DNA of 64,000 bases from Parcubacteria group bacterium M6-OD1-1 (GTDB lineage Bacteria; Patescibacteriota; Minisyncoccia; GWC2-36-17; M10-OD1-4). Below, one piece after another: positions 1 to 64,000 of the stretch. Position 1 is the first letter of the stretch; each line of letters starts with the position of its first letter. The stretch lies in assembly GCA_003056085.1 (NCBI GenBank), contig LSNK01000005.1, positions 10,122 to 74,121 of the forward strand, given 5' to 3'. A program made the position numbers and the translations under genes. Below the pieces are notes generated by a model that searched no databases, was not told the DNA's origin, and saw nothing but the letters and a program-made list of their open reading frames with translations.

Positions 1-602
1 TTTTTATTACCCCCCTTAACCTGTTTAATTCCAAAAATCAAAGAATCTAAAGACTCCTTAATGCCGGCAAATAATTTTATTGATATATAAATAATAAGAA
101 AAAGAGCTGTAATAAAAACATAAAATATCATACTTTGAAAAGTTTCTCTTATGTCTCTTGAACTTTGCAAAACATCTTTTGATAGTATTTTTATATCATG
201 TTTAATTGATTCAAATTCTTTTAGAAAACCGCTTATTAAAACTTCGTCCCTTTCAGAATCTAAAGTCTTCTGAGAAACTATATTTAAAAATACGGGCCTA
301 AGTAATTTAAATTTATTTAAAATATCTTCATTTCCTTCATTTTTTGCAACTTTATTTATAAGATTCAGCGTTGACCAGTATTTTAAATTCCATTTTATAT
401 TGTTTTCTTCCCTCGGGTAAGCTAAATACTTATATGTAAGCTGATTAAGATCCGATAAAGCTATTTCAGTTTCTACAAGAACTAAATGCCTCTGATCTCT
501 TGCGTTGACTTCTTTGTTTAAAATCAAAAGACCAAACACAAAAATAACAAGAGAAAAAATTGCTATAAAAACACCAAAATATAATTTATTTTTTATACTC
601 AT
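1..602 (-). CDS. hypothetical two-TM membrane protein, N-terminal part; the gene continues beyond the window start
   Basis: Minus-strand frame is open from the ATG at 602-600 to position 1 (MSIKNKLYFGVFIAIFSLVIFVFGLLILNK...). It shows TM1, an extracytoplasmic segment of about 150 aa and TM2, like the N-terminus of a sensor protein. It is absent from the ORF track because it runs off the edge. Confidence 0.45.
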   Translation of the reverse strand, partial: MSIKNKLYFGVFIAIFSLVIFVFGLLILNKEVNARDQRHLVLVETEIALSDLNQLTYKYLAYPREENNIKWNLKYWSTLNLINKVAKNEGNEDILNKFKLLRPVFLNIVSQKTLDSERDEVLISGFLKEFESIKHDIKILSKDVLQSSRDIRETFQSMIFYVFITALFLIIYISIKLFAGIKESLDSLIFGIKQVKGGNK

Positions 603-774
603 ATTAATATAATTTATACTTTTACTTCAGTAAGTGTTCTTTTTCATTTTAACCTTAAAAACAGCCGGAGTAAAATCTTTTATTATTAATTTCCAAAAAA
701 TAATGGAATATTTCAAAATTTCTGCTATTATATTTAAATACTTCAAATTATAAATATATAAAAACTTAAACACC

Positions 775-1500
775 ATGAAAGGAGTTATCATAGCCGGCGG
801 GAAAGGCACAAGACTTTACCCTCTAACAAAAATAATAAATAAAAATCTACTTCCGATATACAATAAACCGATGATTTATTATTCTATTCAAATTCTTGCT
901 GATGCAGGGATAAAAGATATTTTAATAATAACCGGAACGGAGCACTCAGGACAATTTATAAGCCTTTTAAATTCGGGTGATGAGTTTGGCGTTAAACTTC
1001 ATTATGAAGTCCAAAAAAAGCCTTTGGGACCTGCTAATGCAATAAACGTTGCTCGAGATTTTGCCCAAAATGAAAAAATTGTTGTTGTTTTTTCGGATAA
1101 TATTTTTGAAAATAATATTAAAAAGGCTTGCGAAAATTTTAAAAAGCAAAAGGAAGGCGCAAAAATTTTTTTAAAAGAAGTTTCCGACCCAAGGAGGTTT
1201 GGTGTCGCAGAGATAAAAGAAAAAAAAGTGTTGTCCATAGAAGAAAAACCTAAAAATCCAAAAAGCAATTTAGCAGTTGTGGGTCTTTATATGTATGATA
1301 AAAAAGCGTTTGATTTTATAGATAAACTCAAACCATCAAAAAGAGGTGAATATGAGGTAACTGATTTAAATAATTTTTATATTAAAAATAATCAAATGAC
1401 ATATGAAATGCTCAACGGACATTGGACAGATGCAGGAACTTTTGATTCTCTGCTTGCGGTTAATAACTGGATAGCGAAAAAATCAAAATTTAATAAATAA
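775..1500 (+). CDS. rfbA: sugar-1-phosphate nucleotidyltransferase (RfbA-like glucose-1-phosphate thymidylyltransferase)
   Basis: N-terminal GGKGTRLYPLT nucleotidyltransferase signature, and DAG..D..I sugar-binding region. Confidence 0.7.
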   Translation: MKGVIIAGGKGTRLYPLTKIINKNLLPIYNKPMIYYSIQILADAGIKDILIITGTEHSGQFISLLNSGDEFGVKLHYEVQKKPLGPANAINVARDFAQNEKIVVVFSDNIFENNIKKACENFKKQKEGAKIFLKEVSDPRRFGVAEIKEKKVLSIEEKPKNPKSNLAVVGLYMYDKKAFDFIDKLKPSKRGEYEVTDLNNFYIKNNQMTYEMLNGHWTDAGTFDSLLAVNNWIAKKSKFNK

Positions 1501-1517
1501 TATATTTTAAAAAATTA

Positions 1518-2216
1518 ATGGAGGAAATTTCATTTTTTCAAACAATTTATAACTTTCTGATTGAACATCAATTTTTAAGTTACTTAATTGTTTTTTTAGC
1601 CACTTTTTTTGATAGCGCCTTTTTTATAGGGCTTTTAGTGCCATCCGGACTTTTAATGGCCGCTTTTGGTTTTGTAACATACGATGGCTATTTAACAACA
1701 GAATATGTGATATTTTTTGCCATATTAGGAGCTGTTTTAGGAGACACTTTAAACTTCCTTCTTGGAAATTACCACAAGAAAAAACATACTCTAAAAAATA
1801 TTGAGAAAACGAATAAACTTTTAAGAAAAAAGAATTATCTTGAGCACGGGAAAGAATTTTTTGAAAAGCACGGCAGAAAAAGCGTTTTACTCGGCAGGTT
1901 TATTGGAGTAATAAGACCGTTTATTGGGTTTATCTCCGGAAGCACAAATATGCCATTCTCAAGATTTCTATACTTTAGCACTTTAGGAACAACGCTTTAT
2001 GTTCTTTTTTATTTTGAGATAGGTTATTTATTCGGATCAAGTGTTGAATTTTTTATGTCTTGGGTAAAAAGAGCTGAAAATATGCTCTTGTTTACTTTGC
2101 TTGTTATAATCTCATTTTTATATTTTAAAAATTTGATAAAGCAGAAAGTTAAACCTAAAGTATTGGAAAAATCAGAAAAAATATTAGAAAAAATTGAAAA
2201 TAAAGATATCTTATAA
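1518..2216 (+). CDS. DedA/SNARE-associated family membrane protein
   Basis: Multi-TM protein with the DedA motif GRFIGVIRPFIGFISG. Confidence 0.7.
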   Translation: MEEISFFQTIYNFLIEHQFLSYLIVFLATFFDSAFFIGLLVPSGLLMAAFGFVTYDGYLTTEYVIFFAILGAVLGDTLNFLLGNYHKKKHTLKNIEKTNKLLRKKNYLEHGKEFFEKHGRKSVLLGRFIGVIRPFIGFISGSTNMPFSRFLYFSTLGTTLYVLFYFEIGYLFGSSVEFFMSWVKRAENMLLFTLLVIISFLYFKNLIKQKVKPKVLEKSEKILEKIENKDIL

Positions 2217-3605
2217 ATTATTTTTAAAATAATTTATAAGATCATCTATTTTTATTCTATCTTGTTTCATTGTATCTCTATCACGAACCGTAACAGAATT
2301 ATCCTTTGACGAATCAAAATCTATAGTTACACAATACGGCGTTCCTATTTCATCTTGTCTTCTGTATCTTTTTCCTATTGACTGCGTTTCGTCATACTGA
2401 CAAATAAAATGCATTTTTAATTCCTCAAATATTTCTTTTGCTTTTTGTGTCAGCTCTTCTTTATTTTTCATTAATGGCAATATGGCTACTTTTACAGGCG
2501 CAATCTTTGGAGCAATTTTTAAAACCACCCTCATTTCTCCCTCTACCTCTTCCTCCTCATAAGCATCGGCAATAACAGCCAAAAAAAGCCTGCCTACTCC
2601 AATGGAAGACTCTATAATATGAGGAATAAATTTTTCATTTGTTATCGGGTCTTGATAGTCTAAGTCTTGACCACAAGCTTTAGAATGTTGAGTTAAGTCG
2701 TAATTTCCTCTTGCATGAATGCCCTCAAGCTCACGCCACCCAAAAGGATATTTAAATTCTATGTCATATGCCTCTTTTGCATAAAAAACCAAATTTTCAT
2801 GCTTAGACCATTTTAAATTTTCTTTTTTAATACCAATATCAAGTAATGCATTAAAACGATACTCTTTTAATTTTTCGTATTCTTGCATATCATTTTCCGG
2901 TCTTGTAAAATACTGCATTTCCATTTGTTCAAATTCTCTGGTTCTGAATATAAACTGTCTTGCTGTAACTTCATTTCTGAAAGCCTTACCAATTTGCGCA
3001 ATTCCAAATGGAAGTTTTAAATGAGTTGAATCTAAAACATTTTTATAATTTACATAAATACCCTGGCAAGTTTCACCTCTTAAATAAACAGGGTCTGCCT
3101 CACTCTGAGTAAAATCCCCCAAATTGGACTTAACTAAAAGATTAAAAGATTTTGCATCTGTAAAATCCTGTTTCCCGCATTTTGGACATTTTATTTTATC
3201 TTTATTTTTTGAAAAAATCTTATTAATCTCTTCATCAGACATTTTTTCATCCGCAGCAACCCCAACATCCTCCAAAAGATGATCCGCTCTGCTTCTTGTG
3301 TGGCAATTTTTACACTCAACTAACGGATCAGAGAAGCCGGACACATGACCCGAGGCCTCCCAAACTTTTGGATTCATAAAAATCCCCGCGTCCATCCCCA
3401 CAATGTCACTCCTATTTTGAACCATAACCCTCCACCAGTGAGCTTTTATATTATTTGCAAGCTCAACTCCCATAGGACCAAAGTCATACACACCGGCAAA
3501 ACCACCATAAATTTCAGATGATGGATAAACAAAACCCCTCCTCTTACAAAGAGAAATTATTTTTTTCATTAAATCTTGACCATTTTTTTCTGCCGACATA
3601 ATCAT
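2211..3605 (-). CDS. glyQS: glycyl-tRNA synthetase, single-chain alpha2 type
   Basis: Class II aaRS motifs, 464 aa, RGFVYPSSEIYGG N-terminus, C-terminal anticodon-binding domain. It sits next to tRNA-Gly. Confidence 0.9.
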   Translation of the reverse strand: MIMSAEKNGQDLMKKIISLCKRRGFVYPSSEIYGGFAGVYDFGPMGVELANNIKAHWWRVMVQNRSDIVGMDAGIFMNPKVWEASGHVSGFSDPLVECKNCHTRSRADHLLEDVGVAADEKMSDEEINKIFSKNKDKIKCPKCGKQDFTDAKSFNLLVKSNLGDFTQSEADPVYLRGETCQGIYVNYKNVLDSTHLKLPFGIAQIGKAFRNEVTARQFIFRTREFEQMEMQYFTRPENDMQEYEKLKEYRFNALLDIGIKKENLKWSKHENLVFYAKEAYDIEFKYPFGWRELEGIHARGNYDLTQHSKACGQDLDYQDPITNEKFIPHIIESSIGVGRLFLAVIADAYEEEEVEGEMRVVLKIAPKIAPVKVAILPLMKNKEELTQKAKEIFEELKMHFICQYDETQSIGKRYRRQDEIGTPYCVTIDFDSSKDNSVTVRDRDTMKQDRIKIDDLINYFKNNL

Positions 3606-3735
3606 TTAAATTAACATTTTGACTATAATATAGCACAACGAACTAAAAATTAAAAATTATATTTTAACTGCAAAACAACTCTTGAAAAAAATAAATAAAT
3701 CGTATACTATATACCTACGTTTTAAATTAAAATTA

Positions 3736-3770
3736 GCGGGTATCGTATAGAGGCTATTATCTCTGCCTTC
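3736..3770 (+). pseudogene. 5' fragment of a tRNA-Gly, identical to positions 1-35 of the intact tRNA-Gly downstream
   Basis: 35/35 nt identical to 3848-3882. Identity stops inside the anticodon loop after CTTC. Confidence 0.5.
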
Positions 3771-3847
3771 TCCCGAAAATTTCTGAAGTAAAGTAAAGTG
3801 AAATTTTCGAGGATTCCGTAAATTATATAAAAGTTCATACGCAAAGA

Positions 3848-3919
3848 GCGGGTATCGTATAGAGGCTATTATCTCTGCCTTCCAAGCAGATGACGGGGGT
3901 TCGATTCCCCCTACCCGCT
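3848..3919 (+). tRNA. tRNA-Gly (anticodon TCC)
   Basis: Manual cloverleaf fold. Acceptor GCGGGTA/TACCCGC, anticodon stem TCTGC/GCAGA, loop CTTCCAA, T-arm GGGGG-TTCGATT-CCCCC, discriminator T. No encoded CCA. Confidence 0.85.
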
Positions 3920-3941
3920 CTTTGCGCAGGAATTTACGGAG

Positions 3942-3999
3942 CAAGCAGATATCCCGCCAAAAGCGGGATAAACCTCAGTTCGATTCCCCCTACCCGCTC
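3942..3999 (+). pseudogene. 3' fragment of a tRNA-Gly (positions 36 to the 3' end) with a 27-nt hairpin replacing the 5' strand of the T-stem
   Basis: CAAGCAGAT and GTTCGATTCCCCCTACCCGCTC are identical to the intact tRNA. The intervening ATCCCGCCAAAAGCGGGATAAACCTCA destroys the T-stem. Confidence 0.45.
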
Positions 4000-4011
4000 C
4001 AAGATAAGCTT

Positions 4012-4066
4012 TAATCTCAAAACAAAAACTACAGAATTAACTCTGTAGTTTTTGTTTTGAGATTAA
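4012..4066. terminator. perfect AT-rich hairpin of about 24 bp between the tRNA-Gly locus and the hup stop; likely bidirectional terminator
   Basis: aatctcaaaacaaaaactacaga / tctgtagtttttgttttgagatt inverted repeat with a 6-nt loop. Confidence 0.5.
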
Positions 4067-4100
4067 GCTAACTCAATGCGAGAATAAATCTGAAAAAGAC

Positions 4101-4376
4101 TTATTTTACAGCTTCTTTCAAAGCCTTTCCAGCTTTGAATTTAGGAACTGTTGTAGCTTTGATCTGGATTTTTTCCCCAGTCTTTGGGTTTACACCCATT
4201 CTAGCTGCTCTGTCTGCAACCTTAAAGGCTCCAAACCCTGCAACAGCAACTTCTTCCCTTTTTGAAAGAGATTCAGTTATTGTGTCAAATACTGCTTCTA
4301 CAGCATCCAACGCTGCTTTTTTTGTTTCAAGGCCTGCTTTTGTTTGCACTGCCTCTGCTAAAGCGTCTTTGTTCAT
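4101..4376 (-). CDS. hup: DNA-binding protein HU
   Basis: 91 aa with the classic HU sequence (GFGAFKVADRAARMGVNPKTGEKIQI). Confidence 0.9.
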   Translation of the reverse strand: MNKDALAEAVQTKAGLETKKAALDAVEAVFDTITESLSKREEVAVAGFGAFKVADRAARMGVNPKTGEKIQIKATTVPKFKAGKALKEAVK

Positions 4377-4415
4377 AGTTTTTATTTAACTATTAATAAT
4401 TATAATTAATTTATT

Positions 4416-4465
4416 AGACCTGCTTCGTAATAATTTTTTTAAAAAAATTATTACGAAGCAGGTCT
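4416..4465. repeat. perfect 50-nt palindrome (25+25) in the hup 5' region
   Basis: agacctgcttcgtaataattttttt | aaaaaaattattacgaagcaggtct, followed on the plus strand by a T-rich tract. Confidence 0.55.
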
Positions 4466-4695
4466 GCCTATGACCTTTTGTTTTTTAATAAGCAATTTAT
4501 TACTATACAGTCTAACAAAATCCTTTTATTTATGCAATATTTAAGACTTACTTAGTTTAACATGGTCTGATAGCACTTTGTCAATAGCAAAAATTTTAAA
4601 ATTTTCATTACTTAACATATTCTGAAAAATCCCTAACTTTTAAAAAAGTGTCGGTAAACAAAATGAAATCAAAATAAATAATGTGAAAAAACAAT

Positions 4696-4789
4696 GGAAT
4701 CTTGGCGCGCAACGAGCACCGAATGCGAGTCATACTAATCGGTACGGCGAACAAGAGCAGGGTTGCAAGCCAAGAAATCACGTTTTTTT
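4696..4789 (+). ncRNA. candidate small structured RNA, class unknown
   Basis: About 90-nt GC-rich island in an AT-rich spacer between rny and hup. A closing helix CUUGGC/GCCAAG and internal hairpins (ACCGA/UCGGU) are followed by a U7 tract on the plus strand. Confidence 0.3.
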
Positions 4790-4821
4790 GTGCTATTCAC
4801 TAATCTTGTAAAAAATAAGCT

Positions 4822-6351
4822 TTATCTTGCATATTCTATGACGCGATTCTCACGTATAACATTAACCTTAATCTCTCCCGGATATTTTAATTCTTCTTCT
4901 ATGTCATCAGCTATTTCTCTTGCTAATTTTCTCGCTCCTAAATCATCCACTTTTTCCGGAGTTACAAAAACTCTCAATTCTCTACCCGCTGAAATAGCAT
5001 AAACTTTTTCTATTCCTTCATGCGACATAGCTATAGCCTCAAGTTCTTCAAGTCTTCTTATGTAAGTTTCAAGCGTTCCTCTTCTTGCACCAGGCCTTGA
5101 TGCGGAAGTTGATTCCGCTATAGCAACAATTTTTGATTCTATTGTTTCATAAGGATATTCATCATGATGAGAACGCATTGCTAAAATTATCTTTTCATCA
5201 ATATTAAATTTCTGTAAAATTTTTATCCCTATCTCAACATGAGTCCCTTGAACTTCATGATCAACCGCTTTCCCAATATCATGAAACAATGCGCCCATTC
5301 TGGTGACTTTTACATCTGCGCCAAGTTCTTCGGCAAGCATTGCCCCAATATGCACAGCTTCCAAAGAATGCTCCAAAACATTTTGACCAAAACTTGTTCT
5401 GTATTTTAATCTTCCTAAAAGATTAGCAAGTCTTGGATCAACCCCAATAACCTTCGCCTCAGAAATCGCATCTTCTCCCGCCTTTTGAATGCTTTTTGTT
5501 ATTTCTTCTTTTGCCTTCTCAACAGCCTCTTCTATTTTAGCCGGCTGTATTCTGCCGTCACTTATCAATTTTTCTAAAGCAAGCTTGCAAACCTGTCTTC
5601 TTATAGGATCAAAACAAGAAATTAAAACAGCACCCGGAGTATCATCAACTATAATTTCCGCTCCAGTTAATCTCTCAATAGACTTAATATTTCTTCCCTC
5701 TCTGCCTATTATCTTTCCTTTTATTTCATCTGAAGGAAGTTTCAGAGTTGTTGTTGTAACTTCTCCAGCTTGTGAGCCGGAAAATCTTTGCATAGCATCA
5801 GTTAAAATGTCTTTTGCCTTTCTTTCTATTTCATTATTCGTTTCTTTTTCAAGCTTTTTCATTCTTTCAAGCAGGTCATCTTTGTTTTTCTGCTCCACCA
5901 TTTCAAAAACTGCATCTTTTGCCTTTTTTTCACTAAATTTTGAAATTTCTTCTAACTTCTTAAGCTGTTCTTTCTTTGTATTTTCAACTGACTCTTGAAC
6001 ATTTTTTACTTTCTCTACTTTTTCTTTAATTTCCTGCTCATCTTTCTCTTGTTTTTTGAGTCTTTCTTCAAGAGAGTCTTCACGCTTCAAAAGATGCTCT
6101 TCAAGTTTTGTAATTTGAGACTTTCTTTCTTTCTCCTCTTTTCTTGTTTCCTCCAAAACAACCAAAGACTCCTCTTTTGCTTTTTCTATTATTGCTTTTG
6201 ATTTTTCTTTTGCTTCATCTTCTAACTTTGAAATTTTTGATTCCAAAGTGTCAGCTTTTTGTTTTGCTGTCGCCTTTCTGAGGAAATAACCGGCAAAAAT
6301 ACCCGCTAAAACACCCAAAAGCCCCACACCAAAAGGTATCAAACTTTCCAT
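4822..6351 (-). CDS. rny: ribonuclease Y
   Basis: N-terminal TM, coiled-coil, KH domain (IIGREGRNI) and HD domain (HDIGK...HH), 509 aa. Confidence 0.9.
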   Translation of the reverse strand: MESLIPFGVGLLGVLAGIFAGYFLRKATAKQKADTLESKISKLEDEAKEKSKAIIEKAKEESLVVLEETRKEEKERKSQITKLEEHLLKREDSLEERLKKQEKDEQEIKEKVEKVKNVQESVENTKKEQLKKLEEISKFSEKKAKDAVFEMVEQKNKDDLLERMKKLEKETNNEIERKAKDILTDAMQRFSGSQAGEVTTTTLKLPSDEIKGKIIGREGRNIKSIERLTGAEIIVDDTPGAVLISCFDPIRRQVCKLALEKLISDGRIQPAKIEEAVEKAKEEITKSIQKAGEDAISEAKVIGVDPRLANLLGRLKYRTSFGQNVLEHSLEAVHIGAMLAEELGADVKVTRMGALFHDIGKAVDHEVQGTHVEIGIKILQKFNIDEKIILAMRSHHDEYPYETIESKIVAIAESTSASRPGARRGTLETYIRRLEELEAIAMSHEGIEKVYAISAGRELRVFVTPEKVDDLGARKLAREIADDIEEELKYPGEIKVNVIRENRVIEYAR

Positions 6352-6734
6352 AATTATTATAATTGATAGTCGTTCTTATCGGGGAAATCTCTATAAAAAA
6401 TAATTAGGTTGAGTAACTTAAAACTGCATAATAAGAATTACGCTTTTTTAAATCTATTATTCAGATTAGTAGTATTTAATTGAGTTTTTTGTAAAATTTT
6501 CATCTAAAAAACAATTTATCAACCATAATCAGAAAATTCCGAGGAACTTATATCAAAATTGAAATTAACTTTTATACTAAAACGATATCAGAAATGGCAT
6601 TTTTTGTCAAAATAAATATTTAAATTCTATATAATGAACAATTATATTTTAAAACTTGAGATTAATTGTTAAAATCCATTTTTACTTGTTGTCCGTTTCA
6701 GGTTACTGATTACTTTTTATCTGATATAATAATA

Positions 6735-6772
6735 GGAGCGTGGAAATTAACCTTATCCAAATTTCACGCTCC
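6735..6772 (+). promoter_or_regulatory. stable stem-loop 4 nt upstream of the xer start codon
   Basis: GGAGCGTG...CACGCTCC 8-bp GC stem extended by gaaatt/aaattt. Confidence 0.3.
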
Positions 6773-6776
6773 CAAT

Positions 6777-7676
6777 ATGGCAATCAATCAACTAATAACC
6801 CAATTTTTAGAATATTTGGAAATAGAAAAAAACAGATCTCAAAAAACACTTGAGAATTACGACCATTATCTAAAAAGGTTTTTAATTTTTACAAAAGTCA
6901 AAAATCCTTCTGATATTAACTTAGAAATGGTGAGAAAATACAGAATACATTTAAATAGAATAACAGACAACGATGGAAAATCACTTAAAAAAACAACCCA
7001 AAACTACCATGTAATAGCTTTAAGAGCATTTTTAAAATATTTAGCCAAGCAAGACATCAAGACATTAAGCGCAGAGAAAATAGAACTCGGAAAAAATCCC
7101 GAAAGAGACATAACTTTTCTAAACTCAGATGAGGTTAAAAGACTGCTTTCTGCTCCAAAAGGAGATGACCTATCACCCCTCAGAGATAAAGCTATTTTGG
7201 AAACTCTTTTTTCAACCGGACTTCGCGTATCTGAGTTATGCTCTTTAAATAGAGATTCAACAAATATAAAAAATGGTGAATTCTCTGTTTTGGGAAAAGG
7301 CGGGAAAATGAGAATAGTTTTTTTATCGGACTCTGCAAAAGAAGCTATAAAAAAATATCTTTTAAAGAGAGAGGATGTGGATAATGCATTATTTGTGCGA
7401 AACACAAACCATAAAAAAGAAAATCTAAGGCTAACTGAAAGGTCTATTCAAAGAATTATAAAAAAATACGCTCAAAAAGCGGGAATTGTAAAAAATATAA
7501 GCCCTCATAAACTTCGTCACAGCTTTGCAACTGACCTTTTGCAAAACGGAGCAGATATTCGTTCTGTTCAAAGCATGTTAGGACACTCAAGCATTACAAC
7601 AACACAAATATACACCCACTATTCAGACAAACACTTAAAAGAAATCCATAAAAAGTTTCACTCAAAAGAAAAATAA
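6777..7676 (+). CDS. xerC: tyrosine site-specific recombinase XerC/XerD family
   Basis: N-terminal core-binding domain plus catalytic RxxR...HxLRH...Y (HKLRHSFATDLL, TQIYTHY). The ORF-track start at 6666 is probably too long. The ATG at 6777 (MAINQLITQFLEYLE) matches Xer N-termini. Confidence 0.85.
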   Translation: MAINQLITQFLEYLEIEKNRSQKTLENYDHYLKRFLIFTKVKNPSDINLEMVRKYRIHLNRITDNDGKSLKKTTQNYHVIALRAFLKYLAKQDIKTLSAEKIELGKNPERDITFLNSDEVKRLLSAPKGDDLSPLRDKAILETLFSTGLRVSELCSLNRDSTNIKNGEFSVLGKGGKMRIVFLSDSAKEAIKKYLLKREDVDNALFVRNTNHKKENLRLTERSIQRIIKKYAQKAGIVKNISPHKLRHSFATDLLQNGADIRSVQSMLGHSSITTTQIYTHYSDKHLKEIHKKFHSKEK

Positions 7677-7752
7677 AATAACAATCTTATCCGCAAACAA
7701 AAATCCTTCGGCAACTAAGTTACTGAAGGATTTTTGTTTGTTAAACTTGATT

Positions 7753-8340
7753 TTATTTTTTCTTTTGTATAATTTTGTCAATTATACCGTAAGTTTTTGC
7801 TTCTTGAGCAGACATATAGTAATCTCTGTCTGCGTCTTTTTCTACTTTTTTATACTGTTGTCCTGTATGTTCTACCAAAATTTTATTTATTTTATCTTTT
7901 GTTTTTAAAATATGCTTTGCAGTTATCTCTATGTCTGTTGCTTGTCCCTCAACTCCTCCCATAACCTGATGAATCATAACTTCTGAATTTGGCAAAGCAA
8001 ACCTTTTTCCTTTTTCACCTGAAGCCAGAAGCACCGCCCCCATTGAAGCCGCTATCCCAACACACATTGTAGATACATCACTTTTTAAGTACTGTATGGT
8101 GTCGTAAATTGCAAGACCCGATGTGACAGAACCGCCTGGAGAATTAATATAAAGCTGAATATCTTTACCGGAATCTTGAGAATCCAAAAACAAAAGCTGA
8201 GCAATAACCGTATTTGCCAAAGCATCGTCAATAGTGTCTCCTAAAAATATTATTCTATCCTTTAAAAGCCTGGAGTATATATCATACGCCCTTTCTCCAT
8301 AATTTGTTTTTTCTATTACCGTCGGTATTAAATAACTCAT
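7753..8340 (-). CDS. clpP: ATP-dependent Clp protease proteolytic subunit
   Basis: Ser-His-Asp triad context ([19 protein letters not shown]), 195 aa. Confidence 0.95.
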
Positions 8341-8439
8341 TTTATTAACTTATTAGAAATTAGCTTTTTAACCTGTTAGTCAATTTATATTACCACTCGC
8401 ACCAATCATTTAACAAGTTATAAAAAAATTAATACTCTG

Positions 8440-9717
8440 TTAATTTGTTTTTTCCAATAAATTTAAAACTTTTTCATTTATAATCATCATCTGAGAATAC
8501 GCTTTCAACCTTCCCGGATCCATTGCATTGTTTGCTGATGCCAAATCTTTATATTTAAGCAAAATCTCGTTTATTTTCTCCGTTACTTCATCATCTCCAG
8601 CCTTTATCTCTTCTTGTTTTGCAATCTCTTCAATAATCATAGCCGATTTTATTCTTAGCTCCGCTTGAGGCTTCATATCATTTTTTAAATCTTCCTCTGT
8701 TTTTTTGATGCTTAAAAGATATGTTTCAAAATCCAATCCGTGCTGCTTGATGCCCATCTCCATTTCCTTAAGCATCTTATCCACCTCTTTTTTTATCATT
8801 ATTTCCGGTAATTCTATTCTTGATTCTTTAGCAATCTCTCCTACTAAAGAATTCCTGAATTCTTCTTTTTCTTTTGCCTCTTTCTCTTTTTTCATTCCAT
8901 CTCTTATATTTTTTTTAAGATCCTCTATAGTTTTAAAATTACCCAAAGAACTTACAAACTCATCATTAAGCTCCGGAAGCGATACTTCAATAACATTATT
9001 TAACTTTACAGAAAACTCCAGCTCCTTACCTGCTAATTCCTTTTTAAAATAACTTTTCGGGGCTTTAAGTTTAAACTTTTTCTCATCCCCCGCTTTCATT
9101 CCCTTAACATTATCTTCAAATCCTTCAATAAACTTTCCTCCTCCGATTTTAACAGGGTGATTCTTGGAATCTCCCCCCTCAATCTTTACACCATCAAGCC
9201 GAACCTCAAAGTTAACTTCCGCAATATCATCTTCTTTAACCTCTCTTTTAACAGATACTTCCTTTGCTCTTGAATTTTGAATTTGCGAAATTGTTTCTTC
9301 AATCTCCTTATCTTCTACTGTTATATTCTTTTCTCTTTTCTTTACAACATCTTTGGATATTTTTTTATAATCCGGAAGTTTTATTTCAGGATAAACAGAA
9401 ACAATAACATTAACAATTATCGGATTTCCTTCCGCCATTTTCTTAACATCCATCTTGGGATAATCCACGGCAAAAATATCATTTCTTCTCAAAAATTCCT
9501 CATATTTTTTTTCAATAGCAAGTCTGCCGGCTTCTTCAAAGATAGCCTGTTTTCCCACCATTTTTTCCAAAACATCTCTGGGAGCCTTGCCTTTCCTGAA
9601 GCCTTTTATTTCAATATCTTTTGAAATTTCTTTTGCTGCGTTATCCAAATAAACAGCAGCCTCATCCGGTGATATTTCAAGTTCAAATTCTAATTGTGAA
9701 TTGGGTAATTTTTTCAT
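8440..9717 (-). CDS. tig: trigger factor
   Basis: N-terminal ribosome-binding domain with GFRKGKAP motif, FKBP-type PPIase middle, C-terminal helical arm, 425 aa. Confidence 0.9.
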   Translation of the reverse strand: MKKLPNSQLEFELEISPDEAAVYLDNAAKEISKDIEIKGFRKGKAPRDVLEKMVGKQAIFEEAGRLAIEKKYEEFLRRNDIFAVDYPKMDVKKMAEGNPIIVNVIVSVYPEIKLPDYKKISKDVVKKREKNITVEDKEIEETISQIQNSRAKEVSVKREVKEDDIAEVNFEVRLDGVKIEGGDSKNHPVKIGGGKFIEGFEDNVKGMKAGDEKKFKLKAPKSYFKKELAGKELEFSVKLNNVIEVSLPELNDEFVSSLGNFKTIEDLKKNIRDGMKKEKEAKEKEEFRNSLVGEIAKESRIELPEIMIKKEVDKMLKEMEMGIKQHGLDFETYLLSIKKTEEDLKNDMKPQAELRIKSAMIIEEIAKQEEIKAGDDEVTEKINEILLKYKDLASANNAMDPGRLKAYSQMMIINEKVLNLLEKTN

Positions 9718-9995
9718 TTTTTATTTTTTCGCTAAATTTAATTTATTCAAAAGTTTTAAATTTGAGTATAGGTCGTAGCCTCCCGTTTTATCCAAGAGCG
9801 CAGCGATTGGTTTTAAAACGCAGTGCTATTAGTATAAAAGTAAAAAGCGAAGGTGAAAATGTACTTATTAGTACGATGAACCAAGCGATGAACTTTTAGC
9901 AAGCTCCCTATTTGTTCAAATCTTTGATTTGATGACAAATAGCAGTACAGGAAGGCATTAGCTAAGTCGTAAGATATGCCAAATTTAAAACTTTT

Positions 9996-10526
9996 CTACT
10001 TTTTAAATTTTTCTTTATATAATTCAATCCCCTCCAAGATTACTTCTTTGGCTTCTTTCACACCTAAAATTGCCGTAACTTCAACTTTTTTATTTTGTAA
10101 ATCTTTATAATGTTCATAATAATGCTTCAATTCAGCTAAAATATGCTCTTCTATATCTGAAACATCTTTTATTCCGTTAAACCTTGGGTCCTCTGTCGGA
10201 ACCGCGATAATTTTATCGTCTTTGTCTCCGCCGTCTATCATCTTTACAACAGCAATAGGTCTTACCTCCACTAAAATCCCCGGCACAAGAGCATAAGTTG
10301 TCATAACTAAAACATCCAACGGGTCATCATCATGCCAATAAGTTTGCGGTAAAAACCCATAATCCATAGGTGAGAACATCGCAGAATAAAGCACTCTGTC
10401 CAACTTCATTAAACCCGTGTCTTTATCTATTTCATATTTATTGGAAGATCCTCTTGGGATCTCTATTATTGCGTTAAATTTTTCCGGGACATCTTGTCCT
10501 AAAGGAATATCATGCCAAAGATTCAT
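9996..10526 (-). CDS. ppa: inorganic pyrophosphatase (family I)
   Basis: 176 aa with the DGDPLDVLV and IAVP...DP motifs. Confidence 0.9.
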   Translation of the reverse strand: MNLWHDIPLGQDVPEKFNAIIEIPRGSSNKYEIDKDTGLMKLDRVLYSAMFSPMDYGFLPQTYWHDDDPLDVLVMTTYALVPGILVEVRPIAVVKMIDGGDKDDKIIAVPTEDPRFNGIKDVSDIEEHILAELKHYYEHYKDLQNKKVEVTAILGVKEAKEVILEGIELYKEKFKK

Positions 10527-10616
10527 ATTTATGAATTAAGAATTATGAATTAAAAATTATGAATATATTAAAAAATATTTAATCGCCTTATTTTTAATTC
10601 TTGATTCTTTAATTAA

Positions 10617-12023
10617 TTATTTTTCTTCTTTAGACTCTTTCACATCTTCAGTTTCCAATTCTTCTTTCGTTTTTTCATTAGCTGCACCCTCTTTTTCTTT
10701 ATCCTCATTTTCTAAAACTTCGTCAGAAGAATCCTCTAAATCTGATCCTTCCGTATTTTTCTCAGCATCTTCCGCACCAGTCTCTTTTGTTGTTTCCGAG
10801 TCATCATCTTTTTTTTCTGTTTCCTCTAAATTCTCTTGCTTATCTTCAGAAGAAATATCTTCGCTTTCTGGAGATTTAACATCTATTTTCCATCCTGTTA
10901 GTTTTGCCGCAAGTCTAACATTTTGCCCTCCCTTGCCTATTGCGAGAGAAAGCTGGTCGTTAGGAACTGTTACTGTAGCTTCTTTTTGCTCTTCATTTAT
11001 TTCAATATCAAGAACCTTAGCGGGAGACAGCGCATTTGAAATAAACTCTCCAGGATCTTCCGACCACTCCACTATATCTATTTTTTCCCTATTTAATTCA
11101 GAAATAATCGTATCAATTCTGCTTCCTTTTTGACCAACACATGAACCAATAGGATCAATTCCTTCCTGATCTGTAAAAACAGCTACTTTTGATCTTGCGC
11201 CGGCCTCTCTTGCTATTGATTTTATCTCCACAACACCGGAAGCAATTTCCGGTATTTCAAGTTCAAATAATTTAGCAATCATTTTTGGATGCGATCTTGA
11301 AACAGAAATAACAGGCCCCTTTGTGGTGGTTTCCACCTTAACTATATAAACTCTTAATCTTTCTCCTATTCTATAATGCTCTCCCGGAACCTGCTCCTCA
11401 GCATACATCATTCCTGTAGTCTTTCCTAAATCAACAATAATATTTCTTCCTTCAATTCTTTGAACCTGAACACTTATAATTTCCCCCTCTTTCTCTTTAA
11501 ATTCTGAAAGAACAACTTCCCTTTCAACCTCACGCAACCTCTGAACTATAACTTGTTTTGCGGTTTGTGCCGCTATTCTTCCAAAATCATCATGCGGCTC
11601 AAGAGGAAAAACAATTTCGTCATCAAGTTTAGCTCCTTTTTTTATCTTTTTGGCATCATCAATCATTATATGCCTATCCTCATTAAACCTGACTTTCCTT
11701 ATATAATTTTCATCCTCTTCTGATTTTCTTTTTTCTTCTTCTAAAAAAGACAACCTCTCCTCATCAGACATAGCCTCTTCTTTTGTGACCTCCTCTTCAG
11801 ATTTTACACGAGTTTCATCAACAACAGTTTTTATCTGAAAAACTTTTATTTGACCGGTTTCCGGATCAAGAGTGGATCTTATAATTTGGCTTTTTGTGCC
11901 GTAATCTTTTTTGTATGCAGCCGCTATGGCAATCTCTATTGTTTCTATAATCTTTTCTTTAGGAATGCCCTTTTCTTCAGCAATTTGATTTATAGCAACT
12001 AAAAATTGTTTTGTATCTATCAT
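10617..12023 (-). CDS. nusA: transcription termination/antitermination factor NusA with an acidic C-terminal tail
   Basis: N-terminal domain, S1, two KH domains (GKGGQNVRLAAKLTGWKIDV), long E/D-rich tail. Confidence 0.9.
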   Translation of the reverse strand: MIDTKQFLVAINQIAEEKGIPKEKIIETIEIAIAAAYKKDYGTKSQIIRSTLDPETGQIKVFQIKTVVDETRVKSEEEVTKEEAMSDEERLSFLEEEKRKSEEDENYIRKVRFNEDRHIMIDDAKKIKKGAKLDDEIVFPLEPHDDFGRIAAQTAKQVIVQRLREVEREVVLSEFKEKEGEIISVQVQRIEGRNIIVDLGKTTGMMYAEEQVPGEHYRIGERLRVYIVKVETTTKGPVISVSRSHPKMIAKLFELEIPEIASGVVEIKSIAREAGARSKVAVFTDQEGIDPIGSCVGQKGSRIDTIISELNREKIDIVEWSEDPGEFISNALSPAKVLDIEINEEQKEATVTVPNDQLSLAIGKGGQNVRLAAKLTGWKIDVKSPESEDISSEDKQENLEETEKKDDDSETTKETGAEDAEKNTEGSDLEDSSDEVLENEDKEKEGAANEKTKEELETEDVKESKEEK

Positions 12024-12261
12024 ATTAAATGTAGGGTTTAGCGATTAACAATTAGCGGTTAATAAAAACTAAACGCTCAGTGCTAAATGCTATACGCTTT
12101 TTACTATTAAAAATGCCCGCCACCCAATGACAGACATTAATCAAACTCTTAACTATTTTATGGTAATTTATTTTTTTATTCGTGTCAATACCTGTGCAAA
12201 AATTGACAAATTAGATTATATATGACATAGTTTTTACAAATTCCTTTTAGGAAATGCGATT

Positions 12262-12495
12262 ATGCGTCTGTCCAAAAAAACTTGTTTTAAAATTTTATTG
12301 CATAGTTTTTTCTCAGCAATACCTTGTGGATTTTTAGCGTTTGCCATTTCTTTTTTTTCTGCTGATTTCTTTTTTCTTGGTAATATTAATCTTCAAAAAA
12401 TATTTATAATTCTTGCCGTTTTCATGTCATTTATAACTATCTTTTTGATTGAAATATCCAATAAAAAGACATTTGTGAAAATGGGTTGGAATTAA
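12262..12495 (+). CDS. small hydrophobic ORF (77 aa), questionable
   Basis: ORF with two TM-like segments, followed by a good intrinsic terminator. No homology recognised. Confidence 0.25.
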   Translation: MRLSKKTCFKILLHSFFSAIPCGFLAFAISFFSADFFFLGNINLQKIFIILAVFMSFITIFLIEISNKKTFVKMGWN

Positions 12496-12522
12496 AGCTG
12501 TCAAAAAATCAATAACTCGGAA

Positions 12523-12553
12523 CGTCCTTGTACAACACAAGGACGCTTTTTTT
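12523..12553 (+). terminator. rho-independent terminator
   Basis: cgtccttg-tacaaca-caaggacg followed by cttttttt. Confidence 0.6.
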
Positions 12554-12634
12554 ATTTTATACATCTTTAAACATATTTCCCATTTCCCAAATATATTTCC
12601 CTTTGTCTTTTCACATAAAATTAGGTAAATAAAA

Positions 12635-12722
12635 GCTTATCCAGCTAATAAGGAAAAAATGTGGATATTTATTTCCCTTTTATTTCCTTATTATTTCCCT
12701 ATTACTTCACATTTTATCCACA
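12635..12722. promoter_or_regulatory. cluster of DnaA-box-like 9-mers upstream of yraN
   Basis: TTATCCAGC (12636-12644), TGTGGATAT (12660-12668) and a perfect TTATCCACA (12714-12722), interleaved with TTTCCTTATT repeats. Confidence 0.35.
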
Positions 12723-12836
12723 GGTCTGAGATTGTGTATTATATTAGATATTAATGCTATTATTTTACTATAAAATTTAATTTCCTTATTCTTAATATCA
12801 AGTTTATAATTTCCTTATTATTAATATTAAACTTTA

Positions 12837-13202
12837 ATGCTTACTCAAAAAAGAAAATTTGGAGACATAGGAGAAAAAATAGCTTCTAAATACTTAAAAG
12901 AGAACGGTTATCTCATAATAAAGAGAAATTACCAAGTTAAGTTTGGGGAAATTGATATTATAGCAAAAAAAGATAAGGAAATTACTTTTGTAGAAGTAAA
13001 AACATCTAATAATATCTCTTTAATACGCCCTGAAGAAAATCTAACAAGATCAAAAATCGAAAAATTGAGCAAAACTATTGAAATATACCTCTCCTCTAAT
13101 GTAATACCCGAAACATACACATGGAGATTGGATTTAATATCCATAAAACTCAATAAAGAAACAGGTAAGGCCATCTTAGAACACTTTAAGAATATATATT
13201 AA
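12837..13202 (+). CDS. yraN: YraN/UPF0102 family endonuclease
   Basis: 121 aa, GE.IA..YL...G, GEIDIIA and VEVK motifs. Confidence 0.8.
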   Translation: MLTQKRKFGDIGEKIASKYLKENGYLIIKRNYQVKFGEIDIIAKKDKEITFVEVKTSNNISLIRPEENLTRSKIEKLSKTIEIYLSSNVIPETYTWRLDLISIKLNKETGKAILEHFKNIY

Positions 13203-13309
13203 AAGTCATAAGCAGCAAACTATAAAATTTAAGTTATTTAATACTTTTTGATAAACTATTAATTATTTTACCAATTTCTATAGCTTTATTAGTTAGTTCT
13301 TCACTCTTT

Positions 13310-13345
13310 CTTGTTCAGATATAAATTAATTTATATCTGAACAAG
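13310..13345. repeat. perfect 36-nt palindrome between the yraN and cca ends
   Basis: cttgttcagatataaatt | aatttatatctgaacaag. Confidence 0.45.
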
Positions 13346-13530
13346 AAATCCTGCTTTAATTCTTTTAAGAGAAGTGCTCGCCATAACTAAAAAATCTTTT
13401 CTATTTCTTGAATCTTGCGCTTACTATTTCCCTATCATGCTCTCTGTCATAGAAATAAACGCCTTACAACTCATGATTTTAAGCTTACAAATAACACCTG
13501 CGTAATACCCGAAACACTTTTTTTTTAAAA

Positions 13531-13569
13531 AATAGCTTTAAATTATGAAATTCATAATTTAAAGCTATT
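13531..13569. terminator. perfect 19-bp AT-rich palindrome immediately after the cca stop
   Basis: aatagctttaaattatgaa | attcataatttaaagctatt. Confidence 0.4.
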
Positions 13570-13571
13570 AA

Positions 13572-15035
13572 TTAGACCTTAAATTTTCTTTTTTCTTCTT
13601 TTTCAATAATTTTTATCTGTTCTTCAGACTTTTTAACCATTGACGCAAGCTCACTTATTGAAAAATCATTTAGTTTCTTCACTTTTTTTTCTAAATATTC
13701 TTTTTTGTTTCTATTAGGATCATCTAAAACCTCAGAAAGCAACGCGTTTAACAGCAACCCTACTTTTGGTCCCGGCTTTATATTTAAAAGCTTTATCACC
13801 TCATCACCCTTTATTTTAAGCATTTTTACAGAAACCGGGTCTTTTGAGACCTTATTTACCATATATCTAAAATGCCTCAACTTATACGGCTCTGCTTTAG
13901 GAGTTCCTGAACCTATTCTATCCGCAAACCTAACCTTAATTAAATCCTCAATATTTTCCAAACCGACCTTAACAACAAGCCTTCTTACTGAAGAATCTGT
14001 AACTTCTCCAACATTATAGTAAAAAAGATGATATTTAACTAATAAGGAAATTTTGTCAATTTCCTTATTAGAGAATTTCAATCTTTTCATTATTTTTTTA
14101 GTAATTTTAGCACCAACTATATCGTGGTTATAAAAAGTTGCATTATACCCTTTTCCTCTTTTTGTTTGAGGTTTTGCAACATCATGAAATAGAGCGCTTA
14201 GTCTTACTTCTAAAGAATATTTTTGATCTGCTGTATACTGCAAAGCTCTTGTATTATGCTCATAAACATCGTAGATATGGTGTTTATTCTGTTCAACCCC
14301 CACTCCGGCTAATGTTTCGGGCATCACATAGTTAAGAATGTTAAGCTTAACCATAAGATCAAACCCATACTTTGGATGATCTGAAAGTACAATTTTAATA
14401 AGCTCATCTCTTATTCTTTCTTTTGAAATATAATCAATATTTCCTGATAATTTCCTTATTATTTTTTCCGTTTCCCCTTCAATAGGGAAATCCAGCTGTG
14501 ATGCAAATCTTACAGCCCTCATAAGTCTTAGGGCATCTTCTTTAAATCTTTCTTCAGGATCACCAACAGCTCGGATAAGTTTTTCTTTTAAGTCTCTTTG
14601 ACCACCAAATAAGTCAATTATTTTGCCATCAGCTCCTAAAGCCATAGCATTTATGGTAAAATCACGCCTTTTTAAGTCCTCTTTTAGACTTTTTGTATAT
14701 TTTACAGAATCGGGGTGCCTCTTATCTGAATACTTCTGATCAACTCTATAAGTAGTTATTTCCATTTGAAATAAATCAACAAAGACTGTAACTGTTCCAA
14801 ATTTATTTTCATAAAAATTTTTAGGAAATATTTTTTGAATTTCTTCCGGCAATGCGCTTGTGGCAATATCCCAATCTTTTGGTTCCTTATTAATAAGGAA
14901 ATCGCGAACACAACCGCCGACAGCATAAGCTTCAAATCCCGATTTTTTTAATTCATTTATTGCAAAAATAACTTCTTTTGGCAATTTCATTGTTTTTGTA
15001 TTAATTAATAAAATATAGCAAATATTTGCTTTCAA
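13572..15035 (-). CDS. cca: CCA tRNA nucleotidyltransferase / poly(A) polymerase family with HD domain
   Basis: GGCVRDFL...DWDIAT Pol-beta NTase head, RDFTINAMA, HD motif (HDVAKP), 487 aa. Confidence 0.85.
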   Translation of the reverse strand: MKANICYILLINTKTMKLPKEVIFAINELKKSGFEAYAVGGCVRDFLINKEPKDWDIATSALPEEIQKIFPKNFYENKFGTVTVFVDLFQMEITTYRVDQKYSDKRHPDSVKYTKSLKEDLKRRDFTINAMALGADGKIIDLFGGQRDLKEKLIRAVGDPEERFKEDALRLMRAVRFASQLDFPIEGETEKIIRKLSGNIDYISKERIRDELIKIVLSDHPKYGFDLMVKLNILNYVMPETLAGVGVEQNKHHIYDVYEHNTRALQYTADQKYSLEVRLSALFHDVAKPQTKRGKGYNATFYNHDIVGAKITKKIMKRLKFSNKEIDKISLLVKYHLFYYNVGEVTDSSVRRLVVKVGLENIEDLIKVRFADRIGSGTPKAEPYKLRHFRYMVNKVSKDPVSVKMLKIKGDEVIKLLNIKPGPKVGLLLNALLSEVLDDPNRNKKEYLEKKVKKLNDFSISELASMVKKSEEQIKIIEKEEKRKFKV

Positions 15036-15083
15036 AACAAATCTGTTGTAATTTTATATAGTAATATTGCTAATAATTCTTAA

Positions 15084-15155
15084 GCCTTTGTAGTTTAATG
15101 GATAGAACGCAGCTTTGCGGAAGCTGTAATCGAGGTCCGATTCCTCGCAAAGGCA
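15084..15155 (+). tRNA. tRNA with anticodon GCG as folded (tRNA-Arg)
   Basis: Manual cloverleaf. Acceptor GCCTTTG/CAAAGGC, D-stem GTTT/GAAC, anticodon stem CAGCT/AGCTG, loop TTGCGGA, T-arm CGAGG-TCCGATT-CCTCG, discriminator A. Confidence 0.7.
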
Positions 15156-15224
15156 CAAAATTAAATTTTCCTTTACTGTGAAATTATATAAATATATTTA
15201 ACAATAATTTTATAACTTTGTCAA

Positions 15225-16418
15225 ATGATTTTTTTAAAAAGAGAGCACCCTAAAAAACTAAAAATAACCACCCGACTAACTTTTGTTTTTTTATTTTTTA
15301 CTTTAGGTTATGCCATGATGGAGAGTTTTTTCTCTATTTATATGGTGCAAATTTATGATTTAAGCAAGTCAGAAATTGGATACATAGCCTCTCTTGCTAT
15401 GTTTTTTGCTCTTTTAATTTCGTTTTTTTTCAGCGTTACTTTGGAAAGATTTCATGAAAAAAAACTTCTTTATTTATCAATGGCGTCTCTTGTTGTTTTG
15501 TATTCTTTTTTAGCATTTAATAAATCTGTAATTTTGTTGATTATTATTTTTGTTTTGATAAGAGTTTTTCAGGCTGTAAGAACAAATTCCTTGGGAATAT
15601 TGTATAGGGATAATTCTAAAGACAAGGAACTTAATAAAAATGAGGGTTTTTTATATGCTGTCTATAATTTAGCTTGGTTCTTAGCGCCAATATTAGCAGG
15701 GTTTTTTCTGCTGAAATATGAAATTCAAAATCTTTTTTTATTTGGAAGCTCTTTTCTTTTAGCAGGATTTTTATATTATTCAATTTTGGATGTCAAGGAC
15801 GGCAATCATAAAACAAAACGAAATGAAAAAACCGCTTTAAAAGAAATGCTTCTTAATATCAAAAGTTTTTTTTCCAATACTCTTTATGTTAAATCTTACT
15901 TAATAGTTTCTGGGATTTATATTTGGTGGGGAGTTGTCTATATTTTTACGCCTCTTGAAATTATTGAAAATAATTTAGGAGACTCTGCTGTTGCTGTTTT
16001 TATGGCTCTTGTGCTTCTTCCTGTTGTTTTGTCAGAATACAAAACAGCCCTTTTAGTAGAAAAATTGGGCTTTAAAAAGACTTTTTTTATTGGCTATATT
16101 ATAATAATTTTGGCAACGGCAATGGCATTTTTTCTTGATGATATACATTTAAAATTAACAGCCTTAATAATCGGCGCCTTTGGAACTGCATTTATAGAAC
16201 CCCTAAAAGATATATTATTTTTTAAAAATACAGATGGGGAAGACGAAGAAAAACACTATTCTATTTTTAACAGCTCAGCTATGTTTGGATCACTGGTTGG
16301 CGGATTAATATTTGGGAGTTTCTTTTATTTTGTTTCAAGTATATCGTATGCTTACCTTTTATTGGCTGCAATTATGGCATTATTTTTGATTCCTATTTTT
16401 AAGTTAAAAAATATATAA
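15225..16418 (+). CDS. major facilitator superfamily transporter
   Basis: About 12 predicted TM helices arranged as two halves. Confidence 0.65.
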   Translation: MIFLKREHPKKLKITTRLTFVFLFFTLGYAMMESFFSIYMVQIYDLSKSEIGYIASLAMFFALLISFFFSVTLERFHEKKLLYLSMASLVVLYSFLAFNKSVILLIIIFVLIRVFQAVRTNSLGILYRDNSKDKELNKNEGFLYAVYNLAWFLAPILAGFFLLKYEIQNLFLFGSSFLLAGFLYYSILDVKDGNHKTKRNEKTALKEMLLNIKSFFSNTLYVKSYLIVSGIYIWWGVVYIFTPLEIIENNLGDSAVAVFMALVLLPVVLSEYKTALLVEKLGFKKTFFIGYIIIILATAMAFFLDDIHLKLTALIIGAFGTAFIEPLKDILFFKNTDGEDEEKHYSIFNSSAMFGSLVGGLIFGSFFYFVSSISYAYLLLAAIMALFLIPIFKLKNI

Positions 16419-16577
16419 AACTTCATATAATTCTATTTTTTTATAAAAATACCCTTTTTTATACATCTATAAAAATATTTAGGCATTGGATGCGAGGATT
16501 GCTCTGTCTCTTGCTTTTTTTTTGATTATGTGATATTGTAAGTAAACTTTAATAAATATAAAGAGATACAAATAACT

Positions 16578-16844
16578 ATGATGACACCGGAAAAAAAAGC
16601 AGAAACAATCAAAAAACTAAGAGTACATAAAAATGATACGGGTTCTCCGGAAGCGCAAATAGCGCTTTTTTCAGAAAGGATAACTGAGCTGACAGACCAT
16701 CTTAAAAAACACCCAAAAGACAACCACTCAAGAAGGGGACTTATAAAAATGGTAACCAAAAGAAAAAGCTTACTTAACTACTTAGGAAGAAAAAACGAAA
16801 AGAGACACGCTTCTTTGGTTAAAAAACTCGGTTTAAGAAAATAA
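16578..16844 (+). CDS. rpsO: 30S ribosomal protein S15
   Basis: 88 aa with the conserved HLK.HPKD.HSRRGL..MV..R..LL.YL. Confidence 0.9.
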
Positions 16845-16856
16845 AGGATTTGTTTA

Positions 16857-16894
16857 AAATTACAATCTTAAGTTATAAGATTGTAATTTTAATA
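16857..16894 (+). terminator. rho-independent terminator after rpsO
   Basis: aattacaatctta-agtta-taagattgtaatt stem followed by T-rich sequence. Confidence 0.55.
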
Positions 16895-16972
16895 ATAAAT
16901 CTTTCTATCTTTGAAATTTATTATTTTTAATTTTCTATTGTAATTTTGCACTCTGCATTTTACACTTTTATT

Positions 16973-17494
16973 ATGCCAGTTATAAAACATCCTAATCAAA
17001 GAGTCGGTATATTCTTAGACGTTCAAAACCTATACCACTCAGCAAAAAACCTTTATAAAGCAAAGGTTAATTTTAAAGAGGTATTAAAAACAGCAACTGC
17101 AAACAGACAACTTGTCCGCGCCATTGGTTATGTAATATCTACAGAATCCGGAGAAGAAAAAACATTTTTTGAAGCTTTAACAAAATTAGGAATAGAAACA
17201 AAAGAAAAAGAACTGCAAATATTTTTTGGAGGAGCTAAAAAGGCAGATTGGGATGTAGCAATAGCGGTTGATTCGCTAAGATTAGCTCCATCTTTGGATA
17301 CAGTGGTGCTTTGTTCCGGCGATGGCGATTTTATACCTCTTGTTCAACAACTTCAAAGCATGGGGAAACAAGTTGAAGTGATAGCATTTTCAAAAAGCGC
17401 ATCATCTAAACTGCAGGAAACTTGCGATGATTTCGTTGATCTTTGCGATGATCCGGGAAAATATCTTTTAGGAAAAGGAAGGAAGAAAAAATAA
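16973..17494 (+). CDS. NYN/LabA-like domain protein (PIN-like RNase fold)
   Basis: VGIFLDVQNLYHSAK...GYVI....DWDVAIAVD...VVLCSGDGDFIPLV signature. Inserted between rpsO and pnp. Start probably at the ATG at 16973. Confidence 0.7.
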   Translation: MPVIKHPNQRVGIFLDVQNLYHSAKNLYKAKVNFKEVLKTATANRQLVRAIGYVISTESGEEKTFFEALTKLGIETKEKELQIFFGGAKKADWDVAIAVDSLRLAPSLDTVVLCSGDGDFIPLVQQLQSMGKQVEVIAFSKSASSKLQETCDDFVDLCDDPGKYLLGKGRKKK

Positions 17495-17626
17495 TTATTT
17501 ATTATAATTTAAAACATAATTAATATCGTTTAAATTTGATATCTAAATATGTAGGCTAACTTTTTACTTAAATTTTAAAAAGCAGTCTAAAATTTGGGTG
17601 TCAGAAAAAAACGATTATTTAAAATA

Positions 17627-19714
17627 ATGGAGACACAAAAATTCTCTATAAAATTAGGAGATAAAACCCTTACAGTGCAAAAAAATATAATGGCAGAACA
17701 GGCAAACGGCGCTGTTTTGGTAAGTTGCGGTGAAACAACAGTTTTATGCACCGCTGTTATGGGAAGACACGCTTCAAACTTGCCTTATTTCCCACTTAAC
17801 GTTGAATATCAAGAGAAGTACTATGCCGGAGGGAAAATCCCCGGTGGGTTTTTAAAGAGAGAGGGAAGGTCATCTGACGCTGCCATCTTAAAATCAAGAA
17901 TTATAGACAGATGTCTGAGACCTCTTTTTGATCATGACATAAAAAACAGCCTTCAAATTATAGCATCCGTACTTTCTATAGATTTTGAAAATGATGCTGA
18001 TATATTGGCTGTCAATGGCGCTTCTATAGCTTTATCTATTTCAGATATTCCTTTTTTAGGTCCAATCGGAGCGGTAAGAATTGGAAGAATAAATGGAGAT
18101 TTTGTTGTTAACCCAACAGAAAAAGAAAGAGAAGAATCTGACTTGGACCTTGTTGTTGCAGGAACGAAAGACAAAATAAATATGGTTGAGGCTGGAGCCA
18201 ATGAAGTTCCTGAAGCTGACATCGTAAAAGCATTTGAATTTGCTCAAGAAGAAATAACAAAAATAGTAGAGTTTCAGGAGAAAATTGTAAAGGAGATTGG
18301 CAAAGAAAAACAAGATTTAAAACTCCAAAAACCGACTGAAGAATTTATCTTGGAAGTTAAAAGTCAGATTTCAGAAAAATTAGAGGAATTTCTTTACAAC
18401 CCGGACAAAGCATCAAGAATGCACGAGTTAAACGACATTAAAAATGAACTTTTTGAGTACATTGAAAAAAAATATCCGGAAAATCCGGAATTTAAAGATA
18501 TGGCAGATGGACTATTTGAAGATGAAATTGACCATGTAACACATCAAAATATTCTTAAAAAAGGCAAGAGGTCAGACGGAAGAAAACCGGAAGACCTAAG
18601 AGAACTATCAACAGAAGCTGGACTAATTCCAAGAGTTCATGGTTCAGGATTTTTCAAAAGAGGACAAACTCAAGCCTTAACGCTATTAACTTTAGGAGAC
18701 CCTGCAAGCGGACAAATAATAGATGCAATGGATCGTGATTACAAGAAAAAATTTATACACCATTATAATTTCCCTCCATTTTCTGTTGGAGAAGCAGGTC
18801 CGTTAAGAGGTCCAAGCAGAAGAGACATAGGACATGGGTCATTGGCAGAAAGAGCTTTAACACCCATCATCCCAAGCCAAGAAGACTTTCCTTACACAAT
18901 AAGATTAGTTTCTGAAATATTGTCTTCAAACGGATCCTCATCTATGGCATCTGTTTGCGGATCTTCTCTTGCGCTTATGGACGGTGGAGTGCCTATCAAA
19001 AAAATAGCCGCAGGCATCGCTATGGGGCTTATGATGGACAAAGAAAGCGGGGAATATGTAGTTTTAACAGACATTCAAGGTCCGGAAGATCATCATGGAG
19101 ATATGGATTTTAAAGCTGCAGGAACCGACGCCGGCATAACCGCTCTTCAAATGGATGTAAAAATAGACGGAGTTACCGTAACGATGCTAAAAGACACACT
19201 AAAACAAGCAAAGGAAGCAAGAGAAAAAATAATAGAAAGCATTAAAAAGGCAATCTCAGAACCAAGAAAAACACTTTCAAAATACGCTCCTAAAATTGAG
19301 GTTATAAACATAGATCCAAGCAAAATAGGTAAGATTATAGGAAGCGGAGGAAAAACAATAAACGGCATAATAGAAGAAACCGGAGCCGGCATAAGCATAG
19401 AAGATGATGGATCGGTATTTATAAGCTCTCAAGAAGCGGAAGCTATCGCAAAAGCCAAAGCAATCATTGAAGGACTAACAAAAGAACCTAAAGCAGGTGA
19501 AATATACGAAGGAAAAGTAACAAAAACAACAGATTTTGGGGCTTTTGTTGAAATTCTTCCGGGAATAGAAGGCTTGCTTCATATATCTAATATCAAAAAA
19601 GAAAGAGTCACTAAAGTAGAAGATGTTATAAAAAGAGGTGACATAATAAAGGTAAAAGTAATGAATGTGGAAGACACCGGAAAAATGCAACTCTCTATGA
19701 AAGATGTATCTTAA
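17627..19714 (+). CDS. pnp: polynucleotide phosphorylase
   Basis: Two RNase PH domains, KH (IGKIIGSGGKTI) and S1 domains. The ORF-track start at 17594 is probably extended. METQKFSI at 17627 fits PNPase N-termini. Confidence 0.95.
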   Translation: METQKFSIKLGDKTLTVQKNIMAEQANGAVLVSCGETTVLCTAVMGRHASNLPYFPLNVEYQEKYYAGGKIPGGFLKREGRSSDAAILKSRIIDRCLRPLFDHDIKNSLQIIASVLSIDFENDADILAVNGASIALSISDIPFLGPIGAVRIGRINGDFVVNPTEKEREESDLDLVVAGTKDKINMVEAGANEVPEADIVKAFEFAQEEITKIVEFQEKIVKEIGKEKQDLKLQKPTEEFILEVKSQISEKLEEFLYNPDKASRMHELNDIKNELFEYIEKKYPENPEFKDMADGLFEDEIDHVTHQNILKKGKRSDGRKPEDLRELSTEAGLIPRVHGSGFFKRGQTQALTLLTLGDPASGQIIDAMDRDYKKKFIHHYNFPPFSVGEAGPLRGPSRRDIGHGSLAERALTPIIPSQEDFPYTIRLVSEILSSNGSSSMASVCGSSLALMDGGVPIKKIAAGIAMGLMMDKESGEYVVLTDIQGPEDHHGDMDFKAAGTDAGITALQMDVKIDGVTVTMLKDTLKQAKEAREKIIESIKKAISEPRKTLSKYAPKIEVINIDPSKIGKIIGSGGKTINGIIEETGAGISIEDDGSVFISSQEAEAIAKAKAIIEGLTKEPKAGEIYEGKVTKTTDFGAFVEILPGIEGLLHISNIKKERVTKVEDVIKRGDIIKVKVMNVEDTGKMQLSMKDVS

Positions 19715-19737
19715 TTTTAGATTTGCAATTTAAATTT

Positions 19738-19782
19738 TAAAACTCCTCGGAGAGCCCAGCTTTCCGAGGAGTTTTCTTTATT
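19738..19782 (+). terminator. rho-independent terminator after pnp
   Basis: aaaactcctcgga...tccgaggagtttt stem followed by ctttatttt. Confidence 0.7.
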
Positions 19783-19880
19783 TTAAAATTTTCTATTTTC
19801 AATCCAAATATCCACACTTTTGATTGTCGTTATTATAAATATAAAGTATAATAATAATATCAACTATTAAGCTACTAAAT

Positions 19881-21113
19881 ATGGACCCACAAAACAACGA
19901 ACCCCAAGACAACCCAACGCCTAAAGACCTTCCGATTCTCGATGACAGAAAAGTAGAAACTCATACAATGCAGGAAGATTTGCAAAAAGCAAGTCCGGAA
20001 GAATCAGAAGATCAAGAACAAACTCCAAAAGAAACTGCTGATTCTCCTGAACCTCAAATACCTACACCTCCAACTCCTCCGTTAATACCTCAAAAACAAG
20101 AAACCAAAAAATCGATTTTTGACAAATTTAGAAAACCAAAAGGAATTGAACCGACAGCGCCTGATATACCAAAATTAAAAAAAATGATGCCAAAACTTTC
20201 GGCTGTAGAAGGATCGCCGGAAAAAGAAGAAAGACAAGAACCAACATCCGACATTTCAGACCAAAAACCAAAAATATCCGCTTCTGAAAAAAAATTAGAC
20301 ATCAAAATCCCCGGCAAAAAAAGCAGGCTTTCTATGATAATAATTTTTACAGTGATACTGACGATAGTTGCCGCAGGTGCAGGGTTTGGCTATTATTGGT
20401 TTTTTGCAAAAGAAGCTCCAAAAGAAACAACAAATAAACCGACCCAAGAACAACCGGAAGTCATTGAAGTTCCAAAACCTGTTGTAAAAGAACCTAAAAT
20501 AAAAAAACCAATTAAAGAAGTAGTTTCTATAGGGATACCTGAGCCTAAAATTCCACAAACCAACATAGACTTTGCTCAAACTATTATTACTACTGCAGAC
20601 AAAAAAGACAAAAGTGAATTTATAAAAAATTTAAGAGCAGATTCAAAATCAATAGCAGGGGATGGAACAATAACAAGACATTTATTTAAGATTTCAAATG
20701 ATAACGAAAAAAGATTTTTGACAAACAAAGAACTTATGAGCACTCTTGGAATCTCAATACCAAATGATGTTTGGCCGTACATAAACAATATTGAATTTAT
20801 AAGCTATAAAGTCGGCAACTCTATAAGGTACGGATTTATCGCAAAAACAACAAATGAAGACGCTCTTAAAGAAAATATGAAACAGTGGGGAACAAAAATG
20901 ATACAAGACTTAACGCAGCTGTTTATGGGAGAACCTATAACCATCCCTGAAAATCCTGCTTTTTCTAAAAATTCTTATCTTACATTTAAAAAAAGATACA
21001 TCAACTTAATAAGTCCTGAAATAAGCTTGGACTACGCAATATCAAAAGATTATCTTATTGTGGCAACATCAAAAGATATGATGTTTGCATCAATTTTGCA
21101 GGTTCAGAAATAA
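19881..21113 (+). CDS. hypothetical membrane-anchored protein
   Basis: Pro/Glu/Lys-rich disordered N-terminal region of about 140 aa, single TM (MIIIFTVILTIVAAGAGFGYYWFF), then an extracytoplasmic domain of about 250 aa. Confidence 0.5.
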   Translation: MDPQNNEPQDNPTPKDLPILDDRKVETHTMQEDLQKASPEESEDQEQTPKETADSPEPQIPTPPTPPLIPQKQETKKSIFDKFRKPKGIEPTAPDIPKLKKMMPKLSAVEGSPEKEERQEPTSDISDQKPKISASEKKLDIKIPGKKSRLSMIIIFTVILTIVAAGAGFGYYWFFAKEAPKETTNKPTQEQPEVIEVPKPVVKEPKIKKPIKEVVSIGIPEPKIPQTNIDFAQTIITTADKKDKSEFIKNLRADSKSIAGDGTITRHLFKISNDNEKRFLTNKELMSTLGISIPNDVWPYINNIEFISYKVGNSIRYGFIAKTTNEDALKENMKQWGTKMIQDLTQLFMGEPITIPENPAFSKNSYLTFKKRYINLISPEISLDYAISKDYLIVATSKDMMFASILQVQK

Positions 21114-21117
21114 AACA

Positions 21118-22065
21118 ATGAACAACCAAATAAGAACTTCTATAATTTCAACATTGGCGCACTACGAAGCAGAAAGAGGACTACCTCTTTCTGCTTTTGA
21201 AATTTATAAATATTTACACAAAAAAAATTCAGGGAAAATAACATTATCTCAAATATTAACAGAGCTTGATAATATTAAGATAACCAATGAAACTATAACA
21301 AATGAAAATGGTTTCTTTTTTCTAATAAACAAACAAAGCTCAAAAGATAAATACAGCCAAAGAATTAACAGGGATAAATTATCCATAAAAAAATGGAAAA
21401 AAGCAAAAAAAATAATTTGGCTGATGCAAACAATTCCATTTATAAAATCAATTTCTGTCGCAGGGTCGCTCTCAATGAACAACACCTTAAAAAACAGCGA
21501 CATTGATCTTTTTTTAATAGTAAAAAAAGGAAGGATATGGACGACAAGAACCTTAAGTATGCTGCTTACTCAGCTTTTAGGACAAAGAAGATACGACAAA
21601 AAAATAACTGATAAAATCTGTTTAAACTACTACATAACGGAAGGGTCAGAGCCTCAAATAAAGAACTTGGCTTCAGCAAATATATTTTTAAGAACAATTC
21701 CCGTATATGAAATGACCTCTTATAATAATTTTTTAAAAGACAATTTTTACTGGTTGGAAAAATATTTTTTAAATTCAAAAAATCAATTCAAAATTCAAAA
21801 CTTTCGGAAAATCAAAAAAAATAAAACTCTCTTAAAATTAAAAACTTTTTTTGAATACATGCTTTCAAAAAAAATCGGAGACAAAATAGAACAAACACTT
21901 TCTTTGTGGCAGAAAAAAAGAATTGAAGAAAAAACAAGAAAAGAAACAAATATAACAAATTTAATATTTACCGATGAAATTTTAATGTTTCACTGGCCAA
22001 ATCCAAGAAATAAGGAAGTGCTGGAGAAGTACGAACAAATCCTCAAAACTATGCATTATACTTAA
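21118..22065 (+). CDS. putative nucleotidyltransferase (Pol-beta/MNT-like fold)
   Basis: ISVAGSLSMNNTLKNSDIDLFLIV matches hG[GS]...DhD of the NTase fold. Start probably MNNQIRTS at 21118. Confidence 0.45.
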   Translation: MNNQIRTSIISTLAHYEAERGLPLSAFEIYKYLHKKNSGKITLSQILTELDNIKITNETITNENGFFFLINKQSSKDKYSQRINRDKLSIKKWKKAKKIIWLMQTIPFIKSISVAGSLSMNNTLKNSDIDLFLIVKKGRIWTTRTLSMLLTQLLGQRRYDKKITDKICLNYYITEGSEPQIKNLASANIFLRTIPVYEMTSYNNFLKDNFYWLEKYFLNSKNQFKIQNFRKIKKNKTLLKLKTFFEYMLSKKIGDKIEQTLSLWQKKRIEEKTRKETNITNLIFTDEILMFHWPNPRNKEVLEKYEQILKTMHYT

Positions 22066-22096
22066 GTATCAAAATAGTCTTGACTATTTTGATACT
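22066..22096. terminator. perfect 12-bp palindrome directly after the stop codon
   Basis: gtatcaaaatag-tcttga-ctattttgatac. Confidence 0.5.
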
Positions 22097-22117
22097 AAGA
22101 TATCTATTTAGTACACA

Positions 22118-22330
22118 TGAACGCTTTACAAAAAAATATTCTCTCAATTAAAACAAAATTTTACTAAGAGAAAAATCATTATCGGTTCACATCAAATTGG
22201 AAAAACAATGTTAATGAAAATCTTGAGAGAAAAATCACCAACAAAATCAAAATCTGTTTTTATTGATATAGATATTATTTCCAATGTTTTTAAAAATCTG
22301 TGTGACAACTATCTAAATATAAAAAAATAA
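22118..22330 (+). pseudogene. frameshifted and truncated remnant of an AAA+ ATPase (PF13173/DUF4143-type N-terminus)
   Basis: ATG MNALQKNILSIKTKFY stop. A shifted frame continues TKRKIIIGSHQIGKTMLMKILREK...SVFIDIDI (Walker A GxxxxGKT) then stops. The rest of the gene is absent. Confidence 0.5.
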
Positions 22331-22447
22331 TTACATCCGAATCTTCGTCAAAAACAATAATCCTAATTTCAGGACATATCTCATTATGTTTAATTGTTTT
22401 ACAGTTCTTTATAACCTATGACACCGGAAGCAAACTGTAAATTGCTT

Positions 22448-23155
22448 TTAGCTTGAGTTTAAATATCTATAAGCTTCAATAATCCAATTATCTATATTTG
22501 GCTCATTGTCCCACAACTTCTTCATGAGAATTATGTGTTTTTCATGTGCGGGATATACTTTTGTTTCTACTTGACCATGCATAGCGATAAATTCGGGCAA
22601 GTCTAAAATCACACCATTAAACAACTCCGCCAGATCCCAATATATTCCATCATCTGGATTTAATTTTGCAAAAACATCAGAGTGATTTCTATTTGCATAA
22701 TCATAAAAAAAGAAATGTAATACTTCATGAGCAGCAATATAATTAGACCCCGCTCTGTGTTTGTAGAATATTTGAAATGTTTTGCTGTCTAAAAATCTTG
22801 GATTGCAATTTATTATTGACAAGTAACCGATATATTTTCCTTCGGGTGTTTCTGGATTTTTGAATATTTTATTTATTTGTTCAATAAATTTATTCTCAAC
22901 AGGTTCCCAGTCTTCGCGGAATTGTTCAATACAGTCAAGGAGTTCCTTCTCGTGTTTTTTGTAGTATCTGTCAAAATAATCATTGATAATTTCCTTTCTT
23001 TCTACCTCGCTTTTTTCTTTAATATTTTTTATTTCAGGATGCGGACCAGTTACTCCTTGAGAAAAATCCACACCACCTGCCTCGTTATCCAAAAACACAA
23101 GAGCCATCTCTTTATCAAGTTCTTTATTTAGTTTAAATGTTATATGTAATTTCAT
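22448..23155 (-). CDS. hypothetical protein with HExxH motif (possible zincin-like metallopeptidase)
   Basis: 235 aa with AAHEVLHFFFYD. No other recognisable family. Confidence 0.4.
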   Translation of the reverse strand: MKLHITFKLNKELDKEMALVFLDNEAGGVDFSQGVTGPHPEIKNIKEKSEVERKEIINDYFDRYYKKHEKELLDCIEQFREDWEPVENKFIEQINKIFKNPETPEGKYIGYLSIINCNPRFLDSKTFQIFYKHRAGSNYIAAHEVLHFFFYDYANRNHSDVFAKLNPDDGIYWDLAELFNGVILDLPEFIAMHGQVETKVYPAHEKHIILMKKLWDNEPNIDNWIIEAYRYLNSS

Positions 23156-23214
23156 AAATACTTAAAATCATTAATTATTGTTTGTTTGTAGATAAATTTA
23201 ATTATACCAAAAAT

Positions 23215-23239
23215 AAAGGCAAGCGCGTAGCTTGCCTTT
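23215..23239. terminator. GC-rich hairpin at the left border of the GC-rich island
   Basis: aaaggcaagc-gcgta-gcttgccttt. The same GGCAAGC/GCTTGCC stem recurs at 23605-23637. Confidence 0.5.
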
Positions 23240-23258
23240 GAAATTAAGCACTGTCTGT

Positions 23259-23507
23259 TCAATCAACATCCGACAGAATATGGTTGGCTCCATTTAGTAT
23301 ATATTTATACCCCAAACAAGTAACCACTTGTCCATTGTAAAAATACCAGCCCGCTTCCTCAACCTCTATCTCATCACCAACACGAAGCCGATAATCCAAC
23401 GCATCATTAATATCAAGATACGCCTTACCAAGATCTGTTTCAATAACAGCAAGGATTTTATCGTTAGTAAAACCAACAATCTTACCTTTCACATTTGAAG
23501 TACTCAT
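23259..23507 (-). CDS. hypothetical small protein (82 aa) on the GC-rich island
   Basis: GC-rich codon usage unlike the host. Preceded on the minus strand by a GGAGG RBS, and the conserved promoter-like block lies upstream. Confidence 0.5.
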   Translation of the reverse strand: MSTSNVKGKIVGFTNDKILAVIETDLGKAYLDINDALDYRLRVGDEIEVEEAGWYFYNGQVVTCLGYKYILNGANHILSDVD

Positions 23508-23547
23508 GGCACACCTCCTCAGGTGATTAAATTGATTTTAAAAAAAC

Positions 23548-23610
23548 AAACTATCTCTTTGAAAATTCTACTAAAAAAAGTTGAAGTAAAATTCTCAAAA
23601 AATAGGGCAA
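23548..23610 (-). promoter_or_regulatory. conserved promoter/operator-like cassette, copy 1
   Basis: A 21-nt block aaactatctctttgaaaattc and a block aaattctcaaaaaatagggcaa shared with copy 2. Confidence 0.4.
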
Positions 23611-23637
23611 GCTACTCGAATCATTCTTTCGCTTGCC
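23605..23637 (-). terminator. intrinsic terminator of the 85-aa gene (minus strand)
   Basis: GGCAAGC-loop-GCTTGCC followed on the minus strand by cuauuuuuugag. Confidence 0.5.
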
Positions 23638-23645
23638 AATATGCC

Positions 23646-23903
23646 TCAAGGACCTAAATCCAAAATAAGTTTCTCCAGTACTCTGTTTCCTTCCTGAATA
23701 CGCCTCATGGATTCCTCAATTATCCTTTGGGTCTTTTTGTCGGCTTCCTGCCTTTTTAGGTGCTCTGCTCTTGCTCTGGCCGTGTGCATTATTACATGTT
23801 TCAGAACTTCTTGCGCCTCCTTTAAATCTTCTTCTTCAGAAGCAAAGGCAATATTTCCAAAAACAAATACCAATGTTACCAAAATAGCTGTTAATGTTCT
23901 CAT
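23646..23903 (-). CDS. small secreted helical protein (85 aa, signal peptide)
   Basis: MRTLTAILVTLVFVFGNIAFA signal peptide followed by a charged helical region. AGGAGAAG RBS upstream on the minus strand. Confidence 0.55.
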   Translation of the reverse strand: MRTLTAILVTLVFVFGNIAFASEEEDLKEAQEVLKHVIMHTARARAEHLKRQEADKKTQRIIEESMRRIQEGNRVLEKLILDLGP

Positions 23904-23932
23904 GACGCTTCTCCTTTTGGTTCAATTTAAGT

Positions 23933-23986
23933 AAACTATCTCTTTGAAAATTCCAACAATGCTGAAATTCTCAAAAGATAGGGCGA
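23933..23986 (-). promoter_or_regulatory. conserved promoter/operator-like cassette, copy 2
   Basis: Same two sequence blocks as 23548-23610. Confidence 0.4.
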
Positions 23987-23999
23987 ACGTTTGCTCGCC
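23980..23999 (-). terminator. intrinsic terminator (minus strand) ending the structured GC-rich segment
   Basis: GGGCGAGC-aaacgt-TCGCCC followed by uaucuuuug on the minus strand. Confidence 0.45.
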
Positions 24000-24208
24000 C
24001 AGTAAAACCATTAACCACGATCACGCCCGGTTACCAGCGAGGAGTCTGAGCGTATCTCCTGTTGTAGCTCTGATGAGAGTTTCAGTCTGTTATGCCTCTC
24101 ATCGCACCTGTGTGAGCAGTGCCCACCAAGTATCCTTGTTGATTTATTACACGCAGTCAGACCAAGGTCTGCGTGGAGAGGGTGTTACGCGAACGGTTCT
24201 AATCATCC
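24000..24208 (-). ncRNA. GC-rich structured non-coding segment (about 52% GC) downstream of the Zn-ribbon gene; class unknown
   Basis: Multiple local helices (GAUGAGAG/CUCUCAUC, GCAC/GUGC, CAGAC-CAAG-GUCUG, GGAG/CUCC). Only spurious overlapping ORFs cover it. Confidence 0.3.
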
Positions 24209-24436
24209 TCAATACTCCTCCCACTCGAGCTCCTCAGCTATTTCTCGCCAATATTCTTTATCGTCATCCGATATTTCAGAGGATGCCTGTGCCTGGCATT
24301 GTTGGTAGAAATAGAGCAAACCGGACGCCTTTTCAGAGTCATCTGCAATACACTCATTGCAGATGAATTCCCCGGCGACGCCGTGCCTGCCAACTTCCTT
24401 GTCCTTCTCGCACATCTCGCATTTGTATGTTTCCAT
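24209..24436 (-). CDS. small zinc-ribbon protein with acidic C-terminus
   Basis: CEMC...CNEC four-Cys ribbon, DDDKEYWREIAEELEWEEY tail. GGAG precedes METYK. The ORF track extends it to 24487 from a GTG. Confidence 0.5.
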   Translation of the reverse strand: METYKCEMCEKDKEVGRHGVAGEFICNECIADDSEKASGLLYFYQQCQAQASSEISDDDKEYWREIAEELEWEEY

Positions 24437-24695
24437 GACATTCTCCAACCCCAGAAAACCCGAGGCGCGGCTGCACCAAAACGGCACTGCTGTCTACACA
24501 CCAATCGCTTACGCTCTTGGGTAGACAGGTTGCGAAATATTCGCGATGTTTAATTTAAATGAACAATCTTTATTAACTGCCCTAACCATACAAGAAAAGA
24601 CATTGACAGTAAAATTATTTTATGTTTTAAATTTAGATACCCAAAATACCCTTTTAAATAATGGTTATTTTGAATGCTTTATCTGTCGGAAAAAC

Positions 24696-24723
24696 TTGAC
24701 AAAATGTGTTATTTTGTTATGCT
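24696..24723 (+). promoter_or_regulatory. sigma70-like promoter TTGACA-16-TATGCT, predicted leaderless transcript for the HTH regulator
   Basis: The -10 ends 6 nt before the ATG at 24730, so the TSS is expected at or next to the A of ATG. Confidence 0.4.
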
Positions 24724-24729
24724 TTTATC

Positions 24730-25536
24730 ATGAAATTATCATCGGAAAAAATAAAACTGCTTGGTTTATCTTGCAAAGAGATTCAGGTTCTTGATGCTCT
24801 ACGGGCGGGACATTCTACTCCGCTTCTTGTATCTGAACACACAAAGGTCTCTCGTCCTGCGATATATGAAATACTTGCCCGTCTGCACAAACGTGGACTC
24901 ATTAAAAGCAACATTAAAGACGGGAGGAAATACTGGTCGCGGGCAAAAGACAGAGATCTGGAGCGGGCACTCTATGAAACAAAGAAAGCGTTATTTGATT
25001 TTGAAGAAGGTGTTGAGGAAGTACAAGGACTTTCGGACTCAACTGTAATTGTACACAGAGGTGGTGAGGCAATTCGCAAGATAGTAATGGATATTGTAAA
25101 AAACCACAAAGAAGAACGCTTGTATGCGATACAAGGAGATGCTCCTGCTATTAGCTGGAGTAAAATAGTTGGTCTTGAGAGGATTAATGAGATGAATCGC
25201 CTTATTAAAAAGAACAGGATAATAACTGAACTTATCTTTCCTACTGGATGGTTTGAGAGACAAGTAAAACTCCTTGGTAAAAAATGGGCGGAGGACTTTG
25301 GAGAAAGAGCGGCGATATCGCATGAAATTGACGAGGATTACTTTAAACATGCAGGGCAAATATGGATATTCAAAAATTCCGTCTATCTTATCGCAATGAA
25401 TGAAGAAATTATCATTGAGGTGCGTAATTCTGAAATACAAAAACTCTTACTTTCCATGTTCAGCTTCATCCAAAACAATTCACGAAAATTTGATGTAAAT
25501 GCGCGATTGAGAAGTTTGATAGAAAAAGAAGATTAA
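24730..25536 (+). CDS. winged-helix transcriptional regulator (TrmB/MarR-like N-terminal HTH) with a C-terminal domain of unknown function
   Basis: LLGLSCKEIQVLDALRAGHSTPLLVSEHTKVSRPAIYEILARLHKRGLI. GC-rich codons at the N-terminus. The ORF-track start at 24706 is probably too early. Confidence 0.55.
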   Translation: MKLSSEKIKLLGLSCKEIQVLDALRAGHSTPLLVSEHTKVSRPAIYEILARLHKRGLIKSNIKDGRKYWSRAKDRDLERALYETKKALFDFEEGVEEVQGLSDSTVIVHRGGEAIRKIVMDIVKNHKEERLYAIQGDAPAISWSKIVGLERINEMNRLIKKNRIITELIFPTGWFERQVKLLGKKWAEDFGERAAISHEIDEDYFKHAGQIWIFKNSVYLIAMNEEIIIEVRNSEIQKLLLSMFSFIQNNSRKFDVNARLRSLIEKED

Positions 25537-25581
25537 AAATTTCAAATATATTAAAACTCTTTAGGCCTCTATTTTCTACTT

Positions 25582-25630
25582 AAAAAAATCACTACTTATT
25601 GCGCGACCGCGCAATAAGTAGTGATTTTTT
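25582..25630. terminator. perfect palindromic bidirectional terminator at the right border of the island
   Basis: aaaaaatcactacttattgcgcg-acc-cgcgcaataagtagtgatttttt. Confidence 0.6.
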
Positions 25631-25740
25631 ATTTCTCCTCTTGTTTTAAACAACAAAAAATATTAAAATATAAAATATAAAGTAATAAAATGCATTTTAA
25701 GGAAAATAATATCTGATTAATAATTTTATAAATCAAAAAT

Positions 25741-26103
25741 ATGAAACAAGTACAAATAGAAGAATTAAAAAATAAACTAATTGAGGAAAAAGAAAGATTA
25801 GAAAAAGAACTTTCCTCATTTGCAGAAAAAAATCCAAAAGTAAAAGGAGATTGGACTGCAAAATTTCCAAGCTTTGGAGACCACAAGTCAGAACAAGACG
25901 AAAACGCAGATGAAGTTGAAGAATATATCGCAGAGGTTTCTGAGGAGCACATCCTTGAGTTGAGACTTAAAGACGTAGATGAAGCTTTGGAAAAAATAGG
26001 AACAGACGCATATGGAAAATGTTCAGAATGCAGTGAAGAAATTCCTTTCGCAAGACTTCAGGCAAATCCTGAAGCAAAAACCTGCATAGAACACGCAAAA
26101 TAA
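25741..26103 (+). CDS. DksA/TraR family C4-type zinc-finger protein
   Basis: Coiled-coil N-terminus and C-terminal CSECSEEI...KTCIEH four-Cys motif, 120 aa. Confidence 0.75.
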   Translation: MKQVQIEELKNKLIEEKERLEKELSSFAEKNPKVKGDWTAKFPSFGDHKSEQDENADEVEEYIAEVSEEHILELRLKDVDEALEKIGTDAYGKCSECSEEIPFARLQANPEAKTCIEHAK

Positions 26104-26242
26104 GAATAAAAATTAAAAACTTTAATTTTTGAGCACAGGTCGCAGCTAAAAAAGCGGAGTGAGGTTGAGCCGTACTTACAGCTACGGTGAAACTAAGCGA
26201 CAATTTTTTAGCAAGAGATGCGCCAAAAATAAAAGTTTTACT

Positions 26243-27763
26243 ATGCCTTCAAAAGTTTTTTCAGCAGCGCTATACGGAATAGATGCCAAAATAATAGAGG
26301 TGGAGTCCGATATATCACACGGACTCCACTCTTTTAATATCGTCGGACTTCCCGACAAATCGGTGGACGAATCAAAAGACAGGGTAAACTCCGCCATTAA
26401 AAATTCCGGATTCACACCGCCTAAAAAAACAAATCAAAAAATAACCATAAATCTTGCTCCTGCAAAAATAAAAAAAGAAGGACCCGCATACGACCTTCCT
26501 ATCGCACTTGCTTATCTTTTAGCATCAAAACAGCTGATACTTGATCTTAAAGATAAATTATTTTTAGGAGAACTTGCGCTTAACGGAAAGGTAAGACCGG
26601 TGCAAGGTGTGCTCTCTATTGTAAGTACAGCGCAAAAAAATAATTTTAAAGAGGTAATTGTCCCGCTTGAGAATTTTAAAGAAGCAAGCCTCATAAAAAA
26701 CATTAAAATAACGCCTGTTGGAACTTTGTATGAATGTATTGATTATTTGAAAGGCAATGAAATTCAAATTCCAAAATTAAAAGAAAAGAAAAAAATAGAA
26801 AAAATTTCTGATTTTGATTTTTGTTATATCAAAAGCCAAGATCAAGCAAAACAAGCTCTTAAGATAGCAGCTTCCGGAGGACATAATGTTTCTATGTCCG
26901 GACCTCCCGGATCAGGAAAAACCATGCTCGCCAAAGCATTTATGACTATTTTACCGGAACTTTCAAAAGAAGAACAAATAGAAACAACCAAAGTTTACAG
27001 CGTTGCGGACAGGTTGGAAGAAGGGGAATATTTAATAGAAAAAAGACCTTTCCGGTCACCTCACCACTCATCCTCTTTAGTTGCCTTAACGGGAGGAGGA
27101 ACGCATGCAAAACCCGGAGAAATAAGCTTAGCTCATAACGGCGTTTTGTTTTTGGATGAATTCCCAGAGTTTCAAAAAAATGCCATAGAAGCCCTAAGAC
27201 AACCTCTTGAAGATAGAAAAATAACGATATCAAGAGCATCCGGGTCTTTTTCATATCCTGCAAAGTTAATTTTAATAACCACACAAAACCCTTGTCCGTG
27301 CGGATATTACAATACAGGACAAAAAGAATGCACCTGCAGCATGCACAGCATAATGCAATATCAGAAAAAGATATCAGGACCAATAGCAGACAGGATAGAT
27401 ATGCAAATAGAAGTTCCTATGGTTGAACATAAAAAACTGTCAGACGACACTGAATTAGAAAAAAGTTTGAATATTAAAAAATCAATTCAAAAAGCAAGAA
27501 AAATTCAAGAAAACAGATTTAAAAAAGAAAAAATATATACAAACTCAGAAATGTCTCAATCTCAAATAAAAAAATATTGTAAATTGGATGAAGAATCTCA
27601 AATATTCTTAAAAAACATATCAGAACAAAATAATCTTTCCGCAAGAGCCTATTTTAAACTGATAAAACTATCAAGAACCATAGCCGACCTGGAAGAATCA
27701 GAAAATATAAAAACGCACCACCTCGCAGAGGCGGTGCAATACAGAATTAAGAGCAAAATATAA
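26243..27763 (+). CDS. comM: Mg-chelatase-like AAA+ ATPase YifB/ComM
   Basis: N-terminal Lon-like domain (SAALYGIDAKIIEVESDIS.GL..F.IVGLPD), Walker A GPPGSGKT, Walker B FLDEF, and C-terminal Mg_chelatase domain. The ORF-track start at 26159 is probably extended. Confidence 0.85.
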   Translation: MPSKVFSAALYGIDAKIIEVESDISHGLHSFNIVGLPDKSVDESKDRVNSAIKNSGFTPPKKTNQKITINLAPAKIKKEGPAYDLPIALAYLLASKQLILDLKDKLFLGELALNGKVRPVQGVLSIVSTAQKNNFKEVIVPLENFKEASLIKNIKITPVGTLYECIDYLKGNEIQIPKLKEKKKIEKISDFDFCYIKSQDQAKQALKIAASGGHNVSMSGPPGSGKTMLAKAFMTILPELSKEEQIETTKVYSVADRLEEGEYLIEKRPFRSPHHSSSLVALTGGGTHAKPGEISLAHNGVLFLDEFPEFQKNAIEALRQPLEDRKITISRASGSFSYPAKLILITTQNPCPCGYYNTGQKECTCSMHSIMQYQKKISGPIADRIDMQIEVPMVEHKKLSDDTELEKSLNIKKSIQKARKIQENRFKKEKIYTNSEMSQSQIKKYCKLDEESQIFLKNISEQNNLSARAYFKLIKLSRTIADLEESENIKTHHLAEAVQYRIKSKI

Positions 27764-27873
27764 AGAATCAAAAAAAACGACTTCTTATTTTAAAGAAGTC
27801 GTTTTTTTATAATACTCTATTAAACTTTTATTACTAACTTTAGGATGCTCAATTTATGCTTCTTAATTCTTTT

Positions 27874-28971
27874 TTAGTATCTCCAATAATTAGCAAGCGG
27901 GTTCTTTGCTCCTCTCACTTCAAAATGAAGATGACAACCTGTAGACTTGCCAGCTCCCTGCATTCTGAATAATCTACCGTTTATATATTCAAAACCACCT
28001 CCTATAACTCCTATTTGCTGTCCTTGTTTTACCGCTTGTCCAGCTCTTACAAAAACATTTTTCATGTGAGCATATAATGTATTTGTTCCGTTTGAGTGTT
28101 TTATTTTTACATAATTTCCATATCCTCCAAAAACTGAGGCTCCGAGCCTTGCTCGGGATCTTGTTGTTTTTGCTGAGACTATTGTTCCTGACGCTGCTGC
28201 ATAAATAGGAGTCCCGCATCTATTTGCAACATCAACAGCATTGTATCCGTGAATTCCTTGTGTTTTTCTTCCTTTGGTTGGAAAAATAAAATACTTGCTT
28301 GCGTTTATTGTTGACTTGGCATAACTTATAGCTCTTCTTCTTGGTGCTGAATATCTTTGAGGCATCTCTCCGTCTTCAATTATTAAAGTCTCTCCCACTT
28401 GAAGCGAGCCGTCTGCGGGCAAACCATTGTAAGCTATGATGTCTGACGTTTTAACTTTATATTTTTTGGCTATCCCAGAAACCGTCTCTCCTTTTTTAAC
28501 GTCATGCTGAATGCCCGTAACCGGTAAAATCTTCAATTCCTGTCCTTCTTTAATATAACTTGTTGCTCTTAGGTTGTTTGCCCACAAAACTGTATTTATA
28601 GTAACACCAAACTCTGCTGCTATCTTAGAAACATTGTCTCCACTTTTGACCGTATAAATTATAGTCTTGTCCCTTTCATTTTTTGATGTATAAGTTGTCA
28701 AAGCGGCAAGATTAGGCATCAAAGAATCATCTCCCGTTGTACCGACGTCGGTGTATTCAGAGTCTCCGGGACCACCCTTTGCAAGCATATCCACTTCATT
28801 ATAAATCAAAGAATCCTTATTATTGAAATTTTTAGCGTTCACTGCGTTTGCCTGCATTTGAATGGTAGGCGTTTCTACAGACTCAGAGTCAAAAACTCCT
28901 AAACTGAAAGCATTTACCCTACCCGTATTTTCTGCAATATTGATAAATAAAACAAACATAAATGCAGCCAA
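27874..28971 (-). CDS. LysM-domain M23 family peptidoglycan endopeptidase
   Basis: Two LysM repeats (YTVKSGDNVSKIAAEFGV, HDVKKGETVSGIAKKYKV) and M23 motifs (HxxxD-like HSNGTNTLYAHM, GCHLHFEV). Confidence 0.85.
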   Translation of the reverse strand: MAAFMFVLFINIAENTGRVNAFSLGVFDSESVETPTIQMQANAVNAKNFNNKDSLIYNEVDMLAKGGPGDSEYTDVGTTGDDSLMPNLAALTTYTSKNERDKTIIYTVKSGDNVSKIAAEFGVTINTVLWANNLRATSYIKEGQELKILPVTGIQHDVKKGETVSGIAKKYKVKTSDIIAYNGLPADGSLQVGETLIIEDGEMPQRYSAPRRRAISYAKSTINASKYFIFPTKGRKTQGIHGYNAVDVANRCGTPIYAAASGTIVSAKTTRSRARLGASVFGGYGNYVKIKHSNGTNTLYAHMKNVFVRAGQAVKQGQQIGVIGGGFEYINGRLFRMQGAGKSTGCHLHFEVRGAKNPLANYWRY

Positions 28972-29270
28972 AACGAATGCATAAGTAAAATTAAATCTTA
29001 TAAATTTATAAGCTTCAATTGAGTAATTTATAAGGAATTTGACCGCAAACAGAAACAGACCTCCAGCCCTTACTGTGAGGTTTTTTGCTTTAATATTATG
29101 TATTTTACCCTTTAAAAAAGAGTAAGATTTATTTAGTTTAGTACTGATATATGCAAATTAAGGATTATCCAGAAATTCATCTATAATTAGACATTGCAGT
29201 GTTTTTTTGGTATATTTTATATGCTTCAATATATCAAAATTAGGCTAAAAAGTCAATCAAATTACACACA

Positions 29271-31193
29271 GTGTCAACCCTAATAAAAAACCTAAATAAT
29301 CCACAAAAAGAAGCGGTCCAAAAAACAGATGGTCCGCTTTTGGTTATTGCTGGAGCAGGATCCGGGAAAACAAGAGTCTTAACTCACAAGATAGCCTACT
29401 TGATAGAAAAGGGCGTAAAACCATATAATATTCTTGCTGTGACTTTTACAAATAAGGCGGCAAATGAAATGAAAAGCAGGGTAGAGAAGCTCACCAACAA
29501 ATTAAACATCAACGCAAAAGGGTTAAATATCGGAACATTTCATTCAATTTGCTTGATAATGCTGAGAGAAAATACAGAACTGATAAACAGAGAGAAAAAT
29601 TTTGTTATATTTGACAGTGCTGACCAAAAATCTCTAATCAAAAATATTTTAAAGGAATTAGATATTGACCCAAAAAAATTCAATCCAAAAATTTTCCAAT
29701 CCAAAATATCAAATTTAAAAAGCAATTTAAAAAGCGAAAAGAATTTTGAAAATGAAGCGACAGATTTTTTGCCGAAAATAACATCTCAAGTTTACAATAA
29801 ATACCAACAATACTTAAAAGAACACAATGCGGTGGATTTTGATGATATTATAATGTTTTGTGTAAATCTTTTTTTAAAAAACCAAAATATCCTCCAAAAA
29901 TATCAAGATAAATTCAAATATATTTTAATAGACGAATATCAAGATACAAATTCCGCCCAATACAATTTAGTAAAACTTCTTGCAAAAAAGCATAAAAATA
30001 TCTGTGTGGTTGGCGACAACGACCAAGCAATATACGGCTTTAGAGCGGCAGATTATAAAAATATGCTTAACTTTGGGAAAGACTACCCAAATACAAAAGA
30101 AATAATTCTTGAAGAAAATTACAGATCAACAAAAAATATTTTAAATGCCGCAAACGGAGTAATAAAGAAAAATCGATCAAGAAAAGATAAAAATCTTTTT
30201 ACAGACAACGAAAAAGGAAGTAAAATAAACCTTATTTTAGCATCTTCTGAAAAAAAAGAGGCGGAATACATAACAAAAAAAATAAAAGAGCTTTTAAAAA
30301 AAGAAAAAAGACCTCTTTCTGATTTTGTTTTGCTTTATCGCGCAAACTCTCAATCTCGAGCAATTGAAGAAGAACTTATGCGGGCAAATTTACCTTATAA
30401 AATAATAGGCGGGTTTAAATTCTATCAAAGAAAGGAAGTGAAAGACATCATTGCTTATCTAAGATACCTACACAACGAAAGCGATAAAACGAGTTTTAAA
30501 AGAATAGTAAATACTCCAACAAGAGGCATAGGAAAAAAAGCCATCCAGAACTATTTTGAAAAAAATGAAATATCAAAAAACTTGGAAGTATTTTTTAAAA
30601 TGATAAATTCCTTAAAAGAAGATGCAAAAACAATGCGTCTTTCACGACTGATAAAAGAAATAGCCAAAAAAAGTAAAATGGAAGAAGTTTTCAACGACAA
30701 AACAGCGGAAAATCAATCAAAGTGGGAAAATATTCTTGAGCTCCTGTCTGTTGCTTCAATTTATGACAAAAAAGAAGATGCTATACCGCAATTTTTAGAA
30801 AATGTTGCTTTGGCTTCAGACCAAGATGAGGTAGATCAACAAAAACCGGTAGTAAACTTAATGACAATTCACGCCGCAAAAGGACTTGAATTTAATGTTG
30901 TCTTTATATTGGGGATGGAAGACGGGCTTTTCCCTCATTCAAGAAGCAAAGAGTCGCCTGAAGAATTAGAAGAAGAAAGACGACTTTGTTATGTGGCGCT
31001 AACAAGAGCGAAAAAACACCTGTATTTACTGCATACGGAACAAAGAAAAATATTCGGCAAAACAGAAACGAACCCTCCTTCAAGATTTCTTTATGACATA
31101 CCGCAGGATTTAATAGAATTTGAGCAGTACCCAACTTGCGATTTTAAATTCAAAGATGAAATGGACGATGGCATAGTGGATTTTGAGTATTAA
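29271..31193 (+). CDS. uvrD: UvrD/PcrA family ATP-dependent DNA helicase
   Basis: Motif I AGAGSGKTRVLTH, motif II IDEYQDTN, and motifs V-VI (VTLMTIHAAKGLEF, YVALTRAK). GTG start. Confidence 0.85.
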   Translation: MSTLIKNLNNPQKEAVQKTDGPLLVIAGAGSGKTRVLTHKIAYLIEKGVKPYNILAVTFTNKAANEMKSRVEKLTNKLNINAKGLNIGTFHSICLIMLRENTELINREKNFVIFDSADQKSLIKNILKELDIDPKKFNPKIFQSKISNLKSNLKSEKNFENEATDFLPKITSQVYNKYQQYLKEHNAVDFDDIIMFCVNLFLKNQNILQKYQDKFKYILIDEYQDTNSAQYNLVKLLAKKHKNICVVGDNDQAIYGFRAADYKNMLNFGKDYPNTKEIILEENYRSTKNILNAANGVIKKNRSRKDKNLFTDNEKGSKINLILASSEKKEAEYITKKIKELLKKEKRPLSDFVLLYRANSQSRAIEEELMRANLPYKIIGGFKFYQRKEVKDIIAYLRYLHNESDKTSFKRIVNTPTRGIGKKAIQNYFEKNEISKNLEVFFKMINSLKEDAKTMRLSRLIKEIAKKSKMEEVFNDKTAENQSKWENILELLSVASIYDKKEDAIPQFLENVALASDQDEVDQQKPVVNLMTIHAAKGLEFNVVFILGMEDGLFPHSRSKESPEELEEERRLCYVALTRAKKHLYLLHTEQRKIFGKTETNPPSRFLYDIPQDLIEFEQYPTCDFKFKDEMDDGIVDFEY

Positions 31194-31277
31194 AGAAACT
31201 TTTATTTTACACAACAATCTATTGATTTATTTTGCGTTTAATCGTAATATTAAACGTACAAGCAATATCACAATTAA

Positions 31278-31559
31278 ATGTACAAATTTATGTTGACTAA
31301 AATTCAAAAAAATATAGGAATATCCGAGTTAAGAAAACATCTTCCTAAATATTTAAAAGACGCAAAAAAAGAACCTTTAGTCGTGTCTTTAGACCGTGGC
31401 AAAAATATTCGCGTTGTTCTCGATGTAAATCTTTATAACAGTCTTTTAGAATTTCATGAGGACTATCAAGATGCAAAAGAGCTTGAAAAACTTAAAAAAA
31501 ATGATAACGGTAAAAGATTTGATTGGGCAGATGTTAAAAATAAATATCTATGTAAATAA
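31278..31559 (+). CDS. Phd/YefM-family antitoxin
   Basis: 93 aa. ISELRKHLPKYLKDAKKEPLVVSLDRGKNIRVVLDVNLYNSLLE fits the Phd/YefM pattern. Its stop lies 2 nt before the toxin start. Confidence 0.6.
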   Translation: MYKFMLTKIQKNIGISELRKHLPKYLKDAKKEPLVVSLDRGKNIRVVLDVNLYNSLLEFHEDYQDAKELEKLKKNDNGKRFDWADVKNKYLCK

Positions 31560-31561
31560 GA

Positions 31562-31819
31562 ATGCAATTTAAAATAGAACTTACAAAAGTTGCTTTAAAA
31601 AACTTTAAATCTCTTTCGGAAAAAAATACTTTAGTTATTTTTGCAGCAATAGAAGATTTAAAACAAGATCCATTCAACAAAAATTTGGATATAAAGAAAC
31701 TTAAGACTCCGTTTGAAGGTTACCGCATAAGAAAAGGAAGTTTCCGAATTTTATTTATTATAGAAAATAAAACAATTTTAATTTATTCCATAAAACATAG
31801 AAAAGACGCCTACAAATAA
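31562..31819 (+). CDS. RelE/ParE-family type II toxin
   Basis: 85 aa. KDLK.L...F...YRIR.G.FRILF.I....I.I..I.HRKD matches the RelE/ParE core. Confidence 0.65.
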   Translation: MQFKIELTKVALKNFKSLSEKNTLVIFAAIEDLKQDPFNKNLDIKKLKTPFEGYRIRKGSFRILFIIENKTILIYSIKHRKDAYK

Positions 31820-31867
31820 AGAAAATGAATTGAATTTTGTTTTATAATTTGTTTAACTTAAAAAACT

Positions 31868-32119
31868 ATGGAATTTAAAGAAAATAATTTTCAAAATCAA
31901 GAAAAATTTCCGGAAAATCCGGAAACAAAACAAGCACAACCGACAGAACAGACTAAAAAACAAGAAAAAGAAAAAAGTCAAAGTACTGTTTTTGAAAATA
32001 AACCGGCTGAAGTGAATATTGATGATGAATATTCAAAAAAGACCAAAAAGCAGACAGAAGATTCAATAGAATTTAGAGGACACAAAATAACAATTCCGGA
32101 AGAAAACGAAAATAAATAA
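31868..32119 (+). CDS. small hydrophilic hypothetical protein (83 aa)
   Basis: E/K/Q-rich with no motifs. The next gene starts 15 nt downstream. Confidence 0.35.
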   Translation: MEFKENNFQNQEKFPENPETKQAQPTEQTKKQEKEKSQSTVFENKPAEVNIDDEYSKKTKKQTEDSIEFRGHKITIPEENENK

Positions 32120-32134
32120 TATAATATAAAAATT

Positions 32135-35100
32135 ATGGAAAGATTTTCAATAAAAAAAGCTCAAGAAGAAGCGGAAAAAATGAAAGACAAAATATCTTCC
32201 GGAGAATCTGAAAATTACAATGAAGCTGAAAAGATGATAGAAAAAGACAACGCACAATTGGATAAGAACATTGATGCAAAAGCAATAGAACATTTAGAAA
32301 AAGAAGAAAATAGAATTTTTACTGAAATTGAAATATCAGGAGTGGATGACCTTGCTGAAAGCATTAAAAAATTATCTCAAAAAACACATAAAGGAAGAGT
32401 GACTTCTGTTCATAGAGAGGGTCTTTTACGTATGATCCCTGAACTTAAAAAATTAATATTAAAACCAATTCCCACCAAAGAAGAACAAGAAAGAATAGAA
32501 GAATTGTACGGTTATTTAAAAGAAGAGGACGATAAATTATTTAAAGAGGCCAATAAACAAGAAATTGAAAAAGAAAAACCAAAAGAAACGAAAAAAGACA
32601 TAGTTTTTGAAAAAACAAGAAGTTTTGAAGAAAAAAATCAAGAAATTATTAACAAAGAGTTTGATAAAAATTCCGAAGAACTTCCCGACGAAGAAAAAAA
32701 AACAATAAAAAAACCTATTGAAAAAACAGAAGAAGAAACTGAAAAACCGGAAGAAACAAAACAAAAAATTGAAAAGGAAACCGAAACTGAAAAACAGACA
32801 GAAGAAAAATCAAAAATTGACCTTTCGCCGGAGCAGGAGCAAAAAATAGAAGAGGTATTTTTGAAATTTAACATCTCAAAGGAATACTTGGAAAACATGG
32901 AAGGATTTTCAGACCTTTCCTTCGGTCAACGTCTTTTGGTTGCAGAAAATCTAAATCATCTTATCGTAAAAGAAGCAAAAAAAGAGGCAAAGACGATACA
33001 AGAAACGGAAGCAAAAGAAAGCAGATTTAAAAACATGCTGAAGTTAGCGCTAACTTTAGGCGCAAGCAAAACTTTTCAAACAGCTGATTTGGAAAAATCT
33101 ATTTTACAAAAAAAGATATCAGAAGGCGTATCAGAAGACAACAAAACATATTTGGAACAAATGATAAAAAGCTCAAAAGAACTTTGCCCCGACGTAGAGG
33201 TGTCGGAAGATGGAAAATTGGAGATACAATACATAAAACAGTCAGAATTTGAAAAGTTAACTTTAATAGAAAAAATAGATGTTCTTGATTTTAATAAAGC
33301 GGCGAAAGAATTCAGCAAAATACCAAACGAATGGAAATATGACACCGCAAAAGAGAGTGAAAGACAAGCTTACGAAGAAAAAAAATCCTCTTATGATAAA
33401 TTAAGGGATGTCATCTTAAAATTAAAAACTAATTTGGAGGATGAAAAATCTGCGGCACTATTTATGAATGCCATTGATGAAAAAGTAGCTATAAACAGCC
33501 TGCTTAGCTCTAACCCGGACATTGAAAAAGAAATCCAAAAAATAACAAATCAATCTGCATTAGCAAAAGCGGCAAAAGAACTTATAAATCCAAACTCAAA
33601 TCTTGCATACGCAAGTTATGGTTACGCTGCTCGTGCCGGAGTAGTTGCGGTTTTAGGCGTAACAAGCCCTTTGGTGATCCCGGCTATTGCCGGAGCAGCC
33701 GGAGGAATTGGATTTTTTAAGAGCAGGAAGGAAGCAGAAAAAGCGGTCAGTGCAAGAAAAGCTTTAGGAAGAGAAGGAAAAGAGGTCAAAGAAAAACTAA
33801 AATATGAAACTGCGCAAGGCGAGAAAAAAGAAAGGGAACTAAAAGAATTCACTGATGCTTCATTTTTTTCAAAAAGAATAAACAGATTAAAAGACAAAAT
33901 AGAATCAATAGACGAAAGTGACCCTGACTTTGACAATCAATTGGAAATTTTAGAAAAAAAGATTTATGAAACTATGAGTCTTGCAGATGAAAAATTTAAA
34001 AGAGGATTGATTAATTTTGGCGATACAAAAGAGCAAATCACAAACAAACTTGATTTTGTGCAAAGCATGGGACGAGCGCGCGCTTATACAAAAACAAATA
34101 TACAAAACACTGAAAACAAAGTGTCTGAAATATTAAAAAGTGTAGGAGAACACCAAAACACAGCCGAAAACATACGAAAAAAAGAAGTTTGGAGAAAAGC
34201 AAGAAACGGAGCTTTAATACGCGCCGGATTTGCTTCCGCCGGAGCAGCTATAGCCGGTTTTGTCCATTCTCCTGATGTGGAAAAGCCTGAAACTTTAGAA
34301 GACCAAACCATCCTCAAAAAAGAGTCTGAGTTTCCGGAATCACAAATTAAGGAATTCCCGCCTAAACAAGAAATAACATTTTCAGAAACACCCAAAATAG
34401 TAAGTGAAGAAAATATAGCTAAACTTTATCAATGGGAAAATAAAAATAATATTGACCATTCCGTTGTGGTGAATATCCATAAAGAGTTAGTTAAAAATCC
34501 TGAACTGGAAACCGGACTTACAGATAAAAATTTAAAATTCATTGAAAATAATACAGAACTGTTTAAAAACGAAAATGCAGCTGAAAAAATACAGAAGCTT
34601 CTTTCACAAAATGAACTCATTTATGAAATAAGGAAAGGAGACAATTTATGGAATATAATAAAATCTCAGCTGGAAGACAGAAAGATCACAGAAGGTTTAA
34701 GTGAAGGAAAACAAACTTATATAATTGACGACTTAAAAGACAAATTTGCTAAACTAAATTCGGAGGAGCTAAAAAAACTTGGAATATCAAGTGGGAATAT
34801 AGACAAACTCACCGCAGGAGATAAAATTGATTTAACATCTGTTTTAGGTTCAAAAAATGGATTGGGCAACATTTCTAATGCTGTTGAAGGGGCGCAGAAA
34901 TTATCAGAAGAACAAATTGCGAACATTGAAGCAAACAACACAAAAATAGATTCTTTTTATGATGAACTAAGAGAAGCAAAAGCGGAAAATCCCGACATAA
35001 AGATACCCCAACTTAACGAAGATATGGCAGATAAAATAATAAAAGGTGAGATTAATGTAAGAAGTTATATAAATCCGGAAGTCTCGGGACAACAAGCGGT

Positions 35101-35479
35101 AGAATCTGCGGTAGACATCTCTTCGATAGAAAATATAAAAGATGCCATAACTAATGGAAAAACAGAAAGCATTATTGGTGAATATAACGAAGATTTATTT
35201 GAAGGAGTTTCGGGAGAAGTATTAAAAAATGGAGATACTGTTGTAAGTTTCAACGTTAAAAATAACGCAGCTGATGTAAAATTAATTATTACTCAAGAAG
35301 GCAAAATGGCGATAGACGGCTGGGGTTTAAGAAATTGGCCTGAAAATGTAAAATTGGGATGGTTATTTGGATCCAGAAAATTAGATACATTTACAGACTT
35401 AACCGATAAAAACATGAAAGAAGCCTTGGAATTTATAAACAAAGGAAAAGCAATAATAATAGAGAAGCCGGAAGAATAA
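32135..35479 (+). CDS. large (1114 aa) Glu/Lys-rich coiled-coil protein with two glycine-zipper-like hydrophobic segments
   Basis: Long low-complexity helical regions. Hydrophobic GxxxG-rich segments YGYAARAGVVAVLGVTSPLVIPAIAGAAGGIGFF and IRAGFASAGAAIAGFV. C-terminal globular part of about 250 aa. Confidence 0.5.
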   Translation: MERFSIKKAQEEAEKMKDKISSGESENYNEAEKMIEKDNAQLDKNIDAKAIEHLEKEENRIFTEIEISGVDDLAESIKKLSQKTHKGRVTSVHREGLLRMIPELKKLILKPIPTKEEQERIEELYGYLKEEDDKLFKEANKQEIEKEKPKETKKDIVFEKTRSFEEKNQEIINKEFDKNSEELPDEEKKTIKKPIEKTEEETEKPEETKQKIEKETETEKQTEEKSKIDLSPEQEQKIEEVFLKFNISKEYLENMEGFSDLSFGQRLLVAENLNHLIVKEAKKEAKTIQETEAKESRFKNMLKLALTLGASKTFQTADLEKSILQKKISEGVSEDNKTYLEQMIKSSKELCPDVEVSEDGKLEIQYIKQSEFEKLTLIEKIDVLDFNKAAKEFSKIPNEWKYDTAKESERQAYEEKKSSYDKLRDVILKLKTNLEDEKSAALFMNAIDEKVAINSLLSSNPDIEKEIQKITNQSALAKAAKELINPNSNLAYASYGYAARAGVVAVLGVTSPLVIPAIAGAAGGIGFFKSRKEAEKAVSARKALGREGKEVKEKLKYETAQGEKKERELKEFTDASFFSKRINRLKDKIESIDESDPDFDNQLEILEKKIYETMSLADEKFKRGLINFGDTKEQITNKLDFVQSMGRARAYTKTNIQNTENKVSEILKSVGEHQNTAENIRKKEVWRKARNGALIRAGFASAGAAIAGFVHSPDVEKPETLEDQTILKKESEFPESQIKEFPPKQEITFSETPKIVSEENIAKLYQWENKNNIDHSVVVNIHKELVKNPELETGLTDKNLKFIENNTELFKNENAAEKIQKLLSQNELIYEIRKGDNLWNIIKSQLEDRKITEGLSEGKQTYIIDDLKDKFAKLNSEELKKLGISSGNIDKLTAGDKIDLTSVLGSKNGLGNISNAVEGAQKLSEEQIANIEANNTKIDSFYDELREAKAENPDIKIPQLNEDMADKIIKGEINVRSYINPEVSGQQAVESAVDISSIENIKDAITNGKTESIIGEYNEDLFEGVSGEVLKNGDTVVSFNVKNNAADVKLIITQEGKMAIDGWGLRNWPENVKLGWLFGSRKLDTFTDLTDKNMKEALEFINKGKAIIIEKPEE

Positions 35480-35490
35480 AGCAAAAAACT

Positions 35491-35530
35491 AAAAAAACGA
35501 ACTATTATAAAATGTGGTTCGTTTTTTTTG
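35491..35530 (+). terminator. rho-independent terminator after the 1114-aa gene
   Basis: aaaaaaacgaac...gttcgtttttttt. Confidence 0.6.
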
Positions 35531-35539
35531 TTTAAAAAG

Positions 35540-35624
35540 TGTCGTATCCACAGTTTTTAGGTGTCGTATTTGCTTAAAATCAAGTAGCTATGCTATAATT
35601 ACTCTTAGTAAGAATATGTCGTAT
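35540..35624 (+). promoter_or_regulatory. fic promoter region: extended -10 TGCTATAAT (35591-35599) flanked by three TGTCGTAT direct repeats
   Basis: TGTCGTAT at 35540, 35562 and 35617. The first two are 22 bp apart. Confidence 0.4.
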
Positions 35625-35707
35625 TTTTAAATTAGGAACAGAAAATTACGAAACAAACTGTTTTAAAACTATTTTTATTCCTAATTTTTACCTTTTAATT
35701 CTTTTTC

Positions 35708-36739
35708 ATGTATAATCCAAACTTCGAAATAACACCTAAAATACTTGACTTAATAGCTAATATTTCTTCGGCAAAAGAAATTATTTTTAATGCCCAATTA
35801 GTTCCCCAGTGGGAAGTTTCTTTGCGTCGTGATGCGCTCTTGGACAATGCTTATGCATCTACAAGCATTGAAGGTAATACACTGTCAAAAGAAGAAGTAA
35901 CGGAACTTTCTTTAGGAAGGGAAGTTTTAAAAACAAAGAAAGAAAAACAGGAGGTTTTAAACTATTTAGATGCTTTGGCTAATTTGGAAAAATTCGCTTC
36001 GGATTCAAAACTTACAGAAAAAGATATTTTAAAATCCCATAAATGGATAACAAAAGATACTTTGGAAAATAAAAACTGGGAAGGAAAATTCAGAAATATG
36101 CAGGTCTATGTAGGAAATACAAAAACCGGTCAAGTTTCTTTTGTCCCCCCAAAGCCGGAAGAAATAAAAAACCAATTGGATGAATTTTTAAATTGGCTAA
36201 ACTCAGAAAACAAAATACACCCTGTGCTTGAAGCTGGCATCACACACTATGAGATGGCAAGAATACACCCTTTTGTTGATGGCAACGGAAGAATGGCAAG
36301 ATTTATAGCAACATGGGTTTTGGTAAACAGAGATTTTGATATTAAAAGATTTTTTGCATTGGACGATTATTACAACAGTGACAGAAAAAATTATTATGAA
36401 GCCCTAAAAACAGTGGACAGAGAAACTGTAAATATAACAAAATGGCTTGAATATTTTGTAGAAGGAGTTGCCATCTCAACCGAAACAACTAAGAAAAAAG
36501 TTTTGATGCTTTCAGGCGGAAAGAAAAAAACAGACAAAGGACAAATAACCTTAACGGAAAGACAAATAAAAATAATAGAGCACATAAACAGACATGGACA
36601 AATAACAAATAGGGAGGTTCAGAATATTCTTAATGTTAAAAGACAAGTTGCAACAAAAGAACTTGCAAAATTAACCGTTCAAAAAGTTGTAAAAAAAATT
36701 GGAAGCTTTAAAGACGCAAAATATATATTAAAAGATTAA
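35708..36739 (+). CDS. Fic/Doc family protein (AMPylation-type fold) with C-terminal winged HTH
   Basis: Canonical Fic motif HPFVDGNGRMAR, Fic_N-like N-terminus, and C-terminal HTH (ITNREVQNILNVKRQVATKELAKL). Confidence 0.85.
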   Translation: MYNPNFEITPKILDLIANISSAKEIIFNAQLVPQWEVSLRRDALLDNAYASTSIEGNTLSKEEVTELSLGREVLKTKKEKQEVLNYLDALANLEKFASDSKLTEKDILKSHKWITKDTLENKNWEGKFRNMQVYVGNTKTGQVSFVPPKPEEIKNQLDEFLNWLNSENKIHPVLEAGITHYEMARIHPFVDGNGRMARFIATWVLVNRDFDIKRFFALDDYYNSDRKNYYEALKTVDRETVNITKWLEYFVEGVAISTETTKKKVLMLSGGKKKTDKGQITLTERQIKIIEHINRHGQITNREVQNILNVKRQVATKELAKLTVQKVVKKIGSFKDAKYILKD

Positions 36740-36831
36740 ATGCGTTAATGATAAATAATAAATTTAGTTATTTGAATTTTGAACTTGACTTGGCACTCAA
36801 ACTTTAAAATTTTGGTTTTAAATCTTAAATT

Positions 36832-37668
36832 ATGAACTTATTATCTCCTAAAGAAATTAAAAATCTTTTAGCAGAGGCGGATATTAAACCATCAAAGCGT
36901 TATGGTCAAAATTTCCTTATAAATAAAGGTATTTTAAAAAAAATTATAGATGCATCAGAAATAAAAAAAGATGATATTGTTTTAGAAGTAGGTCCCGGAC
37001 CGGGAGCTCTCACAAAAGAACTTTCCAAAAAAGCAAAACGAGTTATTGCGGTTGAAAAAGATAGAAATATGGTAAGAATTTTAGAGAAAGTTTTACAAGA
37101 AGAGAAAATTGAAAATGTGGACACTGTAAATGAAGATATCCTCAAATTAAATCTTGAAAAAACACAAGAAAAAATAAATCTAAAATCAAACTACAAACTA
37201 ATTGCAAACATTCCATATAATATCACTTCGAGTCTTATTCGAAAATTCCTTGAAGCAAAAAATAAACCGGAAAAAATAATTTTAATGATCCAGAAAGAAG
37301 TAGCTCAAAGAATATGTGAAAAAAAGAAAATGAGTCTTTTGTCTTTATCGGTTCAGTTTTATGCCAAACCTAAAATTTTATTTCGTGTCTTGAAAGGATC
37401 TTTTTTCCCGGCACCAAAAGTGGATTCGGCGGTAATTGAAATAATTCCAAAAAAAACAATTCCGATAAAATCAGAAATATTTTTTAAATTTGTAAGAGCC
37501 GGGTTTTCTTCTCCAAGAAAACAGCTTGCAGGCAATTTGGCGGAAACTTATGACTTATCAAAAGATGATTTTAAGAAAATTTTTGAAAAAATAAAATTAG
37601 ACCAAAAAATAAGAGCGGAAGATTTAACTTTAAAAAGTTGGATAGAACTTATTGAAATGGTAAAATAA
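36832..37668 (+). CDS. rsmA: 16S rRNA (adenine1518/1519-N6)-dimethyltransferase
   Basis: GQNFL, SAM-binding EVGPGPGALT, NIPYNITS motif, 278 aa. Confidence 0.9.
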   Translation: MNLLSPKEIKNLLAEADIKPSKRYGQNFLINKGILKKIIDASEIKKDDIVLEVGPGPGALTKELSKKAKRVIAVEKDRNMVRILEKVLQEEKIENVDTVNEDILKLNLEKTQEKINLKSNYKLIANIPYNITSSLIRKFLEAKNKPEKIILMIQKEVAQRICEKKKMSLLSLSVQFYAKPKILFRVLKGSFFPAPKVDSAVIEIIPKKTIPIKSEIFFKFVRAGFSSPRKQLAGNLAETYDLSKDDFKKIFEKIKLDQKIRAEDLTLKSWIELIEMVK

Positions 37669-37692
37669 AAATATAATTATTAGATTAAATTT

Positions 37693-38220
37693 GTGGCAAA
37701 CAACGAAGAACAGGCGCATGCCCAACAATTAAATCAAGTTAGAGCGGTTTCTCGTGAAGCAATGAACTTATCAAGCATTGATAATTCACAAGAAGCTCTT
37801 GAGTACATGGGACAAAGCCTTGTTAATGCAAAGCTTCCAAAAAGCGCCAGCTTACCGGTTATTATGCTTTTTCTTGCAGCAGTAAAAGATGCTATAGATA
37901 TTGGGCTAACTTTTCTTGTTATCGCAAGTGCAGGATTTTTAATAATTTTTACAATAATATTTGGTGCGGCGATGTCTATTGTTTTTGGAATAACTATCGG
38001 AATATGGGTATCACAGAAAGTCGGCATTGTTAGAAAACTGCTTTTTAAAAGAGTTATAATTAGAACTATTGTTTTTATGTTTTTTGGAAGCATTCCAGGC
38101 CTTAAACTTTTCCCGGAAGCTACTCTTTTAGTTCTTTTAACGTATTCAAATGAATTTAAAATAGTAAATGGAATCTTTTCAACAATGGAAAAAGCAACAG
38201 GAAAAGTTAAAATAACTTAG
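37693..38220 (+). CDS. hypothetical four-TM membrane protein
   Basis: 175 aa, hydrophobic core with no motif. Immediately upstream of the T4SS-like cluster. Confidence 0.45.
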   Translation: MANNEEQAHAQQLNQVRAVSREAMNLSSIDNSQEALEYMGQSLVNAKLPKSASLPVIMLFLAAVKDAIDIGLTFLVIASAGFLIIFTIIFGAAMSIVFGITIGIWVSQKVGIVRKLLFKRVIIRTIVFMFFGSIPGLKLFPEATLLVLLTYSNEFKIVNGIFSTMEKATGKVKIT

Positions 38221-38285
38221 TTTGTTTAAAATTCAACAAGTATTATATCCACAAGTAAAAAATCATTATTTTATTTATATTTTTA

Positions 38286-38294
38286 TGGTATAAT
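38286..38294 (+). promoter_or_regulatory. extended -10 promoter element TGGTATAAT, 36 nt upstream of the first gene of the cluster
   Basis: Perfect TGnTATAAT. Confidence 0.45.
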
Positions 38295-38330
38295 TAAGCC
38301 AAATTAATTTAAGTTGAATTTTTAAAATAA

Positions 38331-39311
38331 ATGACGAATATAAAAAATAAAGTTTCAAACCAAAAACGGAATGTAATCATTCCTATTGTTTTAATATTGG
38401 GAGTATTTATCGGCGGGGTTGTGGTTTTACAAACAAAAGGCATAGGAGCAAAAGTCTTAAAAGAAGGCAAAAAAATATTTATACCGGTAGCGGAAGAGCC
38501 TGACGCAGACCCTGACAACGATGGACTAAAAAATTGGGAAGAAGAAGTATACAAAACCGATTCCAGAAAATATGACACGGATGGCGATGGCTATTCCGAT
38601 GGAGAAGAAGTTTTATCCGGATACGACCCTACAAAACCGGCACCAAATGACGCACTTGAAGGCACGGATACATCTATCCCCAGACCAACACCTAAAAATT
38701 TAACAGATTATTTATCGCAACTGATAGTTTCAAAAGTAGAGTCGGGTGAGTTTAAGCCAATTTCCAACGCTGACACGGCGCCTGATTCTGTCTTGCTTAA
38801 TAATGAAGATATATTTAATGAAGTTTTAACCAATATATCAGAAAAAGCAAAAACAGAATTTATCTTGTCAGAAATACCGGACTCTGAAATAAAAATATCA
38901 AAAAACCCAACAACAAAACAAGAAGTAGTGGCTTATATCACTAAAATGTCTGCCGTTTTGGATGATGATAAAATCTTTTCAGATACAGGGCTTTCAGAAG
39001 CTAAGATAATAGAAGACGCTGTAAACACAAAAGACACCAGAGATATCGAAAAAATTATTAATTTTTACCAAGTAGGAATTGAAAAAATAAAAAAAATAAC
39101 TGTTCCTTTGGACTTTGTAGATATACACAAAGAACAAATAGCTATTTTTGAATTCACAAAAGAAATATTAATTGCAATAAAAAACTTTGAAAATGACCCC
39201 GCAATGGCGGCGGCGGCGGCAGAAAGATACCCTGAATTAAAAAACATGCTGGAAAGTTTTACAAATAAACTTATTGATAGATTAGAAAAATATTCAGATG
39301 ATAAAATTTGA
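38331..39311 (+). CDS. membrane-anchored secreted protein with thrombospondin-type-3-like Ca-binding repeats
   Basis: N-terminal TM anchor, DADPDNDGLKNWEE and DTDGDGYSDGEE (DxDxDG) repeats. Confidence 0.5.
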   Translation: MTNIKNKVSNQKRNVIIPIVLILGVFIGGVVVLQTKGIGAKVLKEGKKIFIPVAEEPDADPDNDGLKNWEEEVYKTDSRKYDTDGDGYSDGEEVLSGYDPTKPAPNDALEGTDTSIPRPTPKNLTDYLSQLIVSKVESGEFKPISNADTAPDSVLLNNEDIFNEVLTNISEKAKTEFILSEIPDSEIKISKNPTTKQEVVAYITKMSAVLDDDKIFSDTGLSEAKIIEDAVNTKDTRDIEKIINFYQVGIEKIKKITVPLDFVDIHKEQIAIFEFTKEILIAIKNFENDPAMAAAAAERYPELKNMLESFTNKLIDRLEKYSDDKI

Positions 39312-42300
39312 GAAAATATTTAAGCCAATATCGTCGTTTTTAATTGCGGTGCTTATCGTAAACTCTTTTTTGTTTGTTATTCTTGCCAATCCAAATCCAG
39401 CACAGGCACAAATGGTAGTTACTGATCCGGGAAATACAGCTGCAAGCGTCTCACAAACCGCAAAACAGACTGCTTGGGAAGCCATAAAACAAGCATGGGA
39501 TAAAAGTGAGGGTGTATTAACTGGAGCATACAGAGCAACCACTGAAGCATTTAACCAATGGGATAAATCAACAGCTATACTTGCAAGAGTCTCTTACGCT
39601 CTTATGTATGTAACTATAAATGTCATGCTGACTAAAATGACCAAGGATATCGTTGGTTGGTTAGATGGCGGGGCGAAAGGCTCTCCAAAAATAACTACAG
39701 ATTTCGGACAGCTTTTTGAAGATTCTCTTGACTTGGCAGCCGGAGCGGTGATTGGAGATATATTAGGTCTGAGAAATGGCGAACTTTGTAATCCCGGTTT
39801 TTTAAAAGGCTTTGTTGTTCTTTCTTTAGACAGAGTTCAGCAGCCGACGTTTAGAGAAAGAATACGGTGTTCATTTTCTGATATAGGGGAAAGTTTGGAT
39901 GATTTTAAAAAAGATTTCTCCAAAGGAGGTTGGGGAGGATGGATAAGATATTCAAGAAGAGCTAATAACCAGATTGGCAATCTTATTGAAACCCAAAATG
40001 AATTAAGAGAAAGACAAATTGCAAGCGTCAAAGCAACTGAAGAAGAATCAAAAACAGGAAGAGGATTCAGCGCACAAAAAGTTTGTAGAGTAACCAGGGA
40101 TATTAATTTTGTTGATGAAACTGGAGCATTCAGCGGCGAAGCGGAAACTTTTAAAGTTGGTGATGCAGACGTCGCCGGAACACTTTCTCTCGGTTCAAAA
40201 ATGAAAGATATAATGGGAAATTACAACTACACTAACTTGGAAGACTTTAAAATATTTTGGAATAATCGCGGCGGATCATTTAAGTGCAAGATAGAAACTC
40301 CTGCAAGCGCGATATCAGAACTTGGCTCAAAAATATTGAATGCTCCTTTCGACACATTAAATAAACAACTTCAAGCGTCAGCTGAAAATTTAGGAAAAAG
40401 TGCTCCTGCAATCTTTAGACCATACCTAAATGCAATATCAGCATCAGCGTTAAATTTATTAATCAGAAAAGAAAAAGGACTTGTTTCAGGAGTATTCGGA
40501 CAAAGAAAATCAAGAAAATATAGAAGGGCAAACACCAGTGCTTTCCAAAAATACTCAAAAACGCTTTATTCAAGTCGTAACCTACTCGGCTCTGCAAACT
40601 CTTTAAGAGACTCTCTTTTAAGAACGCTTTTAAACTTCAGTCTTTTTGCCGGGACACTTACAACTTTAACAGAAAAAAAGGGGGTGCTTTGGAAACCCCC
40701 TATATTAGTTAGTAATTTACAGCATGGCGGACTTATTTGGGGCGCAGGATTTGGAGGAGGAAGGACAGACAACAGAAATATTTGGATGGGTCAGGGCGAT
40801 CCGGGGGATCCGAATGACATAAGCTATCCTGAAGACCCCTCCAGAATAGACACAAGAATATTTGATCAAAGGATAAAAGACAGAGTAAAATCTGTTGTGG
40901 AAAATAAATCTGCAGAAGGATATCCTCTTCTCCCTCCTGCGGGAACCATCAACACATCTGCAAATATTTGCGGGGCTTTTTCACAAGAATTGGAAGTAGA
41001 TGGACAAGATCTTAATTTTACACTTTCAGAGAGAATAGGATATGTAGCACTCGCAGGAGTTTATATTGATGGAGGACTTGATGAAGATGGAGACCCAACA
41101 ACACAAACGACAGCAGCCATAGGAAGCATATACACCTCTACTCCTTCTCTTCTTACCGGTAAAAACGGCTGGTTCGGAGATGTTAGAGTTTCAGCATACA
41201 ACGACAGCGGAAGAACAAGAGAAGCAGGAGCAGGATTTGAACCTTGGCCTGACAGATATGTCAGAGAAAATATTTCTACAGGGGAAGTCGTTACTTTTAT
41301 AGACATGGGAGATTTTCAAAATGGATTTATAGAAGTTGGAGTTCCACCAACATATACAGACCCAGAAACCAGAGCAACCGACCCTCAGATATACGCTTCT
41401 GAGCTTGGTGATATTTCTATTATTCCAAACAGTGATGGTTCTGCGACGGCATTAGAGTCTCAAAATGAAAGAGTTTATTCAAGGAACGCAAACACAGGAG
41501 AACCCGATAACACCTCAGGAAATGTTTATTATATAACAGGAAGCAGAGGAGTATACCAAGAAATAACCCGAGGAAGCGCATTTACTTTACCACCTCTTTC
41601 AAGAGTTTGTGTAGATGATAGACCTGCTTTATATTATACAAGAACAGGTGATGTTGGATCTGTTTTCGCAACAGGAGTTGGTCCGTTTCCAACTGGCAAT
41701 ACTGGTGGTGGATGGCAATGTGGCGGGTCTACATATGGTGTAAAAATAGCTGATATTTTTTGGGACAGAATATCCACCAACCCAACCCTATCAGCTTCTG
41801 TAAATTTCGATGGATGTGGACGTGGAGATATATTAAATATAAGTTTTGATAGAAATACTGCTGTGGGAAGCATTGCTAATAGCGACAATGGCACCCTCGT
41901 TTATGGAAATAGAATATGCACAGCACCAGGTGCACAATCAGTTAGAATAAGTAGTTCGCTCATTATATTACCTGACGACCCAATGGTGGGAATCCCGGCT
42001 AATGTAGCAAATTCTAAATATCAAATAAAATATTTCAGTCCTTCATTTGAAGGAGCAACGACTATAATAGAAAACAACAGAACAATCATTGTTTATGACG
42101 ATTTTAGAGATCCTGCAACAAATTTTCCTACAACAATGATAAGCGCAACCACAACGATTGATAATATTAATCCGTACAAGATGCGGCTCGTGGACTTTTA
42201 TAGAGAAATAAATGAGTTAACAAATGAATTTCTTACAAAAATAAGAGTAATGATTGGCTATCCTGAAAAATCAGGAGATCCCGTAGGACAGACAAAAAAA

Positions 42301-44394
42301 ACTAATCTTTCAGGACTTGCAGATCAAATAGGATCTACGCCTGATGATGATCCTTATTATATTTCCGTGGCCGATGTTTTATCAAAATACAATAATCTAT
42401 CTGCACTTTATCAAGCGTTGTTTGCCGGAGTTACAAGCGAATCGGCCCTTGAAGGAATTGACCCTGACTTTGAAATTCTTAATAGCACAGAAACAAATAT
42501 AAAATTTGCATTAATAGGTGAAAGATGTCCTACAGTCCCTCCTTCCGTTGACTCAAACCCAGCACTGCAAACAGGATGTCAAGCGTTGCCTTCCGGTGAA
42601 TACAATATGGCAAAAAGATTTATTTTTGAAGAAAATCCACAGACAGGATTTGCCACAAATCCATTTACCGGAACAAACAGCAATGTTATTGCCGGAGTTT
42701 TAAACTTAAATGAAATGACCAGACAGCTTGCAACGCTTCCACCTGACAAAAACATAATAAAACTAATAAGACTCAGACAAATATTGGAACAACTTCAAGT
42801 AAGCCCTCAAGCTATAACGTTTTATGGTGAAACTCGAGCAGATGATGTTACATTTAGTCCGGACGACCCATTAAATCCAATTCATTCATTAACCGCCACA
42901 TCAACAACAGGAAACATACTAACCTCAGACTCTATACAAATAAGCCTGCGAAATTATCCCGAAATAGAAGCTTTCCTAAATGACATACAAACAGCAAATA
43001 AACCAATATCTGACCTTATAGAGGCTTATGGATTTTTACCAACAAATACAAGAGAGTCTTATCCTCAAATAAGTGGAGACCTTGAGGATATATTTCCTGA
43101 AATAACAACACAAATTCAAGACAAATTAAGAGATGTGTTTTTAAAAAGAGTTGAACTTGAACTTGCAAAAGCGGAGAAAAAAGCGATAAAAAGAGTAGAG
43201 GATTTTATATATTTTGCAAGAGATTTAAATCCTACAGTACAAATCCAAGTTCCTAAGAACTTTCAAAATATTGTATCCGGAGGAGTTGACATGAAGATGG
43301 GAGATGTAGAAAGCTTAATAATGAGAATAATATCCTCACGCGCAGCAGACCCTCCTTTAAACTTAACTCCTTCTGAAAACTGCATAGGACTGACTGGTGA
43401 ATGGCTTGATTGCGCGTCTCCTGAATATTATTTAAGAGGATTTAGAATTAATCTCTGGGATAATATCTCAGCTGAAGGCACCGGCTCGTTGGCATTGGAA
43501 ACTGGAAACACAACAGAAAACAGCGATCAACGAATGAAAGTAATAGCTGTGAGAAAGGCCTTAATGGCAGGAATAAGAAAAAAAATAAAGATATTTAACA
43601 AATTTATGGGTGTTAATATAAACTCTACTGAATTTGAAAATAAAATAAATTATTATCAATTAGATGTTAATACAGACACACATACAATGGGGCAAGATGG
43701 TCATGATGGAACAAAGCCCCACATACACATAACCGAAGACTACCCTCAAATTGATATTAACGGTGATGGGGACATGACTGATCCGGGAGAATACAAAGAT
43801 GGCTGGGATAGAAAAATAGAAAAAGGATTAGAAGATGTATACATTTATTACACGGGTTTTTATAATTTAGAAAAACTCGGTGTTAATAACCCTGGAACAA
43901 GATTAAGTACAGGAGAATATATTTACAACGACATTAAAACATCAATGAATAAAATGACGAAAGATTTAACCTTGCTTCAAAAAGAATTTGAAAAAATAAA
44001 AGATGAATTTACAGTTGTCGGATCTTCCAATGTATTTTCCTTAAAAGACCAATTAAACGATATGACTAAAAATTTAAAAGTTATGGAAAGCTCTCGGGAT
44101 GAAGCCTTGGCTTGTGTTGATGCGAGCGTCAGTATAGGAAGTGATAATTTTCTTGCAATATTGGTTGGAGCAGCTGGAGGAGCTGGAACTGCAATAGCAT
44201 ATACAATAAATTCAGTCATAGGAAAATTTACGGGAATGGCTTCGGCGTTCACTTTTAGTCTTTTTGGAGGAGGAAGGGCAAGAAGAGCAGCTGAAGCAAG
44301 AGCAAGAAACATAGCCAATAAATGCGGGGATGCGGCAACAAGATACAATAAAGCGTTAACAGATATTTCAGATAACTTTATCTGCGGACGTTAG
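39298..44394 (+). CDS. giant (1698 aa) exported surface protein with C-terminal Gly-rich hydrophobic anchor
   Basis: N-terminal signal/TM (SSFLIAVLIVNSFLFVILANPNPAQAQ), about 1600 aa of Gly/Thr/Asn-rich extracellular sequence, C-terminal AILVGAAGGAGTAIAYTINSVIG hydrophobic segment. Overlaps the upstream gene by 14 nt. Confidence 0.55.
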   Translation: MIKFEKIFKPISSFLIAVLIVNSFLFVILANPNPAQAQMVVTDPGNTAASVSQTAKQTAWEAIKQAWDKSEGVLTGAYRATTEAFNQWDKSTAILARVSYALMYVTINVMLTKMTKDIVGWLDGGAKGSPKITTDFGQLFEDSLDLAAGAVIGDILGLRNGELCNPGFLKGFVVLSLDRVQQPTFRERIRCSFSDIGESLDDFKKDFSKGGWGGWIRYSRRANNQIGNLIETQNELRERQIASVKATEEESKTGRGFSAQKVCRVTRDINFVDETGAFSGEAETFKVGDADVAGTLSLGSKMKDIMGNYNYTNLEDFKIFWNNRGGSFKCKIETPASAISELGSKILNAPFDTLNKQLQASAENLGKSAPAIFRPYLNAISASALNLLIRKEKGLVSGVFGQRKSRKYRRANTSAFQKYSKTLYSSRNLLGSANSLRDSLLRTLLNFSLFAGTLTTLTEKKGVLWKPPILVSNLQHGGLIWGAGFGGGRTDNRNIWMGQGDPGDPNDISYPEDPSRIDTRIFDQRIKDRVKSVVENKSAEGYPLLPPAGTINTSANICGAFSQELEVDGQDLNFTLSERIGYVALAGVYIDGGLDEDGDPTTQTTAAIGSIYTSTPSLLTGKNGWFGDVRVSAYNDSGRTREAGAGFEPWPDRYVRENISTGEVVTFIDMGDFQNGFIEVGVPPTYTDPETRATDPQIYASELGDISIIPNSDGSATALESQNERVYSRNANTGEPDNTSGNVYYITGSRGVYQEITRGSAFTLPPLSRVCVDDRPALYYTRTGDVGSVFATGVGPFPTGNTGGGWQCGGSTYGVKIADIFWDRISTNPTLSASVNFDGCGRGDILNISFDRNTAVGSIANSDNGTLVYGNRICTAPGAQSVRISSSLIILPDDPMVGIPANVANSKYQIKYFSPSFEGATTIIENNRTIIVYDDFRDPATNFPTTMISATTTIDNINPYKMRLVDFYREINELTNEFLTKIRVMIGYPEKSGDPVGQTKKTNLSGLADQIGSTPDDDPYYISVADVLSKYNNLSALYQALFAGVTSESALEGIDPDFEILNSTETNIKFALIGERCPTVPPSVDSNPALQTGCQALPSGEYNMAKRFIFEENPQTGFATNPFTGTNSNVIAGVLNLNEMTRQLATLPPDKNIIKLIRLRQILEQLQVSPQAITFYGETRADDVTFSPDDPLNPIHSLTATSTTGNILTSDSIQISLRNYPEIEAFLNDIQTANKPISDLIEAYGFLPTNTRESYPQISGDLEDIFPEITTQIQDKLRDVFLKRVELELAKAEKKAIKRVEDFIYFARDLNPTVQIQVPKNFQNIVSGGVDMKMGDVESLIMRIISSRAADPPLNLTPSENCIGLTGEWLDCASPEYYLRGFRINLWDNISAEGTGSLALETGNTTENSDQRMKVIAVRKALMAGIRKKIKIFNKFMGVNINSTEFENKINYYQLDVNTDTHTMGQDGHDGTKPHIHITEDYPQIDINGDGDMTDPGEYKDGWDRKIEKGLEDVYIYYTGFYNLEKLGVNNPGTRLSTGEYIYNDIKTSMNKMTKDLTLLQKEFEKIKDEFTVVGSSNVFSLKDQLNDMTKNLKVMESSRDEALACVDASVSIGSDNFLAILVGAAGGAGTAIAYTINSVIGKFTGMASAFTFSLFGGGRARRAAEARARNIANKCGDAATRYNKALTDISDNFICGR

Positions 44395-44489
44395 TTGATG
44401 GGTTGCAAACATTAGATTGTAGGTGATAGGCAATAGATGATAAAAATTATCCGCTATTTAACCCAAACAATAATTTAAAAAACCATAAA

Positions 44490-46478
44490 ATGAAGTTTTT
44501 AAACTTAAAATTCATCATTTCTTTCCTGCTTGTTTTTGTAGTGATTTTTATTAGTAAAACTTCTTTTGTGCATGCCGATGCGATAGATGAGCTTGTAATA
44601 AACCCTGCGAACAGCCTTTTGGAGCTTATTTTAAAAGGCCTCAGTTGGATGTTGGCATTTTTAGGAACGCTTGTTGATGATGTTATGCAGCCGCAATCAA
44701 TTCTTCAAGCCGATATAGTAAAAACAGGATGGAGAATAACTCGAGATTTTGCAAATATGTTCTTTATTTTAATACTCCTTGCTATTGCTTTAAGCTTTAT
44801 ATTATTCCCGCGCTTTCAAATAAAACAAGCTTTGCCAAGACTTCTCTTAATTGCCTTACTTATCAATTTTAGCTTGCCAATCGCAGGAATATTTATAGAT
44901 TTTGCCAATATATTTACTAAATATTTTTTGGATCAAGCAGCTACCGGAGGAAACATAAGTGAGCTCATTGCAAGCCAACTGAATATTACGGCTATTCGTG
45001 ATGTGTCAGAACAAGCATTAACTGCAAATATCGGCAATACTCCGGGTCAAATATTTTTATCATTGCTTTTTGGCATCGTTTTTGTATCCGTAGTTATTTT
45101 TATATTTATCGCATTAGCTTTTATGTTTTTAATAAGAAATATCTATCTTTATATACTTCTTATTATTTTGCCGCTTGCGCTTGTGGCGTCTATTCTTCCT
45201 TCGGGAAGAAGCTATTTTTCGCAATGGTCTCATAAATTTTTTCAGTGGACATTTTTTGCGCCAATCGCAACATTTTTCATCTTTTTATCTATGGTTTCAT
45301 TTAGCAGTATTATAAAAGCTGACGCAGCACCCCTTGCTACAGACGCAGGTGTAGGCTTTCTTGCAGGAACATATGATTACATAATAATACTTCTACTCTT
45401 AATGGGTTCTTTGTTTGCCGCAAACTCATTAGGAGTTCAAACTGCCGGAGTAACTAACAAAATGATGAAATATGGAGGAAAAGCCCTGCGTGGAGGCTGG
45501 TCCGGCGTTAAAAAGGTTAATCATGGAATACAATATTCAAGAGAGAGATTTGGCAAACCAGCGTCACAAAAAGCAAGAGAAACATCTGCTGAATATTCTG
45601 CAAAAGGCGGCTTAATAAACACTCTTATAGGCAAATATCATGACACGAGAGCCGACAAATTAGAAGCACATATACCTGATGGAGTCTTGTCAAAAGAAGA
45701 AAAAGAAAAAGCAAAGCGGCAAGCAAAAGAAAACCCAGACCAACTATTAGGAAGAATAAAACTACCTGGACTAAGCGCAAGGAAGAAAACAGAACTGCAA
45801 ACGATAGCTGCCGAGGAAGGAATATTAAAAGAAAAAGATGCAAGAGGTATCGTTGATCCGAAAAAAACAAAGAAGATGCTTGGAGATGTGTATGAAAAAG
45901 CTTTAAAAATAGGAAATAAAGAACTTGTGGAGGCTATAAGTAAAAATTCTCCGGCACTTGTTTTAGAAAAACTTGAAGAAAAAATTGATGGAATGAATTC
46001 ATTAGAACTCCAGAAAAAATACGGAGTAAATACTAAAGAAAAAGCTAAGAAGGCCGTTAGAAATAATCTATTCAGAAAAATTAATACTGACGATATAACT
46101 AAAATGTGGGATACGCTTGACAAATCTTCACGAACAGAGTTAGTAGCCAATAAAGTTGCCAGCGGAATGTCTATAGATCAAGTTAAAAAAATTCATGATT
46201 CCGGAATGGCTCCTGAATTTTCTAAAGAATTTGAAAAACTTGCAACCGGACAATACAGAAGGCAAAGAAAAGATTTACATGATGTATTTGAAGAAAATAC
46301 TTCCATAATTCGGTCATTTCAGAGTGCTCCTGCAAAGGCAATGTTTGGAGAAGAAGGCTTAACCGAGAGACGAACAACAACACAAGCTGCATGGAACCAG
46401 AGAAAAGAAAAGAAGGAAGGGGAAGGAAAAGCAAAAAAAGAAGAAAAAGAAAGAAAAGCGGAAGAAACGATGATATAG
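44490..46478 (+). CDS. polytopic membrane protein, VirB6/TrbL/PrgH-like candidate, with charged C-terminal domain
   Basis: At least 7 predicted TM helices in the first 330 aa, then a hydrophilic Lys/Glu-rich cytoplasmic tail of about 330 aa. This is VirB6-family architecture. Confidence 0.5.
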   Translation: MKFLNLKFIISFLLVFVVIFISKTSFVHADAIDELVINPANSLLELILKGLSWMLAFLGTLVDDVMQPQSILQADIVKTGWRITRDFANMFFILILLAIALSFILFPRFQIKQALPRLLLIALLINFSLPIAGIFIDFANIFTKYFLDQAATGGNISELIASQLNITAIRDVSEQALTANIGNTPGQIFLSLLFGIVFVSVVIFIFIALAFMFLIRNIYLYILLIILPLALVASILPSGRSYFSQWSHKFFQWTFFAPIATFFIFLSMVSFSSIIKADAAPLATDAGVGFLAGTYDYIIILLLLMGSLFAANSLGVQTAGVTNKMMKYGGKALRGGWSGVKKVNHGIQYSRERFGKPASQKARETSAEYSAKGGLINTLIGKYHDTRADKLEAHIPDGVLSKEEKEKAKRQAKENPDQLLGRIKLPGLSARKKTELQTIAAEEGILKEKDARGIVDPKKTKKMLGDVYEKALKIGNKELVEAISKNSPALVLEKLEEKIDGMNSLELQKKYGVNTKEKAKKAVRNNLFRKINTDDITKMWDTLDKSSRTELVANKVASGMSIDQVKKIHDSGMAPEFSKEFEKLATGQYRRQRKDLHDVFEENTSIIRSFQSAPAKAMFGEEGLTERRTTTQAAWNQRKEKKEGEGKAKKEEKERKAEETMI

Positions 46479-46506
46479 ATGTAAATTAAAACATCAAATT
46501 ACAAAA

Positions 46507-47385
46507 ATGCAAAAAATACCACAAGAGCAAGCTAAAAAAAGATATTTTTCTCTTTCAGACTCACTGCAAAATGCAATGTTTTCAGAGAAAAGTTCTGATG
46601 CTGTCAGAAAAACAGCGATTTTTGGTAATATTGAAAATAAAGTTTCCAGACTCGCAGAACTTACTGGATACGTTTTGCTTGGATATTTAAATCCTATAGA
46701 TTTTTCCAAAGAAATTCAGGAAGAATTTAACATTTCAAGAGAAACAGCAGAACAAATAGCGAGTCAACTTGATGCTGAGATTTTTAGCCTTGTAGACTCT
46801 GATTTAAGAAAGTTGTATCCACCGAGAATAAAAACTCCGACTGCAATATCGGGCGGGTTTATTCCCGATCAAAACAAACCATCAGATAACTCAAACGAAC
46901 GAACCCCAGAAAAAAAATTCAGTGAATTTGAAAAAAGATTTTTAAAAGACAAAACAGCCTCTTCTGAACCCACACCTAAAAAAAATCACTTGGAGACTCG
47001 GTCTACAAATGATTGGAAGCCTGGTCTTCAAACGAGAAAAGAAATGCAGGCAGGAGAAAAACCAATTCAAGCTCCATCTTTTAAAAATGCTCCGAGAAAT
47101 CAAAAACCCTTAGAAAACGAAGCACCTAAAAGCACCTCCTACGCTCCTATTGGAGCCTCTGGAGGAAAACCCAAACCTATTGAGAACGCAGAAGATATTC
47201 CGGAAATAAAACCTGTTATTCCTTTGCCAACATTTATGCAGTCGCAATTTCAGCCAAGAAAAAAACTTGATGAAAGCGACTACAAAGAAAATATTCCCGC
47301 TCCCGTTAAAAAATCAGAAGACGAAGAAGATAAAAAACCACAGCCGAAAATAGAAGGAAATATAATTGATCTTCGCGATCTTTAA
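46507..47385 (+). CDS. hypothetical protein with Pro/Lys-rich low-complexity C-terminus
   Basis: 292 aa with no TM. The disordered C-terminus may be a linker or peptidoglycan-spanning segment. Confidence 0.4.
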   Translation: MQKIPQEQAKKRYFSLSDSLQNAMFSEKSSDAVRKTAIFGNIENKVSRLAELTGYVLLGYLNPIDFSKEIQEEFNISRETAEQIASQLDAEIFSLVDSDLRKLYPPRIKTPTAISGGFIPDQNKPSDNSNERTPEKKFSEFEKRFLKDKTASSEPTPKKNHLETRSTNDWKPGLQTRKEMQAGEKPIQAPSFKNAPRNQKPLENEAPKSTSYAPIGASGGKPKPIENAEDIPEIKPVIPLPTFMQSQFQPRKKLDESDYKENIPAPVKKSEDEEDKKPQPKIEGNIIDLRDL

Positions 47386-47443
47386 TTAGATTATGAAGGA
47401 TAGATTACAAATTACTATCACCTAAAAACCCTAAACTAAGAAA

Positions 47444-47893
47444 ATGAAACAATTTCAAGTTCCACAATTTATTGATGTAGAGGATAAAATATTAGGCTTT
47501 GTCACCATGAGGCAATTTTTTATAATGCTTATACCTCTTACTGTTGCCGGAGTCTTATATTTTATTTTGGATATATGGCTTATGCTGATAATAACACTGC
47601 CGGTAACCGGAATCGCTGTTGTATTTGCTTTTTATAAACCAAATGGTATGAAATTTTCAAGATTTCTCGGTTCCTTTCTAAGCTACACATTCAAGCCAAG
47701 ATTATATGTATGGAAAAGAGAAGAAAAAACAACATCAGTGGAAATATTAAGAGAAGGGGAAGAAAAACTAAAAAACCCCAGAGGATTAAAAAGTAAAAAA
47801 GGAAGCATTGAAACTGGAAGTAAAGTAAACGAGGAAGAATTAAAAAAACAAGGAGGAGAAAGTGAATATTTAGATGAAATACTTAATGAATGA
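47444..47893 (+). CDS. PrgI/TcpE-family (VirB3-like) small two-TM T4SS protein
   Basis: QVPQFIDVEDKILGFVTMRQFFIM followed by two TM helices. This matches the PrgI family that precedes VirB4 in Gram-positive-type T4SS. Confidence 0.6.
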   Translation: MKQFQVPQFIDVEDKILGFVTMRQFFIMLIPLTVAGVLYFILDIWLMLIITLPVTGIAVVFAFYKPNGMKFSRFLGSFLSYTFKPRLYVWKREEKTTSVEILREGEEKLKNPRGLKSKKGSIETGSKVNEEELKKQGGESEYLDEILNE

Positions 47894-47903
47894 GCTTATT
47901 AGG

Positions 47904-47979
47904 AATTAGCTTCTTAGCTTTTTAGGAAAAACCCTGAAAAACTAAGAAGTCAAAAAGCTAAAAAGCTAAAAAAATGGCT
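47904..47979 (+). repeat. 76-bp element copy 1 (A/T-rich, AGCT-containing imperfect palindrome), ending in ATGGCT start of the VirB4 N-domain ORF
   Basis: aattagcttcttagctttttaggaaaaaccctgaaaaactaagaagtcaaaaagctaaaaagctaaaaaaATGGCT. Identical apart from 1 nt to 48626-48701. Confidence 0.85.
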
Positions 47980-48612
47980 CAACCAAACGCACAAGCAACA
48001 CAACAAATAGTAGACATAGAAGCTATTAGAGAAAGTGTAATAATCCTAAAAACAGGAGCATTACGTGCTATTTTGATGTGTTCATCTGTTAACTTAGCTT
48101 TAAAATCACAAGATGAACAAGACGCATTGATATTCCAATATCAAAATTTTATAAATGGATTAGATTTTCCGATAGAATTTGTTGTACATTCAAGAAAATT
48201 AGACATAACAGACTATATAGCAGAAATAAAAGGACATTTGGCCAAGCAAAAAAACGAACTTTTAAAGATTCAAACTGAAGAATACGTAGAATTTATTGAA
48301 AGCTTTGTCGGCATGCAAAATATTATGGCAAAAACATTTTATGTTACAATACCTTTTTCATCAGAAGAAGACACTAAACAAGGATTTTTAGATAAAATAT
48401 TCTCACCAAAAACATCATCATTTGTTAAAATGTCAGATGAAGAATTTAAAAAATACAAAAACCAACTTTGGCAAAGAGTAGAAAATGTTATATCCGGACT
48501 ACAAAGTGTCGGGGTAAGGTCAGAAGCGCTTGATAACGAAGAATTAAAAGAATTATTTTTCAATATTTATAATCCTGGAGAAACAGGGAAAGGCGTTGTT
48601 CAAAAACTTTAA
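47974..48612 (+). CDS. VirB4/TrbE-family ATPase, detached N-terminal domain (212 aa)
   Basis: IVDIEAIRESVIILKTGALRAILMCSSVNLALKSQDEQDALIFQYQNFINGLDFPIEFVVHSRKLDITDYI matches the conserved N-terminal region of Gram-positive VirB4 homologues (PrgJ/TcpF/ConE type). Confidence 0.6.
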   Translation: MAQPNAQATQQIVDIEAIRESVIILKTGALRAILMCSSVNLALKSQDEQDALIFQYQNFINGLDFPIEFVVHSRKLDITDYIAEIKGHLAKQKNELLKIQTEEYVEFIESFVGMQNIMAKTFYVTIPFSSEEDTKQGFLDKIFSPKTSSFVKMSDEEFKKYKNQLWQRVENVISGLQSVGVRSEALDNEELKELFFNIYNPGETGKGVVQKL

Positions 48613-48625
48613 TCAGCTTCTTAGA

Positions 48626-48701
48626 AATTAGCTTCTTAGCTTTTTAGGAAAAACCCTGAAAAACTAAGAAGTCAAAAAGCTAAAAAGCTAAAAAATTGGC
48701 T
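48626..48701 (+). repeat. 76-bp element copy 2, ending in TTGGCT start of the VirB4 ATPase ORF
   Basis: Direct repeat of 47904-47979, with ATG changed to TTG. Confidence 0.85.
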
Positions 48702-50477
48702 TTAGATCAGAAAAAACAAGAAAATATAAGCGTTCCTCAGATGTCAGAACCTGCGGGTTTTAAAGATGTGGTTGCACCCTCTGCTATTCAAATAGAAAGC
48801 CGTTATATTCAGTTGGGGGATAAATTCTTGCGTACTCTATTTTTATATTCATATCCAAGATATTTAAATACAAATTGGTTTGCTCCTGTAATAAATTTGG
48901 ATAGATTTTTTGATATTGCGATACACTTTCATCCGGTTGATACCGCAACTATAATGAAAAAATTAAACAGGAAAGTAACATCCATTGAGGCTCAATTAAA
49001 CGAAAGAACGGAGAAGGGGCTTATTCGTGACCCGATACTTGAAACTGCACTTCATGATTTGGAAGACTTAAGAGACTCTCTGCAGCAAGCAACTCAAAAA
49101 CTTTTTAGAGTAGGAGTTTATATAACAATTATAGAAAATAGCGTTGAAGAGCTAAATAAGGCGGAAAGTGAAATAAGGGGAATATTGGACGCAAGAATGG
49201 TACTGACTAAAAATGCAAATTTTCAGCAAGATATAGGATTTATGTCTACTTTACCATTAGGCAGAGATAAGCTTGAAATTCACTCAAACTTAAACACAGG
49301 ACCTGCTTCTACTCTTTTCCCCTTTGTGTCTGCCGACCTTACCTCAAATAAAGGAATTTTATATGGAATAAACAGACACAACAACAGTCTTATTCTTTTT
49401 GACAGATTTTCTCTTGAAAACGCAAACTCTGTTATTTTTGCAAAATCAGGCTCAGGAAAAAGTTACACTGCAAAACTTGAAATATTGAGGTCTTTAATGA
49501 CAGGAACGGATGTCATTATTATAGATCCTGAAAATGAATATAAGTATCTTACCGAAACAGTGGGGGGTTCATTTTTTAGAGTTTCTTTAAATTCACAAAA
49601 TCATATAAATCCATTTGAGCTTCCAAGGCCCATTGATGGAGAATCGCAAGCCGATGTTTTAAGGTCAAATATTATAAATCTTGTTGGAATGATGCGCCTC
49701 ATGCTTGGAGAACTAAATCCGGAAGAAGATGCGATTATAGATAGAGCGCTTGCAGAAACTTATGCCTCAAGAGACATAACACCTGATGTTGATTTTTCAG
49801 ACAAAACACCTCCGACACTTTCTGACTTTCAGTCTATTTTAGAAAATATGGAAGGAGGAAATTCTCTTGCAAAAAGACTTGAAAAATACACAAAAGGCTC
49901 ATATGCAGGATTTTTAAATAATCAGACAAATGTAGATATGCAAAACAAACTGATTGTTTTCTCAATAAGAGACATGGAGACAGAACTGAGGCCTATCGCT
50001 ATGTATCTTATTATTAGATATGTCTGGAATATTGTTAGAGCTGAACTTAAAAAGAGAATTCTTTTGGTTGATGAAGCATGGGTCATGATGCAACATGAGG
50101 ACGCAGCTTCATTTTTATACGGAATAGCAAAAAGATGCAGAAAATACTACTTGGGACTTACCACAATAACCCAAGATGTAAATGACTTTTTAGGCTCCAA
50201 GTACGGGAAGGCAATTTTGACGAATTCATCACTTCAACTTCTTCTGAAGCAATCTCCGGCAACAATAAACACGGTTAAAGAATCTTTTAATCTTTCTGAG
50301 GAAGAAAAATACCTTCTTTTGGAGTGCGGAGTTGGAGAAGGCATCTTTTTTGCAGGACTAAAACATGCCGCCATTAAAGTTATTGCATCTTACACCGAAG
50401 ACCAAATAATAACATCAAATCCTGAAGAAATACTTGCAAGAGAAAAAGAACAAGCCGACCTTGAGAACACCGAATAA
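48696..50477 (+). CDS. VirB4/TrbE-family T4SS ATPase, middle and C-terminal ATPase domains (593 aa)
   Basis: Walker A GSGKSYTAKLE, Walker B LLVDEAWVMM, VirB4 middle-domain pattern (YIQLGDKFLRTLFLYSYPRYLNTNWFAPVINLD). TTG start inside repeat copy 2. With the 212-aa ORF it totals 805 aa, the typical VirB4 length. Confidence 0.8.
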   Translation: MALDQKKQENISVPQMSEPAGFKDVVAPSAIQIESRYIQLGDKFLRTLFLYSYPRYLNTNWFAPVINLDRFFDIAIHFHPVDTATIMKKLNRKVTSIEAQLNERTEKGLIRDPILETALHDLEDLRDSLQQATQKLFRVGVYITIIENSVEELNKAESEIRGILDARMVLTKNANFQQDIGFMSTLPLGRDKLEIHSNLNTGPASTLFPFVSADLTSNKGILYGINRHNNSLILFDRFSLENANSVIFAKSGSGKSYTAKLEILRSLMTGTDVIIIDPENEYKYLTETVGGSFFRVSLNSQNHINPFELPRPIDGESQADVLRSNIINLVGMMRLMLGELNPEEDAIIDRALAETYASRDITPDVDFSDKTPPTLSDFQSILENMEGGNSLAKRLEKYTKGSYAGFLNNQTNVDMQNKLIVFSIRDMETELRPIAMYLIIRYVWNIVRAELKKRILLVDEAWVMMQHEDAASFLYGIAKRCRKYYLGLTTITQDVNDFLGSKYGKAILTNSSLQLLLKQSPATINTVKESFNLSEEEKYLLLECGVGEGIFFAGLKHAAIKVIASYTEDQIITSNPEEILAREKEQADLENTE

Positions 50478-50555
50478 TAAATGGTACAATATAATTAGAA
50501 TATAGAATCTTGAATTTAGAATATAATTTTTATAACTCTAAATTTTAAATGCCAA

Positions 50556-51581
50556 ATGCTGCTAAAAACAATAAAAGTATTTTTAATAACCTCGTTTGTC
50601 GGCTACTCATTTATACTTGCCGGTTATTTTGCTTTTGCTCAACAAAATCTAAACTCCGACTTTTCAAATCAAATAACAAACTTAGAAAATGAATTGTTAG
50701 CCCCGAGCGTTGAACTTGATTTATCATCGAGCGGGAGATTAGGTCAAATAGCTTCAATCTCTGCGTTAACTGACAATATAGATGACAGCACTGTTAGTTT
50801 TCTTTGGTATTTAGATGATGTGTTTGATCAAAAACAATCCGGAAAATCCAAAACAAAGTTTTCCTTCAAAACAACAAGAGCAAATCACGTTGTAAGACTT
50901 GTTATAATGCAAAGAAAAGTCAAAATAACAGAAAATGCTATTTTGGTAAGTTCATATAATGTTTCTTTGGCTTGGAATGCAGAAACTTATGTTCCGCCAG
51001 AATACGAAGGTAAAGCATTACCATCAAGAGGCAGCAAGGTAACCGTAACGGCAATCCCTGACATTAAAGGATATGATTCTAAAGACTTGCTTTATACTTG
51101 GTATCTTGATGCGGAGTCACGTGTAAGAAAAGTTTTAGGAGAAGATGAATTTTCATTTTTTATAACAAAAAGCGTTGATTTTATACCTGTATTTGTTGAA
51201 GTGTCCAATCTTTCTGGCTCTATAGTTGTAAGTCAAGCTGTATCAATCCCTGTTGTCCGGCCATCTGTTTTAATTTATCACCAACTTTCAGACAAAACTG
51301 CAAAAACAGCTGTACGTAAGCTTTTTATCGCTCCGGGAGAGTCCAAAAAAATAACTGCAAAACCCTTTAATTTTCAAGCAAAAAGTATAATTGATTTTGA
51401 ATACGAATGGGAATTTATAGGAAAGAAAGCAAGTGGGGAAAGAAAAAATCCCAACTTACTAACACTCATAATACCTGAAACATCGTCTCTTGGAATAAAA
51501 AATTTAATGTTAAAAGTTATAAATAGAAAATTCATCAAAGAAAGAACTTCGGCTATTTTGGTGGTTAATATAACTAAGTAA
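50556..51581 (+). CDS. hypothetical exported protein, N-terminal TM anchor plus beta-rich domain
   Basis: 341 aa. A VirB8-like role is possible from position but not supported by motifs. Confidence 0.4.
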   Translation: MLLKTIKVFLITSFVGYSFILAGYFAFAQQNLNSDFSNQITNLENELLAPSVELDLSSSGRLGQIASISALTDNIDDSTVSFLWYLDDVFDQKQSGKSKTKFSFKTTRANHVVRLVIMQRKVKITENAILVSSYNVSLAWNAETYVPPEYEGKALPSRGSKVTVTAIPDIKGYDSKDLLYTWYLDAESRVRKVLGEDEFSFFITKSVDFIPVFVEVSNLSGSIVVSQAVSIPVVRPSVLIYHQLSDKTAKTAVRKLFIAPGESKKITAKPFNFQAKSIIDFEYEWEFIGKKASGERKNPNLLTLIIPETSSLGIKNLMLKVINRKFIKERTSAILVVNITK

Positions 51582-51660
51582 TAGTTGCTGGATTATAGTG
51601 GTTAGATTATAAATTTATAAGTTATTAATTAGGAAATAAAGATATTTAATTATTGCATTA

Positions 51661-52536
51661 ATGAAATATAAAATAATTATCTTAATATTGCTTTCTGTAG
51701 TTTTATTCAACGGACTTTTGGACTTTGTTCAAGCACAGACAACTTTTGAAGTGGGTATTCCCGGGCAAACGAGACCCGGAGAACCATTTCCAACCTATAC
51801 GGATACTGAGGGTAGGGAAATAGTAGACATAGAAAGATACATAGCCTTTTTATACATGTTTATGATAGGACTTGTCGGTATTGCCGGTTTTGCCTCTTTG
51901 GTTTGGTATGGTATTGTTTGGATATACTCCGGTATAGCAGAAAAAAAATCAGAAGCAATGGAAGGCATTAAAAATACATTAATAGGCATATCGCTCGCTT
52001 TGGGATCTTTTGTAATATTAAACACCATAAATCCCGCTCTTGTAACATTAACCTCTCCTAAGTTTCCTGAACTCACGGCAAAACCGGCAAATGAGATGCC
52101 GAAAGAAATTGCTGTTAATAACAGAATAGCTGGAAACTATTATTATAAATATAAAGATGACACTTTTCAAAACAGAGTTGTTTACAGATACAGCAAACCA
52201 TTTTCCTCATTAAGTCTTTGTAATAATGCGAGAGATACATTTACTGAAATTTGTGATGTTGATAATGATATTAATTGCGATTCTGACACCCCTGATCCCG
52301 AAGCATTTCCTTGTGAAAGTTATAAAATAGGTGAAAAAAATAATTATTTTTATTGGGCTAAAAATAAAGTTACCAATGAAATTTATGTTAGCTCGGGATT
52401 CACCGATCAAAATAGCTGTGAGAAAACAGCAAATGACTACGGAATAACATCGCTTTACAAAATAGTAAACAAACCGGCAAGCGATGTTAATTGTCAATCT
52501 GGAGAACCACCATCAAATGCAATACCTTTACCCTAA
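51661..52536 (+). CDS. hypothetical exported protein with a hydrophobic helical hairpin and a Cys-rich C-terminal domain
   Basis: Signal peptide. Paired hydrophobic helices separated by AEKKSEA are reminiscent of VirB2-type pilins. C-terminal domain with 8 Cys. Confidence 0.35.
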   Translation: MKYKIIILILLSVVLFNGLLDFVQAQTTFEVGIPGQTRPGEPFPTYTDTEGREIVDIERYIAFLYMFMIGLVGIAGFASLVWYGIVWIYSGIAEKKSEAMEGIKNTLIGISLALGSFVILNTINPALVTLTSPKFPELTAKPANEMPKEIAVNNRIAGNYYYKYKDDTFQNRVVYRYSKPFSSLSLCNNARDTFTEICDVDNDINCDSDTPDPEAFPCESYKIGEKNNYFYWAKNKVTNEIYVSSGFTDQNSCEKTANDYGITSLYKIVNKPASDVNCQSGEPPSNAIPLP

Positions 52537-52548
52537 TAAATTAAAATC

Positions 52549-53676
52549 ATGACAAAAAAAACAAAAATTTCATTATTTGTAATATTAGCAGCTCTTGTCG
52601 TAGGGTCTATTTTAGCTTATTATTTTCTTGCAGAAGGCAGACCTATAAAATTAAAAGAAAAAGGAGAAGTCAAAAAAGAAACTACCGTCATTACTCCAAA
52701 AACTGTTGAAAAATTACTTCAGATAACCGATGAAAACACTGTTTCTCCCATTATTGATGAACAAAAAAATACGATTAAATACATAACAAAAACTGATGGA
52801 TCTCTTTATCAGTCTGATTTAAACGGAGAGAACAAAGTAAAAATACCCTTTGTAAGCTTAGGCGGACTTATAAAAATAATTTGGTCTCCCGATCAGGAAA
52901 AATTTATTAATATTTATTCTGATGCTTTTGGCATTAAAAGGTTCTATTATGACTTAACATCAAAACAAATCGTTCCTTTAAATAAAAGCATCACTTGGGT
53001 TGATTACTCAAAGACAGAAGACAAGATAGCGTATCATTATTATGATGCAACTCAAGATATAAATTCAATCGCAATAGCAAATGCAGATGGATCTCTTGCT
53101 CAAAGCATACTAAATACAAGACTTAAAGATGTTAGATTAAAATGGGTAACAAATGATAAAATTGTGATATCAACAGCACCATCAGGACTTGCACAAAACA
53201 TCTTATATTACACAGATCCAAAAAATCCTAAACTAATAAAAATATTGAGTGGGATTTACGGACTAACATCCAAATGGTCTTCTGACGGATCAAAATTTCT
53301 TTTTTCCCAAACCGACAAAGACGGAGCAAACTTAACGCTTAAATCAGCGGACGGAAATGGTCTTAATATTTTAGACACGAAAATTTCAACACTTCCTGAG
53401 AAGTGCGTATTTTCGGAGGACTTCTTAAACGCGTACTGCGCAGAACCGACAAAAATACCAAAAGACGCAATAATGCCGGATGATTATTATAAAAAAATAT
53501 TTTCTTCAAATGACAAACTTTGGAAAACAAACCTTAAAACAAACAAAAAAGACTTGGTTTATCAATTTGGTGAAAATATAAATTTTGATTTGAGTAATCT
53601 TATACTTACAAAGGATGAAAAATATTTATATTTTATAAATAGAACTAATGGATTTTTATACAAACTGGAACTCTAA
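52549..53676 (+). CDS. membrane-anchored beta-propeller protein (TolB/WD40-like repeats)
   Basis: N-terminal TM. Repeated W-S-x-D-G/SPDG-like blades (IWSPDQEKF, KWSSDGSKF). Confidence 0.45.
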   Translation: MTKKTKISLFVILAALVVGSILAYYFLAEGRPIKLKEKGEVKKETTVITPKTVEKLLQITDENTVSPIIDEQKNTIKYITKTDGSLYQSDLNGENKVKIPFVSLGGLIKIIWSPDQEKFINIYSDAFGIKRFYYDLTSKQIVPLNKSITWVDYSKTEDKIAYHYYDATQDINSIAIANADGSLAQSILNTRLKDVRLKWVTNDKIVISTAPSGLAQNILYYTDPKNPKLIKILSGIYGLTSKWSSDGSKFLFSQTDKDGANLTLKSADGNGLNILDTKISTLPEKCVFSEDFLNAYCAEPTKIPKDAIMPDDYYKKIFSSNDKLWKTNLKTNKKDLVYQFGENINFDLSNLILTKDEKYLYFINRTNGFLYKLEL

Positions 53677-53739
53677 TTAATTTAGTTTTCAGTGATTAAA
53701 TATTAGGTTATAGATGGACTCAACGCCTCTTTGTTTCAT

Positions 53740-55020
53740 CTATAACCTATTTTTTATTTTAGTACTCTCTTTATTAAAAACAACTATTAAAATACCAATA
53801 AAGAAGAAGAAGGTCAGCGCAAGGTCGTTTTTCCAAAAAGGAGTATCTAAAAGTCCGTGCATTAGAAAATAAACAAAAAATGCTAATACTAAAACATTCA
53901 CACTTTTTTCAAAATCCCTATCAAGTATAGTCTTTGATGAGGATTTTATATAAACTTTAATTATCCATATTAGTATCAATAAAAATCCTAAAAATCCTAT
54001 GATTCCTGTTTGAATCCAAAATGATAAAAATATATTATGAGGATAGGGAACAGCCCACTCCAAATAAGGCTCTTTAAATTTATTTTGATAAGCAAGGTAG
54101 TATTTTTGAAACATACCCGGACCAATACCAAAAATATAATTATCTTTTAAAATTTGGCTTGAAGCCGACCATATCATATTTCTTGAAACAAGAGATGATC
54201 TGTCATTTTTTATAAGAAAGCTTTTTGTTTTTTCATTATCTGCTTGAAATAAAAACAATGAAAAAGAAATGACCAACAAAGCTAAGATTGAAGCGAATTT
54301 GACTTTGATGGAAACTTGACTCAATCCTATAATAAGAACCAAAGCAACAAAAACACCTAAAAATGCCCCGTAAGAATATGTTAATAAAAAAGGAATAACA
54401 ACTAATACCAAAACACTAAACCAAACTAATTTTGATGCAAAATATTTATATTTACTGAATAAAACCCACACCAAAAACAGAATAACAGGGGAAAGACTCA
54501 TTGCTAAAAAATTTGGAGAATTAAAAAATCCCTCCAAGCGCCCATCATAAGTTAATTTACCTGACAAAAAGTAAATTATAGACACCAAAGAGACACCAAT
54601 ACCGGAAGCCAAAAACACAACTACTACTTTTTTTATATCTTCCTTTAAAACAACCGATATAAACACCGTAAAAAAAAGCAGAGGGTCAATAAAATACGCC
54701 TTAAAAAGACCAAAACTAACCCTTAAATCAACAGACAACACAGACGCTGCTAAAGCTCCTAAAACAAGCAGGAGTATTCCGTAAAAGAGCAGTTTATTTC
54801 GAAAAAATATTTTTTTTAATCTTTTTTGGAAAGTATTCTCCCTATCAAAAAATAAATATAAAAACCACAATAAAAAAACAATATAAATTAAAATCTCCAA
54901 TAAAGTTGTTGGAATATTTAAAACTTCAAACCTTATGAGATAGGTGGGGAAAAGAAAAATTATTAAAAAAACACCTAAGTATATAATTTTATTTAAACTA
55001 TTTGATGTCATAATAAACAT
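53740..55020 (-). CDS. O-antigen ligase/Wzy-like polytopic membrane protein
   Basis: About 11 TM helices plus a large extracytoplasmic loop. Confidence 0.5.
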   Translation of the reverse strand: MFIMTSNSLNKIIYLGVFLIIFLFPTYLIRFEVLNIPTTLLEILIYIVFLLWFLYLFFDRENTFQKRLKKIFFRNKLLFYGILLLVLGALAASVLSVDLRVSFGLFKAYFIDPLLFFTVFISVVLKEDIKKVVVVFLASGIGVSLVSIIYFLSGKLTYDGRLEGFFNSPNFLAMSLSPVILFLVWVLFSKYKYFASKLVWFSVLVLVVIPFLLTYSYGAFLGVFVALVLIIGLSQVSIKVKFASILALLVISFSLFLFQADNEKTKSFLIKNDRSSLVSRNMIWSASSQILKDNYIFGIGPGMFQKYYLAYQNKFKEPYLEWAVPYPHNIFLSFWIQTGIIGFLGFLLILIWIIKVYIKSSSKTILDRDFEKSVNVLVLAFFVYFLMHGLLDTPFWKNDLALTFFFFIGILIVVFNKESTKIKNRL

Positions 55021-55074
55021 TAATTTTAAATTTATTCTTTTTAATATTTGGAAGCAAGGCTTCCAAATATTAAA

Positions 55075-56388
55075 TCAACCATTTATAACTTGTCCTTTTA
55101 TTGGATTTTTTAAAATTACTGCTAATGCTAAAATAAAACAAAGTGATATCAACACAGGAACAGAAAATATTGATGTTTCAAAAAAACTATGCGTTAAAAA
55201 CCAAACTAATGACCCCAATATACCTAATCTTAAAAAATTAAATTTATCTTTTTTAAAAGATAAAAATTTAAATGAATACACAAAAAGCATCAAGAAAAGA
55301 AAAAAGCCGGCAAGTCCAAGTTCAGACAAAATATCAAGATAAGTATTATGAGCATTAATAGGGGACTTAACTGATGCTGTAGGATCAAAAAAGATGGGTA
55401 AATTTCCAAGACCTGTGCCAAATATAGGATTTTGCAGAAATGCTTCTGTGGAAGTTTTCCAAATTTGAATTCTTCCGGTATTTGATACATCAGACAAAGA
55501 AAATGAAGACAACAACCGTTCGCCAAAAACAGAATTTACAAAAATAAAAATTAATATTAATGAAATAAATGCGGCGGCTGATAAAAATTTCTTGTTTAGT
55601 TTAATTTTAAAATGCCAAAGAGAAAATCCTGATATAAACAAAAGAGAAATCAAAAAACCAAAATAACCGCCCCTTGAAAAAGTAAACAAAAAAGCAAGAA
55701 ACATCGTTATTATTTGAAGTATATAAAAAACTTTATCTTTTTTATTATTGTAAAAGAAAAACCCTATAGTAAAAGGAATCAAAATACCAAGATACAAAGC
55801 AAAGGTGTGTGGGTCCGGAAATAATGAAATCGCTCTGAAATAATCTTTTCCTGAAATATTTACGAACCAGCTCTGATTTTGAATAACAACAGATCCAAAA
55901 TTTTGCCCGTATAAAAACATTGATATTTTGTATGCCCAAAAATTATATATTTTGTCCAAACTGAAAATAAACTGGCTCAAAAATTGTAAAATCCCAATCA
56001 AAGACGCGACAAAACCTCCCATTATAAAAAATTTGGCTATTTTATTTATTTTTTCTTTTGAATTTATAAGATAAATGACGAGAAAATAAACAGGTATTAT
56101 AGTTGCGAAAAAAAGAGATTTTCTTGCTCCCCATACAGAATTTACAGCCCAAAATGAAGAAACAAACGTCCACAAAAAAAACAGGCTGAAAAAATACGTT
56201 TGCTTGTTTTTAAATCTGTCTAAAACAATCGGTTTATTTTTATACAAAAGATAAAATATAAAAAAAATAAACAAAAAAGATATAACGACTCTCAAAAAAG
56301 AGATATCAACATCTCTTTGCAGGTTTAAAGCAAATGAAAAGGGAATAAAGAATATTATAAAATATAGAACCTTTTCCAAATAAGACAT
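55075..56388 (-). CDS. O-antigen ligase family protein (Wzy_C domain)
   Basis: Polytopic. Carries the SRGGYFGFL motif typical of the O-antigen ligase domain. Confidence 0.55.
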   Translation of the reverse strand: MSYLEKVLYFIIFFIPFSFALNLQRDVDISFLRVVISFLFIFFIFYLLYKNKPIVLDRFKNKQTYFFSLFFLWTFVSSFWAVNSVWGARKSLFFATIIPVYFLVIYLINSKEKINKIAKFFIMGGFVASLIGILQFLSQFIFSLDKIYNFWAYKISMFLYGQNFGSVVIQNQSWFVNISGKDYFRAISLFPDPHTFALYLGILIPFTIGFFFYNNKKDKVFYILQIITMFLAFLFTFSRGGYFGFLISLLFISGFSLWHFKIKLNKKFLSAAAFISLILIFIFVNSVFGERLLSSFSLSDVSNTGRIQIWKTSTEAFLQNPIFGTGLGNLPIFFDPTASVKSPINAHNTYLDILSELGLAGFFLFLMLFVYSFKFLSFKKDKFNFLRLGILGSLVWFLTHSFFETSIFSVPVLISLCFILALAVILKNPIKGQVING

Positions 56389-56501
56389 ATAAGGTGAGTA
56401 TTACTTAAAAAATTAAAATTACAAAGTTTAAATGCCAAAATATATCTTGATTATTTAGGTTTTAGATTTGGATTTTGGTATTTAATATTTTAAAATTGTG
56501 T

Positions 56502-57944
56502 TTATTTCTTCAAAAATAAATTAAAGTCTTCTTTTGATATTCCTTTTATTAAATACATAGATGAGAAATAAACAAAGATGCCGACAAATAAAAGTATAAA
56601 AAACCCGCCAACAGGAAAAATCATGAGAATCGTTGTCATTATTGAAGCTGACAGCACAGCCTTCAGCAACGCAGTGATTTTAGGAATATACTTTATATAC
56701 TTATAGATTATCACAAACATCAAAAAAGTCACCAAAAGCTCTGTCGCCACATTAACAAAGGAAGCCCCTATATAAGAATATTTTTCAATAAAATATAAAT
56801 TTGCAGATATGTTAAAAACGGCGCCGGCACCATAAACAAACATTACTTGTTTTTGTTTGTGTATTGCGATAATAGAATTCCCGAAAAGAGCCCCTAAAAA
56901 CATAAAAAATATGGAAAATATAAGTATTCTAAAAACAGGAATTGCCCCTTCATATTGGCTTCCTCCTATAAGATTTATTATTTCCGGCGCCAAATAAAAA
57001 CCCCCAAAAACTATAGGAATAGACACTATGTTCAAAAAATCAAATGATTTTTGAAAAACTTTTTTAAAATTATCCTTGTTTGAAATAAAATAATTAGACA
57101 AAAGAGGCATAACCAACCCCACAAACATAGCTGGGAAGAATATAATATTCTCTATAACTTTATATGCCATATTATAAATTCCGACATCTTTAAAATCTTT
57201 TAAAAAAGAAAGTATTAGTGTATCTCCTTTAAAATAAATAAGCACCAAAACAGAAGAAGCTGCAAGTGGCCAGCTTTGTTTTAGTATTTTAGACATAGAT
57301 GCTTTTTTAAAAGAAAAATCAAATGGAATAAATCTTTTTGCGAAAACAAATACTAATAAAAAATTGATTAATGAACCGAAAACAAATACTAATAAAAAAT
57401 CTATAAAATCAGACCCTTTTTGATATAAATAAATAACAAGTATTAGCTGGACAATTCTTGCAGAAACATCCGCAATCGCCGGAAGAAGTGTTTTTAAATA
57501 TTTTTGAAAAATTCCCATCAAAACTTGCGACAAGGATAGAAAAACAAAACCTAACGACGCTATAACAACCCCGAGTTTTATTTCAAAAGAATAAACCGGT
57601 ATAAAATAAACAACAACAAAAGACAGAAAATAAAAAAACAAGAGCAAAAAGACTCTTGTTATAAAAATATTTGAAACTACCTCTTTTTCGTCTGCCTGAG
57701 GCTTGGAAACCTCTCTTATCAAAAGATTATAGAGTCCGAAGTCAGCAAAAACAGAAAAAATATACAAAAAAGCAATTACTACATTATAGCTGCCAAACCC
57801 CTCGGGACCCAATTCTCTTGCAATAAAAGCTATTGAAATAAGCCCTAATAAGCTTGATGCTATCTTCCCGGAAAATGAGATTACCGTATTTTTTGCCACT
57901 TTTTGTTTTATATCATTAAGCATTTTCTGTTCCATAAACAACAT
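56502..57944 (-). CDS. polysaccharide flippase (MOP superfamily, Wzx/PST family)
   Basis: 480 aa, 12-14 TM, N-terminal pattern typical of Wzx-like flippases. Confidence 0.65.
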   Translation of the reverse strand: MLFMEQKMLNDIKQKVAKNTVISFSGKIASSLLGLISIAFIARELGPEGFGSYNVVIAFLYIFSVFADFGLYNLLIREVSKPQADEKEVVSNIFITRVFLLLFFYFLSFVVVYFIPVYSFEIKLGVVIASLGFVFLSLSQVLMGIFQKYLKTLLPAIADVSARIVQLILVIYLYQKGSDFIDFLLVFVFGSLINFLLVFVFAKRFIPFDFSFKKASMSKILKQSWPLAASSVLVLIYFKGDTLILSFLKDFKDVGIYNMAYKVIENIIFFPAMFVGLVMPLLSNYFISNKDNFKKVFQKSFDFLNIVSIPIVFGGFYLAPEIINLIGGSQYEGAIPVFRILIFSIFFMFLGALFGNSIIAIHKQKQVMFVYGAGAVFNISANLYFIEKYSYIGASFVNVATELLVTFLMFVIIYKYIKYIPKITALLKAVLSASIMTTILMIFPVGGFFILLFVGIFVYFSSMYLIKGISKEDFNLFLKK

Positions 57945-58197
57945 CTTCTATTTTCTCTAAAATAAAGGCATCACTTACTATAACTTTCGTTTTTTCTATT
58001 TTTACTATTTGAGAATTATCTATTATAAAAAGCCTTCCTAAAGGAATTCCTAAAAATTTCTTTTTAACATAAATTTTTTCTATCTTTTCAGATAATTTAT
58101 TTTTTTTAACCAAGACGACAACTCCAAGCTTATGACCGCTTTGAGTAAAAACAGAAAATCCTATTAAATTATTCTTCCTCTTTTTTAGAAAAAACAT
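57916..58197 (-). CDS. hypothetical small protein (93 aa) downstream of yidC
   Basis: Overlaps the yidC 3' end by 29 nt. No confident family assignment. Confidence 0.3.
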   Translation of the reverse strand: MFFLKKRKNNLIGFSVFTQSGHKLGVVVLVKKNKLSEKIEKIYVKKKFLGIPLGRLFIIDNSQIVKIEKTKVIVSDAFILEKIEDVVYGTENA

Positions 58198-58903
58198 ACC
58201 ATTGTTGTAAGACAGAAAATAAAGTTGTTGTAGCCCAGTAAATAGCTATCCCAGCATACAACGACCCTGCTATTATAACAGTTATAACAGGCATAACATA
58301 TGTCATTTGTTTTGATATGGAAACTGAAATGTCATCGAACTTCTTTTTAGAACCATCTGTCTTAATATTTTTTCTTGATTTTTCCTGTTGTTTTAAAACC
58401 ATCTTGGATTGGTAAAATTGAAAAATTCCGGCAATTAAAGCAATATAAATATTTTTTTGGGATATATCTATAAAACCTAAAAATATATAATTTATTTCTC
58501 CGGGATTTTGCATAAAACTGTAAAGATCACTCAAACTGTCAGAATTAAAACCGGACAAGAAAACCCAGTAGAGAGCTATTAATATCGGGAGTTGAACAAG
58601 TATAGGCAAGCATCCGGAAAATGGACTGACTTTTTTTTCTTTGTATAAAGCCATCACTTTTTTCATCTGTTCTTCTTTTTTATCTTTATATTTTTCTTGA
58701 ATCGCTTTCACCTCAGGCTGTATTTTAAACATATCTTTTTGGGACTTAATAGCCTTTTGAGATAGTGGGTAAAGGGCAAATCTTATTATTAATGTCAGTA
58801 TTATTATAGCTATTCCAAGATCAAAAAAAGCCACTGTTTCATATAGAAAAATCAACAGATTAAACAGTGGTCTAACTAATATTTCATTAAAAAATGCAGC
58901 CAT
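58169..58903 (-). CDS. yidC: membrane protein insertase YidC (short form)
   Basis: 244 aa, 5 TM, conserved C-terminal-region pattern. Sits in the rnpA-yidD-yidC cluster. Confidence 0.85.
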   Translation of the reverse strand: MAAFFNEILVRPLFNLLIFLYETVAFFDLGIAIIILTLIIRFALYPLSQKAIKSQKDMFKIQPEVKAIQEKYKDKKEEQMKKVMALYKEKKVSPFSGCLPILVQLPILIALYWVFLSGFNSDSLSDLYSFMQNPGEINYIFLGFIDISQKNIYIALIAGIFQFYQSKMVLKQQEKSRKNIKTDGSKKKFDDISVSISKQMTYVMPVITVIIAGSLYAGIAIYWATTTLFSVLQQWYVFSKKEEE

Positions 58904-58914
58904 TTTATTTTATA

Positions 58915-59148
58915 TTATTTTAGAGGATCATACCCGCCTTCACAAAAAGGGTGGCATCTTTTAATCCTTTTTAAACCAATAAATAAACCTTTTATAAAAC
59001 CGTATTTTTCAACAGCTTGATAACAGTACTCGGAACAAGACGGATAAAACCGACACTTGTAAATCGTTAAATAATTTTTAAATATACCGTGATCGGGGGA
59101 TAGGGTTTTTTGATATATCTTTATTAAAAATAAAATTAAGTATTTCAT
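58915..59148 (-). CDS. yidD: membrane protein insertion efficiency factor YidD
   Basis: 77 aa with [10 protein letters not shown]. Confidence 0.8.
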
Positions 59149-59171
59149 TTATAAAATTTAAGATGAACCCA

Positions 59172-59510
59172 TTATAGCAAATTAATTTCTTTAAGAGAAT
59201 TCTTTATATTCAACTCCAGCTCAGAATAACTTGCGTCTAAAGAATTATTTCCCATAAAAAAGATTATATCATAACCCGGCTTTATTTCGTTTATATGAAG
59301 TCTTATTACCTCTCTTGCCCTTCTTTTTATTTTATTTCTGTCAACAGCTCTTTTTGAAACCTTTTTACTTACAACAAAACCAAATCTGCTGTTTAAAAGG
59401 TTATTTTTTTTATATCTTAACAAAAAAAATTGGTTTTTAAAAAATCCGCTTTGTTTAAATATGGTTTTAAAATCCTTATTTTTTGTAATTTTATAAGGTT
59501 TTTTTAGCAA
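59172..59510 (-). CDS. rnpA: ribonuclease P protein component
   Basis: 112 aa. RNR-like basic motif (KRAVDRNKIKRRARE). Gene order rpmH-rnpA. Confidence 0.85.
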   Translation of the reverse strand: MLKKPYKITKNKDFKTIFKQSGFFKNQFFLLRYKKNNLLNSRFGFVVSKKVSKRAVDRNKIKRRAREVIRLHINEIKPGYDIIFFMGNNSLDASYSELELNIKNSLKEINLL

Positions 59511-59637
59511 TTTTGTCTATTTTAAAAACCTCCTAAAGAATATTTTCTACTCTGACTTCTAAATTTTGATATAATTTGCGATAAATTTAAAAATCTTGCG
59601 ATAAATTTTATTCTCAAAGAGGTCTTTGGTTTTATTA

Positions 59638-59787
59638 TTATTTTTTATAAGAAGTTACAGAAAGTTTTTTTCTGCCTTTTTTTCTTCTTTCAGACAAAAC
59701 TTTTCTTCCGCTTTTAGTCTTTGTTCTGATTAAAAAACCGTGAGTTTTGGCTCTTTTTTTTCTTTTTGGTTGATATGTTACAGACAT
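59638..59787 (-). CDS. rpmH: 50S ribosomal protein L34
   Basis: Hand-translated 49 aa [44 protein letters not shown]. Not in the ORF track because it is under 60 aa. Confidence 0.85.
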
Positions 59788-59953
59788 TTGTAATTTGAAG
59801 CAATTTCTCACTAACTAATAATTATTTAAAACTACTGTACCAGCAAAAACCGTTAAAGTCAACAATAAAGAGGTATTTTATATTAAAAACAATTCCGGTT
59901 AAGTTGTAAAGATAAAAATAGAAACCTTTTTTATACAGCTTATTAACATGTTG

Positions 59954-59982
59954 TGCACAGGGTGTGGATTTTATTAGCTTTA
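59954..59982. promoter_or_regulatory. DnaA boxes upstream of dnaA
   Basis: TGTGGATTT (59954-59962) and TGTGGATAT (59974-59982), the complement of TTATCCACA. Confidence 0.5.
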
Positions 59983-60057
59983 TTGTGGATATTTTGTTTA
60001 TTTTTTACAGCTATGATATACTTCTTAGACATTTAAGAATTAACTCGGATAAAAAAC

Positions 60058-61431
60058 ATGGACAATCAAGAACTATGGCAGTGCGTACTGTCTGATATAG
60101 AGCTTAGTGTCTCTAAAGCCAACTTTAATACTTGGTTTCGTGATACAGCTATCTATACCAGAGAAGGGAACGCGGTTGTAGTATCTGTGCCGAGTTCATT
60201 TACTAAAGAGTGGCTTGAAAACAAGTTTAATAAATTTATTTTAAAGTCTTTAAGAGAATTAAATTCTGAAATCAAAGAAGTTAAATTTATTGTTTACACA
60301 AATCAAGAAAACATATCTCAAAATAATAATTTAATAACAAAAAAGAAGAAACAAATATTCAAAAAACCTGAAAATCAACTTCAATTGAAGGTATTAAATA
60401 AAGACGCAGAAAATAATCTTAATCTCAAATATACATTTGACACATTTGTAGTTGGCTCTTCAAATGAATTGGCGCATGCGGCGGCAAAATCTGTTACTAA
60501 AAATTTAGGAACTATATATAATCCTCTTTTTATTTATGGCGGATCAGGACTTGGAAAAACACATTTACTCCAATCGATCGGAAATAACATCTTAAAACAA
60601 GACTCTTCTAAAAAAGTTAAGTATTTATCCGCTGAAAAATTTTCAAGTGAGATGATTTCCGCCATTCAATGCGGTGAAATGGAGAAATTTAAAAATAAAT
60701 ACAGAAAAATAGATCTTCTTATTATAGACGATATCCAGTTTTTATCAGGAAAAGAAAAAACCCAGGAAGAATTTTTTCACACATTTAATGCTCTTTATGA
60801 AAAAAATAAACAAATAATAATAAGCTCCGACAGACCTCCAAAAGCAATTAAAACACTTGAGGATAGGTTAAGATCAAGGTTTGAAGGGGGAATGATAGCA
60901 GATGTCAGTTATCCGGATTTTGAAACAAGACTCGCTATCTTAAAATTTAAAGTAGCGTCAAAAGAAATAATCTTATCAGAAGATATTATGTCTTATATAG
61001 CGGAAAATTTTAAAAGAAATATAAGGGAGCTGGAAGGCGCTTTAAATAAGGTTATTATGCAGATGAATATATTAGGCGACAAAAAAATATCCTTAAATTC
61101 TGTCAAAAAAACCTTATCTTCCGAATCAGAGATGCCTAAAAAAATCATAAATATAAAACAAATACTTAAAATCGTTGCTAATTTCTATGATGTTGAAGAA
61201 AAACAACTTATTCAAAGAATAAGAAGGCAGGAAATAGTAAGACCAAGACAAATAGCTATGTTTTTATTAAGAAATGAATATAAAGCTTCTTTTCCGACTA
61301 TAGGTAGTAAAATGGGGGGTAGGGACCACACAACCGTGATTCATGCTTGTGAAAAAATAAATAATGAATTAAAAACAAATAATATGTTGGCGGAAGAAAT
61401 AAATTTAATAAAACAAAGATTATATACATAA
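60058..61431 (+). CDS. dnaA: chromosomal replication initiator DnaA
   Basis: AAA+ Walker A GGSGLGKTHLL, Walker B LLIIDDIQF, sensor motifs, and C-terminal DNA-binding domain with the DnaA signature. Confidence 0.95.
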   Translation: MDNQELWQCVLSDIELSVSKANFNTWFRDTAIYTREGNAVVVSVPSSFTKEWLENKFNKFILKSLRELNSEIKEVKFIVYTNQENISQNNNLITKKKKQIFKKPENQLQLKVLNKDAENNLNLKYTFDTFVVGSSNELAHAAAKSVTKNLGTIYNPLFIYGGSGLGKTHLLQSIGNNILKQDSSKKVKYLSAEKFSSEMISAIQCGEMEKFKNKYRKIDLLIIDDIQFLSGKEKTQEEFFHTFNALYEKNKQIIISSDRPPKAIKTLEDRLRSRFEGGMIADVSYPDFETRLAILKFKVASKEIILSEDIMSYIAENFKRNIRELEGALNKVIMQMNILGDKKISLNSVKKTLSSESEMPKKIINIKQILKIVANFYDVEEKQLIQRIRRQEIVRPRQIAMFLLRNEYKASFPTIGSKMGGRDHTTVIHACEKINNELKTNNMLAEEINLIKQRLYT

Positions 61432-61729
61432 AAATCATTAATTATTAATGATTTTTTAAACCTTAGAAGTGTTGATAAGTTGTGGGTAGAGTATTGAAAA
61501 AATTGTTTACTAACTTGTATATAACATCTTAATAAAAAAGTCTTATTTTTTATTAATAGCAAAAATTAACATCTTAATAAAATTATTAATACATTATACA
61601 CAAAGTTATCAACTATTTATTTTAATCAAAAACTGTTTATTTAAAAGATTATTTTGATTTATCAACAAGAAAAAACTTACTTAATAGTAATAACTATATT
61701 ATATATAAATATAATACTAACTATACATT
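61432..61729. other. candidate oriC: AT-rich dnaA-dnaN intergenic region with DnaA-box variants
   Basis: GTTGATAAG (61471), TTATCAACT (61606-61614), TTATCAACA (61659-61667). More than 80% A+T. Confidence 0.55.
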
Positions 61730-62857
61730 ATGAGTGAAAAAGAGAATAAATTAAAAATTATTTGTTTACAGGAAAATATTAAAAATGGTCTTAATATTTC
61801 TGAAAGAGTTTCTTGTAAAAATTCAAACCTGCCTATTTTAAATAATGCTTTAATAAAAACAGATAAAGGTTTTTTAAAAATATTATCAACTAATCTTGAA
61901 ATAGGTGTTGAAGTTTTAATTCCTTGTAAGGTAAAACAACAAGGTAGTTCTATTATTCCAATAAGGTTAATTTTAAATCTTATAAACAATCTTCCAAACA
62001 CAAAAATTCAAATAGAAGAATTTGAAAATAAACTTTTAATAAGCACAGATAATTTAAAAACAAGTATACCAATAATAAACAAAGAGGAATTTCCTATAAT
62101 TCCAAAAATAAAAAAAGAATCAGATATTATTATTAATTCTCAAATATTTAAAAAAGCAATAGAACAAGTTTTAAATTCTGTCGCTTTATCTGATTTAAAA
62201 CCTGAAATATCAGGAATTTTATTTGATTTTAAGAAAGATTCTTTAAATATTGTAGCAACAGATGTTTTTAGACTTTCGGAAAAAATAATTTTAAATAAAG
62301 ATATAAAAAAAATAGAATATAATGAAAGTTTTATACTACCTTATAAAACAGCCCAAGAGTTGGTTAAAATAATAGATTCAAATAATGATATTATTTTAAA
62401 TATAGAAGATAATCAAGTAGCTTTTTTATATGATAAAATAAATCTTATTTCAAAAATAATTGAAGGGGAATATCCAAATTATAAACAAATAATTCCAAAA
62501 GAAAGTAAGACAAAAATAATTTTAAATAAAGAAGAATTTTTATCTAAAATAAAAATTGCCAGTATATTTTCTTCAAACATTAATGATATTAAATTATTAA
62601 TAGATGTTAAAAATCAAAATATTTTAATAAAATCAGAAGATAATATTAAAGGAGAGTTTAGTTCAGAAATTGATTTTAATAAATTAGAAGGAGAAGATAT
62701 TAAAATAGTGTTTAATTGGAAGTATTTATTAGATGGGCTTTTAAATATAGAAGGAGAGGATATTGTTTTTGAATTATCAGGAAATTCATCTCCGGCTATG
62801 CTTAAATCTAAAGAATTTAACGATTATCTTTATATAATAATGCCAATTAAACAATAA
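61730..62857 (+). CDS. dnaN: DNA polymerase III beta sliding clamp
   Basis: 375 aa, three-domain clamp pattern. Position after dnaA. Confidence 0.9.
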   Translation: MSEKENKLKIICLQENIKNGLNISERVSCKNSNLPILNNALIKTDKGFLKILSTNLEIGVEVLIPCKVKQQGSSIIPIRLILNLINNLPNTKIQIEEFENKLLISTDNLKTSIPIINKEEFPIIPKIKKESDIIINSQIFKKAIEQVLNSVALSDLKPEISGILFDFKKDSLNIVATDVFRLSEKIILNKDIKKIEYNESFILPYKTAQELVKIIDSNNDIILNIEDNQVAFLYDKINLISKIIEGEYPNYKQIIPKESKTKIILNKEEFLSKIKIASIFSSNINDIKLLIDVKNQNILIKSEDNIKGEFSSEIDFNKLEGEDIKIVFNWKYLLDGLLNIEGEDIVFELSGNSSPAMLKSKEFNDYLYIIMPIKQ

Positions 62858-62860
62858 TTT

Positions 62861-63145
62861 ATGTTTACTTCATTAAAAACCGTATTACCAAGTAAAATAA
62901 AAAATTTAGGTATAAAAAACCAGGTTGATGTTATTGATAATTGCAGGAAAATAGAAATTATTATAAATAAAAAAATAAATTCTGATTTTAAAATTAAAAT
63001 TTCAGCGTATAAAGATAAATCAATTTTTATAAAAACAGAAAATTTTCAATTAGCTAATGAAGTAAAATTAATGGAACAGGTTATTAAAAAGGAACTTAAA
63101 AAAAACAATATAGAAATTAAAAATATAAAATATATAATCCAATAA
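62861..63145 (+). CDS. small hypothetical protein after dnaN (DUF721-like position)
   Basis: 94 aa, Lys/Ile-rich. Confidence 0.35.
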   Translation: MFTSLKTVLPSKIKNLGIKNQVDVIDNCRKIEIIINKKINSDFKIKISAYKDKSIFIKTENFQLANEVKLMEQVIKKELKKNNIEIKNIKYIIQ

Positions 63146-63188
63146 TTTATATATTAAATAAATTCAAATCCATATTTTAGTAATAATT

Positions 63189-63217
63189 TAAAAACACCTC
63201 ATTTTGAGGTGTTTTTA
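63189..63217. terminator. bidirectional intrinsic terminator
   Basis: aaaaacacctc-atttt-gaggtgttttt. Confidence 0.6.
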
Positions 63218-63227
63218 AATTATTATT

Positions 63228-64000
63228 TTATTGTGTTTTTATTATCTTAACTGATGCTTGGTTTGAGTTTTGATATTTATCATAAACCCGCACACTTATA
63301 ATATTATTTCCGTAGCTTGCATTAGATAAATCTATTTTTGTTTTATAAGGCGGATAAAAATCTGATGATAGATAAGAGTTGTTTAAAAAGAAACTAACCT
63401 CTTTTATTTTAAATTTAGATTCTATATTAAGTTCGATATCTATGTTTTTTGTAAAAGATTGATTAATTCCCGGTTTTATAATAGTTATTTTTGGTTTGTT
63501 TTCTTCTGTATGTATATCATCATATTCTTTCGGTGGTTTTTCATTAATGTATGAAAACCCAGGATTTTTTCTTATCCAAGAAATTAAACCCTCTTCCCAG
63601 TTATTGTATTGAGGATTATTTTTTTCCGGGTCTTCTGGAGGATTACCTAATATATCATTTCTATCTATGTAATGAAGTATATTATGAGTATTTCTGTATG
63701 ATTTTTCTATAATCATACTTTCCGGAGTTAAGTCTGTAGCGAGTTTTCCGGATGCTTTATCTATTTTAACCGTGGTTCTATTCATATAACCGCCGTTTAA
63801 AATGCTTTTTTCTCTGATTATTTTTTCCGGACTGCTGAAATTGCCGAATATGGTTATTTTAGATAAATCATTAATAAATCTATTAAATATAGGGCCGGCT
63901 ACAAGACTGCCCGCAGCACCATCTTTTAATGATGTATGATCGTTGTTTCCGACCCACACAGCAACAGAAACATTAGTTGTGTATCCAACAACCCAAGCGT
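63228..64000 (-). CDS. class A penicillin-binding protein, C-terminal part; the gene continues beyond the window end
   Basis: The upstream in-frame sequence reads AWVVGYTTNVSVAVWVGNND (PBP transpeptidase KTG-region/C-terminal signature), followed by a C-terminal extension of about 230 aa. Confidence 0.65.
   Translation of the reverse strand, partial: AWVVGYTTNVSVAVWVGNNDHTSLKDGAAGSLVAGPIFNRFINDLSKITIFGNFSSPEKIIREKSILNGGYMNRTTVKIDKASGKLATDLTPESMIIEKSYRNTHNILHYIDRNDILGNPPEDPEKNNPQYNNWEEGLISWIRKNPGFSYINEKPPKEYDDIHTEENKPKITIIKPGINQSFTKNIDIELNIESKFKIKEVSFFLNNSYLSSDFYPPYKTKIDLSNASYGNNIISVRVYDKYQNSNQASVKIIKTQ

Follow-up and report, generated by a model that had tools for sequence, protein, structure and literature searches.

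The VirB4-like ATPase TrsE is the partner of TrsD on the staphylococcal plasmid pGO1 (pGO1 subclass, MPF-FATA), where a small TrsD is followed by the VirB4-like ATPase. In other systems the corresponding modules are fused—this is the case in the CD1110-type and Mycoplasma ICE Mbov_0397-type proteins and in R388 TrwK, a single-chain VirB4. The closest described arrangement is that of the Patescibacteria T4SS, in which a standalone homologue of the VirB4 N-terminus lies beside virB4, PrgI/VirB3, VirB6-like (TrbL_3), and pilin-like genes are found nearby, and the locus is chromosomal, near dnaA, rnpA, and ksgA (Quinonero-Coronel et al. 2025, Microb Genom, PMC12102498). According to that paper, no T4SS component is more abundant in Patescibacteria than the TrsD homologues, which are associated with virB4 in 1,664 of 2,272 cases; trsD is essential in Ca. 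Southlakia epibionticum ML1, and the function of TrsD is left unassigned, its homology to the VirB4 N-terminus being given as remote. A two-piece VirB4 (TrsD plus VirB4) in Patescibacteria has thus already been published; the paper makes no apparent mention of intergenic palindromic elements and does not term the pair a 'split VirB4'.

Here we describe a locus of this kind in the window, by which we mean the whole 64-kb stretch of DNA that was analyzed. Three of its genes concern us:

47444..47893, + strand: prgI, VirB3-like, 149 aa (Pfam PrgI, E 9e-11)
47974..48612, + strand: TrsD-like gene (ORF212), 212 aa, ATG start; a free-standing gene homologous to the VirB4 N-terminal domain
48696..50477, + strand: virB4 gene (ORF593), 593 aa, TTG start; middle domain and P-loop ATPase

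Both ORFs of the first-pass annotation were borne out at these coordinates; the TTG at 48696 is the earliest possible start of ORF593 after the in-frame TAA at 48681-48683, although another annotation begins the protein at the ATG of codon 16 (P0121, 578 aa). Between the two ORFs lie a stop codon and 83 nt of spacer. PrgI lies directly upstream of ORF212, which provides ORF593 with a VirB3-like neighbour; a weak T4SS_pilin match lies downstream (Pfam scan), an orthologue in the related locus L001 is annotated as TrbL_3 (VirB6-like), and the operon is chromosomal, near rnpA-yidC-dnaA. The locus is an ordinary chromosomal T4SS operon, its host a Parcubacteria/Azambacteria-like patescibacterium, and it is an instance of the published system with no essential difference. 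The window therefore adds little to T4SS biology, being another example of a TrsD and VirB4 pair that is already documented.

Compared with pGO1, the likeness lies in the gene order and in the alignment of ORF212 along the whole NCBIfam TrsD/TraD profile (NF041427, positions 12-200 of 201, E 3e-7). In contrast, the pGO1 genes are plasmid-borne whereas these are chromosomal, and ORF212 is only remotely related to TrsD, since it scores only 30.4 bits where NCBIfam sets its cut-off at 200. The precomputed tables give PF26593 (TraC-like) for the exact ORF212 protein and for all listed homologues; this family is absent from our own Pfam scan of ORF212, presumably because our copy of Pfam is without the model. 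A standalone protein of about 200 aa is found immediately upstream of virB4 in all of the 20+ loci examined, and the standalone ORF212 family comprises 3,507 cluster representatives.

At first pass ORF212 had been read as the N-terminal part of VirB4 and ORF593 as its middle and ATPase part, and both profiles and a fused homologue agree with this. ORF593 matches the conju_CD1110 VirB4 profile at positions 185-728 of 752 (E 5e-121; 405 bits against a cut-off of 325), so that the first ~184 VirB4 positions are absent from it; ORF212 matches a CD1110-type VirB4 profile at positions 2-126 and the VirB4_plasma profile at positions 102-242 (E 1e-9). On the Mbov_0397-type VirB3-VirB4 profile, PrgI (23-106), ORF212 (102-242), and ORF593 (293-893) map colinearly. 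The ATPase assignment is given by matches to Pfam P-loop_TraG (E 2.5e-27) and to PDB 4ag5, the VirB4 C-terminal domain (E 6e-47), as well as by the Walker A (KSGSGKS) and Walker B (LLVDEAW) motifs in the translation. In the 797-aa fused homologue P0327, residues 2-210 align to ORF212 and residues 213-797 to ORF593. A sequence search of the PDB with ORF212 returned no relevant match, and a structure model and fold search were used instead; the top structural match was R388 TrwK/VirB4, so that ORF212, as modelled, is structurally similar to the VirB4 N-terminal domain. The N-terminal domain is nevertheless a separate gene rather than being contiguous with the middle domain and ATPase, and the window holds three separate genes where the CD1110-type, Mbov_0397-type, and TrwK proteins have fused modules. 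Colinear mapping and the rare fused homologues mean that TrsD and a short VirB4 together make up one VirB4 equivalent.

The spacers around ORF212 are occupied by a direct repeat, and similar sequence is found at two further sites:

47889..47979, + strand: repeat copy 1, at junction j1 between prgI and ORF212 (nhmmer family profile, E 1e-17)
about 47891-47973, + strand: the element proper in copy 1, with its hairpin at 47909-47950
48611..48701, + strand: repeat copy 2, at junction j2 between ORF212 and ORF593, with its hairpin at 48631-48672; compared with the element-free j2 of relatives
47386..47443, + strand: the j0 spacer before prgI, with a local alignment to copy 2 (AAAAACCCT..AAACTAAGAA)
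8340..8379, + strand: an isolated fragment similar to the left arm of the element and the flank 5' of it (80% identical along 40 nt)

The duplication reported at first pass holds, and the copies end as had been given, in aaaaaaATGGCT for copy 1 and aaaaaaTTGGCT for copy 2; the length does not, for the repeat spans 91 nt (87/91 identical) and not 76. Within it is an identical core of 68 nt (47906-47973 and 48628-48695), and such a match arose in 0 of 100 shuffles. Only two full copies are present in the window, and each takes up the whole of its spacer, from the stop of the preceding gene as far as codon 2 of the following one. At about 84 nt, the element is palindromic and rich in AGCT, with inverted arms of 18 nt (94% complementary; TTAGCTTCTTAGCTTTTT / AAAAAGCTAAAAAGCTAA) built of short TTAGCT/AGCTAA repeats and followed by an A-rich tail. 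Read from the sequences, there are 5-7 AGCT sites per element against the ~0.3 estimated from base composition. Each copy folds to a 9+8-bp hairpin, with z-scores of -4.7 and -3.8 against dinucleotide shuffles; the bare spacers reach a fold z of about -8 against simple shuffles. The j0 spacer aligns to copy 2 with a shuffle p of 0.002 (control spacers were not significant) and has a fold z of about -0.15; it is probably related to the element, though truncated and decayed and with its hairpin gone. In the fragment at 8340..8379, the 18-mer CTTATTAGAAATTAGCTT matches the degenerate consensus of the two copies exactly; the family profile did not recover this fragment (nhmmer).

A repeat of this sort could be an artefact of assembly, either collapsed or mis-joined, and the sources are indeed metagenome-assembled genomes. 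However, both copies are also present in GCA_006243245.1 (L001, the same as L010) and GCA_003056185.1 (L002)—three independent assemblies in total—with strain-level differences in copy 1, and the flanking genes are full-length and colinear with those of relatives. The agreement of the two other assemblies, together with a repeat shorter than the sequencing read, indicates that the repeat is real, and we give an artefact a vanishingly small chance.

The first-pass annotation had further proposed gene fission, in which an originally single virB4 was split at a domain boundary by a small repeat unit supplying an initiation region of its own, start codon and first two codons included. The observations behind it are sound: ORF212 and ORF593 sum to one VirB4, the same element is upstream of both, and fused forms are known, if rare (2 of the best 150 representatives, P0327 at 797 aa and P0378 at 898 aa). 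The relatives nonetheless contradict both parts of the proposal. In every relative examined (ORF212 identity 45-100%), prgI, a ~212-aa ORF, and a ~595-aa ORF follow one another in that order, with a stop codon between the latter two, whose relative frames vary; the comparison of intact with split VirB4 suggested at first pass thus found every locus examined to be split. Most of these relatives are without the element and have the same split, with its own stop and start: L003 has a 5-nt junction and a TAATG stop/start overlap (cttTAATGgct), the spacers in L025-27 are 2 and 2 nt, and those in L007 are 9 and 18 nt. These element-free loci (L003, L007, L025) refute fission by the element. The start, moreover, is not the element's to bring; ATGGC(T/A), and with it TGGCT and the M-A beginning, is native to both genes in element-free relatives. 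The element also lies upstream of ORF212, where no gene is split, and the two-gene arrangement is a published, phylum-wide feature (PMC12102498).

Gene lengths give the same picture. Among the best 120 listed homologues of ORF212, lengths are ~200-230 aa, with the exception of two fragments of ~155 aa and one protein of 292 aa; among the best 120 of ORF593, almost all are 578-622 aa, the exceptions being three truncated and two somewhat longer proteins, and no length approaches 800 aa. Halves of ~212 aa and ~595 aa occur throughout Azambacteria, Portnoybacteria, and Parcubacteria. Because relatives that mostly lack the element carry the same split, the element is not its cause; the comparison shows the split VirB4 to be ancient and clade-wide, with no part played by the element in making it. 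Fission by the repeat is, in our judgement, extremely improbable. Very probably VirB4 is natively two genes here, the element is a later and separate insertion of a selfish or neutral kind, and the two-piece VirB4 is independent of it. A small insertion at a junction may in this way mislead a sequence-only reading towards recent gene fission.

How the second copy came to lie at j2 can be approached through L003, whose element-free j2 reads TAATGGCT. Set against this junction, the j2 insert would be 48613-48696 (84 nt), placed between the TAA and TGGCT of ancestral TAATGGCT, with at most 1 nt of ambiguity (T) as target-site duplication; the insertion replaced only the A of the ancestral ATG by T, giving TTG. 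A TA/AT target-site duplication at stop/start overlaps was considered: it fits L009 j1 and L028 j0 (T(G/A)ATG) and does not fit the j2 of the window. The history that we favour would begin with an older j0 copy, now decayed, and the j1 copy; from the latter a local duplicate would recently have been placed into j2, within the TAATGGCT stop/start overlap, turning ATG into TTG and uncoupling the two cistrons.

That local copy need not have been made by transposition. Template switching at microhomologies, or ectopic gene conversion, may have carried the sequence from j1 to j2, the element itself being possibly immobile; either would account for identity extending into the native flanks (AAT on the left, TGGCT on the right), for the TAATGGCT sequence at the element-free junction, for two copies lying 722 bp apart in the same orientation as the sole full copies in 64 kb, and for the absence of a clean target-site duplication. 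The microhomologies are very short, however, and related elements occur at all three junctions in different genomes, each beginning with TCAGCTT right after the stop codon, so that a mobile element is the simpler explanation. We hold template switching to be possible, though on balance doubtful.

Members of the family are scattered among the relatives. The element is present at both j1 and j2 only in the lineage of the window (the window, L001, and L002), and elsewhere at j1 only in L009, at j2 only in L018, and at j0 only in L028. The copies in L018 and L009 have longer imperfect arms; that in L028 is a clear family member but no longer folds (z +0.6); and the arm repeat period varies among members, being 7 or 8 nt. 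Other relatives have unrelated palindromic inserts at the same junctions. The search for further copies, proposed at first pass, therefore succeeded at the junctions of this operon and not beyond them: a profile search of ~238 kb of this and related genomes found no other full copy, and all copies are in the same orientation. Confinement to this operon is subject to ascertainment bias, because its junctions are the only sites that were surveyed systematically. A search of a genome collection with the 23-nt hairpin core gave a single chance match in a Methanoregula MAG, which is uninformative on copy number (the species representative there may lack the element), and the 18-nt arm gave 74 single-arm matches in viral contigs, among which nhmmer found no full element.

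MITEs, REP/BIME, Correia elements, and Rickettsia palindromic elements are small palindromic intergenic repeats, and the element of the window resembles them in its size (70-110 nt), its inverted arms of ~18-30 nt, its strong hairpin, its non-coding nature, its position just after a stop codon, and its fast divergence and decay. The arms qualify as the terminal inverted repeats of a MITE, and the palindrome and post-stop position are those of REP/BIME. In contrast to such repeats, the element is of very low copy number and so far confined to one operon, its arms are short AGCT-containing tandem units, and we identified for it neither a target-site duplication nor a partner transposase nor a RAYT. 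Dispersed copies of the MITE kind, or the high copy number of REP/BIME, are not seen in the 64 kb, which holds j1, j2, the decayed j0, and the arm-like fragment at 8340-8379; no transposase was noticed in the annotated parts of the window. Searching the literature gave no relevant account of palindromic or MITE-like repeats in CPR/Patescibacteria. The lack of a target-site duplication, transposase, and dispersed copies is unusual for a freely transposing MITE and would be compatible with a locus-specific role or with recombinational copying.

A locus-specific role would make the element a functional intercistronic module—an RNA hairpin with an A-rich leader that serves as a processing or stability site or as a tuner of translation, or else a protein-binding AGCT array—copied between junctions to adjust PrgI, TrsD, and VirB4 output relative to one another. 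The family is known only from j0, j1, and j2 of this operon, in four lineages and one orientation; its hairpin is strong (z about -4 to -8), its AGCT sites are far above the estimate, and its A-rich tail abuts the start codon in a genome whose genes have no Shine-Dalgarno motifs upstream. On the other side, most close relatives are without the element, one older copy is without a hairpin, the arm period is inconsistent among members, in other relatives these junctions are taken up by unrelated palindromes, and the apparent restriction to the operon comes from a junction-only survey. Of the stem, RNAalifold on five family members kept just the outer 5 bp, and it showed neither compensatory pairs nor covariation. 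Within the window, Rfam at gathering thresholds matched only two tRNAs and not the element, permissive searches gave only generic hairpin (miRNA-model) matches below those thresholds, and a promoter/terminator scan found no signal inside the element. An intrinsic terminator was likewise rejected: there is no terminator-like site in 47300-48900, and it is an A-rich tract that follows the hairpin on the coding strand.

We consider a functional module improbable. Its most specific form—a T4SS-operon-specific module that certain Patescibacteria would copy among the prgI/trsD/virB4 junctions, uncoupling translation and resetting the VirB3-like:TrsD-like:VirB4 stoichiometry of an essential machinery without Shine-Dalgarno motifs—is a distinctly improbable proposal. 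Given the lost hairpins, the lack of covariation and of Rfam, promoter, or terminator matches, and the unrelated inserts elsewhere, we take the element to be neutral or selfish and not functional; it would be a non-autonomous palindromic insertion of the MITE/REP kind, persisting only within the few nucleotides between essential genes. Small palindromic insertions are still tolerated in the few bases separating stop from start codons, even in the densely packed essential operons of reduced genomes.

The two genes would probably be expressed from the transcript of the operon, initiation taking place on the A-rich leader. In a comparison of the window with L002, which both carry the element, three codons of ORF212 and four of ORF593 differ, and 7/7 of these differences are synonymous. 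Since all polymorphisms between element-bearing strains are synonymous, ORF212 and ORF593 both appear to remain functional; being intact and, from their conservation, under purifying selection, they are presumably still expressed.

Copy 1 shows an excess of strain differences (4/22; Poisson p 7e-4), and a reading of this excess as selection or gene conversion was abandoned, since variability is raised throughout the prgI-trsD region relative to the remainder. As a separate observation, one strain variant lengthens PrgI by three residues.

The two ORFs described in the first-pass annotation are present as called, and the duplicated element placed before both of them is real and somewhat longer than claimed—91 nt instead of 76. 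The junction features, in window positions, are as follows:

47889-47979: repeat copy 1, at the spacer between prgI and ORF212 (j1)
47893: 3' end of prgI
47909-47950: copy 1 hairpin, 9+8 bp, with a fold far more stable than shuffles
47974-48612: ORF212, the trsD-like gene, 212 aa, ATG start; 3' end at 48612
48611-48701: repeat copy 2, at the spacer between ORF212 and ORF593 (j2)
48631-48672: copy 2 hairpin, 9+8 bp, with a fold far more stable than shuffles
48681-48683: in-frame TAA ahead of the virB4 TTG
48696-50477: ORF593, the virB4 gene, 593 aa, TTG start

ORF593 matches the CD1110-type VirB4 profile over positions 185-728 of 752 (E 5e-121, over the curated cut-off). It also matches P-loop_TraG and, at E 6e-47, 4ag5, a VirB4 C-terminal domain of known structure, and its translation shows both Walker motifs (A, KSGSGKS; B, LLVDEAW). 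It is a VirB4 ATPase without the first ~185 profile positions. ORF212 covers positions 2-126 of the same profile, i.e., the part missing from ORF593, and aligns to the Mycoplasma-ICE VirB4 profile at positions 102-242 (E 1e-9); its match to the TrsD/TraD profile is full length (E 3e-7) but far under the family cut-off. The 149-aa gene ahead of ORF212 encodes PrgI, which is VirB3-like. A profile search over 1.8 billion cluster representatives recovered two fused homologues. In one fused protein (P0327, 797 aa), residues 2-210 align to ORF212 with 40% identity and residues 213-797 align to ORF593 residues 5-587 with 56% identity; a second (P0378, 898 aa) follows the same pattern. These alignments are the most direct evidence for reading ORF212 and ORF593 as one VirB4, and together with the colinear profile matches they show the earlier view of the ORFs as two pieces of one VirB4 to be correct. 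Among the best 150 cluster representatives of this mostly split clade, these two are the only fused TrsD-VirB4 proteins; they could reflect secondary fusion or read-through in annotation.

The split itself had been attributed to gene fission by insertion of the element; however, the same split occurs in every locus retrieved, several of which lack the element. The order prgI, ~212-aa ORF, ~595-aa ORF is kept in all ~25 loci (45-100% identity), always with a stop codon between the latter two, whose relative reading frames vary among relatives. The element is absent from several of the closest relatives, namely L003 (a 5-nt gap, then the stop/start overlap cttTAATGgct), L025-27 (2-nt gaps), and L007 (9-nt and 18-nt gaps). 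Since these relatives share the split, it predates the element by a long way and was not caused by it. Homologue lengths follow the same division: among the best 120 of 282 ORF212 homologues, from Azambacteria, Sungbacteria, and other Patescibacteria and down to 47% identity, lengths are ~200-230 aa except for two ~155-aa fragments and one protein of 292 aa, and the standalone ORF212 family comprises 3,507 cluster representatives. Nearly all of the best 120 ORF593 homologues measure 578-622 aa; three are truncated, two run slightly longer, and no protein in this set approaches 800 aa.

A two-gene VirB4 is already known. Quinonero-Coronel et al. (PMC12102498) found standalone TrsD to be more abundant in Patescibacteria than any other T4SS component. 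They count 2,272 TrsD homologues, 1,664 of them associated with virB4, and report TrsD to be essential in S. epibionticum. The window agrees with the Patescibacteria T4SS genomic context described there. Features in and beside its T4SS region (36832-61431) are:

35708: Fic-domain gene
36832: ksgA
~38331-53676: T4SS cluster, between ksgA and the Wzy_C/yidC/yidD/rnpA/dnaA genes
39298-44394: gene for a 1,698-aa protein without a significant Pfam domain

By synteny with L105, a related locus, the Wzy_C genes, yidC, yidD, rnpA, and dnaA (60058) lie just downstream of the cluster; the cumulative GC-skew minimum falls at ~28-30 kb of the window, not at dnaA.

The two repeat copies are identical at 87 of 91 nt, with an identical 68-nt core, and no window shuffle contained such a match. 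Each copy wholly occupies its spacer, from the upstream gene's stop codon to the next gene's second codon, and TTAGCT/AGCTAA units make up the 18-nt inverted repeat of its outer arms; j1 and j2 hold the only full copies in the 64-kb window. An assembly artefact is ruled out because both copies recur, with a few strain differences, in two other assemblies (GCA_006243245.1 and GCA_003056185.1, loci L001 and L002).

The element had also been credited with carrying its own start and first two codons (M-A). This does not hold: ATGGC(T/A) is the native trsD-like start in L003, L007, L009, and L028 and the native virB4 start in L003, L012, L013, L015, L025, and L030, all six without an element at the virB4 junction, so that TGGCT at the repeat's 3' end is pre-existing gene sequence and not cargo. 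Relative to the L003-type junction TAATGGCT, TAA and TGGCT are separated at j2 by an insert of 84 nt (48613-48696), which parted the A of the old ATG from the rest, so that the first usable virB4 start is TTG. In a different public annotation, the identical virB4 gene begins at an internal ATG (48741, codon 16; 578 aa, P0121). We favour the TTG at 48696 because the 15 residues upstream of codon 16 are conserved in relatives. At 19 gene starts inspected in the window, the preceding 30 nt contained no Shine-Dalgarno-like motif, so its absence from the element is unremarkable; these leaders are A/T-rich, and the element's A-rich tail may serve as one.

Related elements occur at j1 only in L009 (Azambacteria; VirB4 92% identical; TGAtcagcttatagcttttagctt...aagctaaaagctaaacaATG), at j2 only in L018, and before prgI (j0) in L028/L105. 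Pairwise similarities are significant (0 of 2,000 shuffles score as high), and a profile built from these elements finds, in ~238 kb, the window, L009, L018, and L028/L105 copies alone, each of them on the strand of the operon. At j0 in the window itself, the spacer (47386-47443) resembles a decayed, truncated member (p 0.002), and a stretch of 40 nt at 8340-8379 resembles an arm of the element. Copies 1 and 2 differ at only 2-4 of 91 nt, depending on strain, whereas the L009 j1 element has strongly diverged from that of the window; the j2 copy is most likely a recent local duplicate of j1. It could have been made by transposition or, as AAT and TGGCT common to donor and target flanks suggest, by microhomology-mediated template switching; no clean target-site duplication is visible at the insert.

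Folding is lost in the L028 j0 copy and at the window j0, the element shows no covariation, Rfam match, or terminator or promoter signature, and unrelated palindromic inserts occupy the same junctions in L012, L014, L016, L018 (j1), L024, and L030. These observations argue against a conserved RNA function—a locus-specific intercistronic regulator seems to us improbable—and in our reading the element is a small palindromic insertion, non-autonomous and of the MITE/REP kind, which would be tolerated only where a few bases separate essential genes. Our literature search found no description of it; within the scope of these searches it is undescribed, and it is a minor representative of a familiar kind.

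Comparison of the window with L002, both element-bearing, reveals differences at three codons of ORF212 and four of ORF593, and all seven changes are synonymous, which indicates that purifying selection has continued on both halves since the insertions. Copy 1 also varies between strains, at 47892 and 47974: the window has TGA as the prgI stop and ATG as the ORF212 start. L001/L002 have TCA in place of the TGA, so that PrgI is extended by three residues encoded in the element, up to a TAG within it, and their ORF212 start is TTG. Unlike the window, L004 (4656-6446; also L005; VirB4 89% identical) is a genuine example of decay: virB4 falls into pieces of 99 and 489 aa at an in-frame TGA, a codon that reads TTA (Leu) in the window, through pseudogenization, sequencing error, or recoding.

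The unrelated inserts, in other Patescibacteria, measure 86-160 nt (L012 1031-1190, L014 3133-3244, L016 2414-2501, L018 2380-2486, L024 2367-2480, L030 1366-1455), each with arms from its own short repeated motif; the prgI/trsD/virB4 junctions seem to accept palindromic insertions repeatedly. Some of the inserts contain a 23S_rRNA_IVP/bAvd gene bounded by inverted repeats. Genes for four-helix-bundle proteins of the 23S_rRNA_IVP/bAvd type are inserted within or beside the prgI-trsD junction in three relatives:

L014 2069-2486: bounded by long inverted repeats of short tandem units
L004 2739-3095
L030 391-798

Elsewhere in the window, a complete tRNA-Gly(TCC) gene (3848-3920; locus 3735-3999) lies between partial copies of itself: its 5' half recurs exactly over 36 nt at 3735-3770, and ~24 nt of its 3' end recur at ~3972-3999. 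Its immediate flanks pair as an extended stem (3831-3854/3912-3935); this may be an integration/excision scar or a nested or intron-like arrangement. Several perfect or near-perfect palindromes of 21-28 bp with 0-2-nt loops, distinct from the element, occur at 4011-4066, 4416-4465, 13307-13348, and 25583-25630 and may be terminator-like hairpins.
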